Assembly (NCBI GenBank): GCA_001244265.2
Contig: CDLV01000011.1
Location: 1 to 64,000, forward strand
From: Microbotryum violaceum
Lineage: Eukaryota
Length of the DNA: 64,000 nt
Direction: 5' to 3'
The notes under the pieces were generated by a model, which was not told the DNA's origin, searched no databases, and saw only the letters and a list, made by a program, of their open reading frames with translations. The translations under genes were made by a program, and so were the position numbers. Positions 1 through 64,000 of the stretch are shown here, in pieces (position 1 is the stretch's first letter; each line of letters begins with the position of its first letter).

Positions 1-91
1 GCGCACTGATCCAGCCATGTGCAAGCCGGTCAAGAGGCCGCGCGGATTCCTGACCCTCTGATTCTTTTTTCTTTTTCTACGGGAGGTGCAG

Positions 92-199
92 GGAGATCGA
101 GGCGGCTTTCAGGAACTCGGCATCGTCCACAATGATGTCAGGGCCGGCAACATACTGGTTCGACCCAACAATGGCCCTCTTTGCTTCGTTGATTGGGAC
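92..199 (+). pseudogene. Exon fragment of an atypical protein-kinase-like gene (catalytic-loop region)
   Basis: After a pyrimidine tract and ..gtgcag acceptor the sequence reads EIEAAF/ELGIVHNDVRAGNILVRPNNGPLCFVDW (one frameshift). This gives an HxDxxxxN loop plus a DW at the DFG position. No continuation after ~200. Confidence 0.55.
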
Positions 200-399
200 G
201 ATCGTATCTCAAACTCCGAGTATGAATCTCTTCTCTCCTTCTCCTTCTGAGGTCTCTGTTTTTCTCTCTCTCTATGCTTGTTTTATATTTTGTACGCACT
301 TTCCCTCAGGTTCATCTGCAATGCGTAACGCTCGTCATCTCGTTCATCTCGTCCGCGTCGTAGTTGTGGCTGGATTCAGTGCGCCGCCCTTTAGGAACT

Positions 400-660
400 T
401 CCCACAACGGGCCGGGCGTTCCGTAGAAGTCGCTGAGCTCGTTCATCATTGTTCCCAAATCTTCAGATACCATGACATATACGTTGCCATTGGTCCTTCG
501 GTGCGTGCTGTGATATTGCGGCAGATGTTTGCGAGATGGTCGGGAAGGTGGGGCAAGACGTGCTGGTAGAACAGCGTCTCGCGCGCAAATGACCGGCCAA
601 CGTCAGTGCTAGGCTCGGCTTCACGTTCGCGCGTGCCAACACCCCTGTCCCTCTCCCCAC
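400..660 (-). pseudogene. Possible N-lobe fragment of a kinase-like gene, opposite strand to 92-199
   Basis: SFARETLFYQHVLPHLP, then after a frameshift YHSTHRRTNGNVYVMVSEDLG. Resembles the E..FY..L..P..Y / MV.ED.G pattern of APH/Kdo-like kinases. Weak similarity only. Confidence 0.35.
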
Positions 661-3137
661 TCACTTTTCACTCGCACCACCTGACAAGACTCGGCACTGA
701 TCGCACCACGCCCAACTCGACCTCACACGCTTTCACATCGTTCTATCATCGTCTTTGGCACGATAAGCCTTACACCTCCACCTGAGAGGGCGTGATCACT
801 TTCAGCAGCGTGCTAGCTTGCGTCGATGCATCGCTCGAGCGTTTTTGGTAGGACACGTGCACGGTCACCGCATCGCCTCGTTCACCTCAATCGCCCACTA
901 CTAGCTACTCGACGGATGAGTGTGGTGAGCTCTTCATTCAGATAGTCCTCAGCTTTTGCCGCATTTGCTCACTTCATGTTCGACTTTGCTGCCCCACCAC
1001 TAGTTCAGATCGCCGCGTTCGACATTGGCCGACTCGCTGGCATCCGAGCTTGGCGCCAAACCGCTCTGTGACTTGTACGACCATACTCTGCGCATCCCTC
1101 ATCAGCACCATCGAAGAGATGCTCAGCTTTCCCGAGGTCTCGAATTGATGCACACATCACTCAATCCTCGTCGCTCCACCCCGAACACCACTGTCGACCT
1201 GTGACGATCTCCTCCGCCACCCCCACATTGTTCACTCGCGTCGTCAACGTCAGGCCAATCACACGAATGCAGTCACTCGCCGTCACATCTCTTTCTTGAT
1301 TGAGTCGAAGAGTCTCATCGACGCGGCAAGCTTGGGGGTTGTCGGAACATCTGTTGCTCGACTCGGCGAATATTTGACCGATGCCCATCCGCACTTCGAC
1401 CGACCGAACCGACAAACCTTTGAAGCTCGGTCTCCCCTTGCCCGTGCCCATCTCATCACCACGACGTGAGAAGTAACAATCTGCTCGCCCTCGCGACGGC
1501 CACCTCGACCGCCTCGACCGCCTCGACCATCAACCTTCCACCGCACTCGTGCTCGATCGCCATGGACTCACTGTCATCAACTGACCTGACCTACTCATCA
1601 TGAGCGCCGACCCCACAATCGCCCCCTTCTCGAATCCTTGACCTCACCTCGTCTTGATTTGTGTCGCCGCACCCAGCTCGACACTTCCCCTGATCTTTGC
1701 ATCCCCACCGGCGCATTAGCTCAATCAACCAGGTCCCCAATCTGGTATGCTCTCCTCTCCAGCCCAGTCATCCTCTCCGCAAGTCCCGTCAATACTGAAA
1801 CTACTGCAAACGCTCATCTGTCTTCCACAGCATTGCCGACATCCCTAGCGCGCAAGATCGAACTCGCAGGTCACCCATCGTCAGCTTCCCACCGATTTGC
1901 TCCATCATCGCTCACACCGATTCCACGAGCTTCTGATTCGATCCTGCCATCACGAATACGACTTCTCCCGACCCGAAGTCCGTTATTTCCTTGCGATCAG
2001 CTTGACTGTTCTGCGCCGTTTTCGGCTGGCTCGGCACTCGAGCCACTTCATCGAGCAGCGTCGTCTCGACTCGGACCGTTCGGCACTCCGACGATCGATG
2101 ATCAGCTGGACCCGTCCATCTCCCAGGCAACTTGCTTCGGCCATACTCGATGAACGATCAAGCCCCAACTGACATGTGTCCGCCTCGATGTGCCCACCTT
2201 GCCCAAATCACCACTCCAACTCGTCCGGTCAACTCGAGCTTCAACTCGACGATACTTATAACGTCGACGATCCTATCTCTCTGACACCGTGTTTGAACGC
2301 GACCCGATACGCCAGTCGATACATTTCAATTCGACCGATTCGACTCTGACCGCGTGGCGCTAACCGCTGACATGATCGATATGAAAATTGTGATGGTGCT
2401 GTCAGTGGACGGTGTTGGAACATGATGTAGGAGGGCAGGGTACACGGAAGAGACGGTTTGTGATGTAATGCACGTGAACCCCAACATGAATTGTCACATC
2501 ATTGTGTGAACCCCAACGCGCATTGTCGCATGATCATGTGAAGCAGAACTTCCATGATCGCTGACCGTCACCATCTCCGGGTGAGAGCTCGAACACGTGA
2601 TCGTGTGGGCGGTTTATTGCTCCGCCAGCCCGAATACCGCTCCGATGATGGATATATGATGTGTCGCGATGAACCGCATTCGATTATTTTCCATTTCGGA
2701 GATCGCGAGAGCTCTCAGTGGCCGAAGGCAGTGGGGGCCGCCGTTCTCTCAAATACCAGATGGCGGTCGCCCAAATCGCCCAAGCATCTTTGTAAGGATT
2801 TGCGCTCGACAGCGCGCGCAGAGCTGGCGGGCAGCTGGCGGGGGATTTGGTATTTGGTATTTGAAAACTGCCCATATAAACAGGTTGAAAAACACTACTG
2901 AAGCTTCGGTGCCCCTGTCTGGTCTATGCAGGCTTGCTTTCGTTATAGCCGGGCCCCGTAATCCCACCAAAGCTCGCCCCACTCCTGTCGTCGATTGCAT
3001 CAGGTTCGCCAGGATGATGTTGATTGGTATGCGCGAAATTTAGGAGTTTGATCACAACGGGCAGTACGGAGTCTAGTATTGCATTCACATTCGTCCATAA
3101 AGATTGCACAACAGGAATGCAGATATCGAGCATGGTT

Positions 3138-5562
3138 CTACTTGCAAAGGGCATTGAAAGCCGCCTGGACATGTTCATACGACATCTGACCCGAGTTCCA
3201 AAGCGACGCAAGTTCTGGCTCTGTATTGATGGGTCTCACCCTGGCGAAAGACCAATCCAGCGAGCAATTTTGCTGCAGGACACTCAGAACCTTCTCCACG
3301 CCACACCAACGAAATGCGCATGCGTTCAGGAGCTCCTCGAAGCCGGGTTCCGTAGACAGCCAACCTTTCCTGATTGCTGCATCTTTGAGCTTCTTGGCAT
3401 TCCACGCGTTCCAGATATCCGCGGCGTCCGGCTTCTCAAAAAGTCGCGCGTCGGCAGACCCGGATTCAGATTGGAAAGCCGTGCGGCACGCCACATAGAA
3501 GAATGATTCTATATCATGCCAGCGCTCGTGCACCACATCCTCGGTTGCGGGGCTGAGCAGGAGTCGAGAGATGTAGGGAAGCGTGCCCTGTGGTTGATCA
3601 TGGTACAGGGGAAGGATGGAAAGGAGGTAGGTGAGACCAAGAACGCGTGAAGGGCTAGCAAGGACACGAGAACGTACCGAACGGCTGAGGCGACACTCTT
3701 CGTCAACCGTTCGAGCCTTCTTCACCGCCAGATTGTAATCAATCAACACTCCATCGCCTTTACGGTCCACCATGACGTTGCCATAGGACACGTCCCGGTG
3801 GATGAAGCCGTAATTCCAAAGCTGGCGATGCCCTGTCACTCAAGGCAAAGGGTCGTCAGTGTTGGCACACCCTTCAGCGCGCTGTCCCGCTCTGCTCTGA
3901 GCACTCACCCTCAATCGCACCCTCGAGAGCGCGCGCGAGCTGCTTCGCGTTTTCGAGTGCGGCGAGTGGGTAGTAGCGTTCTTCGTGAACGACGACCTCC
4001 CTTGCCCGCGGGGTGACACCGTCGAGGAACTCGTCGCCGGGCAGGAACACGGGGAGGGTCCTGTACCCGGTGCGAAAGACGCCGACCAGTGGAGCGAGCC
4101 CTCGAGGTCTCTTTACTTGGATGAGGTTGCGGATCTCGGCCAAGTCCGAGTTGCGCGACTCCTCGACCCAGATGATCGTCATTGCGAAGGTCCTGATGTT
4201 GGCGCCTTCAGCAAGTGTGACCTCGTATGTCGACGTTGCGCGGCCGCACTCTCTTTTTCGACGAAAGATGAGCTCCTTGATCTTGACGTTGGACATCGCC
4301 GTTGCTCCCCAGATAAACTCTGAGGCCGCCGGCGGGAAGAAGTCGGGGCAGGGCGTGAACGGGCCGTAGCGGTCGTCGAGCGAGGTTGTGGTCGCTAGAA
4401 TGCCGTTAAGCCGATCGCTGTGTTGGACGAGACGGTACAAGAACGTCGACAGCTCTCCATTATCTTCGGTGACTGTTCTAGATTTGGTAGAGAACACCCC
4501 GCAAGCAGACATCACGTAGACCTTGAGACGTTCGCCGCGAAGGGTGAACCCGATCGCGTGTTCGCGAATCGGCGTTGCGAGGAGTGCGACAACCGTCGGA
4601 ACAACTGGCGCTCGGCGTTGGAGGTGCCGGCTTTGGTCTCGCCGACGGCGGCCACTTGCGTAAAGGAGCGTTTGGCCTGGTTCAGGTCCACCTTGTCCTT
4701 GTCCTTGACCTTGGCCGTGTTCGTGCTGTCTTCTTCTGCATTGTTGTCCTCGTCGTGAGGCTGGCCCTTGCCGTTTTCGTTCGCGTTGGAGTTCACGTTG
4801 GTGGCGGGGCCCGCATCGGCGTCGAGTTTCTTGGCCGGATCGGCGTGACTGGGAAGGGCCCATACATTCGGGAGGGTTGGGTCGTGCGCGACCGCAGCGT
4901 GGGTCAAGAGCACGACGTCGGCCGTCTTCTCGGTCGTCTCCACACGGTCAGGTGCGACGCTGATGTACTGGGGCGAGTTCTGGCAGGCGACCAGTCGCCG
5001 GTCTCCAGTCTAGAGGTCCAACAGTAAGACAAACGGCAGTGAGAAGGCGAGTCAGCTCTCGAAGGAACATACACCCTCGATGTCAAGCGATCCAGGCGTC
5101 GACTCACCGTGTTGATGACACCTGCTATGACCTCGCCCAGCGCTTCTTCGGTGCCCATCTTGAACTCCTTGGGCCAGATCTTGTTAGCGAGCTCGTCAGC
5201 GGTCGGATGGCCGAAGAAGTAGGCCTCGAGGGCCGCACAATGTTTTTGGTCCATCTGGACCGCTTCGGAGATCCTCTCGGCTCTGTCCGATGCTCGCTCG
5301 TGCGAGGCCGCCTCCCGGGGCGATCGTAATGGGGTCGATTGAGTCGACGATACCAAGGGAGAGACCGCGTCCCTGAGTTCGGCGAGGTCGTACGCGTTGG
5401 CGGTTGCGCTTGAGGCCGGGGCCGAGTTTGCAGCCGCTGAAATTGAGGTCGAGGGCGAGGGCGAGGGCGAGGCGAGGTCGAGGCAAGAGCCTGAGCGGGC
5501 GAGTCGACGGCGTGTGCCACGGGCTTCGCGTTCCTTTCAGCGATGCGCGCGCTCCTGCGCAT
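3138..5562 (-). pseudogene. Fungal-type protein kinase (FunK1, Pkinase_fungal) gene, frameshifted
   Basis: Motifs GFIHRDVSYGNVMV, GVLIDYNLA, SGTLPYISRLLL (joined over an intron) and HERWHDIESFFYV. Near 4587 the gene reads ttgtcg-cactcctcg where the paralog at ~13325 has ttgtcggcactcctcg, a 1-nt deletion. A second frame change occurs near 5360. Confidence 0.85.
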
Positions 5563-5931
5563 TGGCCCTGTCGACGCGCCGGCGCTCGGGCGCGCGAGGT
5601 TCGTGTCGGCGCGGGCGGTCACTGCAACGGCCCCAATTGGGGCGTGGGCCAGTGGCGTCAGTCATGCGAGTCAAAACAAGGCCAAGCTCGGTCTATTATG
5701 GGCCAACTCACTGTGGCCAACTCACTGTGAAGGCCCTGGGCGTGATGGGTTACGGGCAGTGGGGCTGGTCACCACTAGGACCGGTGGTAAACCGGTGGTA
5801 AGTCTTGAAGACGAGCAGGGAGTGGGAAGAGGGTGAGGGAGAGCAAGATGTGAAGCGATTTTTCCTTCGTTGCGGAATATCGAGACTCTGGTCGAGACAT
5901 CAGCTACCTGTCATGCAAAATGATTTCGCAA

Positions 5932-5985
5932 CTCCCAGCTTTGGACTCCGCCCGCCTCCTCCCAACTTTGGACTCCGCGCGCCTC
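5932..5985. repeat. 27-bp tandem duplication (2 copies)
   Basis: ctcccagctttggactccgcccgcctc followed by ctcccaactttggactccgcgcgcctc. Confidence 0.7.
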
Positions 5986-6639
5986 CGCGCGCCTCCTCGT
6001 GGAACAACGGTCTTTTCTGAAGTGTTTGTCCGATTTTTACACCCTCTTTTCCAAAGGTGTCGGCTTTTGCACATGCGCCTCAATATCTCACCAAAAGTTG
6101 CTCTGCATGCTCCAAAACTTGCTCAAAAGTCGTCGAAAACGCGTTCCGTTTGCGGGCGCGCGGCGGCCGGCCGATCGAACATAGCGAAAAACCCCCGGGA
6201 TGGGGCGGATTTACTATGAAAGTGGCTTGCCGCATCTTGCGCGCGCGTCGCTTCAACTGTCTTCGGCTGGTCTCCCAGCCTCTTGAAAAGCTTCAGCCTT
6301 CCTTGCATATTCGGTGATGGGCTCGTGACTCGCTTGTCAGACTTGGATTTTGCTGATTTTGGGCGCATTGTATCCGCGGTGTCGTTCTTGCGGCTTGTAG
6401 AGGCTCTACCGGCGGCATCCCGCGGGTCGGGCACGCTCCGAAGGGCGTCAAATCGTGGCTCGGCATGTGCGCTCGTGGTGATAATGCGCTCGTCGGAAGT
6501 GAGATCCGCGGTTGAACGACACAAAGTCGCTGCGGTTGAACGATACGCAGTCGTCGTTCGGGGCGACTGGCAGGCCAACCACCGCGAGCTCAAACCAAGG
6601 ACTCGAATCGACCGGTCACCCCGCCGGGCCCAATGATTC

Positions 6640-8600
6640 AATGACCTGTTGACCATCAATCACGTGGAACGGCACAGTACCTTCAACGAAGTGGGTGAAA
6701 TAGCATCCGTTCTTGTTCGGTCGTACTGCGACCACAGGGGGTCAGTCAGCGCCGAGCGGCAGAAAGACTCAGCGTTTCGAACTCGCGAACATCGAAGAGG
6801 ACCTCCTCGTCGGTCGCGACTTCCTACGCACTCACAAGGTCGGGGTGGAACTAGAGCCTGCCTCGGTTTTCACTCGCGACATTCAGGGATCCGCTCCCCA
6901 AACCAAGGCGACTCGGAAGCAGCGCCGAGCCCTTGAAAAACTATGCAAGAATGATCCTGCGGAACATCCGGACTATCAACCATCGCCGGAGGAGGTCAAC
7001 GAAGAACGACAGCGACTCCTCCGAGACTTTCCCAATGTGCTCGTCACAGACGAGCGCCCCCGTCCCTGCCTCCGGTTCGCGAAATCGAACATACCATTCC
7101 GCTCATCAACAACGAGCGCAAGTATTCCAAGAAGGTGAACTACAAGTCCCCGGACCACATGCGCTAAGCTTTCCAGAAAAGCTACTACGCCTACACCAAA
7201 GCCGGAATCTGGAAGACCGGTAGTGCTGAACACGCCGACCCGGTGATCCCGAAGCCTCAAGTCAAACGGCGAATCGCCCCATTGTCGACTTGCGTCTCAG
7301 AAACGCAAGCACGGTCCAGCTCCAGATGACAGTGTCCGATCAGGACGAGATCGTCAACGCAGTTGCAACGGCGAACTTCTGCACAAAGATCGACCTTCAA
7401 GGTGCTTCCCAACGAATTCGCATCAAGGACGAAGATGTGAAGAAGACCGCGTTCAGCACCCCTAACGGGATCCTGTACTTACTTGTCGCTCAACAAGGCG
7501 ATCGCAACAGCACGGCTACACTACACCGGCTCGTCTCATTTGCTTTTGTTAGACTCTACAATCGCAAGATCAAACATTACGCCGACGACCTGTGGCCCAT
7601 CTCTAATACCAAGTCCACGGCATCCGCATTCCTATCTCAAAGTTCAAATTCGCTACAGAGATTTGCGACTCTCTTGTCAGGAAGATTCGCCTGGGAGAAA
7701 GCTCGATGCAGCCGGAAAAGGCGGCTGGCATCCGAGCCACCCCAGCTCCTAAGTACAAGAAGGATCTTCAACGTTTCCTAGGAGCGATGGGATATAACCA
7801 TCGATCAACCCCGCACCTTGCCGAGCTAGCGGCGCCCTTGGATGCACTGACAGGGGTGAACAGCCCCTGGAGATGGTCCCGAGCTTGCAGCGACGCTTTT
7901 GAAACTATCAAGGCTGCATTTGACGACAGTGCCAAACTCACCTGCATTCGCTCAGACGAGCTTACACCCGATGGTACCTTCCCGGTCCCCTAGACACCCC
8001 TCCGGCCGAAGGAGAAAAGGTGCTAGAGAACGAGTCCAAAGGGAAGTACCTCTTCCTCCAAATCGGCGCCTCAGTTACAGGAGTCGGCTACGTGCTCAGC
8101 ACCGGAACCAACTGGTGGACAGCGATACCCACGGGCTACCACTCGCGAAAGTTCTCGCCTTCCCAATTCAATTACAACACCCAGGACCAAGAGCTCCAGG
8201 GCATGTACGAAGGATTTAAACGCTTCGAAACATAGCTGTGAGGACGTCCATTCATCGTCCTCACGGACAGCCAGGCTCTTGCGAAGTTCACAACACTCCC
8301 AACGCTGTCCAGAAAACAGACGCGCATGTACCTCTACGTCTCGGAATTTGCATACACGGCTGAGCACACCGCAGGCAGGGCTAACGCCATGCCCGATATT
8401 TTACCGCGAACACCTTGCGATGCACCCACCTAGCCTGACCCAGAATCAGAGACGGACGAATTAGCTCCTTAGAAGATCGCAGCCAAGGAGTTGAACGAAC
8501 TCAACCTCGAAGACAGGCCCAGCAGGACGCGCCGAGCACCGGAGAGGTGCGAGGTTTCGATGCACATCCCGAAGAAACAGCGGACCCCTACACATCCAGC
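6640..8600 (+). mobile_element. Degenerate Ty3/Gypsy retrotransposon pol (protease tail, RT, RNase H; no integrase seen)
   Basis: DLLVGRDFL (protease C-terminal motif), FCTKIDL..KKTAFSTP, YADD (~7578), KKDLQRFLGAMGY..LAAPLDALTG, GASVTGVGYVL and QFNYNTQDQEL (RNase H). Many stops and frameshifts. Confidence 0.9.
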
Positions 8601-8686
8601 AAACCCCTGAAATGGGATGATCCGGGATCGGCCCCGATTATAAATCCCGCATCCAATTTGCGAATTGAAAGCCGAATGTGCGTTAT

Positions 8687-8897
8687 ACTTGAAAAAAGTG
8701 ACAGGCGACGTCGGCAGGGATGACGTCGTCTACACGCGAGAGGCGGGGGCGTCGAGGAGTGTCGGCTGTGGCGGCTGCAGTCGACGAGGGAGCGACCGAG
8801 GGTGTCGATCGAGAAGCTCGCAGGAAATTCGACGCCCCCGCCTCTCGCGTGTAGACGACGTCATCCCCGACGTCGTCTCCTGTCACTTTTTTCAAGT
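8687..8897. repeat. Near-perfect inverted repeat, ~69-bp arms and ~73-bp spacer
   Basis: 8687-8755 (acttgaaaaaagtgacagg..gcgggggcgtcga) is the reverse complement of 8829-8897 apart from a short indel patch. Confidence 0.9.
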
Positions 8898-11759
8898 CCG
8901 GCATTGCCGACAATGCTCCTTACATCTACAACCGCTTCGTACCCCGCCCTGGACGAGCATTCGCCCCATCCTTTGATCCCGAGTCGTCAGCCTCCTCTCC
9001 GTTGTCGAACTCGTCCCCTACAAACGCGTCACTGTCTCTCACGACTTCCCTCAGAGTCCGACGACGAACGCGTTGCTCCTTCTTACCCTTTCTTCCTTTC
9101 TTTCAACCATCTCGCCCCCTCCCCGCCACCGTTCACCCCGAATCGTCGACTGTTGAGTCGAGAGCTCGCCATGGCCGAAGAACGCGACACGTCCTGCGCC
9201 CTTGCCGAAGACAGCGTCACCCCTCTCCGCGACGACGAGGCCGAACGCGCGAAACCGCCTCGCCGCCGCCCTGACGTCGCTCGAAGCTCGCCTCGAAGAA
9301 TCCAAGGCACGACGTTTCGACTCCGATAAACGAGTTCGCTGTCTGGAGAAGTTGGTGGACGAATTATCTGTCGCAGAAATGTTCTCAAGTGGAAACTGAT
9401 GATGACCACGACTCAGTCCAATGAACAGGGACAAGAACAGAGTGGCCAGAGACTAAGAGACAGACTCGCGGAAGGCTAGAAAGTGAAGCGTAAAGCTAAT
9501 AAGGAAAGAGGATAGAGACTAGTAAAGTACTAGTAGGGAGATTGAGTGACTAAAGAGTGAATGACACGCCGCTAGGCTCAATCCCAAGTACCATAATAGG
9601 AACGATAATCAGATGAAGGACGGAACAACCCATATGACCATATACAAATGACATTAATGAAAAACCTCGCTGAACCAGCTGCGGCGCGGGCTGGGTCAAC
9701 TGAACCAGCCGTGGCGAGGGTCAGGGAGTTTTTGCCGGTGAGATCGGTCCCCCTGGACATCCCCCGCACACATTTCTGGGACGCTCCAGCAATACCGCTG
9801 ATCCCCTTTCTCGTACCCCTGGGGGAAAATCTCACAGCGGAATCAGGGACGGCCCTTCCTCGGCGGTGATCAGCTCTCATTGGAGAGGGACATTGCCCGA
9901 CCGGGAAGGGTTATGGACCGGGGCTCACCCGGAAAAATTGGCCAGATTCACTGCGTTCAGGGAGTCGTATCTTTATCTCTTGTGCGACATCTCCACCTCC
10001 GACCTTTTCGACACGAGCCGTGTGATCCAGCTTGTGGCGACGTTATTCTCACGTACGACGACCCGACAGCGCCGCCAATCCCCCATGATTGGGCCGTTGA
10101 CGCGATGAGGGATGCGATCCGGGACGGGAACCCTCTTTGCTGGATGTCGCTTATGACTGCAGTGCGACGTCGTTGGCCGGATTGTAAGGACCTGAACGCC
10201 TCCGACTCCTGACACGAGCGACCGCGGGCGCTCTCCTTTGCTCTCGAACAACGCTCTTCTTCCAGGGGTTCACCAGGGGTTCAACGCCTCTTACCATTGG
10301 TCTGGATCAGCCCTGTCGTGTATCAAGTCCGTGTCTTGGGTTTGGGACTCACTGGGATCAAAGACTGGCAGAGGAGAGGTGGTTGGGTCGGAGGAATTGG
10401 TCGCTTAGTGGAGTTTATTGAGCATGGACCCTTGTTTAGTTTGACTGGTTCTCTTGCATAGCAAAAACAAAACCTGAAATAAGATGATCCCGGGATCGGG
10501 CCCCGATTTAATCCTGGATCGCATTTGAAAGGCATTTGAAATCGCTGCCGATTTCAAATGCATCGGGGCAGCGATTCCGAATGTGTTTCAACTCGCTGTG
10601 GATCGCGCGCCGCGATTTGAAACGCATTTGAAATCGGCGCCCGGGGGCTTGCGCCGTGACTCGATCGAGCAGGGTTGGATCCTGAATGGCGGCCTCAAGA
10701 TCCCCTTCTGTGGGCATGCGGCAGAAAGTGACATTGTCCATGTCCCACGACGGTTCATCAGTGGAGTCGTTTGATGGAGCGAGCGGCGACCGTGCGCGGA
10801 TCGGTCGGGTTGGCATGTGGGATAACACGGAGCTCGAGAATGTCTTGGGAGCGTAGCCATAGAGGTCGTCATTCACGTCACGAAGGGCACTGCACGAGTT
10901 GACATCTCTAGGGGGCAAGTTGTACAATGGGGCGGCTGTTCTGGGCGGGGTCGGTGATCGCCCGAACGCAGACAGTGGCGTGCGATCTGGAAATTCGGGA
11001 GGCGTGACGACCCAGACGTGGAGAAGCAAGGGGTCATCTCGCGTCAATTGAGGAGTCGTGAGTGCAACTGGCGTTGAACGGCTCGAAACGAGGCGTTACA
11101 CTATCGGGAGGGCGGAAGTCAAGGTCGTTATTGGCGAGTCCGATCATAGCATGACATGCAGGACAAGCGAAGCGCGCAGGGACTTTCCCAGTTGGGTCCG
11201 ATAGTCACTCGATATCCCGGCGCCCTGAACCGCGTACGATGAAGCACCCTAGCTAGTATCCAGCTCTGATCGGTCCTTTAAGGCTCTGGCCATCAAGTGC
11301 GTAAGTAGACAAGTGCAATCTGGAGATTTGGCGTCCACCTGCCCATCCATAGCTGAGGAACCGACGTTCGCATTTTCATTGTCGATCACGCTTCGGGTGA
11401 AAACCACGCGCCATGAGCTTAAATAAATGCCTGACTGACTGTTCCTCCCCGCTCTGAAGTCAGTAGAAAAATCAAGAAGCAAATGTGCAGATTGAAATTG
11501 CAGAATCCACAATTAGCGGCAGTGGGCAGACGGGTTAAGCTTGTAGAAATAGTCGGAGAAAATTTGTCGAAATCACATTCAAGTTGAAGCTGAATGAGGT
11601 CGACTCGAGCACCTCGGACGTTGATGATCGAAGGGCGATGGACTCGTCTTGAGCTGTGGGTAGGTTTCGGATCGAGCAGTTGTTCGTAGGGGATGTGCCT
11701 GCCGGTGCCTGCTAGAGCGTGTCTGAGGGCGACTAATTCGACGGACGCGAAGTAGCGCG

Positions 11760-13930
11760 AAGCGGCAGGAAGCAGCGCGAAGAGGCAGGAAGAGGCAATG
11801 AAAAGGCGCAGAGAGGCGCGCGAAGTAACTGCGAAGAGCGCGAAGTTCGTCCCAACACGGCGCCGAAGCGCACGCTCAGGCTCTTGCCCCCGCCTCGTCT
11901 ACAACCTCGTCGTCGTCCCCAGTCGCAACGAACTCGGTCAATATATCGAGCTAGAGCGCTTGTGTCTTGACGCAGCATCTACATCGACGCCCCCCAGCTG
12001 CCTTCGTACGACCAGGCTTGCGGCCGGGAGGGACGCGCTCTGAGCCACTCGACCCTGGTACGAGCGCCCGAGAGGCGGCCTCGGAGAGCGAGCATCAGCC
12101 AGAGCCGAGGGGATCTCCAAGGCGGTCCAGATGCAGCTCAACTTACAGTCCGGCCCTCAATACGTATTTCTTCAGCCCGCCGACCCCTGAGCAGCTTGCA
12201 ACAAGCTCGGGCCCAAGGGGCACAACATTGGCACCGAGAAAGCGCTGGACGAGGTCATAAAAGGTGTCAACATGGTGAGTCGACTGGGCTATTCGATCGC
12301 TTGGCAGCGTGAGCGTGTTAGTTTATTCCTTCGAGAGCTGAATCGCCTTTCAAAAGTCGTTTTTCACTGCTGGTATTCTCCTCGCGGTCAGTGGCGACGC
12401 TAATGTATTGGGGCGAGTTCTTGCCTGGCGGCCGGGGTGACTGACTGGTCGGTCGCCAGGCAAGAATTCGCCCCAATACATCAGCGTCGCCCCTGACCGC
12501 GAGGAGACGGCCGAGACGGCCGAGACGACGGCCGACGTCGTGCTCCTGACCCGCGCTGTGGTCGCGCACGACCCAACCCTCCGAATGTCTGGGCTTTTCC
12601 CAGTCACCCCGTTCCCCAAGCCGAGAAACCTGACGCCGATGCGGACCTCGACACCAACCTGAACTTCAACGCAAACGAAAACAGCAGTGGCCAGCATCAG
12701 AACGATGAGGCCGAGGCCGAGGACGCCGAGGACAACGGGTGCGACCAGTACGACGAGGACGTGGCCAAGGTGGACCTGCTATGGGCCAAACGCTACTTCA
12801 CGCACATGGTTCCCATGTGCGAGACCAAAGCGGAAAAGAGTTCAGGTCCATGGACGTGTAGTTTGGACGATTGTCCGGTGCCGGTCGTCGAGCGAGGTTG
12901 TGGTGGCAAGAACGCCGTTTAGCCGATCACTGTCTTTGACGAGACGGTAGAGAAGGTCGACAGCTCTCCATTCTCTTCGGTGACCGTTCTGGAGTTGGTG
13001 ACGAACACCCCGCAAGCAGCCATGACGTAGATTTTGAATCGGTCGCCACACAGGGTGAACCCGATCGCATGTTCTCGAATCGGCGTCGCAAGGGGTGCCG
13101 ATAATCGTCTGAACAAATGGCCCTCGGCCCTGGAGTTGCCCGCTTTGGTCTCGTCGACGGCGGCCACGTGCGTGAAGGAGCGCGAGCGCTTGGCCCGGTT
13201 CACTTCGCCTCGTCCTCCTCGTCGTACTTGTCGGGCCAGCCGGTTCTTCACGCACGTGGCTGCGGTGAGCGAGACCAAAACGGCGAAGAAGTCCAGGGCT
13301 AAGGACGTGTCTTTCGGACGGTTGTCGGCACTCCTCGCGACACCAATCCGAGAACATGCGATTGGGTTCACCCTGCAGTACAACCTTCTAAAAGTTTACG
13401 TCAGGCTGCTTGCGGGATGTCCTTTACCAACTCCAGAACGGTCACCAAAGAGAATGGAGAGCCGCCGACCTACTCTACCATCTCATCAAACACAGTGATC
13501 GGCTAAACGGCGTTCTTGCCACCACGACCTCGCTGGACGATCGCCACGGCCGGTTCACGCTCTGACCGGACTTCTTCCTGCCGGCGGACTCAGACTTCCG
13601 CTGGGGGGCAACGACGATATCCGACGTCGAGCTCGAGAAGTTTGTCTTTCGTCGACTCGGAGAGTGCGGTCGCGCGACGTTGATGTACGAAATCAGCGCT
13701 GGCGAGGGCACCAGCTGCAAGACCCGCGCAATGACGATCACGTGAGTCAAGGAGTCGCGCAACTCGGACTTGGCCGAGATCGTCAACTTCATCCAAGAAA
13801 AGAGATCTCGAAGGCTCGGTCCGCTCGTACTAGGCGTCTTCTGCACCGACTACAGGACTCTCCCGCGTTCCTGCCCAGTGATGAATCCTTTAAAGGTATC
13901 GTCCCGTGGGCCGAGGAGGTTGCCTTATGG
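11760..13930 (+). pseudogene. Second FunK1-type kinase pseudogene, internally rearranged; kinase C-lobe absent
   Basis: 12060-12280 is homologous to the reverse complement of 5100-5330. Also present: NSPQYISVAPDR..TADVVLLT and LLATPIREHAIGFTL..HSDRLNGVLATTTSLDDR, with an inverted extra copy of the latter at ~12870-13176. Start boundary is approximate. Confidence 0.8.
12377..12507. repeat. Fold-back inverted repeat, ~58-bp arms and 15-bp loop, made of FunK1 exon sequence
   Basis: tctcctcgcggtcagtggcgacgctaatgtattggggcgagttcttgcctggcggccg (12377-12434) matches the reverse complement of 12450-12507 with about 4 mismatches. Confidence 0.9.
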
Positions 13931-14799
13931 CGGGAACGAGAACTTGTTCAAATATTACATTGAAGAATGGAATACTGTGTTCGGGTTGTCGTCTTGACGG
14001 AATGAAGTGTGTGAGTAGACGCTGCATGACAATGCAAGTGTTTCATTGTCAAAGGTCAAACTCTTAAGGTGCTTGCGTTTCTGAGTCCTTCCATTAGAAA
14101 CAATTGCCTATCAGTTGGCGGAATCATATGAGTCAGAAAATCGATGAGAATAAAGCTACGACCAGAATTTCGGACTTCGAAGAAAAATCTCAGAAGTTAG
14201 CAATGAAGTGGAGGTCAGGTGGTGTGGTCTTTGCGTGCCCAAGGGCGAGCCAGCTAGCGAAGCACCTATCCAGGAGTGCTCTGATCTCTAGCAAAAGAAT
14301 GCTGATTCTAGATCTAGTAAAAGCTGTAACAATTTACTTGGAGAAACAAATTACTATCGGATCTTAATAATCTCAAGTCGGCAACAACAGTTCTATGCTT
14401 GGTAGAAAAGATTGCCATCACTCTTGGTAATGAATAGTTCGCGGCCGATCATGTCGACCAGGAGTCGAGCGCCGACGACTGAGCTCGTGAGGGCAATGAC
14501 GAGGCGGCCATGTTGAAGCAGCGGTCAGTGGCCTTCACGAGGTTCCTCGAGCGTTGAGGTGAAGCGATTCAGCCACCACCGCTCGCCAGAAGCCAGTCTG
14601 GATACAACTCGGAGGATGTTGACAGAAGATAAGCGGAACGGCTCGGAGGAGCTTTGCCGCCGACAAAGGGCGAGGCGCGAACTGCTGTGAAGTACTCACC
14701 TCCGGTCTTCCGAACGGATCGCACCTCCACTAAGCGGAGTCAACGCCTGTTTGGGTCCAAAGTTGGGCCCGCTCGTTCAGTTGGTGGGGTAAATGCGGA

Positions 14800-16703
14800 T
14801 GGTATCAACTACCATTGCCGAAACGCAGGCGCCGATCAAAGTCTTCTCGCCAGGCGAATAGCGCGAGGCAAAATCCTAAAAGCAAATTCAAGATGGACCA
14901 GTTGGGTGGTAGATTCACATTGCACATCAAGGCAAAGTCAACAATTTCCGTATCGCTTCTGGAGTGCTGTCCAACACTCTTTCCCGCCCCATTTGACACG
15001 CGTAATCGTATCCGCGATTTCACCTCGTGTCAACTCCTCCATCGCTAGCTCGGCGGTTTCAGATTCTCGTCCGGGCACCCACAGACTGCTCACTCGGCCT
15101 TTTGTTGAGGGTTTCGAGCAGTTCTGTAACAGCATTAACAGGATTTCCAAGTAATTGCATTGCGCTTCGGTCGGGTCTTCCGATCGCCACTGCGTGTTTC
15201 GATTGAGTGAGAAGTCGGGGCGCCAGTCAGGGTCGTTGCTAACGAGTTGGTCCATTTCCTTGATCAGAGATGCCAGATCCTGTGCTTTCCGAGTGTGATC
15301 GACTCGGAGAAATAGTCACCATACTCGTTTGCATCATCGTGCTTTCCATCCTCGTGCTCGTACCCCGTCGTTTTTCAGAGTCTCCCATCTTCAGACACAT
15401 GTCCTTCGACTTTTATATGACGTTTCGAGCCAACCACGAGAACGTAAGCCTCATTGCCGAGCCCAACCCACGCATTGGGAGTGTTTCGCCACACGTCAAG
15501 ATGACCGGAAGGATCGTCGGGTGAAGAAGCGGCAAGATACTCCGGTGCGGACGCAAAGACGTCATGTTCGAGGTGAGGAACGATGTCTTGCGCTTGAATA
15601 GGACTCATGAATTCGAGTGGCGGTGGTGCCATTTTTTCGCCGTCTCTGGCCGATCGGTCTGTGCGGGCGTGCCAATACGTTGTCAGCTCCCGTTTGCGAA
15701 TGTCCTTGAAGGTGGCCTGGAGCTTACCCGCGTTCAAGACATTGTATTTGACATCAAATAGGTTAGGGGAACACGCAAGCCCGTCGGTGGCGTTTCCCAC
15801 GAATTCGAATACATGGCAGTGAGTCTTGTTCGTCTCGGGACTCAGGCGCATTCCTCGGCCGAGCATTTGCAAACATCGTGGCCAGGAATAGGTCGGGTGA
15901 ACTGCCATGATCGAGTCGATAAATGGGAGGTCAACACCTTCAATGAACAGGTCTGCAGGATCATGAAAAAATGTGAATGAGTGAGTGCGGAGCGTGCGTC
16001 AAGCTCGTCTGGCTCGCGGAGACTCACTGCAATTGATGAGTACATGAATCTCACCCGCTCGAAACAGATCAAGGACTCCCTTATTCTCGACCTTTGACGT
16101 GGTACCATCAACCGCGCGCGCAAAAACTCCTTGCGCCTGAAACTCAACCTCCAGTGATTTCATATGTTGGATGTTGCACGCATACACCACAGTGGAAGTG
16201 TAGAGTCCCTGAATTTTGTTCTTATACACCGCGACAACGATCTCGTTCACCGTCTTTCGATCGACCACTTCCGCCAACGCCTTGAGGACAAAGTCACCAT
16301 TCTTCCCCTTCCTCCGGACGGATTTGAGATCCAAACCTTCCCCAAGTTTAACGGTGGTGAAACGCATCTCGGACAACTACCCTGCAGCAACCATGTCCAA
16401 CCAAGAAGCGTGCCAGACGATCTTCTCGAAAACCTTGCCGACCGAGACCTCGTCCGCTCGCATGAGTGTGGCGCTCACCCCAACGATCGGGACACACGGC
16501 TCGCCGTTCGGCGACATCGTGAAAGGCGTAGGGCCAAGATGGCGGGGGAGTGGTCGTTTACAATCCTTCGTCGAGTGCTCGAATACATAGGGTTCAACAG
16601 TGTTCTGTTCGAGTAGTCGATCACTCGCCTTGTCGAGTCGTACGAGCCGTGGATCAAAGTGGCGCGCAATCTTGAGGTAAGTCTCGGCGACGGAATGATG
16701 AGC
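14800..16703 (-). pseudogene. IRC3: IRC3-like mitochondrial DExH helicase, 5'-truncated with a premature stop
   Basis: AHHSVAETYLKI, VPIVGVSATL, GDFVLKALAEVV, STVVYACNIQH, FRAGEIHVLINC, LFIEGVDLPFID, QMLGRGMRLSPET and the C-terminal WR..PTEAQ..LTRGEIADTITRVKWG. In-frame TAG at 16377-16379 sits where a Trp is expected. No Walker A region upstream. Confidence 0.8.
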
Positions 16704-16764
16704 CTGAGAGAGGCTCGGAGCAATCGTCTTTACTAATCACGTCGTGGGAGATGGATACGGTATG

Positions 16765-17087
16765 TGTTGAAGTAAATTACTCTTGCCTTAAATCCGCACT
16801 ACGCGCGTCTCCACTTTATATTAGTCGCGCGCGCGATTCGCGTCTTTGTCTCCTCTTCTTCACTTGATTACGAACTCATTGGCTCGTCCCTGCCGCCAAC
16901 TCGTTCAGGTCTGTGAAGAACTCCTTTATTGAAATCTTCACTTGATTACGAACTCATTGGCTCGTCCCTGCCGCCAACTCGTTCAGGTCTGTGAAGAACT
17001 CCTTTATTGAAATCTTCACTTGATTACGAACTCATTGGCTCGTCCCTGCCGCCAACTCGTTCAGCACATCGCTGTTCAGTTTCAATA
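16765..17087. mobile_element. LTR-like segment
   Basis: Starts tgttgaa and ends ttcaata (one transition from the inverted ttcaaca). Has an internal TATA-like tttatatta. No target-site duplication found. Confidence 0.4.
16857..17064. repeat. 78-bp tandem repeat, ~2.7 identical copies
   Basis: The unit tcttcacttgattacgaactcattggctcgtccctgccgccaactcgttcaggtctgtgaagaactcctttattgaaa starts at 16857, 16935 and 17013. Confidence 0.95.
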
Positions 17088-17558
17088 ACCCCACCTATGA
17101 TACGTATATACTGAGCGAGTCTTGATGACTCGCGGCACATATACCTTATTCGGGGGAGCAATCGTCCCTTTCATGTTGTTTTCAGAATCAGACATTGTTG
17201 TGCAATATTACTATGAGCGTGCGTTGAAGTTCTACCAGATTCAATCCCTGAGACGATGATCGGGCAAGTCGCTCATGACCATGCTTTGCGAAAATTCAGC
17301 CCTCTTCGAATCGCTCGGCTCTCGAACCTCATTTCTAGTCTCGAAAGAAAAGAAGTATCCGTTTGATTACTCTACACATTACCACCACCCTACGTACTCA
17401 AAAGAAGACGAGACGAAAAAACGAAATCCTACAAAAATTGTACCTAAACACTTCCATCCGACTCTTTACAATTACACCTGACCTCGTTACTCGGGACGGA
17501 TCGCGCCTTGCACGGGCCTGACCCAGAGACGAATGATCGCGTCCGCCGGGGTTGCTCT

Positions 17559-18559
17559 TTACATAAAGTCACCTCTTAATCGTCGCACGAGCTGCATATC
17601 CCTCTGCATGATCGTAACGCGCCGTGCGTGGAGCGCGCCTGCGATAGAAACAAAATGATCCGGACGATGAACCGAGTCAGTCGAGTTGGCCCCACATCGA
17701 TTCGAGGCAGCGATCTTGGATGATTGGGCTTACACAAATTGGCGTCCTCGAAGAGGTGGATGAGATATCTGATCGCATGAGAAACAATGAACATCAGCCC
17801 CTCTCGATCAGCTCGGAATGATCCACATTGTCATGGTCGTCACGCCTCGTTCAATATCACTTGGCTACTGTCCCCACCAGATCGATTCAGCGAAAACTCA
17901 CGCCTCTGTTGCCTCCTGCAAGGCCATCAACGCCGACGCCTGCCACCTCAACCCGACGCGCTGACCATCATCGTCAAAAAAGTCCGAGGCGATCTCGCGA
18001 ACCTGAGCAGCCCTCGAAGTATCAGCGACAGGTCAAAGTTTTTGCACCTCAACTTTTGCTGAACGTACGACTCGAGCAAAGGGCAGTTTTCTGAGCAAGA
18101 GGTCGGTCGATTTCTGGTACTTGCGGATCTCGCGTAGGGCGACCGTACCGGGTTTGAATCGTTTGGGTTTCCCTCCGGCGGTTTGTTGGCCCGCTGTAAG
18201 GTAAGGGATGAAGGTTAGTACATTTGAACTATGATGACGCGTAGACGCCCCTTGGTCATTTCGCCTCGTCGCTTGACGCGTTGCACCCTCGCCCTCTACG
18301 CGTCACCAACGCCCCACATCACACCGCCCTCCTCAAAAAAAAAAAAAAACCCACGTCTCGTCTTACCACCGATGGATTTTCTCCCGACCGTCGATGCTCT
18401 CCCCTTTGCGGCCACTCCAGCTCCAGTAGGGACCGACTTTCTCCCCTTTCCACCCGTCAAACCACCCCCCAACGCTTGCCCCGCAAGACCAACTTGTCCC
18501 GGTGGTCGATTGGTCTTGACCGCTGCTCCGGTCGTCGGTCTTTGTGGTGTGACGGCCAT
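17559..18559 (-). CDS. CSE4: Centromeric histone H3 variant (CenH3/CENP-A/Cse4), 5 exons
   Basis: Spliced translation ends ..[105 protein letters not shown]. CenH3 hallmarks: LPFAR rather than LPFQR, LRWQ rather than LRFQ, DAN rather than DTN, a longer loop 1 and a divergent long tail. All four GT-AG introns keep the frame. Confidence 0.92.
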
Positions 18560-18869
18560 ACTGGAGGGAGAGGAGGGAGGGAGGGGAGCGCGGAGGTAAA
18601 GGGCGCGCGAACGACGAGGTGTGATGATGGGTGCGGTCAAAGCGCAAGCGATCCAGGACAGGGACCGATCATCACATTTTAACCTGATCGCGCGGGACAT
18701 TTATTACGCACGGTCGACCTCGGCTCACAAACTTCATCTTGGGAGTTCGGATTTTGCTGATTCGAATTCAATACAACAAAAATAAACCCTAATAATAAAA
18801 CTCCAGAATATACGCTAACCCTTCTTCAAGCTCTGTTTCTGACCTGATATGCGAACCGAACTGTTTTCT

Positions 18870-20485
18870 TCACCGAAACGCCGAAACGACCGCTTCAAAA
18901 ACAAAGAAGCACACCTGAATCACCCAAACAAAACACGTTGTTGGCGTGAAAAAAATCAGTCAACCTGCTCCCCAACCAAACCATCGACCACTTCGGCCCT
19001 CACTCAACTCACCATATTCACCGGTACGCTCCTCAACAACGTCGGTCCCAAACCAACGAAGAACACCTTGGCCCCTTCCGCTCGATAAGAATTCCGAATC
19101 GTCGATGAGACGGTGCGATAAGGATGGGGTACCGTTCGAGCTTGATCGACGTAGGCTTCCGAAGCTTGTATACGAGTTTTAACCACGTCCATTGCGAAGC
19201 TGCGTGAGGTTTCAGGGGAGAGAGAGGAAGTGTTGCGCACCCCAAACCAATTCAGCATCTCGATCGCTCGACGTAATCCGTCTGAACCGAATGCAAGATG
19301 ATGAACACTCTTCGCTGAAAGATGGACTGACTCACGTACTACCCCATCCCGCAATACCCGCCAACCCACCGGCGATCAAAACCCTCGCCGTACCCGGCAC
19401 CTCTCTCCCATCCTCCTCCACTCCCTCCCCACCTCTCCCTGGGCCTGCCCTCCCAAATCGACTCCTAATCACGGCCTCGTAAACGCCAAAATACGGACCA
19501 TACCCTAAATCCCTCCAACATGTCGCCTTCCAACCCCTATAAAGTCCCCTCGCACCTACCTTGTTCACCAACTCGACCAAACGCGGTTGTCTACCCCTTA
19601 CGGATTGTTGTAAGATTTTGAGACGCTCGATCGGGGTCGTGATGATGGAAGTGACTAGACCGGAAGCGGATCCGGAGAGGACGATGACGAGGAGTGAAGG
19701 TTTTGAGGAGGGAGTGGAGGTGTCGAAAAGAGGTGCGAGGTGACGTTGGGCGAGGCCATAGGAGGAGAATACGCAGGCGTTGATGGCGGCGACACCGAGC
19801 TGCGAGAGAGATGAAGACAAGGGACGAAGCAATTATTTAAAATCCAAGTGGGTCTTTTTTTCGCTCGAAATGACTGAAAGGAGCGAAGAGATAGGGTTGG
19901 ATCGCAAAAAGGTCCTTACCATCGGCGATGTCTAGGGATACAGGGATGACGAAAAAAGTTTTCTTTGTCAGCGGTGAATCTAGTCATTACTCCACGAGTC
20001 GTCCGGTGATTCGCACTGACCACTCCTTTGAACAGTCCCTTGAGCTACTCGGATCAACGCAAGGCACGTCCGAAAGAGCGAAAGAAGACCTCAAGACCGA
20101 ATCAGCCGAACTTTTTGGTCGCTAAAGCTCCGCTCCGGCCGTCGCCCGCCGATTAGGCTTAACGGACCTTCTCCTCCTCGACAATCTTGAAGAAGCCATG
20201 CACGGCATTGCGATACGTTTTGTGGCTTCGATCCTGACACTGCAACCTGACCTGTACACGTCGATGAAGAGGTACAAGTCAGCTTTGGCGCATGGAAGCT
20301 GTTCCCGTCAAGTGTACCTTGATCGTATCGAACGGTTGTCCGGTCAAGAGACTAGCTACGCCTGCAACGGTGCCCGCGAGAAAGTCAAGGCGGGGATCTA
20401 GGGTCGTCGTGGTGGGTGTGGTGGTCGTGGATGCGGTCGTCGCAAGAGACGATGATAGTTGGGCGCCTTCATGGCCGAGACTCAT
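18870..20485 (-). CDS. Mitochondrial carrier (SLC25; carnitine/acylcarnitine or basic amino acid carrier-like)
   Basis: Three Px(D/E)xxK-type signatures: QPFDTIK, TPIERLK, FAMDVVKTR. Also GLYRG and GLGPTLLRSVPVN. Last exon reads VCFFVFEAVVSAFR*. Confidence 0.88.
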
Positions 20486-20494
20486 GCGACGAGA

Positions 20495-20498
20495 AAGG

Positions 20499-20531
<33 letters not shown>

Positions 20532-20552
20532 AGGTGAGGAAGGCGAGGAAGG
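20495..20552. repeat. 9-bp tandem repeat (aaggcgagg)~6 just upstream of the carrier ATG
   Basis: Read directly at 20495-20552. Confidence 0.85.
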
Positions 20553-20786
20553 GTTCGTTCGGTGATGAAGCCGTTCAGTGAAGCTGTCACGGGGAGGAAC
20601 GCGCCCTAACGCGCCCCTTGCGCCGGTCGGCTCCACCTGACCACCTCCGCACGCGGTCCGAGCGCAGACAACGCCACGCCTCGGGTGCGCGCGATCAACT
20701 TCGCAGCCGGCGATCATCAACACGCGCTTCTCCACTCCTCTCCTCGCATCCCAACCCAACCCAACCGCGCCCTCGCACCAATCGTC

Positions 20787-23154
20787 ATGGGCAAGAAATC
20801 ATCCTCCAAATCGACCGCAACCGAAGCAGGTCTATCTTCATTCCTTCTAGCTCAGGGCGAAGGCTCCAAGGATAATGAGCTCGATGCCGTCTTTGCCAAT
20901 TCGGTTCGTTCCCTTGACTTAACGCTTGTTTGAAGTAGTGGTACTCATCTCTTTGTATCGTGCATTTTTTTGGAGCAGAAAGGCCCTTCAACTTCCATCG
21001 CCGCGCCTTCGTTGATCCCGATAGAGAAGAAAAAGGACAAGCGACACAAGTCCAATAAGGGTAAAGACAAGCGCAAACCCGTCGTCGTACCCGAACCCGT
21101 AAACGAAGCACCCAAATCCGAGACGGAAGGAGAAGAAGAAGAAGTCGACGATGAGATTCTCGAACCGCTCGAGATCGACTCGGACGCTTCGCTCGAGATG
21201 CCTTCCTCCGATGATGATGATGAAGATGACGATGAGAATGATGACGGTGTCGAACAGGCTTATGCAGCCAAGTTGGCCGCTCGGAGGATCAAGGAGGTGC
21301 CATCCAAGAACAAGAAGCGCAAGGTCGAAGCAGAGCGATCTGATGAGCAAGACTCGGAGGCTTCGGATGAAGAAGACGACGAAGACGAGCACACAGACGA
21401 AGAAGAAGACGAAGAGATGATTGACGCCGACGACTTGACACCGGGCACGATCCTCGCCACCAAACAAAGCAAGTTGACCATTAGCGAAGATACTACCACC
21501 TCGAAGAAGAAGCCGAGTAACAAGGACAAGCGCCTCGAACGTGACGACACGCCCGAGCAGAGGGATGCGCGAACCGTCTTCCTCGGCAACGTTCCCGCGA
21601 CGTGTGCTACTTCCAGGGTCGGTCAAGACAAGAGAGTGGATGATGTCGACCGCGAAAACTAACGCCTGAAATTTCCCACGTCTAACCCCCACAGCCCATG
21701 AAGAAGGCACTGATCCGACACGTGCTGCAATCGCCGACCTTGCTTCAACTTCTGCCCGCCGACTTCCCTACGCTCAAGTGCGACTCGATTCGCTTCCGCT
21801 CCATCGCCTTTGCCTCGACCGTCTTCGGCCGCAAGGAGTCGCAAACCAACGATCCCGACGCCCTCGAGGTGGACGCTGAGGGTGGCCGCAACCGCAAGCG
21901 AGCGCGAGAATGGCGCGACGCTGAAGGTTCGGACCAACGCGGTGTTCGAGGTGGTTTCCACGCCAAAGAGCCCGTACCTTCCTCGTCCTCGAACCGAGGG
22001 TCCTCCGGTGCCCTCACGGACGGTCAAAAGCGCCGTGTAGCCTTATTCCGAGGAGATCTGAACCAAGGCAAATCGACCTGCAACGCCTACCTCGTTCTCG
22101 AACCGCTCAAGAACACGCCCTCCTCCTCCCTCTCCGACGCTGATCTGCTCAAGCTGATCGTGCAATCCGTCGACGCGACCCATTTTGAAGGTTACACCCT
22201 CCGAGCCGACATCGTCCGACCACGCTCTACAGCAGCCCTGATCGCAGCCGCTCAGATCTCCGCCAAACCGGATCTCTCAATCCCGCTTCCCGCGAACGCC
22301 CCTAAAGGACCGGTCTACGTTGTCCCTACCGCCGAAGCACGTCGAACGGTTTTCATCGGCGGGTTGGATTTTACCGAGACGGAGGAAAATGTGAGAAAGG
22401 CGATCGAAGCTGTTTTGGTGAGGGAGAAGGGACAGGCTTCGAGTGTGAAGGGATGGGTCGAAGGCGTTCGTTTGATTCGAGATGCGAGTTCTGGATTGGG
22501 CAAAGGTTTTGGATACGTTTTGCTTCAGGTCGGCCGCGGTAGTTCTCTACACAGAAGGTACTGCCTTGTCATTAACTCTCTTTTTTCGCGCAGGACCCCT
22601 CATGCGTCGACGAACTGCTCGCTCTTCCCCCAGGCAAATTCCTCAAAGTTTCAAAACGTAAAGTCCGTCTCGAGCGCTGCAAAACAGGTATCGCCGCCGC
22701 ACGAGCGAAAGCCTCCGCGAACGCCAAGAACCCATCTTCCCTCTCCACCACCTCTAAGCCAACGACCCAAAAATTGGGTGGGCAAATTCTCGCCGCTCCT
22801 CGAGACCCTTCTCTACGCCTCGGTAATCGTCCCATCATCTCCAGTTCTAAACTGGCTTCCCAAGCCGCGCTAGTTGAAAAACAAGCGGCTCAAGCGGCAC
22901 AATTGGCATCTTTACCCGCCTCTGATCGTAAACAAATCAAAGCGCTCGATCCGGATCGTTTGGCCCGTCGAGCGGAGAAGAAGAAGCAAAAAGTGCTCAG
23001 TGAGCGGTACGAGCGCAAGATGGCGAATTTGGAAAAGAGCGGCGCGGGTATTTTAGGGAGGGAGAGTAGGGGAGAGTTGAGGAGGAGGAAGGAGAAGAAG
23101 AGGGTCAAGGAAGGGAATCGGACGGGTAAGAGGGCCAAGAAGGGGGATTTGTAG
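20787..23154 (+). CDS. NOP12: Nucleolar RRM protein Nop12 / RBM34
   Basis: Acidic/Lys-rich N-terminus, RTVFLGNVP, CDSIRFRSIAF, STCNAY, second RRM RTVFIGGLDF..VRLIRD..GLGKGFGYV and a basic C-terminal tail. Confidence 0.88.
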
Positions 23155-23289
23155 ATGGAGTTATTTTGTACTGCTATATCGCGAGTCGGGTGGATTTGTC
23201 CCCCAAGGTTTTCTCGGGTTTTGAGAAACCAGCAGAAAGGGTGAAAGAGAGGATTATGATCTTATACAAACACGCAAATACATAACCTC

Positions 23290-24218
23290 CTAAGCCATCA
23301 CCACCTCCCTGACGTACTGCTTCCTAAACGGATTCTCCTCCGTCTTGTCCGACCGATCATGGGGGACCCACTTGGGCTCATCCTTGAACAACCTCATCGC
23401 TTTGATGTAATCACCTTCATCCAGAGTGAACCGATGGTAGATGCCGGGGGGTAGGACGATAAGGTCACGCGGTTCGACGGCGATGCGAATCCAGCGCTCG
23501 TCGGAACGGTCTGTCATTTCGCCGAGGGCAAGGGGCGAAGTTCAGAGTCAGGTCCTGCCAGACTAGGGATTTGGTCTCGAGAGCGAAAAAGGGCGCAACG
23601 CAACGTACCTCGCACATCAAAAAACCCAGAGCCTTCCTTGATGTACCGAATCTCCTCGTCCTCGTGCAGGTGCTCGCTGTTCGATCGAGCACGTTTGAGA
23701 AAGTCAGCGACGGGAGAGCGAGCCGAACGTGCGATCGCGCGGATCACGTCATCGTCCCCCTTTCGGCATCACGAAGGCTGACGAAAGATGTGTGGATCGT
23801 CTGAATAAAACTGACGAGAAGAATCCCTTGATCTTGGTCTCGTACGCGTCTCCCAATCCGGCACGAGAGACGTTGATCTCGTCGTTGTTCTTGTACGATC
23901 GGTCTCTCGCACTGCCAAAGTCCGGTAACCGCATAGCATCAGCCATCCCTACATCCGGTCGATGCATCCCCCACGATGGATTCAAGGTGGCGCTCACATC
24001 TGCTCGACCTTGTCGATGCCAATGTCGGGATGGGGCAACAGACCGAGTGCCTCGAGGCTGGCGAGGGAGACCTCTTCGCCCGAGTGGTGGGGCAGACGTT
24101 GGTCGCCGGGGATGTCGTCGCTGCAACGTGCGCGGTTCGGTGTAAAGTCAGTCAGTATAGTGGAACTCTAAAGTGGGAACAGAGCGATAGTGCGCGCGCA
24201 CAAGTAGTAGGCCTTCAT
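23290..24218 (-). CDS. ADI1: Acireductone dioxygenase (methionine salvage)
   Basis: [72 protein letters not shown]. Confidence 0.93.
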
Positions 24219-24741
24219 GGTGAGTGTATGTGGAGGAAGATGGACAACAGCCGCCGCGCGCGCGATGAGCACCCACCACTAATTGGAATTGGGCTGCGAA
24301 TGGCGGCGAGAAAGCCGAATTGACACTTACCGGATTGCCGAATTGACATTCACCGAATTACCGAATTTGTTTTGTGGCGCGCATAACTTGAAGGCCGCCA
24401 CGCGCTCTCGGCTGTGAATCGAAGCTCGCTTGTCGTTCGTCCGATCCGATCGCCCAGCCCACACGACACTACGGAGAGCTTACCTCGCATGCTACCCTCA
24501 CTCGAACCTGAAGACGATCCGTGCAGCACCATCTGAGTTGCACTGATCCGCACGCTGCTGTACGCTGCGCTCGGCCTGAAACGAACGACGGCGCGGCCTC
24601 GGGGAGCTGGGCTTCGGTGACGACAGCGGGCGATCCCAGCGGAGCCCAGCTAAGCCCAGCTGAGACCCGCTGAGGCCAGCTGAGGCCAGCATCCGAACTG
24701 CTCACTGCACACACCAGTGACGACCACGAGCAACAGCAGCC

Positions 24742-27700
24742 ATGGAACGGTTCGCCGAACGACTCGGTCTAGGTCGCACCACCACCTTTATCGCCCATGT
24801 GACCATCCATGAACTCTCCCAAGGTACGATCACATCTTCGTCGTCTACAATCATGCGACCACTGACACGCCGTTGATTTGCCTTCCCCCGTTCCGAAACG
24901 CGCCGCGCCACGTCTCTCCGCCATCTTCCACCCCGTCACCGCACCGGTGCGATCGGAAACGCCGTCTCTGCTCCTATTCCGACCAACGACCAAATACCTC
25001 AACCCCGCAGTCCCCTTGGTCTCGGGTCGCTTCAAGGTAGACTGGAAGTACAAGGGCGCTACATCGGACAAAATAGGTTCCGCATTCGACTACCACCATG
25101 CCCAGTCGACCAAACCTGGAGCTGGTGCAGGTGCTGGAGCTGCATCTACATCTGGAGCTGGTGCAGGAGCTGAATCCGGATCCGGATCGGGGACGAGCTC
25201 GTCGGGCCTCGCACCCGTAGCCAACATCAACGATGTTCGATCCCCCATGACTCCGACGCCATCGAATCCGAGGGGTGAACACAATCATCCTTCCAACATG
25301 CTTCATCCTTTGAGCGCATTGCATCAGACGAGAACGGCCTCGACCGAACGTGGCGCTCCTCCTTCAATTGAATCCCACTCCTCGGTCTCGACATCCACCT
25401 CCAGACCCACCCCAACTGCGTACCAAGGAAGATCACCTCTACCACCAAGTACGAGTGGTCACTCGTACGAATCCGACGCGCTCAAGTCGCCGACCACACC
25501 CAGCCTAGGCGATTATGCCAAAACCCCGAATCCGAACCGAACACCTGTCGTAGGTTACGCCCAGACGTTCCAACGACACGCCTCGGGAGCATCGGCACAG
25601 CAGAGTTTCGGTAGTCCGGGAGGGAACGACCGTGATGACCCAGACCAGGATGAAGCTTCCGCAAGTGGGCATGGACGCCGAGCGTCGATCCCGACTGTGT
25701 CGTACGTCTCGGTCGATCACACCGAGCCGAAGGGATCGACGACCTGGGCCCCCCTACGAGCACATACCGCGACCTTTAACCGAGTCGTCTCGTGCCCTGT
25801 TGCAATCCCTCTCAAATCGATCCGATCTCCGTCATCTTCCTCCTCCGTCCCCTCGACGACCACAGCGGCGGCCCCCCGCCACATCCTACAACCTTCTTCA
25901 CTCAAGCTACGCGTTCGCCAAGAAGTGCCCGGCGACGAAGAGGGCAAGATGAAGGAAGTGAAAACGGGTCAGGTCGTACTTGACCTCAGTCAATTCGTTA
26001 CGCTGGCCAAAGGGAAGGAGCCTACGGCAAGGAGGTACTTGTTGAGGGATTGCAAGACGAACGCAACGTTGAGGGTGACGGTGCGGATGGAGTTTCTTGC
26101 CGGAGAGAGGTCCTTTGTCGCGTGAGTCCTTCCAAAGGGATCAGCTACGCGTCAATTCCGCTTCGATGTACTGATGCTATGATCCTCTGGCAGACCACCA
26201 CTGAAGACGGGCCAGATCGCCGCTTCAAACACGAATGGGGCGGCGAGCTCAACGAATTCGCCCTTCAGTCGATCAACGACGTCCCGTGAGTGTGGTCCAT
26301 ACTCCATCCCAAAGATGACGAAGCTGATTGTAACGATGGTGACGAATTCGCAGTGACCAAGGACAACAAGAACGTCGCTCGATCGATCACCAATGGCGGG
26401 AGTATGATGGGAACACCGTCGATGTCGAGAACGAACTCGGTCACGTCGATCAGTACGCATGGTGGCCGATCATCAACGTCGCCAGCTACGAGCTCGAACC
26501 CTAAAAAGGGATGGAGAGTGAGTGCACAAATCTTGTCTGGCGATCTCAGTGTTTTTGTGTTGACCGGTATTCCCTTTTATTTCTGCGCGCAGCCGACGGT
26601 ATCCTCGCAGTGGCCATCAATGTCCCCTTCCGCCGGATCGCTCGGGATCCGACACGAGAGCGAGCGTTCAGCGAACGAGATCATTGATGTCATCTTCTCG
26701 CCCGCCGATCACTGGAAGTCGCCCTTCCCAACAACACCCCATTACGAGCGCGCGGGCCTGCATCAGCAGATGAACTTTTCGAATCGGTCCGCCGAGGAAT
26801 TGAACCATGGTACGAATGACGGTGCTCGACACTCAACTTCGACGAATGGGGACCTTTCTTCGACGGGCGAAGCGACGACGCAAACCAAGAAGGACAAGAA
26901 GACTTGGCGATTCATGCCGCTGAGTCGTAAGATACCCATGACGGGGACGCCCGAATCACTTTCACCTGTTACTCGCTCCGACGATTTATTGGGAACGTTA
27001 CCAGGCAACGGCACTTTACAACCCTCACTATCGCGACAATCGAGTATGCGCAGTAATACGAGTGCGACGAGGCATCCATGGCATGCCGGAGAGAACGAAC
27101 CGAAGCACGAGTCGACAGAGACTGCCGAAGCGAAGGCCCACGCGGGAGCAACGAGTGCGACTCGACCGATCGGAGATCCCAAGTACCTCGATCGAACTAA
27201 GAAAGAAGATTCTTCGGGTTCGTCAATCAGTGGTCGACCGAAGTTGAATGTCGTGACGTCAAGCGAGAGGATGCAGCGCGGTCAATTCCGACCTGAAGGT
27301 GCTGCTGCAACGTCGGGTCAAGCTTCGTCGAAGAAGGGGCCGACGAGAAACCCCTCGGGTACATCAACGGGCGCGTCGTCGTACCGCTCTACGGCAAGTC
27401 AAGGACACCGTCTTTATTCGTCCGGTACGACTTCTTCATCTTCTGCGTCATCCTCGACGCACTCTGACTCCGAAGACGAAGACTCCGACACCTTTGACGT
27501 CGACGATGCTGGCAACCGTGGATTGACTCGAATAGCTCGCTTGGCCAGGGCCCCGAGTTCGAACCCTTTGTACGGTGGGCCGGCGGGGTTGAAGTCGATG
27601 AAGTTGCGCGTTCAAGAAGTTGGAAAGGATGCTTTTGGATTCGGGAGTAGTCCGAAGAAGGCCAAGGAGAAGGAGAGGAAGAAAAAGTTGGAAGGCACAG

Positions 27701-27780
27701 GTACTCGTTCGACGGGCGCGAGTCCAACGGGCACGGGCATGGGCACGGGCAAGTTGGTGTGGAACGAGAGTTGGAAGTAG
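24742..27780 (+). CDS. NT-type C2 (EEIG1/EHBP1 N-terminal) domain protein with long Ser/Thr-rich disordered regions
   Basis: FIAHVTIHELSQ/VPLVSGRFKVDWK, LQPSSLKLRVRQE, GQVVLDLSQFV, RRYLLRDCKTNATLRVTV. Confidence 0.8.
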
Positions 27781-28378
27781 TCGTGTATGTTTGTGGATAT
27801 TCTTTCGCTTCCATTCTTTCTGGGTTTGGCCATTGGAGGTGTAGTTGCTCTGGCGTGCATGCGACCTTGTTGAAATTTCTAGCCTTGTTTTTTTGTCGCT
27901 CTTTTCATCATCACCAACAAGCATAGCTCGATGGGACACCGCGAAGTTCGAGAACATTGGAACGATTCGATAGGTATGGTGAGCATCTTTGACTGGTTGA
28001 CAGCTTCCCATGGTGCTCTCCTCGGTGGTGCACCGCCCGATCGCACGACCAGTAAGGAGCCGAGTCCAGAACTGCGCTCCTTTCGGTGGCCGTAGCACCG
28101 AGCGCCGAGAGAAGCGCTTGGACTCGGTAAGGAGTGAGAATGAGTGAAGCAAGTTGGAAGCAGTGAACTTGATCAGCGCTGAGAAACAGCACCTTTCCTT
28201 GTGAGCCACTGCACTCGAAGGTGGCCCCCTCTCGGACTTTTTCAGCTGCTAGCGGTCGCTCGGCGCGAGTTCGAGTTCGGGAACCCCCACACGCTCGTGC
28301 TCGGCCAGCCGCGCTGGCGCCTCCGCTTCGCTCTCTGCCCCTCTCGCTTGCGTACGACCACGTCGAGATCACCTCAAG

Positions 28379-30324
28379 ATGGCCGCACAGCGCCCTGCAA
28401 TTGATCTGTCGGACTTTGACCCGTTCCATGCTCCACCGCGCGTCGCTTCACCTCGCATCTTTGCGCCCAAACCCGCTCCGTCACCGTCACCGTCGGCAGC
28501 ACCGTCGGCAGGATCGTCATCGTCATCGTCCGCTGGGTTGGCTGCCTCCACCTCGTCATCTGGCGCAGGTGTGCCTGGGCTTCCCAAGCCACCATCCTTG
28601 CCTTCTCAGCCTGTCAAGCAAGGACAAGACCCTCTGGACCTCTTCTCGGCACTGGAGATTGATCAAACACCTTCTCCGACTTTGTTCCCGTCGTCATCGT
28701 CATCACCTGCGTCGGGTGCGACGGGGTCACTAACCACACAGAGCGTTCCAAGAGTCGCCCCAGTGGGAATCACCTTGCGAGATCAGGTGCAGGCTCAAAA
28801 TCAGCGACAAGAACACATCTGGAACGACCTGCATCGTGACCCATGGAGCAGCGTCGCCCCTTTCACATCGGCCTCGACCTCGATCACCCCCACCGAACGA
28901 GACGACACTCAGGGTCCACTACCAATCCCGACGGCGACTCCAAGATCATCCGGGCACCGTCCCTCGCTTTCGGGATCATCCTTCTCCCCGCCTCGGAGAC
29001 TCTCGGGCCTGATGACGGAACCAGCCTCGATCGTCTCGAACGGGTTCGTCCCCTCCTCGTCGACTTCGGCGCAGATGACCAGTGAACCCGTCTCGTTTGG
29101 ATCCGGACCCACCTCTACGACCTCAAGACCCGAAATCGACACCTTCCACCCTACCTCTCCGAATGCGAATTCGTTCGAAAGAACCTTCAACCTCGTCAGA
29201 AAGATGTCCAACGCAGGATCGTCTGCGATCAGGTTCGCTCGGACGACTTCCTCCCGCGCCGGTTCAAGTTCTTCGCCTTCTTCCCCGGCCATCGAAGACG
29301 ACTGGGGCGACTTTCATTCAGGCTCCCCTCACGAAGAACGATCCCACGATTCCCACTTTGACGGTCTGCCCCAATCGAACCGGACCAAATCGCTTCCACC
29401 TCGGCACGCCACCCCCACTACATCAACGACGACATCCCGATCGCGCACCCTACCGCCTTTATCACCACCTACGATCCCGGCGGCCAAACCTGAACATGTG
29501 TATGATCCGAGGGCACCGGATGCGGTGCAGCCGATCACGCTAGCGGGGGTCAGACCGGGGGTCCAGAGGGCGTTGGATGAGGACATTGCTGATGGGGTGA
29601 GTTGAGGTGCAGAGTCGTTTCAACACGACGAGTGCTTCGATAACTGATTCTGTGTCACGATCTCCCACTCGTCCATATTCAGATCCGACCCAGCCTTCCA
29701 CCACGGCTACGCATCTCGCACCGCTGGACTCTCATTTATTCGCTCGACCAACACGGCATCTCGATCGGCACGATGTACGACCGCATGCGCATCGCCCTCA
29801 AAGGTGTCGATGGTGGTGTCGTGTTGGTCGTCAAAGACGTTCAAGGCTCAACGTTTGGAGCGTACGTTAATGAGCCTCTCAAGGAGAGCAATCATTATTA
29901 CGGCGATGGAACCTGGTCAGTTTTTTCCCCCGCTCGTGTTCTCGACCCCTTCCTCCGACCGAAAAAGGAGCACTAACGAAGCTCGAACATCTCCCCCAGT
30001 TTCCTATGGAAAGCTACCCCCTTTTCCTCATCTGACTTTCGCCTCGGCGCGTCGGTTCAATCCTTTCGCTGGACAGGGCGTAACGATTACCTCGCCTTGA
30101 CCGAAACCTCTTTCCTCTCCATCGGCGGAGGTGACGGTAAATTCGGACTTTGGATAGATGGACTTTTTGAAAAAGGGTATACGACGAGATGTCCATGTTT
30201 TGATAATGAGCCTTTGACGAATGAGAGGCAGTGGGAATCGATTGGTGGGGAAGAGGGGCTGGAGGGGGAGGTGGGGAGTAAGTTCGAGGTCGTGCAGTTT
30301 GAATGTTGGGCGGTGAGCTTGTAA
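28379..30324 (+). CDS. OXR1: TLDc-domain oxidation resistance protein
   Basis: LPPRLRISHRWTLIYSLDQHGIS, VLVVKD..FGAYVNE..YYGDG, FLSIGGGDGKFGLWID..CPCFDNEPL, FEVVQFECWAV*. Confidence 0.9.
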
Positions 30325-30748
30325 GAAGGAGGTAAACGGTGGGCAATGAGAATGGACAAGGAAGTTGAGGAAAGGTTTAGTATAATGCATGGGAATCCAA
30401 GGACGTTGTTCCTCATTTTGGTAAGGAGGTTCGGACGTTTCTCGTTATTTAGTTCCCTATTCTGCCACTCAACTTTTTGGAAATTCAGCTTGGAATGGCA
30501 GTGGAACTCGCGTTTTTGAAATCATCTTGATGTGATGACTCCAACAGCGGACGATGTTTGTATTTTTGGTCTCTAATTCGAGCTTGAAGCGACCAATCAG
30601 AACTTGGGGGTTAACGATCACCGTCATTACCGGGTTTCGCAGCCACGCCTGGAGTCGAGGTCGAGCAGCTCCACTTGCTTCCCGCTCTGGTTTCTGCCGC
30701 CTCATCTGCCCTATTTCAGCAAGCCTGAACATCGTTCGATCGTGCAAG

Positions 30749-32445
30749 ATGGCCAGCCTTCCGACCCGGATCCGGCAAGAGTCCCCACCGCTTCTCCTTC
30801 CGTCGAGCTCCGCGCCGTCCTCCTCACTCCGCCTCGTGGCCCAAGCACCCTTCTCCACCTCCGACCCCGCACCCTACGTCCTCCATGTCGTACCCCTCCC
30901 TACCTCATCAGGCGGAGGCTACCTCTTCGCCTCCTCTGACGACACGATCCAACACTTCTCCGCCGAGCTACAACCGCTAAGGGTGTTGAAATTGTCGCAA
31001 AAGGGGATCACGTCGATGAGCCGTGGAGCTGGGGAGGAGAGTACGGCCGTATTCATAACGGCGAGAGATGGGACTGTCACGGGGTGGGATACCAACGATT
31101 TATCCAAGGAGGTTTTTAAACTAAGAAGTGAGTTGATAGTAAACCACGGAAGGTTGCGAAGCGCGCAGAAGGAGGATCGTCGGCTGATAGGGGTTTCTTT
31201 GATGACGTGCAGGTAGTAGTGGAGCCGGACTCTTATGCGCGAGTCAAAGTAGTGATCTCTCTTGTCTTGCAGTAGGCGGTGAACTGCATCATTACGAAAC
31301 GACGATCGATCTGTGGTACGTTCTCCGAGACGCGGATGCGAAAAACCTTGACCTGTTCTTCAACCTCGACGCTTACCCTAATCGTGTCCCCTCAACTGCT
31401 ATCTCATCCAGGAACCTCACCACCTTAAAGCTACAACATACCTATACCGAAGCCCACTCGGATGACATCACTTCCCTCAAATTCCACCCCTCCCCCTCGC
31501 TCCCGCACATCCTCCTCTCCGCGTCCGTCGACGGCCTCCTCAACACCTACGATGTGCGGATACCAGACGAGGACGACTCGGTTCTCAGTACGAGTCAAGT
31601 CGGGACGTCTTTAATTGATGCGGGGTGGATGGCGAGGATCGGACATGCGGAGGAGGTCGCGTCGGGTGAATGGAAGGGGGTGTGGGCAACGACGACGATC
31701 GAGACGATGCAGTTGTGGGACATCGATGATGTGAGTCGTCCTCACTTGTCCGCGTGCGCTATTAATGTTCGAAGCTGACAACCGGGAATTTTTTATTTAT
31801 TTTTTGGTCTCTTTCAGCAATCCCTGATCAAGGATCTTGGAGACATTCGGGAGGTCGCGTTACAACCATGGAGATCGGACTACCTCATCTCGGCAACTTA
31901 TTCCCCCCACTTGGGCGGCGTCGCTATTTTCGTCGGCACGCAAAAGTGAGCAAAAAGCAGAGAATGCAAAAAAGCTAACTGAAAGTCGTCATCCCACTCA
32001 AAATTTCTTCGTTCGAACCCTTTTTTTTGCTTAGAGGTGACGCAGCTTTGTTGAATCTGTCGGACCCAAGGCGGTGGATCCTCGAGCAAATTTTGCCCGG
32101 CGTTGGTGGTCGAACACTTGGGGGCACGGGGCATGCCGACATTGTCCGATGCGCGACGATGAATACCCAGGTCAGTGTACATCTTCATTTTTAACTGCCC
32201 CACGAATCGCTATTTGGGAATGCCAAGCGACCGCCGACTCGATGGAGGAGCTCCCTCCGCCGAGCACAACACGAGCACGGCCGAAACAGCGCGCCGAGCC
32301 GAACCTCAGCTTGGCTAGTGCCCGCGCACCACGACCTCGGCGGCTGACCTTCCGTTCTTTTTGTGGACTTTTTCATGCTTCTGTACAGACGGGAACTGTT
32401 GCTACGGGTGGTGAAGACGGTAGGGCGTGTTTATGGTCGGTGTAA
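30749..32445 (+). CDS. WDR89: WD40-repeat protein, WDR89-like
   Basis: ARDGTVTGWD, YTEAHSDDITSLKFHP..LLSASVDGLLNTYD and a terminal VATGGEDGRACLW. Multiple GT-AG introns. Confidence 0.75.
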
Positions 32446-32708
32446 TGAATCCTCCTACCTTCTTCGCGAGCTACAACTGGGTGTTGTAGGGCGATGACGA
32501 AAGTCTCGTTTTTCTCCATTCACGCATACATTCGACCGACGCCCAAACGCTTCGCTAGCGGCTCGCCGAGCCCGGATGCCAAGAGCTTGCTTTCCGGCCG
32601 TGCCGCGCACACCTCACCCAAAGTCTGACGTCGTTTCCGAAACCTTGTCTCGTCGCAGAGAGACCCTCGATCAGGACTGGTTCGCACAATCAGCTCTTTC
32701 CAGATATT

Positions 32709-32717
32709 TTATCTGAT
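32709..32717 (-). promoter_or_regulatory. Candidate iron-responsive GATA repressor site (SreA/Urbs1/Fep1 type), ATCAGATAA
   Basis: ttatctgat on + is ATCAGATAA on -, an exact match to the ATCWGATAA consensus, ~225 bp upstream of a siderophore-transporter ATG. Confidence 0.6.
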
Positions 32718-32720
32718 CTC

Positions 32721-35435
32721 ACCACCTCGCAGCAGCTCCGGCCATCGTTGTCGCGCGCGCGAGGATAATCTGATCAAGATCTCATCTGAGCGCTCGTGCC
32801 GCATAATCACCGCACCCCACATGTGGCAGCCGAGAGCATGCCGTTTTTTTCCTCGCAAGCCGTCGGTTCAGGCCTTCTCTCCTTCTTTCCCCTCGAATCC
32901 CCACCTCAAAAGGAAAAACAACTTCTCTTTGTTGATCATCATGCCGAGTCCGACTTTGACGACGCTCCACGACTCGCGTTCCTCCGAGTCGTCGCACGAG
33001 GGCAAGCGCTCCAGCTCGGTCGCTCACGGCGTCGGACCCAGCGCCGGCGCGGGTGCCGACCTCGACACGAGTGCCGGCGTCGAAAACATGACCGTGATCG
33101 TCCCTTCCATCTCGCGAGGGGTGCGCAAGATGCAAGCTCTGCAACGTCGCTTGAACTTCAAGTATCTGTCATTGCTGTACGGTGGTTTCGCGTTGTTGGC
33201 TTTCGTCATGAGTTTGGGTGAGTGTCGAGCGAAGGAAGCTCTTTTACCGGAGGCCGTCAGGCCCTCGAGGGAACGAACGAGGAGGACTAACAAGTCCGAT
33301 CTTTCTCGTTCGATTTGCGCCATACGCTCGGTTATTTGATATTAATGTGACAGATCAATAGTGAGTCCATTGCATTTTTCTAGTCGTATGCTTAGAACGC
33401 GTTGTGTCTGATCTTTGCTCCTGTACTCCCCGTCAGCACCTCCGGAACCTACCTCACCACCGCGACGTCGGTCTCGTTCAAGGCCCACTCGACGCTCGCG
33501 ACGATCCGAACGCTCAAGTCCGTCTTCCAGGCCGTGTCGCAGCCGCCGATCGCTAAGATCTCCGATGTCGCCGGTCGTGTCGAAGCCTATGTGATGTGTG
33601 TTGTTCTTTACGCCGTTGGTCAGTCGGAGTATTTTGGTCGTTTCATTACCGTAATCGAGATCCTGAAGAATTTTCTCACTAACCTGGCAGGTTACGCCGT
33701 CGCTGCAAGTGCCAATAGCATCTACACGTACGCCGTCGGCAACTCCATCTACGTCCTCGGGATCACAGGTCTCTTCCTCCTTCAAAATATCATCATCTCA
33801 GAAATCTCGTCGACGCGAAACCGTCTGTTCTGGTCCATCTTCCCCTCAATTCCCGGAACGATCAACGTCTGGGTCTCTGGTAACATCACGGAGTCCGTGC
33901 TCGAGACGACGACCTGGCGATGGGGTCTCGGGATGTTTTGCATCATCGTACCAGCGATGGCGACGCCAATTATCCTTACGCTGACCTACGGTATGCGTCC
34001 TCATAAGAAGCATATCGATGGCACCCCAACCAAGTCCGAAAAGTCGCTCCAGGACGACGAGGAGGACGTCGCTTCAACGATCGTCAACGGCCCGACCATC
34101 TCGGACAACAAGACTTTGTGGACCAAGACGGTCGCCGTCTTCTGGTCGCTCGATCTCGTCGGTCTTCTCTTCCTCGTCGCCGGTGCGGGTATGGTGCTCG
34201 TCACCATCACGATTGCGAATGGCCGAGGCTCCAAGTGGTCGGACCCGCACTGCATCGCGCTTCTAACCGTTGGCGGTCTGTGCGTCATCGCCTTCGTTCT
34301 TTGGGAGGCTTACGGCGCTCGTCACCCTTTGATCCCCTTCTCGTTGATGAGGAACCGCACTGTCATCGTAGCTTTGATCATCGCCGTCGTCCATCCCACT
34401 GCAGGAGGTGCGATCGGTTCCTACTTTTTCACTTTCCTCCGCGTCGCCGCGAACCAGTCCAATACCTCGGCGACTCGTATCGTCAACCTCGCATCCTTCA
34501 CGGGCACGCTCACAGCCGCAGTGGCGGGTGTCGCAGCGCGTTACATCCGTTACCTAAAACCTATCATTCTCCTCGGCTTCGCGATCGAGGTTCTCTCCTT
34601 CGGCCTCATGATCCGTTACCGCCAATCGACGAACTCGCAGGCCGACCTCGCGATGGTTCAAATCGTTCGCGGTTTCGGTGTCGGATGCATTGGCTTCCCC
34701 GTTCAAGCTGCGATCCAAACCGTGTCAAAGCACGAACACATCGCTGCAATCACAGCTGGTTACCTGACCATTTACTACCTCTCGAGTGGTATCGGATCCG
34801 CAATCGGTGGTGGTAAGTTCCCCCCACTCCGCAGTCGAATAATTTTCCCGACGCGAAATAAAAACAGTACACTGAACCGTTCCTCCCACCTTCTATCTTC
34901 CCTTAAGGTATTTGGACGAACCTCGTCCCCGATAAGCTCGCGGAATACATGCCGGACCCAACCCTCGTCACCTCGGCATACCAGAACCCGATCGGTTTCA
35001 TCGCTCGTTTCCCACCCGGCACGCCCGAGCGTCTCGCCGTCGCCCGAGCGCACGATGAAACTCAACGTATCATCGTCATCGCCGGAACATGTATTGCCGC
35101 ACTGGGTTTGATCGCCGGCCTCTTCCTCGAGAACGTCAGATTGACCGACTCCACCTCGATTGAGAGGGACGAGAATGGGAACTACATCTCGGATCGCACG
35201 CCCGGCCACTTGAAGGCCGGAGCGCCAGGTGTAGTTGCGAGTGATGCGAAGGTCGTCAAGAATTGAAGTGACTAAAGAGGCTTGTTTTGGGGTAGGTTAA
35301 TCAAACGGTAGAAGTCGAAACTTTATAGATGTTGCAATGCTCTGTCCATCAATTCCCGTGTGAGCTACTCGGCTGCCCCTTCAGAATGGTAAACACGTCA
35401 GAGTTTTCTAGAGTGCGACTCCTCGTGCGACCCCC
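32721..35435. repeat. Left arm of a ~2.7-kb inverted duplication (partner 38720-41428)
   Basis: Homology starts at accacctcgcagcagc (32721) versus gctgctgcgaggtggt (ends 41428) and fades in the 3' flank near 35435/38720. Confidence 0.95.
32941..35266 (+). CDS. Siderophore-iron MFS transporter (ARN/SIT1/MirB family), copy 1
   Basis: GVRKMQAL, SLDQYTSGTY (via a 7-nt microexon), HSTLATI..AVSQPPIAKISDVAGRVEAY, WRWGLGMFCII, LDLVG, IGSAIGG and ERLAVARAHDETQR. Many hydrophobic helices. Confidence 0.9.
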
Positions 35436-35569
35436 CCTTTGTACATTAAATCCTACGCAAACTTCTCAATTGTTCCTCACCATGTCTAAATTCGACAAAA
35501 AGCGTGCTCGGGCTGTAGCTCGACTTTTATGGTGCAGAAAAGGCGGAAAGGGTCGTACATGACTTCTGG

Positions 35570-35879
35570 GCTCCGCCGACGGGATCACGTGCGAGTGGGG
35601 GTGCATCTCTACGAGTTGCGATTCATAGCCCTGCGAGGCAAAGCGGCTCGACCAGTCTGCGAATTTTCTTTGCAATACGCGGTGACGATGTAGGTCAGAA
35701 ACTAGGCGCGCGTTAACGATGCTGCTACAATGTACGTACGCTCTGCCGATCGGATCGTGGTTGAAGGTGAGGAACGTCAATGGCTGAGCTAGGATCCTCG
35801 CTCCGGCCGGGGGTCTGATCGTCTTTACGATAGCCCGGGACTGTTTTGCGCTAGAAAAGCATCGTCCAAGTAAGGGCAT
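35570..35879 (-). pseudogene. 5' half of a split gene (alpha/beta-hydrolase-like hypothetical protein)
   Basis: ATG at 35879 and a 72-nt GT-AG intron give MPLLGRCFSSAK..QPLTFLTFNHDPIGRAKFADWSSRFASQGYESQLVEMHPHSHVIPSAE. It ends in the 14-mer shared with 41474-41487. Confidence 0.7.
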
Positions 35880-36226
35880 GTGAGGGGACGGGGGCCGAGC
35901 GAAAACTCGGTGAGCTGGATGAGCGGGAGCGGGAAAAGGGGCTATCGCTGACCATTGCTATTACCCATCACGGGTGGTCTGATCTGATCCATTCTAATGG
36001 TCACTTGCTTGCCTGCCCCTGCCTTGGCGCGGACGTTGGCCATCGCAGCCGGCGCGCTTCGAGCTTCGAGTAGCTTCCAGTTTTTGACCTCGCCCACTCG
36101 CACGCGATTCGTCATCGGCCAACCAAGCCGACCGGCCGCACCCCGAGGCACAGCGCACCGCAGTAGCAGCCACAGTTAGCACACCCTTGTCGCTTGGACC
36201 ATCAGAAGCTCACTCCTCGATCGACC

Positions 36227-38560
36227 ATGCCCAACGCCAAGAGGAGTGGTGCGGCTCAACGGACCAAGAAAGCGTCAGTGTGGCTCCCGTCTTTCACGCG
36301 CCAAACGAGCGAGCACCCCAGCTCAACTGTAGCCTCGTACGAGATCACAGTCGAGGCACACACCGTGTAGTGCGAACGATTCCGCTCCAACGGTGCCGAG
36401 ACTGAACCTGCTCTGCGCCGGTACTCCGCGGCATGTCGCCTGATCGAGTCATCCCGTTTGACTCTCGGCCGGCCCTCCCACCACCATCAGCTCAGCAGCA
36501 TCTACTTGATTTGAAGTACTTTCGGAACTGACTTTATTCACCCTTGCTCCCCACAGCGCGAATGCCAAAGCCGCCGCCGCAGGCACCTCGACCTCTTCCT
36601 CGACCACGAACGGGGCTTCGGCCTCGTCCTCCTCTTCACGTTTCGGTCATTCGGGCGAGTTTACCTTCTCCTCCCCTCCCCCACGCACCTCCAGGAAAAC
36701 TACCACCAGCGGCAAGAGCAGTCCTTCGGCGCAGAAGAGAGGACATCTGTCCCCCATCGTGCTCTCGTCCGATAGCGACGACAGCGACGACGACGACAGC
36801 AGCAGCGAGGAAGAGGACGACAGCGACGATGCCAAGGAGGCCGATAGCGATGTCGATATGGGCGAGAGGGAAAAGCCTGATCACGAGTTGACCGCCGAGG
36901 AGAAGCTCGTCAGGGCCGCGGAGAGGAAGGAGACTGGTAATGAATATTGTACGTCGAACGCAGTCAGAATAGGCTTCCACTTTACTGACGTCTGTCTGGG
37001 GTTCCTCGAGGCGTACAGACAAGAAGAAGGACTACCCAACTGCGACGCGATACTATTCTCAAGCCATCTCGCTAGACCCGACGAACCCGACCTACCTCAA
37101 CAACCGAGCCGCATCGCGTATGGAATCGCGCGTCTACTCTTCAGCGTTCGAGGACCTCCTCGCTGCAGCAGCTTTGCAAGCCAAGGAGCCGCAGGTCAAG
37201 ACCTTGTTGCGATTGGGCAAGTGTCAGACCGCTTTGGGGCTCGTCAATCAGGCGCAGCAGACCTTGGACCAGGCGTTCAAGATGGACTCGACGAACGTTG
37301 GCGTGCAGAACGAGCGCAAGAAGGTCGCGAGGATCCAGAACGCCTTGGCCAACGTCAAGCGCGATCTGGAGAAGAAGGATTGGTCCATGGTCCTCCTGGG
37401 TATTGATGCTGCCGCGAGGGAGGTCGAGGAGACGCCGAGAGAGTGGAGGACGTGGAAGGTCCAGGCATTGGTGGGGAAAAAGCAGTACGACCAAGCTGCT
37501 GGGATGGCTGCGTAAGTTCTGATCTATACCAGGTTGCTGGTTGGTCAAGCGCTGATGGTTTCGATCGACTACCTCGCAGTGATTTATTGCGAGCAAACCA
37601 GAACCAGCCCGAGGCGCTGTACTACCGAGGCCTTTGCCTCTACTACGCCGGCAACCACCCCCAGGCGATTGCTCATTGCCAGCAAGCTTTGCGTAATGAT
37701 CCAGATTACGTTCTTGCTCGGTGGGTTGCTTCGCCTCTTTCACGCGTCAGGAACGCCCCCCCCCCCACTGATGTGAACCAAGAGCATCGCACAGAACACT
37801 ACTGCGCCAAGTCAAACTTGTGGATTCGCTCAAGGATGCGGGCAACGAAGCGTTCAAAATGAACCGGCTCGACAGGGCCATCGCCAAGTACAGCGAGGCG
37901 CTCGCCGTCGATCCGGAGAACGACGTTCTACGCGCGACGCTGTTGTCGAACCGCGCGACGGCGCAGCTCAAGCTCAAGAAGTACGACGAGGCGTTGAGCG
38001 ATTGTGAGGCGTGTTTGGCGCTGCAACCGCAGTACTGGAAGGCGATGAGGACCAAGGCCCGGGTTGGTCTTGCGCAAGAGGAATGGGAAGGCGCAGTGCA
38101 CGCTTTCAAGCAGGCCTACGAGATCGCTCCCGCGGGATCGAACGACGAGGCCGCGTTGAAGAGGGAAATCGCTGATGCCGAGGCCAAGTTGAAGAGGAGC
38201 AAGATGAAGGACCATTATAAAACTTTGGGGATCAGCTCGACCGCGTCCGAGGACGAGATCAAGAAGGCGTACAGGAAACAGTCGCTCATTCATCACCCCG
38301 ACAAGGGAGGGTCCGACGCGAGCTTCAAGGAAGTTGGCGAGGCGTACGCCATCCTTAGTGATCCGCAAAGGAGGAGGAAATTCGACATGGGCATCGACGA
38401 GAATGACCCTCATGCTGGTCATGGCGGCGGGGATGACTTTGGGTTCGGCGGCGGCGTAGATCTTTCGGATCTATTCGGTGCTGCGGGTGGCTTTGGTGGA
38501 GGTGGCTTTGGTGGGGGTGGACGGCGACAGTACCATTCTCATCAGCAGTACGGGTTCTAG
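36227..38560 (+). CDS. DNAJC7: TPR + J-domain co-chaperone (DNAJC7/Tpr2-like)
   Basis: TPR repeats (KETGNE, YLNNRAA, KDAGNEAFK, LLSNRATA) and a C-terminal J domain KDHYKTLG..IKKAYRKQSLIHHPDKGG..FKEVGEAYAILSDP with a G/F-rich tail. Confidence 0.88.
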
Positions 38561-38719
38561 GCAAGCGTGTACGAACGATAGAAGCCGACAGTCTAGTCAC
38601 AGGTCGTGCAATGCATTTCTTCCTTTGGACACAGCCTACCGCCAGTCTCTTTGTTACCATGAATGATACGCTGCTTCTCAGTGATCCCAAAAAAGTGCTG
38701 AGAAGTCCGGGAAAAAACA

Positions 38720-41428
38720 GGGGGTCGCACGAAAAGTCGCACTCTAGAAAACTCTGATGTGTTCACCATTCTGAACGGAGTGGCTCACACGGGAAGTGGT
38801 CGACACAGCATTGCAACATCTATAAAGTTTCGACTTCTACCATTTGATTAACCTACCCCAAAAGAAGCCTTTTTAGTCACTTCAATTCTTGACGACCTTC
38901 GCATCACTCGCAACTACACCTGGCGCTCCGGCCTTCAAGTGGCCGGGCGTGCGATCCGAGATGTAGTTCCCATTCTCGTCCCTCTCAATCGAGGTGGAGT
39001 CGGTCAATCTAACGTTCTCGAGGAAGAAGGCGGCGATCAAACCCAGTGCGGCGATACATGTTCCGACGATGACGATGATACGTTGAGTTTCATCGTGCGC
39101 TCGGGCGACGGCGAGACGCTCGGGCGTGCCGGGTGGGAAACGAGCGATGAAACCGATCGGGTTCTGGTATGCCGAGGTGACGAGGCTTTGGTCCGGCATG
39201 TATTCCGCGAGCTTTTCGGGGACGAGGTTCGTCCAAATAACTTAAGGGAAGATAGAAGGTGGAAGGAACGGTTCAGTGTACTGTTTTTATTTCGCGTCGG
39301 GAAAATTATTCGACTGCGGAGTGGGGGGAACTTACCACCACCGATTGCGGATCCGATACCACTCGAGAAGTAGTAAATGGTCAGGTAACCAGCTGTGATT
39401 GCAGCGATGTGTTCGTGCTTTGACACGGTTTGGATCGCAGCTTGAACGGGGAAGCCAATGCATCCGACACCGAAACCGCGAACGATTTGAACCATCGCGA
39501 GGTCGGCCTGCGAGTTCGTCGATTGGCGGTAACGGATCATGAGGCCCAAGGATAGAACCTCGAGTACGAAGCCTAGGAGGATGATAGGCTTGAGGTAACG
39601 AAGGTAACGCGCTGCGACACCCGCCACTGCGGCTGTGAGCGTGCCCGTGAAGGATACGAGGTTGACGATACGAGTCGCCGAGGTATTGGACTGGTTCGCG
39701 GCGACGCGGAGGAAAGTGAAAAAGTAGGAACCGATCGCACCTCCTGCAACGTGACGGACGACGGTGGTGATCAAACCGACGATGACAGTGCGGTTCCTCA
39801 TCAACGAGAAGGGGATCAAAGGGTGACGAGCGCCGTAAGCCTCCCAAAGAACGAAGGCGATGACGCACAGACCGCCAACGGTTAGAAGCGCGATGCAGTG
39901 CGGGTCCGACCACTTGGAGCCTCGGCCATTCGCAATCGTGATGGTGACGAGCACCATACCCGCACCGGCGACGAGGAAGAGAAGACCGACGAGATCGAGC
40001 GACCAGAAGACGGCGACCGTCTTGGTCCACAAAGTCTTGTTGTCCGAGATGGTCGGGCCGTTGACGATCGTTGAAGCGACGTCCTCCTCGTCGTCCTGGA
40101 GCGACTTTTCGGACTTGGTTGGGGTGCCATCGATATGCTTCTTATGAGGACGCATACCGTAGGTCAGCGTAAGGATAATTGGCGTCGCCATCGCTGGTAC
40201 GATGATGCAAAACATCCCGAGACCCCATCGCCAGGTCGTCGTCTCGAGCACGGACTCCGTGATGTTACCAGAGACCCAGACGTTGATCGTTCCGGGAATT
40301 GAGGGGAAGATGGACCAGAACAGACGGTTTCGCGTCGACGAGATTTCTGAGATGATGATATTTTGAAGGAGGAAGAGACCTGTGATCCCGAGGACGTAGA
40401 TGGAGTTGCCGACGGCGTACGTGTAGATGCTATTGGCACTTGCAGCGACGGCGTAACCTGCCCAGGTTAGTGAGAAAATTCTTCAGGATCTCGATTACGG
40501 TAATGAAACGACCAAAATACTCCGACTGACCAACGGCGTAAAGAACAACACACATCACATAGGCTTCGACACGACCGGCGACATCGGAGATCTTAGCGAT
40601 CGGCGGCTGCGACACGGCCTGGAAGACGGACTTGAGCGTTCGGAGCGTCGCGAGCGTCGAGTGGGCCTTGAACGACACCGATGTCGCTGTGGTGAGGTAG
40701 GTTCCGGAGGTGCTGACGGGGAGTACAGGAGCAAAGATCAGACACAACGCGTTCTAAGCATACGACTAGAATAATGCAATGGACTCACTATTGATCTGTC
40801 ACATTAATATCAAATAACCGAGCGTATGGCGCAAATCGAACGAGAAAGATCGGACTTGTTAGTCCTCCTCGTTCGTTCCCTCGAGGGCCTGACGGCCTCC
40901 GGTAAAAGAGCTTCCTTCGCTCGACACTCACCCAAACTCATGACGAAAGCCAACAACGCGAAACCACCGTACAGCAATGACAGATACTTGAAGTTCAAGC
41001 GACGTTGCAGAGCTTGCATCTTGCGCACCCCTCGCGAGATGGAAGGGACGATCACGGTCATGTTTTCGACGCCGGCACTCGTGTCGAGGTCGGCACCCGC
41101 GCCGGCGCTGGGTCCGACGCCGTGAGCGACCGAGCTGGAGCGCTTGCCCTCGTGCGACGACTCGGAGGAACGCGAGTCGTGGAGCGTCGTCAAAGTCGGA
41201 CTCGGCATGATGATCAACAAGGAGAAGTTGTTTTTCCTTTTGAGGTGGGGATTCGAGGAGAAAGAAGGAGAGAAGGCCTGAACCGACGGCTTGCGAGGAA
41301 AAAAACGGCATGCTCTCGGCTGCCACATGTGGGGTGCGGTGATTATGCGGCACGAGCGCTCAGATGAGATCTTGATCAGATTATCCTCGCGCGCGCGACA
41401 ACGATGGCCGGAGCTGCTGCGAGGTGGT
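38720..41428. repeat. Right arm of the ~2.7-kb inverted duplication
   Basis: Reverse complement of 32721-35435. Alternative-frame ORFs are identical between arms, e.g. 33709-33984 and 40164-40439. Confidence 0.95.
38882..41208 (-). CDS. Siderophore-iron MFS transporter, copy 2
   Basis: Same exon structure as copy 1 with splice sites and frame intact. Amino-acid differences cluster in the C-terminal half. Confidence 0.9.
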
Positions 41429-41473
41429 TACTACCTCTATATATATAAAAAGGCCTCTATCTATATATAAAAA

Positions 41474-42184
41474 CCCGTCGGCGGAGCAGGCGTGGTTCGA
41501 GGAAATGGGTAGACTTGGTATCGAGACGATTGGAAAGCATTTGGAAAAGCTGGCAGAAGGTACAGTGCACAGAAGACTGAGGTTCGCATTTCGTTGGCGG
41601 ACGGAAGCTTCTCAGACCATAAACTCCTTTTCCCCCCTTTCCTCACTCCAGCCTTCATGTCCCTTCTGAACCCTCACTTGCAAGTCTTACAGAAGCACCC
41701 AAGCTGACATTCCCTCTTTCTTTGAACAGACTACATCGCCCATCTACGCGCTTCCAAAGCGTCCCCCTTCCCATCCCTCCTTTTCTCACATTCGACGTCG
41801 ACTCTTCTCGCCGAGACGTACGTCTCCTCCCATTCCCTGTCGGGTATGGTCCTTTTCTCCCCACCCTCGCTCTCCGACTTTGGTCCACTCGGTCCCTTCC
41901 ACCCCTCTCGGAAGCAGAGAAAGGATTTCGAAGCAGCCGCTACTTCGGCATCAAGTACCCCCTTCGGGCCGACCCAAGACCTGTTCAACTACGAACCCGG
42001 ATTCCCCATCGCGATCACCCTACCCCACTTGACTGCACCGTCATCCCCTCTTCCCGAGCACCATCGCCTCTTTCGAGATTTTGGCGACGATGGAGAAGAG
42101 AACGTCGAGGCGTGGATCGAAGGACCGAGCGAGGAGCAGAATTGGCAGAGGGTGATGGATTGGATGGATGTAAACAGGTTCTAA
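41474..42184 (+). pseudogene. 3' half of the split alpha/beta-hydrolase-like gene
   Basis: PSAEQAWFEEMGRLGIETIGKHLEKLAE, intron 41560-41729, then DYIAHLRASKASPFPSLLFSHSTSTLLAETYVSSHSLSGMVLFSPP..FNYEPGFPIAI..WMDVNRF*. No stops; native start missing. Confidence 0.72.
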
Positions 42185-42458
42185 GAACGAAATTGGGGGT
42201 GCTGCTTTTTCGAAAAATCTCGATTCGCGTTGTTGTAAATTCATGCAGTTCATCCCACTCGGTCGTTCCGTTCCGTAGTAAGGGATAAGTGCAAGCCAAG
42301 GCGCTATCGCCCGAAGGAGCGTCGGACTCCGAACGCACGATGACGTAAATGGCTCCGCCTCGCGCATCTCGAAAGCGGTCCATTCCTCGTCTTCCTTCTC
42401 TCCTCTTCTTTCCGTACCATCACTATCTAACTCTGCCATCTATCATCAGCCGTCAATC

Positions 42459-43206
42459 ATGGTAAATCGACAACCTCTGAACCGTATTGGAAACCACTCT
42501 TGATTCGAGTTGTGTCATAACTGACGATCGACCTGTGACACACTACAGTCCGCACCCGCCCAGGAACCCGGCCACTTCAAGTGATTGCAAATCGACCTCC
42601 TCAGCTCCATCTTACCTAATTCGATCTAACTCTTCCTTTTCGTTATGTACAGCCCCATCACGCAGCGCTTCGAAGCGGACTCGGCGCATGTCGTCTCGTC
42701 CGAGCAGAATGGCTCAACCTTCCCCGGCGACGACCACCCCTCCTCTGCAGCAGGTGTCAGGACCATTCCTGCGCCTTGTAAGCTTCGGCGCTGTCAATAA
42801 TTCGGCTTGAAAAGTTCGCTGATCAAACTCTCGGCGCTCTGGACGATGGTCTCGAACCGAACGTCTTACTTGCCTTTATCAAAAACTCAGCCACGCAGCC
42901 GAGTTTCAAGGATCAAGTCATTGGGAATGCCAAGAAGGTAAGCGAAGATGTACAACCTGCCACGAAATCTCCCATTGACTCGGTATTTAATCTCACCAGT
43001 TTGCTGGCCAAGCTTTCGGACGAGTAAGCAGAAACCGAAACCGCGCCGTCACATAATTTAGCCCATCGCTCAACCTCGACTCTCTTCTCTAGGAACACGA
43101 AAAGATTACAGGAGAGGCCTTAATTGCAGGTCATGGAAAAGATAAAGCTGAGCAGATCGGTCAAGAAGTCAAGGCTGCGACGGAGCAACAAGCTGCCAAG
43201 AAGTAA
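42459..43206 (+). CDS. Small (~114 aa) hydrophilic protein, six exons, CsbD/LEA-like character
   Basis: Exons 42459-42461, 42549-42580, 42653-42777, 42891-42937, 43000-43023 and 43093-43206. Five GT-AG introns join them in one open frame ending TAA. Confidence 0.8.
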
Positions 43207-45640
43207 GCGATTCGACTGGTTTCCGATTCGGGCCCCCTTTTCAGGGTTTGACAAGGAGCGCGGCGCTTATATTTACGCGGAGCCAGAGGAAGATGTAATG
43301 CAATGTTTTCTTCAATATCGACTAATTTTTAGTCCCCTCGGAAAGCTTGCATGTGTTTTCGAGTTACATCTCGGGCCTCTCGACGACTGATAGCACGCGC
43401 CGCGCTGCTTGACAGCGTCAACCGAATCCCGCATCATGCCCACCACCGAGGACTCCCTATCATCTTCAGATTGCACGTTCCAAAACACCGACGATTTCCT
43501 CAGCAGAGAAAGCCGCTCTCTTTCTCAAGATTCTGCAATAGCCACGCAGCGACTGCTGCCGGTATGTAAAGGAATCAAAGTATGCGTCTCTGGTGTGCAT
43601 GATTACAAATCTGTCATTCTTGACGGTTCTAGTAGCTACTCAGAAGCCACTTATATGGCTGAAAGGCATTCCCTTATACAGACAGCCGGTGAGGGCCGGG
43701 GAGGATCCCCGATTAGACGCGTGGTCCACAAAAAGCGGTGCTGCCTACGTTATATTTTTGGGGCGTTTGTGCCTCGAGATGCGCGATGCGCGGGACTTGG
43801 ACCCGCCGCCCCCGCGTTGACTAAGACTACATCCGCGGACGATTAGGCTGCCTTCGTGAGCAAACGTGCAAACACCAGCGCTTGTCGATTCGTCAATAAT
43901 CACCGCAATCGCTTCCGCCCTTTTTCATCATCAGCATCTGCATCATCTGAAAACCATGCCTCCGTGTGTGAGCTAAGCAAAAAAAAAAAACCCACATCCT
44001 TGACTCTCAAGACGCCAAAATTTAAGAGCGGAAGGTTGACGAATGACGATGAAACTTGACGAAGGCACAAAACTAGGGGGGCGCTCCCAGTCCTCGGCGC
44101 GATCCGGGCCCGTCGGTCTGCTTACCCAAAGCTGGCATTGGTTGTCGACTTCTGGTTGGTCGCGGGCGGTGAAAATTGAATCTGACCAGAGAAGGTCCCC
44201 TTTGGCTCGAGAGGAGGCCGATGAATCGAGCGCTTCCGATTTTTTCGCGGTCAGCATCACCTACAGTATAAAGTCTTCTGCAGAAGCTGTGGCTCTGGAG
44301 AAGGGAGCGAACTGGGTCTGGAAGGAATCAGATCAGCTTGTGGGATCGCCCGTTGCTAGATGCCGCCAGTTTTGGTGGCAGCTCTTCATTGTCAAAGGTT
44401 GAGCCTGCTGCTGGCCCTAATATGGGCGTTGCCGTTTATTCATAGCGCTTCCTCGAGCTGTCGAGCCGGGGTTTCCGATTATAACCCACGTCCGTTCGCT
44501 TCCCAGCTGCTGCCCCCCTCCCCCTCGCACCTCATCTTGACCGCCTCGGACGTGCTCATCGCTACCGTCGTCGGTCTGCAGTTTTCGAGCCCGTAAACTC
44601 TGCTGTTATCGTGCATCATCTTGGTCAGCCCCCGCCATCGCCAGCCTAACCCGGGTTGCCCTCTTCAAAACGCACTAGTACAAGCGCTGGCAACTCGCAC
44701 GCACCTCGACGGAGCTCCCACACATCCCTTAAAGCTCGTATATCTTTGCACAACCCGTTGCGTTTGGAACCTTGTTCATCGAGTCTCGCCATCGTCAACG
44801 TTGATACCCCTCTGAGGAGGTCTACAAGGCTGCATCTGGCCTCGACTTGAATTCGACTCTTGCGCCGTCTCCGCCGGCAAGCCACAGGCGGCGCGCGACT
44901 CGATCTCGCTCAGCTCCGATCCCACTACGGCGTGATCCCCGATCAGCCTCGCCTCGGATTTTTGCTCCGTACTTTCGATCAGGTCAGTTCTCTCTCCTCC
45001 TGTTGTTCTATCATTTCCATCCATCAGCGTCGATGCTCGCTCGCTTCGCATTCGTCCCCGGGACTCTCTCTCGTCCGGGGTCGGGGTCGAGGGGTTCACG
45101 GTCGAGAGGGTCACGGGGGTCCTTGGTGTCACCTCCGTGATACCGAGCCGCGGTACCACCTCCGACAAGATCACTTTTCTCCGCTACTGGAACCCAGGGG
45201 AAGGGTGCATTCACTCCTGGTAGATCATCGGGACATCGACTGCATCTCCGCCTCGTCGACGCGAGGCACGATCCGCCCAGAGTGGTGTCGTGGGTGTATG
45301 CGCAGGAAAGGAGGCGATTTAGCGCCATCGAGGGACTCGGCGCAGGTGCTTCACCATTTCCGGGGCGGTATTGGCTGCCCCCTAGATGAAAGAGATGCAA
45401 GAGAAGGGATGAGTCGACTATCGTTCTCCTCTCTCATCGTGCGGCGAACACTCGAGTGGTTTTGGGTGCTTTTCGACCGCGGAGGCACATCGTTTTCATC
45501 TCAACGGAGATCACGCGTCTAATTCAGGAGTAATCGACGGCTGCTGAGATTGAACTCACCCTCGCTTCCGCCCCCGTGCTCTTCAACCCTATTCCACCCA
45601 TCTACAGATCTCGCTCTTCTCACTGCGCACTCGTGAAATC

Positions 45641-47850
45641 ATGGGTCGCCGCAAGATCTCGATCGCGCCCATCCAGGACGATCGCAATCGGTCCGTCACA
45701 TTCCTCAAACGCAAGAACGGTCTCTTCAAGAAGGCGTACGAACTCGGCGTTTTGTGCAACGCCGACGTTGCGGTCATCGTCTTTAATGGAGCGAATAAGC
45801 TTTTCGAGTAGGTTTCCAAGTCCCCAGCGGTCCGGGGCTACGACTGAGCCCGAGGTACTGAGTTTCGCTACTTTGATTTCGTCTTGAAACAGATTCCATA
45901 GTGGGGATATAGATCAGACACTACTTCGTTATGCACACGTGAGTTAACACTCGAAGACTGGTCATCCGCAAACGGATCTCTTACTCACGCCGTTCGTCCT
46001 GCACCGTGGGACCGGGTAGTACTCCGGCCCCGCTCACGAGAAACGTGGCCCCGAGTACTATGGCGCTACACACCCGGGAGGACTTGTCACCTCCGCTTTG
46101 GGAGATAAGATTGCTCATCGCAACGCTGGTGAACCAGGAGCCGAGGAGGACGAAGTCGACGAAGAAGAAGAAGAAGGCTCGCTCGTGGATGAGGATGAGG
46201 ATGCGGATGCTCGAGGAGCGCAAATAAAGCAGAGTGCACCGGGGGGGAGTAAGATTAAAAGAGGTGGGAACGAAGATGGGAAGGGGCCCATGGTGGAGAG
46301 AGACGACGACCAGAGAAGTGACCCGAGAAGCGACACTTTGGAAGAGGTACAATTTTCTCCAAAAGGCGGCACTCGATCACTTTGCTGTTACCAGGCACTG
46401 ACGGGTCTGAACTTGCTCGCCTCATCAGGAACAGCCTTCATTCTACAATGATCGAGAGCATGCAAGTCAGCAACAACAACGCTTCCAATCAGGACAAGAT
46501 CCTCCCTCGCCTCAATCGCTTGCGGCATCTGGAAACTGGCCCTTTCATCTCGGCTTCCCCCAGCCCGTCTTCAACAACCCCTATACCTCGTTCCCCGGTT
46601 TCCCGCAAGCACCACATCCTTCCTTCGCCGGCCAGTCGTACCCTGGTGGACCTCCCAATTCAAATGGTGGTTGGAATTCTCAAATGCCGTCGCATCCGGG
46701 AGGCGGTCCAGGACAAGGGGGCAATCCTATGGGCCAGAACCCCTTCTGGGCTATGCAGAACCTTGTTCAGACATACGGCGCCTCTATGAGTGGAGGTATG
46801 CCGGGAGGCGGACCGCCCGGCCCTCTCGGACATACCAATGGCAACAGCAGCAATGGAGGTCCCGGTGGACCACCTAACGGCTTCTCGGGCGACTTTGCTG
46901 CACTGCAAGCTGCGTATGGGATGGGGATGATGAATAATCCTGGCGCGGGAGGTCCTCCTTATTTTGGCGCTAGCCCGGCGAACGGGGGTGGATCCTCGTC
47001 GGCGTTGCCGAGCTTGGCACTCTCCTCGTTGGGCAACCCGAATGGTCCTCCTGGCGGTCCTCCTTCGTCGTCCGGATCGACGTCGTCGGCTCCTTTTCCG
47101 CTCTATCCCGGATCGGCTCGGCAAGCTCCATCGGAAGTCTCTCCCGTTCCGATCCATCGCTCAACTTCGGTAACGTCGCTTCGACGTGCTTCACCCGGCC
47201 CCGCATCAACGAGGACAATGGAGCTCTCGCGCGGTCAAAGTTTTGATGGTGTCTCGCAAGGTCGAGGTCCGCCCAGTCGAAGCAATTCGTTACCCAAACC
47301 CCACCTGAACCTCAATATACCCCGACCGCCAGGATCGACGACTTCGACGCCCGGAATCGACAGCAACCCTCGAGGCCGGGCTTTGCTCATCCACGAAGGA
47401 CAACCTTCCAATTCGGAGCCCGAATCGATTCCCCCGATTCAAGGGTCGCAGTTGCTGTCCAGTCTGGGGGATTCGTCGTCGTCGCACCACATGTTGCCTT
47501 CACCTTCAACCTTTTTCGCCTCGACCGACTTCAACCCCTCGAACCCTCTGGACCGGTCTTACGATCGTAATGAAGATGAAGACCAAAGCCGTGACCGCAA
47601 CGCCGGTTCGTCGCACTCCCCGAACGAAGCTGAAGCTCATGAGGACGATGCACCTCGAAGCCTCAACTGGTCCGCTGCACCCAAGTTGTCGAATGATCGC
47701 ACAACATCAACTTTGAATTCAAGTGAAGGGAACGTATCCACGACGGGTAATTCGGCGGCCACTTCATCGAAGAGGACCGAATCGGAGAGTGGGCATCGTT
47801 TGGGTGTCGGCATGGAAGGTGACGGGAAGAAGAGGGTTCGAGTGATTTGA
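45641..47850 (+). CDS. RLM1: MEF2-type MADS-box transcription factor (Rlm1/Smp1-like)
   Basis: [65 protein letters not shown] followed by a long low-complexity C-terminus. Confidence 0.88.
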
Positions 47851-48455
47851 ATTGTGTGTTGGAGGTTAGCTCGATAAGAGTGTCTTTTTTTTTTCAGAGT
47901 GCATGTCTGTTTCCGCACGTTCGCTGTATTGAATATGACAGAAAAAAGAAGGGGTCGCAAGCTCATTGTGGTGGTGTTCCTGCTCGTCAAAGCTGTTTCG
48001 ACCGGGGATCGGACCGAGCTAAATTTGGGTGCGAGCTGGCGTCCGTCCGCGTGACCGAGCGCGCGGGTTACTCGTCCTGCTCCACTTCCCGTCTCACGAG
48101 CGGACGTGGACCTCGCTCTCTGAGCGCATCACTCCTTCGATCTGCAATCGGCCTGGCTTGACTCGGTGATAGTCAGTGGGCTCTGTTCGGCACCTCGCCA
48201 AAGCGTTGTAGCAGCTGCATCTGCTTTTCTGGTACTGCGTCCGGCTTGTCGCTCCGCTCGCTCCTCTCGCTCCTCGCTCCCCCACCTCGTCCGCGGCCGG
48301 TGCGACGTCGTACGAGTTTGGTACGACGCAACTGTGAACCATACAACAACACTCACAACGCGACTCACACCGTAAGATTCGCTGTCTCATCCCCCGACCT
48401 CTCGAGATTGGTCGTTCCAATTCATCGTGCGACGGACCTTGCCGAACGATCAACC

Positions 48456-51400
48456 ATGTCAGACGTCACGTGGCCGCGGTCTCTGAGGCCGATCATGCCT
48501 ACACCGTTCGCACCCCCAACGACGTCGGCAGAGGATAACGACGATGATGACGACGACGACGACGATCTGAGCAGCCTGGACGAAGAGGAGGCCGAGAAGG
48601 TCGGGATGATGATCGAGGGGAGCTTGGCCGAGGTCGATACGTCGTACACATCTACCAAGGCCAAGCAAGCAGTGAGTCCTCCATCTGACCTTCGTGGATA
48701 TCGATGTCACTGACCAACACGACCGTGGCGCCCGCAGCGACGTCGAACGTTCTGCTTCTTGTTCCTCTCGATCCTCCTGGCCTGTCTCTTCACGGCCTTC
48801 GCGCTCTCGTATCTCTTTCGAGGCCGACATACCTTCCATGGTGGCCGACTCAAACCCATTTCATTCCAACACCTGATGAATGGAACCTTTTCCATCCATA
48901 CCGAAAAGTTGGATTGGCTGGCAGAAGGTGAGTGAACGCTACAACAAGGATTCGGCCATTCATCTCGGTGCGATCTGACCTTGGGTATTCGATCTTGCAG
49001 CTGGGGATGGAGTTTACAGTCATCGATCGAGTGACGGATCGCTCATTTTGGAAGACATCAATTCGGGGACATCGAGGGTGCTGGTCAAGAGTGACGCGAT
49101 CAAAGACGTGAGTAGTCCTCAAACCACTGCAGATTCGTCAGTAGGACGCTGACACTTGCAATCGACGTGCAAACAGGACTCGGGACAGCCGCTCTACTGG
49201 TCAGACTTTGCCGTTTCTGCCGATCTCAAATACATCCTCTTTGCGACGAACCAAGTCGGTCAATGGCGTCACTCTTCCCACGCCAACTTTTACGTCCATA
49301 CAGTTGAATCGGGCGAGACAGTCGCGCTTCGACCACCATCTGCAGTGCCCCACACCGCGATCGCCTCGTTCTCGCCGAAAGATCACCACATCGCATACGT
49401 GCACGCCAATGACCTCTACGTCCTCGAATCTCCGCCAAGCGTTGACGACAGTCGATCGCCTATTCGAGTCACGGTCTCGGGTAGTCCTACAACCTTCAAC
49501 GGTGTGCCCGATTGGGTGTACGAGGAAGAGATCTTTAGCTCCGACTCGGCTTCTTGGTGGTCCCCCGATGGGAGTAAGCTCGCGTTTCTCTCGTTCGACG
49601 AGGAACGGGTCCCAGAGTATTCGTTTCCAATCTACAACCCGGCAGCATGGGGTCCCGGTGGCGGAATACCTTATCCGACCGAAACGGCGATGCGGTACCC
49701 CAAACCGGGGTATGCCAATCCCCTCGTAACGATCCACGTCTTTGATCTCGCTGGTTACTTAGCGGTCCCTCAACGCCCCACACCGGTCGAGCAAGAGTCG
49801 AACCCACCGGTTGTCGATCCGAGGGTACTCCAAGTGACGTACGAACTCGTCCTCTCCAAGCCTTTCGATCCTAACGATATGCTCGTCAGCGAAGTGACTT
49901 GGGTTGGCAAGGATGACCTCATGATCAAAGTCACAGACCGGACGGCGCAGATCCAGCGTACCGCTCACTTCCGTCTCGACGAAGCGGTTACCGATCGAAG
50001 AATTGTGGGAAAGGTGGTGCGCGAGGAGGATTTCGGCAAGATTGACGGAGGATGGATAGAACCTACCCAAACGATCGTTGGGATCGACTCGACGATCCTC
50101 CTTCATTCTGAACAGAATGACGCGTTCGCTGATGCCAGTCGTCCTAAACCCTCTTTCCCGTCGGGCTATCTCGACGTTGTCGCCGACTCGGAGGGGTTCC
50201 GTCACGTCGCCTACTTCTCCCCACCCGACACCGCGACACCTGTCTTCCTCACCCGAGGAAAGTGGGAAGTTGTCGAGTCGTTATCAGCGATCGATCTCTC
50301 GAGGGGGCTCGTTTACTTCATCGCTGCGAACCCCTCGATCGAGCGCCATCTCTATTCCATCCCTTTGCCAAAGACGACTGCCGAACTGAACGCCCTCAGT
50401 CAAGTGGGTGCTGAGCTTGTGGCACCGACGCCGTTGACGGACGTTACCAAGATGGGACACCATACGGTCAGCTTTTCTCCCTTCGCCGGATTCTACGTCG
50501 TTAACTACCGGGGACCGGAGATGCCATGGCAAAAGTTGTACAAGGTTGATGATCACAGTGAGTATGACCCCTCTCAATTCTGGAGTTGATTCAGCGAGCT
50601 GATCGAGGACAGCCCCCCAACTCTCGTTCAGGCTTCACCAAGGTTTTGACCGACAACGCTGCCCTGGCCAAGATAGATGCGGCATTCCAGCACGTTGAAG
50701 TCAGCTACTCGACCCTCGAGCTTGAAGGCGGCTACAGCGTGAATATCCAGGAGCTCCGACCTCCTTTGATCGATACCTCAGGCCGAAAGAAATACCCCCT
50801 CCTCGTCGAAGTCTACGGTGGACCCAACTCGCAAAAGGTATCAACGGCGTTCGAGAGGGATTGGCATCACTTCCTCGTCACTTCGATGGGCTACATCGTC
50901 GTACGTATCGACCCGCGCGGCACAGGTTTCAAAGGACGACATTTCCGCGTCGGGATTCGCAACCAAATTGGTTCTCTCGAAGCCTCGGACATCGTCGAAG
51001 CGACTCACCAACTCGTCTCTTCGCGCTCTTACATCGATTCGAAACGTCTTGGTATTTGGGGATGGTCTTACGGCGGTTATCTGACGGCCAAGGTTGTCGA
51101 AACCAATTCGTCACTTTTCACGTTGGCCATGTCCGTTGCGCCGGTTACGGATTGGAGGTATTACGATTCAGTCTATACGGAGCGATACATGTCGACGCCT
51201 GAATTGAATGGGCCCGGATACGACAAAGCGGCCGTAGCGAAAATGGAGGGGTTCAGAAACCTTGACTATCTGTTGGCGCATGGCTCGGGAGATGACAATG
51301 GTAAATCCACGACAAGCGTACATATATTTTTTTCGGAAGAGGCCCACTGATCATAAGTTTGATGCTACGCAGTCCACTTCCTCAACTCGGCCGCTTTACT

Positions 51401-51745
51401 CGACAAGTTGACGTTTGCTTCAGTTCGGTATGTCGTCATTGAGGCTCCTCTTAACGTACAAACGAGCATCGTGCTGACGCCATCTTCTTCCTGGACCTTA
51501 CTCAGCACCTTCCGATTCCGCATGTTCACCGATTCGGATCACTCGATAGGGGTGCGTTTCCTTCATCTGGTTTAAACAGACCCCTCAAAAATCTGACACG
51601 AATCTCCACTTCCTTACCACAGATGAGAAATGCCTACCCAGAACTCCTACAATGGATGACGACCTTCTTGATTGAAAAATGGGGCGAAGGCGGAAGGTCG
51701 AAACAGAAATGGAGGACGCACACGAAAGAGCATTTCATAGACTAG
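48456..51745 (+). CDS. Dipeptidyl aminopeptidase, S9B family (Dap2/Ste13-like)
   Basis: N-terminal TM anchor, FNGVPDWVYEEE, YPKPG, VYGGPNSQ, GIWGWSYGG (catalytic Ser), HGSGDDNVH (Asp) and FTDSDH (His). Confidence 0.93.
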
Positions 51746-51906
51746 TCGCTCGGATGTACGTTGGGTTCAATTTTGTGTATGTAATTGACAAATGTACTAC
51801 TTCCCGGCAGTCAACTTTGTGCGATTTTCGCGACGTCTAACCCTACCAGTCCGGGTCAACGGAATTCTTTCGAATCGAAAAAAGGTCTCTGTGGTTCTGA
51901 AAGTCC

Positions 51907-53368
51907 TCAGTATGAACTTGGCATCCTGTTCAACATCCCCCCATCGAGCATCACGACGGAACCGGAGAGGTAACGCTGTCGTTTACTAGCGAAGTCTGCG
52001 CCGTCATCCGTGCTTAGGGGGATCAGTTTCCAACTCCGACCTTCTCCACTTTCCCGCTCTCCCTTGAGCCGACTCGAAGAAGCGACCAAAAAGCGACTCA
52101 CAAAGAACAGTGCTAGCAATATCATCGGGGGTCCCGAATTGCATCGTCCGGGCAGCATTTGGTTTCAACCAATTAATTGGCCGTTCCGAACCGTTAACAT
52201 TCTCCGAATTTTGCAGTACGTTGCTACGTCGCTGATCCAAGAGGGCTTCGGTCATTTCTTCAAAACGAGGAATGCAAGAACGATTGAACATGAAATGGTC
52301 GACAACTCATTCTCTTTAATCCCATAAAACTTTCTCTTACCTGAAGGGAATAGACCAGGAGCGATTTCGTTACACCTTACGTTCGTGTCTTTGAGAATCG
52401 TAGCAAGTAGCTTGGTGAGGTGTGTAGTCGCTGCTTTGCTCATCGCGTCTGAACCCAACGAAAAAATAAGGAAGAGATTACTGAATAAATAGATGATGTC
52501 TCCGGGGGATCAAGCGAAGGTAGACCTACAGAGCACTCCTGCGACAGGTTCTCGACCGAAACTGAGATTACCTGATTGATGGTATTCGAGTTGAACTGGA
52601 GAGTAAGAGTGTGATCGGCTCCATCTGCCACTAAACGGCGAGGAGCCACTGATGCTTCACGCACTCGTGATGTTGATGATTTGACCGCCATTCGGACTAC
52701 GGTTCAGCATGGGAAGAAATGCAGCGGACATATAGTAGTACCTTTTCGAGCAAGTAGAAGATAATGAGCGCCTCAAAAGAAAAATTTCCACTTTTTGTGG
52801 AAGAATCAATTGCTCATCTACTGCAAAGTGACTAACCCCAAGCTGTTGATCTTGAACAGCTTGATCACCTCTTCCATATCGCAGGCGAACATGGCGTTTC
52901 CAATTGCTTCCGCTGTCAACAAATGGGGTGACTGCGTCAGCTCAACCCCTAACGCTTACTCGCTTCTCGGCTGGATGTGCAGCAAGAGCGATTTCACTCA
53001 CCACCTTCCTGATCAATGATCGTACATCGAGGACCCGACACCCCAGCATTATTAATCAGCAAATCCAACCACTTCTCCCTCCCTTCCATCTCTTTCATGA
53101 TCCGCACAATAGTCTCCTTTTCACTCGTGTCACCCACAATCGGAACCATCGCCCCACCCCCACGTTCACTTGTCGCCCGCAGCTTCCGAAATCCTTCGAC
53201 AGCAGCTTCGAGTACTTCTCTCCGTCTTCCAACGATGTAAACCTTGGCTCCATTCTCTGCCAAAGCTCGAGCGCACATCAAGCCGATCCCTGTTCCGCCA
53301 CCAGTGATGAGCGCGACGAGCCCCTTTACGCAGAAGAGCTCCGGGATAGCGAAGGTGGGCATCGTCAT
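51907..53368 (-). CDS. Short-chain dehydrogenase/reductase
   Basis: ALITGGGTGIG, LLINNAG, YAMSK (YxxxK across a splice junction), VRCNEIAPGLFPS and SGSVVMLDGG. Confidence 0.88.
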
Positions 53369-54266
53369 TGGTCGAGCTTGGGTGGGGCAAAGGATTGTGA
53401 TAGGTGGTGGTGAGTGTTGTTGAAAGAGGAGGAAAGAGGAGGAAAGAGGAGGGAAGGGGAGGGAAAGAGGACGAGAGGGTCAAGGGCATGATTGAAAGAT
53501 GTTCGTTATCGACAGCTCGGTATGTGCCCGCTGCCGCTTCGCCAGACGACTCTGCCTCGGCCGAGTTACGTAGCACGAGCTAATAGGGGGGACAGGAGGT
53601 CTTTGCCTCGTGTCGTGTCTTCAAGGTGAGAGTTTCATGCTTGAGATACTAGATCATTCTGATTTTATTCCATGCGCTACCCCTATCTCAGCTGATCTAT
53701 TGTGGTGTCGTGAAAAGCAGCGATCCGATTCATTTCAACACTTTGGCAGTAACCTAATTTTTTGGCGCCGGCTCTGAGGAACCCGCTACACTACAAAGGC
53801 TCTTTCAAATTGGTGGCTATTGTGCCTGCCGAATGGAGCGCGGTTTGGTCTTGTATGGTGCTCACCTCCGCCCATTGGCAGACCAGTCGAATCGCGCCTC
53901 TGTCTTGAACGAGTCGTCGCACAGGGACTTGGAAGGGCCACTCTCGTCTGGGCACTCGAGCCCAATGGCACGGCTGATGCAGTCTCTTGCTACTCCCGCA
54001 ATCACGCTGAGTTTAAAGAGAAACATACTGTGTATCGATTGCAATTAAAACAAAAGAGAAGCAAAAGCCCAACGCAAACGGTGGTGACTTTAGAGCGAGG
54101 GAAGTAGTCGCTCAATCTCCGAGATGATAGCCTCGTGTGACATCGTCCCGGACGGACCCCACAACTCCCCCAGTTGGTCTTCTTCCATAGCCACCTCGAG
54201 ACCGATAAATCGATTGTCGAGTCCACAATTTCTGCGCAAGATATCGACTAGTTGCTTGATGTTGGT

Positions 54267-55545
54267 TCATCGTTGTGCGCAGCCCTTCAACAGCCTGTGA
54301 TACCGGGTGTTTAGGCGAAGCATCTCTTTGAGGTCATAGACTAGGTCCGCTTCTTGCCGATTCCAGTAGCCCCAGAAAGTCTCACCATCTGGTGTCATCA
54401 CGAGCACTTGATAGTCGCCCATGTACGGCTCGCGGAACGAGATTTCCATCACGAGGTAGAAAAGCGACTCAATATCGTGCCATCGTTCGTGGTCGACACG
54501 GAGCGGCTGTTGCGGCTCGGCGAGGATCGAGCAGGGGAGGTAGGGCCAGGCGCCCTATAACACGTCGTATAGTCCAAATGGCTAGCGCTGATCAGAAATA
54601 TCATTCGGAGAAACATACACAGGGGAGGACGCACGGACCGTATTCTGCGGTACAGCTCGGTGCAAGGCCGATCATGTGGGACGGCGAGATGATAGTCGAG
54701 GAGAGCGCCGACGCCGTCACGGTCGATGACAACGCTATCGTACGAGATATCACCGTGGATATACCCCAGCTTGTAGAGGTTTCGGAGTCCTGTAGTGTCA
54801 TGGGGATGGGCGTGTCCCTCAGGGAGCGCAAACGCAAGGCCGCCCAGTCAATCCCTGTGCTCACCTTTGACGACTCCAAGTACGGCCTGGGCGAGTTTCT
54901 TGGTCGTCCTTGTCGTGCTGAGGGGCCAATAAGACTGTCGAATGAAGACCACCTCGAGTGCCCGGGGTTCGATGCCGTCAAAGTTTTCATCGACGCCGAG
55001 GAAGGTCGGAAGCGTGCGCAAGTCGCCCCGGTAGATGCCGGCGCTAAGGCTTAGTCCCTCGGTGTCGGCACGCGACGCGGCGTGCATCTTGCGATGTAGT
55101 GCGATGCCATCGTCAAGGAGAGAGTGCTCCGCCCATGCGAACGTTATAGCGTACTCGACGGCAGGGGTAGGCGAGGTCGACGTGATCGGAGTGATTGCCG
55201 TGGGGTCGACTGGCGCGTGTCGTGCAATGGCATAACACGCGGAGGTGGTGAGACGACGGCAGATTCGGCGTCGGGTGAGGAACTCCTGGATCTCGAGATC
55301 TCGAAGGTCGCCGAGCTCGGACTCGAAGTCGTGGGCACGGGGTGGGAGAAGCTTGTCCGAGACGACAAAAGTTCCGAGAACATCGTCGACCTCGTTCAGC
55401 GAGGCCAGCATCCCGAGCTCGTCGTCGTCGTCGTCTCGTCGTCGAGTTCGATGAGGCGCGACAGCACGCGCCGGAGCAGCACGGCTTCCTCACCGCACTT
55501 GCGCGCGTTCGTCGTGAACACCCCACTCGCGTTGACGAGGTAGTG
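54267..55545 (-). pseudogene. Third FunK1-type kinase pseudogene, 5' part replaced by Copia sequence
   Basis: YLVNASGVFTT..LSRLIELDD..GMLAS, SYWPLSTTRTTKKLAQAVLGVVKG, LYKLGYIHGDIS..ALLDYHLA and HERWHDIESLFYL. Frameshifting (acg)n expansion near 55430. Confidence 0.8.
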
Positions 55546-55569
55546 TGGTACTCGGGATCCCGTCCGAAT

Positions 55570-55763
55570 TGTCAGGTCAAACTGTCAAGAGTTCAGGAGT
55601 TGTTACGCACGCCGGGGCGGCGACGAGTCCCTGAACCTCCAGTGCCCTCTATAAAGTCACACTCACACAGCACCGCGAGACAAGGCTGGAGACGCTAACG
55701 ACAAATCCACATTTCATTCATTTCATTCAAGAGCCAGCCGCGCGACTGCCGCGCGTCCCGACA
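55570..55763. mobile_element. Solo-LTR-like insertion (194 bp)
   Basis: tgtcagg...cccgaca inverted termini (TG..CA) and an internal tataaa. Nested in Copia linker sequence. Confidence 0.65.
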
Positions 55764-56760
55764 ATTCACGATCCTTGTTGGCGGCCTCTTCTCCGAAGTC
55801 ATCGACGCGAGGAGGCTGTTGACGCTATCGACAGTGGCGACGATGACGACCCTGCGGAGCGTGATCCACGACTACCTCCTGACGATGGTCACGAGTACCG
55901 GCCTTATCGTGTCGGTCGCAATCCGGGTCTGCTCGAAAACATTAACGAGGGCAACATTCTACCGGTTCGCACGCGTGCTCAGCGTCACGTCGCCGCCCTC
56001 AGTACTCAGTATTGTGTCCACGCGCAAGGTCCTTCGAACCAGAGCTCATCGAGACGGTCTCCACCCGTCACCCACTGTTTCCCAAGACCTTCAAGGATGC
56101 GATGGCTTCGCCCGAGGCCGAGGCCGAGTCCTGGTACGCTGCGTCCGTCAAGGAACTCAACTCCATGGGCTTGCACAAGGTCTTCAAGCTTTCGAGGCTA
56201 CCCACCGGGGCTCGGGGCTCGTGCCCTGGGCTATCGTTGGGTGTTTACTCGGAAGGAAGATGCCGAAGGCAATACCATCAGCCTCAAGGCTCGTCTAGTC
56301 GTCCAAGGCTTTGCTCAACGGCTGGGGATCGACTATAACGAGACGTTTGCTCCTGTCTCGTCGATCACGACGATCTTGTTGCTCATCGCACTTTCTGCCG
56401 CTCACGGACTGACTCTCGAACAGTTCGACTATGATTCTGCGTTTCTCAACGGGATCTTGGAGGACGATGTCTACATGAAGGTTTCTGACGGATGGCCAGG
56501 AGGTTCTCGACCCGGCCAAGCCCTCAAGCTCCTCAAATCCATGTACGGCACCAAGCAAGCTCCTCGGCAATGGAATGCGGCTCTCCACAAGCTGATGACG
56601 GATCGCGGCTACACGCGCTCCAACGTCGATGCTTGTCTCTAATTCAAGTATCACGGCAAGTTGTTTGCGAATATCACTTTTTACGTTGATGACAAGCTTG
56701 CTGCATCGAACAACTAGGCTTTTCTGGATTCCGAGATTTCGGCGTTCGATGCGGTTTACT
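55764..56760 (+). mobile_element. Ty1/Copia retrotransposon fragment (linker + RT), degenerate
   Basis: PKTFKDAM, RWVFTRK..KARLVVQGFAQRLGIDYNETFAPV, QFDYDSAFLNG, LLKSMYGTKQAPRQWN and FYVDD. Internal stops; truncated before RNase H. Confidence 0.93.
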
Positions 56761-57988
56761 GGCGACCAGATGGAGGAGGTCGGCCATCTGCTCGCCGAAT
56801 ACCGACATGTCAAGGAGATAAACCCTGTATATGTCGACCCGCGACTCCAAGGGCTGGGTCTATCTTGCCCGGTTCCCTGGCACGCTTGTAGAGTGGAACA
56901 CCACCGTCACACCCCCGGATGGCTTCCCGTCTTAAAGTTCCACATTCGTAGCAGGTTTGAACTTTACGACGGGAAGCTGCCGAAAAAGCCTCCGAGTATG
57001 GCCTTGGTGCAGGCGACGTTGATGTGTGATATGGCTGAGGCGTAATGGTTGAACGGTGTACTAATAGTCCTATCGTGCGAGGGTGCAGGCACAGACGCTA
57101 CCAAATTGAATGATTGACTGATCCGATGCAGAGCCCAACGTCTGAGTCAATCATTAGACACAATGAGACATGAATACGCCCGTACACACCTGATCCGATG
57201 CAGAGCCAAACGTGAGGAAAAGACTCAGTTTGGCACGCGCCGGATCAGGCCTATCAAACTCTATTCTGGCACTCTGGCACTCTGGCACTCTTTGGCACTC
57301 GCGCGTACGCCGCACAGACCTCCTTGACAGCTCCGAGTCGCCGCTCCTTCCAACTGCAACGATGCTTTCGCTCTACTCGATCGGCCAAGGAGCCGAAAAT
57401 AATATCTTCGGTTCAGCTTAGGTAGATCGTCACCTAGCAAATCCCACACCGCGTGGAGTTTGCGTCACAGAGGGGTCCGACGTCCGGTCGATTGGGCCGC
57501 TCTCGATCAAACGGAGAATGAGAAATATTGAAAGTCGCGTAGAATAAGGTTGCTCGACCCGACCCGCAGTCATCATTTATCTTTTTAAAAGGTCTTCCAC
57601 TGATGGCTAGCTACGAGTGTGATTGTAGCATTTCTGAGAATTCGGAACTCCCACGGTGTCGCTGCCGCTTCCGCTTCCGCTTCCGGTTGATGCGACACCC
57701 GGACCGGACAAAGCGAGACCGAGCGCAATCGGGACTCGGCGTCGAGAAAGCCATCAAGTTGGCACTTAGCAGTCAGTCCCCAACTCGGACCAGCACACCT
57801 TTTACGCCCTCTCTTTCGCACGCATCATCGACATAAGCTTCCCAACACATCACCAGTGCAGTGCAATCCCTCAAGTACATCATCCCGTGTTCGTCTGCCA
57901 CCCACTCCACCTATTGCAGTGAAACGACTCGCCTCGCGCCTCCTATAGCCACTGCATCTGTTCATCCTCACGCGCCGAAATCGCAACG

Positions 57989-59218
57989 ATGCAGATCAAG
58001 GGCAACATTTTTTTTGTGGCGAGTCTCACTTCCTTTTGACACATGCAGCGCATCTCATAAAGGCTGACGAAGCCGACATGACCATCCCCGCTTTCTTCAA
58101 TTGGTCTTGCACATGGGCATGGGCTCGCCGCTTTCACGTTCGCGATCAGACCGGTGGTGGATCAGGTCTGGGAATGGCAACAGCGAAAGAGCTCGCATCA
58201 AAAGGAGCTCTAGTCGGTATCATGGACTACAATGAAGACTCGGGCACAGCTCTGGCGAAGGAGCTCGGCGCCGACCGTACTTTCTTCGCTCTCGTCGACA
58301 TCAGGGAGGAGAACCAAGTCTCATCCGCGATTGAGAAAACGTGCGAGTATTGGAAAGGGAAGAAAGTTGGTGGGGTCGTGCATTGCGGTGGTGTGGGGAT
58401 GGCCGGCAAGGTGCGTTTCGGAACGATCTGAGTCGGCTCGGCGAGTGAGGAGTCCGGAAATTTGAGTCCGGGAACGCAGAAGCTGACTTCCTAGGCGAAT
58501 CGCTCCACTATGACTCAACAGACGATCCAAGGGGACGGTTCTCCTTTCCCTCTCGACATCTTCCAAGACGTCATTGCCATCAACCTCACGGGCTCCTTCA
58601 TCGTCGCCCGCTTGGTCGCCGCCAAGATCGCATCGATGCACCCGCCCCCACCACCGGCCAAATCCGACAGCCCTTTGACCGAGGATCGCGGAGTCATCAT
58701 TATGACCAGTAGCGTCTCTGCTACGGAAGGTCAGATGGGACAGGTCGCCTATGCGAGCTCCAAGGCGGGTATGGAAGGGTTAGTGTTACCGATGGCTCGA
58801 GATTTGGCTCGATACGGTAAGTCGAGGACTTCGAAACAACTTTCTTCCAGTTTTCTGTCGTCCAAATGTCAAAGGCGAGATCTCCCCGCCCTGACAGTAT
58901 TCTGCTCTATATCAGGTATCCGAGTCGTCTGCATCGCCCCTTCACTCTTCGCCACCGCGATGGGAGCCGGCACGTCCGAAAAAGTCAAGAAAGGTCTGCT
59001 CTCGTCGACCTTGTTCCCGCCTCGTTTTGGCGAGTCGCACGAGTACGCCCACCTTGCCGTCGCCATTATTGGGAATCAAATGCTCAATGGATCTAGTAGG
59101 TCCCCCCTGAGGCTGGCTGGTATACATTCGCTTCGGGCAATGCTGATACTGTGTTCCCTTTGCATGACCCTTCGCAGCGATCCGTCTCGATGGTGGTTCG
59201 AGAATGTCCAAATTTTAA
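57989..59218 (+). CDS. 3-hydroxyacyl-CoA dehydrogenase type-2 (HSD17B10-like) SDR
   Basis: MQIKGNIFFV/TGGGSGLG, INLTGSF, RGVIIMTSSVSATEGQMGQVAYASSK..LPMARDLARYGIRV, IRLDGGSRM. First intron is predicted GC-AG. Confidence 0.88.
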
Positions 59219-59287
59219 GCCCTGCTCGCTCGTGTAGCTTTCCTTCATGGCAATACGTATTCTCAATTTCCATGTCTCAATCTCCCT

Positions 59288-61984
59288 CTATTGAACCTCA
59301 ACATAAGGCGCGGGGAAGACGCCTTCCTGTCCCGTACGCTCATTCACTCCCTGCCACCACTCCTCGCTAATTTTATCAATGCGTACGATCGTCTCCCCTT
59401 CCTTGAACGACAACTCCCCTTCTTCCGCTTCTTCATAGTCGTACAACGCGATCGCAATCAAACCAATATCTTCCATCTGTGCCTCCGGCTCCCGCTCTGG
59501 CCCAGGCTCCAATTCCGCCAAGTGCTCAAGCTGTACCTCTCCTTCCACTTGATCCCCACCCCCACCCTCCTCAATCAACTCGACATAATTAGAAGGGAAC
59601 AACCCTTCCTTCCCTTCCACATCCGTAGCCTGCCACCATCCCTCATCGACCATCTCGACCCCATAAATGATCGTTCCTTCAACCAAACTCAATTCATTCT
59701 CTTCTTCGGCTGCGTAGTCAAACAAGACGCGGGCTTGAGGACCTGAAGGGTGGAGGGAGAGAACCTTCATTTCAGGAGCTGGTGGAGCTGGAGGCGCCGG
59801 TGGAGCTGGCGGTGCAGGGGTTGGTAGCGGTGCGGCGGAAGTCATCTGGGGAGGTGGAGGAGCTTGAGGTGCGATGGGTGGTGGGGGAGGCGCTTGTGGC
59901 GCGACTGCTGGTGGAGGTGGAGGTGCGACAGGGGCCATGGGAGGGGGAGGGGGAGGGGGAGCGTTCGGTGCAGTAGGAGGCGTGGCTCGTACAGGCACAA
60001 TCTTATCCTCCTCGTCGGAATCACCTCGCTTCAGGCTCGGAGTCGCAAAGTCATCATCATCGTCATCGAAGGCTTGTTGAATAGGTCGTGCAGGTGCAAC
60101 GGGGGCGAGGGGTGCGCGAGGTGGTGCAGGTGGTGCCGAAGGAGCAGCAGGAGCAGGAGGGGCGGCAGGTACGGACGCCGCACCGAAGCCACCTTGCCTA
60201 AATGCAGACGAAGGCGTCGCGCCCCCCACAGCGCCGAGTGATCTCTGGCCCGCCGCGGCCGAAGCTTCGTCCTCTTCCTCCCTCTGTTTCTTCGCCAATG
60301 CTTGCCTCTCACTCCACGTCAAAGGTTTCTGGGCAGCTCCAGCCCCGGGGGTGAGCGGCGAAGCGCCGTACGAGGCTGGTGAGGGAGACGAGCTTGTGGC
60401 GTTCGCACCCCACCTGTTGGCGAGCTTGCCGGGCTTGGGGAGCGAGACGGGGGTGTAGGCCGTGCCGACCGCTTCGGGGCGTTCATACGTGACTCCACCC
60501 GGTGCCCTCTCCGGAGCTCGGGCGACAGGCGCCGGAGTTGATTTAGGTGGAACAGGAGCAGGCGGGGCGGGGGTAGGTGCAGGAGCAAAAGCCTGCTTTC
60601 GAAAAACGCAACGAGTAAGCTTCACCCCCCATTTCGAGATCATGCGAGGGCGCAGCGTCACTGACCGGTACTCGAACTACAGGAGCAACAACTCGCGGTG
60701 CGAACGCGTCCGACGATGGCTCGTCACGAGGGAGGGATGGCTTGGGAGCGCTCGCTGCAGCAGCCTGTTTGGCTCGGATCTCGGCCAGTTCGTTCGCCTT
60801 GCTCTGATACGTCGTACCAACGGGAGTAGGTGGGGGTGCCGGCTTGGAGTGGCTAATCTCGGGTCGGCCGATGGGGACATAGCTCGATGACTGTGCATTC
60901 ATGGGTACTATCAGCCATCGATTGGTAGCATCGACGGTCCGCTCGCAGATGCTTCACTCACGACCGGCTTGGGCGCGACGTATCGCTGCGCAGGCTCGTT
61001 GTGGATCGAGTACTTTGCACCCGATGAGTCGGCAACCTTGCGACGGATGAGAGCCGGGCTAACGTCGGCATCGTGACGGGCATGGATACTGATATGGGCT
61101 CCCTTTAGGAATCCAGCAACGGCGAGCGAATGGGCGGGGAAGGAGGCCTTGCGCGATTCAGGCGATCCTTCGCCAAGCTGGAAATGCGCAGAGTAACGGA
61201 TGTTTATTGTCAGCTGGTGTGACACTCGTTCGGATAAATTTGCTACTCACCCAGTTGATCAAGACGAATTTGGGCAAGCCCGATCCTGAATCCTTGACAC
61301 GAACAAAGGCCCACATGGCCTTGCCGTCCAAGAACTCATCCTCGAGTTCCTCGAGTCCTCCGGAGCCTGAGGGACGATGTATGCGTTCAATATCAACTAG
61401 TCGTGCTGGGAAGATGTGTGTACAAGGCTGAGGATGACTGACCCGAGGTAACCAGCTTGAACTCGTTGACGGACGGGGTGGGGTGTGCGAGCGTGTAGAG
61501 TGCATAGTCGGTATCACCTGCGCGTTCAAGACAAGTTCAGCACCTACGACGGACTTGGGTAGCTTCGAGTATGCAGTGTATGATTGCGGTCGCGCGATGG
61601 TGCCGCACGTGGGCACTGATCAGACGCCGAGGCAGTGCTGCTGAACGTTGAAGCGTCATCGCGGTCCGTGTGGCGTCCAAGTGGCGTCCATCGATGAAGG
61701 GTGTTGGTGACGCTACACGTTGAGAGCGCATTTAAAGGGCAGTCGTACGACGTCGCTCGAGCGTCGACGGCGAGGCAGTCCGTTGGTCGTACCGCTGGGG
61801 CGCCGGACGGGCCGAGACGTGGGGCTGACGGTGACGTGGTCGGTTGGGACAAACGCCTCGGAGCGCGGGGAAGACATCGGCGGGCAGCTACGGAGGAGAG
61901 GGGATGGATGTACTGACCTCCGGCGATGATTTCGTGGTAGGGTTCCTTGAGACCGGATTGACCGAACGAGAGGTGACCAGCCAT
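59288..61984 (-). CDS. ABP1: Actin-binding protein Abp1/drebrin-like (ADF-H, Pro-rich, two SH3)
   Basis: [47 protein letters not shown], and two SH3 domains ([53 protein letters not shown]). Confidence 0.9.
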
Positions 61985-63162
61985 GATGAGGTAGTGGGTG
62001 TTATCTCGGGTACGACCGATGACGAGGAAGGAGCAAGATCGTGAGGGTGGGTGACGTCTGCGCGACCCGTGGGTCCTGCTCTGTGGGTGACTTAAGGTCA
62101 CTTATTAGGGTGATTTATTAGGGTGACTTGGGGGTGACTTGCCCGTTTGCCAAAAGGCGACGAACGGGAGCGAACGGGCGAGAACACGCGCGCCGAGCGA
62201 GTCGAAAGGCGAGTACGGTGTGAATTATTAATTACTCCCTCTTGTTAGAACCAACTATTTTCGCTCGGAACTTCGAAAGGTTTGCTTTACGCGCCTTCCC
62301 ACGCCAACAAACCCCCCGTTTTCCATATCTTTCGTTCCAACTCGAGCAGCCTCAGGTGTCCCACTCGCGGCGATCTCCATACCCATTCAATCTCGGAGGC
62401 GGCGAGATCAACGCCTACTAGCCCAGTGGTGCTGGTGGTGCTGGTGGTGCTGGCGGTGCTGGAGGTCCTGTTGGTGCTGGTACTGGCGGTCCTGGTGGTG
62501 CCGATGCTGGCGGTGCAGACGGTGCCGCTGGTGCGAGTGCGAACGCGGAGTCTGGTGGTGGGGCACGCCTGCAAGACCTAATGGCCTCTTTCGGTCACGA
62601 GCTCTACAGTATTTTCCAGGCGGGAGCACCGGACTCCCATTAGAAGTCCTTCAGTTCCTACACCGTCACCACGTCCCACTTGGTTTCGGCCTACACGGAC
62701 TCGCCGGTTACGGTCTCATCGGACTTGTTTGACATCGCGTCCAACCGGGCCAGATCAGCAGCGATCCCCGTCGCGAACCTGTCCCCCGTGCGGCCGTCTT
62801 TCCTCTACAGACATTTCTTCATCAAGCATAAATCCTACGGAACCTTCTCAACGGGAAACGGCTTTTCCTGTTCATATGGTTTTAAGATGCTTCTTCGTCG
62901 GCGAGAGTCCCTAGGTCGGCTTTGGACAAGCCCTCCGCTTTTCCTTCTATCACAGGTTTACGTGCGGCCTTGACCGGTTTCGTTACGCCCGTCAACCTTG
63001 ATTGGTCTGATCGATGGCACTCGGCAGTGGACCGCCACGCCAGCACTGCGCTCCAGGATTCCCACCACCACCCAATCGCTTCCCACCCACCTGCCCAACT
63101 CGTCGGCTCGCACCCCATCGACGGCGGCGCGCGGGCCTAATCTCGCACCCTCTCATCCGCCA

Positions 63163-63453
63163 TGGCCGTCATCGACACTACGGCACTCGACTTGCGCGCA
63201 CTCGATTGTTGCAAAGCATCGTCGAGGTGCAATATGCCTAGTAGGCCGTAGGCCTCGCGTGCATGTCTTATTTGTCCTGGTTGAGTCTTGTCGTGGTTGA
63301 TAGTCGCGACGAAAAAGCCAGACAAGACTCAACCTGGACGATCAAGAAAAGGGCGCGATGACTTCGGCTTACTAGGCATTTTTCGGGCGTTGACGATGCT
63401 TTTCAAACAATCGAGTTCGCGCAAGTCGAGTACCGCAGTGTCGATGACGGCCA
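63163..63453. repeat. Imperfect inverted repeat, ~135-bp arms and ~20-bp loop
   Basis: tggccgtcatcgacact..ctcgacttgcgcg..ctcgattgtt..ggttgagtcttgtc is mirrored at 63318-63453. Both arms translate to similar peptides (AVIDT..LDLR.LDC). Confidence 0.85.
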
Positions 63454-63804
63454 CGATAGAGCAGAGTATACGAAGCGACAATTCTTCGCGCAAATGGGCA
63501 AACCTCGACATTCGAAGGCGATGAACTAGTCCTTCCTAGAAGCGCCGTCCAAGTACGAGGCCAAGGTCCCCAAGCTCACGAGAAAACTGAGGACGGTGTG
63601 TGCGATGGAAGACATGGCTGAGGCGATCAGGGATGTGGTGAGTGTCCTGGTGCCATCGCTTGGCCTCGACCGTACGAGAATGACTGACGACTGTCTCCCG
63701 ATCCACGATGCACCTGGCTGTAGACTGGCGATCGACGTCTAGTCGGATGTGACAACTTGGGTAGGTATATCGAGCTCGAGCCCCGATTGCGCGGAGCAGA
63801 AGAA

Positions 63805-64000
63805 GACGCCCGATGCCGTCAGGCTTAGTCCCTCGGTGTCGGTACGCGACGCGGCGGGCATCTTGCGACGTAGTGCGATGGCATCGTCGAGGCGGGATTG
63901 CTCGACTCATGCGACTCTCATAGCATACTCGGCGGCAGGGGTAGGCGATGCTGACGTGATCGGGGCGATCGTTCTGGGGTCGACAGGTACGTGTCGTGCG
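63805..64000 (-). pseudogene. Fragment of a fourth FunK1-type gene, running off the window
   Basis: Clear nucleotide homology to 55048-55225 (ggcttagtccctcggtgtcgg.acgcgacgcggcg.gcatcttgcga.gtagtgcgatg). Confidence 0.75.

What the first reader, a model, noticed from the sequence alone, without database searches (positions are those of the whole stretch)
32721..42184. Reconstructable inversion that duplicated a siderophore transporter and cut a gene in two
Seen order: WDR89> SIT-1> <X(5') DNAJC7> <SIT-2 X(3')>. The X halves share the 14-mer CCCGTCGGCGGAGC (35570-35583 on -, 41474-41487 on +). Merging them there gives one frame, ..MHPHSHVIPSAEQAWFEEMG.., from ATG 35879 to stop 42184 (~255 aa). 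Inferred ancestor: WDR89> SIT> <DNAJC7 X>. Inverted duplications at both breakpoints (2.7 kb and 14 bp) are the established signature of staggered-break inversions. The lineage apparently traded gene X for a second iron transporter.
Basis: partly seen in the sequence, partly recalled or inferred. Interest (0 to 1): 0.85.

Follow-up and report, generated by a model that had tools for sequence, protein, structure and literature searches.

The report
Inverted transporter duplication splits a gene

Summary
Two 2.7-kb arms (32721-35440 and 38715-41428, about 98% identical, inverted) each carry an intact siderophore-transporter (SIT) gene. An exact 14-mer lies inverted at 35570-35583 and 41474-41487.

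The window is Microbotryum lychnidis-dioicae (names). The two "X" pieces are halves of one conserved gene. Read together inside a script they give an open 278-codon frame. Whole orthologues align to it in single colinear matches that cross the join.

M. saponariae and M. intermedium have one SIT, and their consecutive locus tags give the order SIT-DnaJ-X.

- Both new junctions carry filler. One is 129 nt and includes a fragment of a dispersed repeat that ends exactly at the 14-mer. The other is 45 AT-rich nt.
- The arms show gene conversion.
- SIT-2 has 15 derived residue changes against 2 in SIT-1.
- SIT-2 lacks the perfect ATCWGATAA iron-repressor motif, which lies 4 nt outside the duplicated block.

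A single staggered-break inversion is my best reading (0.55). An inverted insertion into X followed by a recombinational flip gives the same sequence (0.33). Short-read contigs cannot confirm the orientation of the middle segment.

This is a new member of a known kind, of moderate interest.

The parts
30539..32445 (+). It is the unchanged left flank.
   Evidence: Open frames. Only a weak WD40 match: 23.6 bits, under the cut-off of 27. WDR89 identity not tested.
32709..32717 (-). Perfect ATCWGATAA motif (binding-site type of GATA iron repressors). It lies 224 nt upstream of the SIT-1 ATG and 4 nt outside the duplicated block.
   Evidence: It is the only match in the window; 0.47 expected by chance. 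Motif definition from passages of PMC2610380. Function here is inferred.
32721..35440 (+). Left arm of the inverted duplication (2720 nt).
   Evidence: Contigs break 30 nt inside it, at 32750.
32941..35266 (+). SIT-1 (MVLG_02615): siderophore-iron transporter of the MFS type, four exons, intact.
35441..35569 (.). Filler at junction 1. Positions 35472-35569 are an internal fragment of a dispersed repeat, and the fragment ends exactly at the 14-mer.
   Evidence: Depth at 35502 is 12 to 18 times that of the flanks in three runs. Loose ends at 35472, 35488, 35507 and 35568/35569 in four runs. No other copy in the window.
35570..35583 (-). Copy 1 of the 14-bp duplication of X coding sequence.
35570..35879 (-). 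5' half of gene X: 103 codons from the ATG at 35879, open, not annotated.
   Evidence: Aligns to residues 42-62 of P0002, 1-35 of P0003 and 20-76 of P0004.
36227..38560 (+). DnaJ/TPR co-chaperone gene (MVLG_02616, DNAJC7-like), inside the segment between the arms.
38715..41428 (-). Right arm of the inverted duplication.
   Evidence: Contigs break 30 nt inside it, at 41399.
38882..41208 (-). SIT-2 (MVLG_02617; the annotation starts at 41328). Intact frame, with 15 derived residue changes.
41429..41473 (.). Filler at junction 2: 45 AT-rich nt containing a 17-nt tandem duplication.
   Evidence: (D3). Bridged by contigs 41399-44000 in X1 and X12.
41474..41487 (+). Copy 2 of the 14-bp duplication.
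41474..42184 (+). 3' half of gene X: exons to 41559 and 41730-42184. It is annotated as MVLG_02618 from an internal ATG at 41505.

Best explanation
After M. lychnidis-dioicae diverged from M. saponariae and M. intermedium, one break-and-repair event hit the ancestral row SIT> <DnaJ X>.

The inferred steps are:
1. One breakpoint was staggered by 2720 bp, covering the whole SIT gene with 220 bp of upstream and 174 bp of downstream DNA.
2. The other breakpoint was staggered by 14 bp, inside the coding sequence of X.
3. The segment between them was rejoined in reverse. Each staggered stretch therefore stayed at its old place and was also copied, inverted, to the other end.
4. End-joining added filler at both new junctions: 129 nt, including a captured piece of a dispersed repeat, and 45 AT-rich nt.

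What is shown:
- the two arms;
- the 14-bp duplication;
- the two halves of X;
- one close SIT orthologue listed and a whole X in each of the two outgroup species, with tags in the order SIT-DnaJ-X;
- the fillers.

What is inferred: that it was a single event, the staggered breaks themselves, and the orientation of the outgroup genes.

Later events: the arms exchanged sequence by gene conversion. X, an alpha/beta-hydrolase-fold protein of unknown function, was left as two open fragments. SIT-2 kept an intact frame but changed faster than SIT-1, and it lacks the perfect GATA-repressor motif that lies just outside the copied block.
For: Structure:
- Arms and 14-mer.
- The layout is A-B-D'-C'-B'-D-E, as in the model of Ranz et al. 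2007. I read passages of PMC1885836: 17 of 29 Drosophila inversions carry such inverted duplications of non-repetitive sequence.

X is one gene:
- The 5' half aligns to the N-terminal parts of whole orthologues, and the first 3' exon aligns to the next part. They overlap by the three residues that the 14-mer encodes.
- The joined frame has 278 codons and no stop. Each of the 5 orthologues compared gave one colinear match, and all 5 matches cross the join.

Outgroup order:
- M. saponariae tags g08997 (X), g08998 (DnaJ), g08999 (SIT).
- M. intermedium tags 5007 (SIT), 5008 (DnaJ), 5009 (X).
- Each species has only one orthologue at 86-90% identity; its next SIT hit is at 59-63%.
- In the window the 5' half of X lies between SIT-1 and DnaJ. 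Compared with this order, that is a reversal.

Read data:
- Arm contigs lie at twice the flank depth in 3 runs under 3 organism labels.
- Contigs bridge junction 35440|35441 (X1), 35569|35570 (X12) and 41473|41474 (X1, X12).
- Contigs run from the 5' half of X through DnaJ into the diverged inner end of the right arm (X1 35566-38836; X12 35512-39010).

Proximity: the source and the target lie 3.3 kb apart, which a local DNA break mechanism explains without further assumptions.
Against: - No outgroup DNA could be fetched. Order comes from locus-tag numbers and proteins only, and orientation in the outgroups was not seen.
- The junctions hold 129 nt and 45 nt of filler, which the plain fill-in model does not predict.
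- A 2.7-kb stagger exceeds the longest duplication reported for D. yakuba (about 1.9 kb aligned). It needs long unwinding or the sister-chromatid version of the model.
- The arms hold a 685-nt identical run (1 of 20000 random placements reach it), so they recombine. A flip between them keeps every junction sequence, so the contigs cannot tell the assembled orientation from the flipped one.
- Two residues of the annotated MVLG_02617 carry the other arm's allele compared with the window. Phasing within the arms therefore differs between data sets.
Confidence: 0.55

Rival explanations
1. Two steps, both DNA-based.
1. A break in X with 14-nt staggered ends was repaired by inserting an inverted copy of the nearby SIT segment together with the two fillers. 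This gives SIT> <DnaJ X5'> [filler, <SIT-2, filler] X3'>, with a 14-bp target duplication.
2. Homologous recombination between the inverted arms later flipped the DnaJ + X5' segment. The segment may still flip back and forth.
For: - Flipping 35441-38714 on paper restores the outgroup order, with one 2.9-kb insertion flanked by the direct 14-bp duplication and both fillers on the inserted block (coordinates).
- The arms show gene conversion: a 685-nt identical run, and differences clustered 8 in 30 nt and 11 in 57 nt. Crossovers between them are therefore plausible.
- The path needs three breaks rather than four.
- The contigs fit both orientations.
Against: - It needs one more event than the single-step model to reach the assembled order.
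- No contig or assembly seen here shows the unflipped form. The annotated gene order SIT, DnaJ, SIT, X3' is the same in both forms, so it does not help.
Confidence: 0.33
2. Retroelement-mediated insertion followed by a flip. An unspliced antisense transcript across SIT was reverse-transcribed at a nick in X by a LINE-type enzyme, which switched template to a repeat-element RNA at the end.
For: - A 14-bp target duplication lies within the range I recall for target-primed insertions.
- The 45-nt filler ends in AAAAA directly next to the 3' copy of the 14-mer.
- The other end carries a fragment of a dispersed repeat.
- An antisense template would keep the SIT introns, and they are kept.
Against: - A retrocopy landing 3.3 kb from its source in a genome of tens of megabases would be a coincidence of roughly 1 in several thousand (my estimate).
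- Five A's are not a tail.
- The 45-nt filler showed no excess depth and no loose ends in the runs laid, so nothing marks it as part of a repeated element.
- No reverse-transcriptase gene is adjacent; the nearest lies at 7230-7781.
Confidence: 0.05
3. Assembly artefact or chance: the second SIT copy or the split of X is not real, or the 14-mer is a coincidence.
For: - The window's assembly method is unknown.
- Repeat arms are hard to phase.
- Other exact 14-nt repeats occur in the 15-kb region by chance (D6, D7, I6).
Against: - The arms lie at twice the flank depth in three runs, and junction-bridging contigs exist.
- The arms differ by 53 substitutions, with separate annotated genes MVLG_02615 and MVLG_02617.
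- The 14-mer is the only such pair in the window (0.08 expected). It lies at the exact end of each half of X, and it encodes the residues shared by both halves' alignments.
Confidence: 0.03

Closest known systems
Drosophila inversions with inverted duplications at both breakpoints (staggered-break model; Ranz et al. 2007, PMC1885836, passages read)
   Same: - Non-repetitive, ancestrally single-copy sequence, here a whole gene, is present once at each end of the reversed segment in inverted orientation.
- Both breakpoints are duplicated.
- No pair of transposable elements lies at the two ends.
- A gene is disrupted at one breakpoint.
   Different: - The organism is a basidiomycete fungus.
- The inversion is tiny: 3.3 kb between the arms, about 8.8 kb in all.
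- One duplication (2.7 kb) is longer than the 46 bp to about 1.9 kb reported for D. yakuba.
- Both junctions carry filler.
- The copies are still about 98% alike, against about 88% in flies, and show gene conversion.
Segments between long inverted repeats that flip by homologous recombination (recalled from general knowledge; no paper read here)
   Same: Two arms of 2.7 kb, about 98% identical and 3.3 kb apart, with conversion tracts. A flip keeps all junction sequences.
   Different: No flip polymorphism was seen here. The data could not have shown one.
Filler or captured DNA at end-joined double-strand breaks, including pieces of mobile elements (recalled; no paper read here)
   Same: A fragment of at most 98 nt from a dispersed repeat, cut off exactly at the junction with X, and a 45-nt AT-rich filler with an internal tandem duplication.
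   Different: The origin of the first 31 nt of filler 1 and of all of filler 2 is unknown.
Fungal SIT-family siderophore transporters under GATA-repressor control (SreA/Urbs1 type; PMC2610380, passages read)
   Same: SIT-1 has the extended motif ATCWGATAA upstream, as do the in vivo binding sites cited there for U. maydis sid1 and S. pombe str1.
   Different: Binding and iron regulation in Microbotryum were not tested. SIT-2 keeps only two overlapping one-mismatch versions of the motif.

Membership tests
Inversion with inverted breakpoint duplications (staggered-break type) | A segment is reversed compared with the ancestral gene order. | tested here: met
   Outgroup locus tags give SIT-DnaJ-X. 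In the window the 5' half of X lies between SIT-1 and DnaJ. This holds for the window as assembled. Outgroup orientation was not seen.
Inversion with inverted breakpoint duplications (staggered-break type) | Orientation of the middle segment is confirmed by molecules that span a whole arm. | not testable with these tools
   All runs laid were short-read contigs that break at the arms.
Inversion with inverted breakpoint duplications (staggered-break type) | Ancestrally single-copy, non-repetitive sequence is duplicated in inverted orientation at the two ends. | tested here: met
   The SIT block is 2720 nt, and one close orthologue is listed in each of two outgroup species. The 14 bp of X coding sequence occur once per orthologue at protein level.
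Inversion with inverted breakpoint duplications (staggered-break type) | No pre-existing pair of inverted repeats or mobile elements lies at the two breakpoints. | tested here: met
   A repeat fragment lies at junction 1 only. Junction 2 filler is unrelated to it.
SIT subfamily of major-facilitator transporters | Major-facilitator domain, with named siderophore transporters as closest characterised relatives. | tested here: met
   MFS_1 scores 34.8 bits (cut-off 33.4) on the SIT-1 frame. The partial SIT-2 frame scores 22.7 bits. PF07690 is precomputed on both annotated proteins. Hits named Sit1, ferrioxamine B transporter and SIT-family symporter lie at 34-38% identity, E 1e-64 to 1e-73. These names are annotations, not tests.
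SIT subfamily of major-facilitator transporters | Transports ferri-siderophores. | not testable with these tools
   Needs uptake assays.
DNAJC7-like co-chaperone | TPR repeats followed by a J domain. | tested here: met
   DnaJ 77.3 bits plus several TPR families. Relatives are named DnaJ subfamily C member 7.
Alpha/beta-hydrolase fold (gene X) | Alpha/beta-hydrolase fold. | tested here: met
   The Atlas model of orthologue P0004 matches alpha/beta hydrolases at TM 0.67-0.73 by query. My own model is weak (pLDDT 56.3), but nearly all of its listed PDB matches are alpha/beta-fold hydrolases (lipases, esterases, thioesterases, serine peptidases), at TM 0.41-0.56 by query. No Pfam family and no PDB sequence match under E 0.39.
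Alpha/beta-hydrolase fold (gene X) | Conserved nucleophile in a small-x-Ser-x-small elbow. | tested here: inconclusive
   The expected column is not among the invariant columns of the 6-sequence alignment, and M. intermedium has Leu there. Placement of the elbow is by eye.
LINE-type target-primed insertion | Target duplication, A-rich tail at the 3' end, processed (intron-less) copy. | tested here: not met
   The duplication is present (14 bp). The 'tail' is only five A's. All three introns are kept. The source lies 3.3 kb away.

The most novel reading that the evidence does not exclude
The rearrangement was adaptive rather than merely tolerated. The left break fell 4 nt inside the only perfect iron-repressor motif of the SIT promoter, so the new copy escaped iron repression. 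SIT-2 then diverged under selection in two membrane segments (15 derived residue changes against 2), giving the parasite a differently regulated or re-specified siderophore importer for life inside its host. The price was a dispensable hydrolase-like gene.
Probability: 0.12. Interest if true: 0.65.

Novelty: new member of a known kind. Interest (0 to 1): 0.42.

Why it matters
Every element of this rearrangement can be read at base level: both duplications, both fillers, the broken gene and the outgroup order. That makes it a useful worked example, in a fungus, of how one small break-repair event can create a gene duplicate, destroy a neighbouring gene and build a recombining inverted repeat. 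My searches for staggered-break inversions together with fungal terms or Microbotryum listed three Drosophila or other fly papers and one Microbotryum paper. In the Microbotryum paper the word 'staggered' only describes a figure. The locus also gives a young transporter pair with unequal evolution and unequal promoter content. That pair can be tested for iron regulation and substrate range in a plant parasite. It does not change how such rearrangements are thought to arise.

Tried and rejected
- **Whole genome:** none is held for this window, so copy counts and the source of the fillers could not be searched.
- **Cluster members:** I could not see whether the second members of the X3' and DnaJ clusters come from a sister species. 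It therefore stays open whether M. silenes-dioicae shares the split. Its only listed SIT hit is a 63% paralogue.
- **Exhaustive search with the 5' half of X:** it gave 1 hit, E 6e-06, on query residues 16-42, which lie largely upstream of the X start codon. This is uninformative. Pairwise comparisons were used instead.
- **Expression:** no RNA holder was listed. Run X19, guessed to be RNA, gave contigs that run through SIT introns without gaps (38981-39546, 40350-40647), so it behaves as DNA. Nothing can be said about expression.
- **Undisrupted X in reads:** no contig joined across the break (joints table empty). All four runs laid are at least 99% like the window for most pieces, so no true outgroup was among them.
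- **Ectopic conversion from the second SIT paralogue:** this does not explain the SIT-2 clusters. The paralogues P0012 and P0022 do not carry the SIT-2 residues.
- **Micro-inversion in the clusters:** rejected by direct view.
- **Frameshift in SIT-2:** the 1-nt indel that splits the long open frame of SIT-2 lies in intron 2, so SIT-2 is not frameshifted.
- **Filler 1 as an RNA gene:** there is no tRNA and no Rfam match near the gathering score.
- **Earlier notes of this scan:** none for this genome.
- **Papers:** nothing on these genes (MVLG ids) and nothing on Microbotryum siderophore transporters at this locus (listing only).
Full report
**What is in the sequence**

The window holds two inverted arms, 32721-35440 and 38715-41428. 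The repeat finder reports three colinear pieces at 99%, 98% and 89%. A global alignment gives 53 substitutions, a 1-nt indel and a 7-nt indel.

Chance expects 0.08 matches, and 0 of 100 shuffles reached two. The duplication is exactly 14 nt long, because the neighbouring bases differ between the copies.

**Organism and genes**

Protein searches name the source as Microbotryum lychnidis-dioicae p1A1 Lamole. The annotated genes are:

| Gene | Identity | Position |
|---|---|---|
| MVLG_02615 | SIT-1 | left arm |
| MVLG_02616 | DnaJ/TPR protein | between the arms |
| MVLG_02617 | SIT-2 | right arm |
| MVLG_02618 | 169-residue protein starting at an internal ATG in the 3' piece of X | right of the arms |

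- Pfam finds MFS_1 on both SIT frames and DnaJ plus TPR on the middle gene. It finds nothing on X.
- The gene on the left gave only a sub-threshold WD40 match. I did not test the name WDR89.

**X is one gene cut in two**

Whole orthologues of X exist in six species. They are M. saponariae (237 aa), M. intermedium (211 aa) and, at 224-228 aa, Rhodotorula dairenensis, Rhodotorula pacifica and Sporobolomyces blumeae. Rhodotorula sphaerocarpa has a shorter annotated form of 135 aa.

- The minus-strand frame 35466-35957 aligns to the N-terminal parts of these proteins: residues 42-62 of M. saponariae, 1-35 of M. intermedium and 20-76 of Rhodotorula dairenensis.
- The first exon of the 3' piece aligns from residue 60 of the M. 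saponariae protein.
- The two alignments overlap by the three residues that the 14-mer encodes.
- Joined by coordinates inside a script, with the sequence not printed, the halves give 278 codons with no stop and the join after codon 103.
- Each of the five orthologues compared gives one colinear match, and all five cross the join. An example is joined residues 69-278 against 1-211 of the 211-residue M. intermedium protein.

**What X is**

X has no Pfam family and no PDB sequence match under E 0.39.

- The Atlas model of the Rhodotorula orthologue matches alpha/beta hydrolases at TM 0.67-0.73.
- My own model is weak (pLDDT 56.3), but nearly all of its listed PDB matches are alpha/beta-fold hydrolases.
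- The expected nucleophile column is not invariant.

X is therefore an alpha/beta-hydrolase-fold protein of unknown, possibly non-catalytic, function.

**Ancestral order**

| Species | X | DnaJ | SIT |
|---|---|---|---|
| M. saponariae | Chr6-3g08997 | g08998 | g08999 |
| M. intermedium | BQ2448_5009 | 5008 | 5007 |

- Each species has one SIT at 86-90% identity to the query. The next SIT hit of a Microbotryum species lies at 59-63%.
- In the window the 5' half of X lies between SIT-1 and DnaJ. Compared with the outgroup order, the block DnaJ + X5' is therefore reversed and SIT is doubled.
- This rests on tag numbering and proteins. I could not fetch outgroup DNA, so their gene orientations were not seen.

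**Read data**

I laid contigs of four runs, under four organism labels and from four studies, on 31000-44000.

- In three runs the arm contigs have about twice the depth of the flanks (X1 425 v 225; X12 55.7 v 26-28; X9 10.5 v 5-6).
- Contigs end 30 nt inside the arms, at 32750 and 41399. That is expected where a k-mer graph branches at a repeat border.
- Contigs bridge 35440|35441 (X1, 35312-35532), 35569|35570 (X12, 35512-39010) and 41473|41474 (X1 and X12, 41399-44000).
- X1 also has a contig 35566-38836 with no difference from the window.
- No joint was reported, so no run shows an unbroken X.
- X12 and X19 share a set of variants about 0.3% from the window, and X12 still carries the rearranged junctions.
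- The fourth run (X19) has low depth, and none of its listed pieces bridges a junction.

Between the left arm and the 14-mer lie 129 nt (35441-35569).

- At 35502 the summed depth is 3985 v 225 (X1), 345 v 28 (X12) and 55.5 v 4.6 (X9).
- Loose ends lie at 35472, 35488 and 35507 on one side and at 35568/35569 on the other, in all four runs.
- So 35472-35569 is an internal fragment of a dispersed repeat with roughly 12-18 copies, cut off exactly where X begins.
- The fragment has no other copy in the window. It is not a tRNA or a known RNA family.

Between the right arm and the other 14-mer lie 45 AT-rich nt containing a 17-nt tandem duplication.

Both new junctions were therefore made by an untidy end-joining repair.

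The differences between the arms are strongly clustered:

| Stretch | Differences |
|---|---|
| 34370-34399 | 8 in 30 nt |
| 34545-34601 | 11 in 57 nt |
| last 170 nt of the arm | 15 substitutions plus a 7-nt indel |
| one internal run | 685 nt identical |

Only 1 of 20000 random placements of the 55 differences gives an identical run that long.

- The arms therefore exchange sequence, and their mean identity understates their age.
- Two residues of the annotated MVLG_02617 carry the left-arm allele where the window's right arm differs. Phasing inside the arms is thus not stable between data sets.

**State of the two transporters**

- The 1-nt indel that breaks the long open frame of SIT-2 lies in intron 2, so both coding sequences are intact.
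- Over 646 codons there are 13 synonymous and 21 non-synonymous differences, giving dN/dS of 0.55.
- I polarised the 20 differing residues with the two outgroup proteins. Fifteen are derived in SIT-2, 2 in SIT-1 and 3 are ambiguous (binomial p = 0.002).
- Five of the SIT-2 changes hit residues that are invariant in six other homologues.
- This fits either relaxed constraint or a shift of function. I cannot tell which.

Upstream, the only match in the window to ATCWGATAA lies at 32709-32717, 4 nt outside the copied block.

- ATCWGATAA is the extended GATA motif over-represented in SreA-regulated promoters. The in vivo sites of U. maydis sid1 and S. pombe str1 comply with it (PMC2610380, passages).
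- SIT-2 keeps only two overlapping one-mismatch versions.
- That this changes regulation is an inference.

**Mechanism**

The layout A-B-D'-C'-B'-D-E is the one that Ranz et al. explain by paired staggered breaks. In that model the overhangs are filled in and the ends joined without homology, or sister chromatids are cut at different places. They found it in 17 of 29 fly inversions (PMC1885836, passages). This single-event reading needs no extra step to reach the assembled order, and it explains why the source and the target are neighbours. I give it 0.55.

The same sequence results from a two-step path. First, an inverted SIT copy with its fillers is inserted into a 14-nt staggered break in X. 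Later the arms recombine and flip the middle segment.

- Flipping 35441-38714 on paper gives the outgroup order with one insertion flanked by a direct 14-bp duplication.
- A flip inside the identical parts of the arms keeps every junction, so the contigs cannot distinguish the two orientations.
- The annotated gene order cannot distinguish them either.
- I give the DNA-based two-step path 0.33.

The remaining readings rank lower:
- A retroelement-mediated variant gets 0.05. The introns are kept, the 'tail' is five A's, and the source lies 3.3 kb away.
- An artefact or chance reading gets 0.03.

**Known or new**

- Searches for the four gene ids found no paper.
- The listing for Microbotryum with siderophore showed nothing on this locus (listing only).
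- Microbotryum with 'staggered' and 'inversion' gave one paper, in which 'staggered' describes a figure.
- 'Staggered breaks' with 'fungal' and 'inverted duplication' gave three Drosophila or other fly papers.

The kind of event is well known. This is a new and unusually legible member in a fungus, with a young transporter pair as a by-product.

**Verdict**

The gene-level reconstruction holds. The single-step mechanism and the idea of a 'trade' are not shown.
- Interest 0.42.

Noticed in passing
window 4085-5515 and 11855-13828: A second, older set of inverted repeats (pieces of 45-353 nt at 78-93%) lies about 20 kb upstream. One arm holds a frame with a Pkinase_fungal match (3874-4947, 29.5 bits). 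Between the arms lies a reverse-transcriptase frame (7230-7781, RVT_1). There is also a local palindrome at 12878-13547.
   Followed up: partly
window 35472-35569: A fragment of a dispersed repeat with about 12-18 copies by summed contig depth in three runs. Other copies run on at both ends. The family is not identified.
   Followed up: partly
window 41259 and 40645 (SIT-2 residues 24 and 158 of the annotated protein): The annotated MVLG_02617 protein carries the left-arm allele at two places where the window's right arm differs. The window and the annotated assembly therefore phase the arms differently, or one of them is converted or collapsed there.
   Followed up: partly
window 32709-32717: The only perfect ATCWGATAA motif (GATA iron-repressor type) in the window lies 224 nt upstream of SIT-1, just outside the duplicated block.
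   Followed up: partly
window 16857-17090: A 78-nt unit repeated in tandem three times. The first two copies are identical and the third is 78% alike.
   Followed up: no
window 55047-55225 and 63821-63999: A direct repeat of 179 nt at 84%, the second copy touching the end of the window. Small palindromic repeats lie at 63143-63473.
   Followed up: no
window 31901-31935: In runs X1 and X12, contigs from elsewhere match only this 35-nt stretch of the upstream gene and run on unlike it at both sides. It is a short sequence shared with another locus.
   Followed up: no
proteins P0002 and P0003 (orthologues of X): The annotated N-termini of X differ among Microbotryum species. M. intermedium starts at the equivalent of joined residue 69. 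The first 41 residues of the M. saponariae protein do not align to the window's 5' half. The gene models, or the genes themselves, vary there.
   Followed up: no
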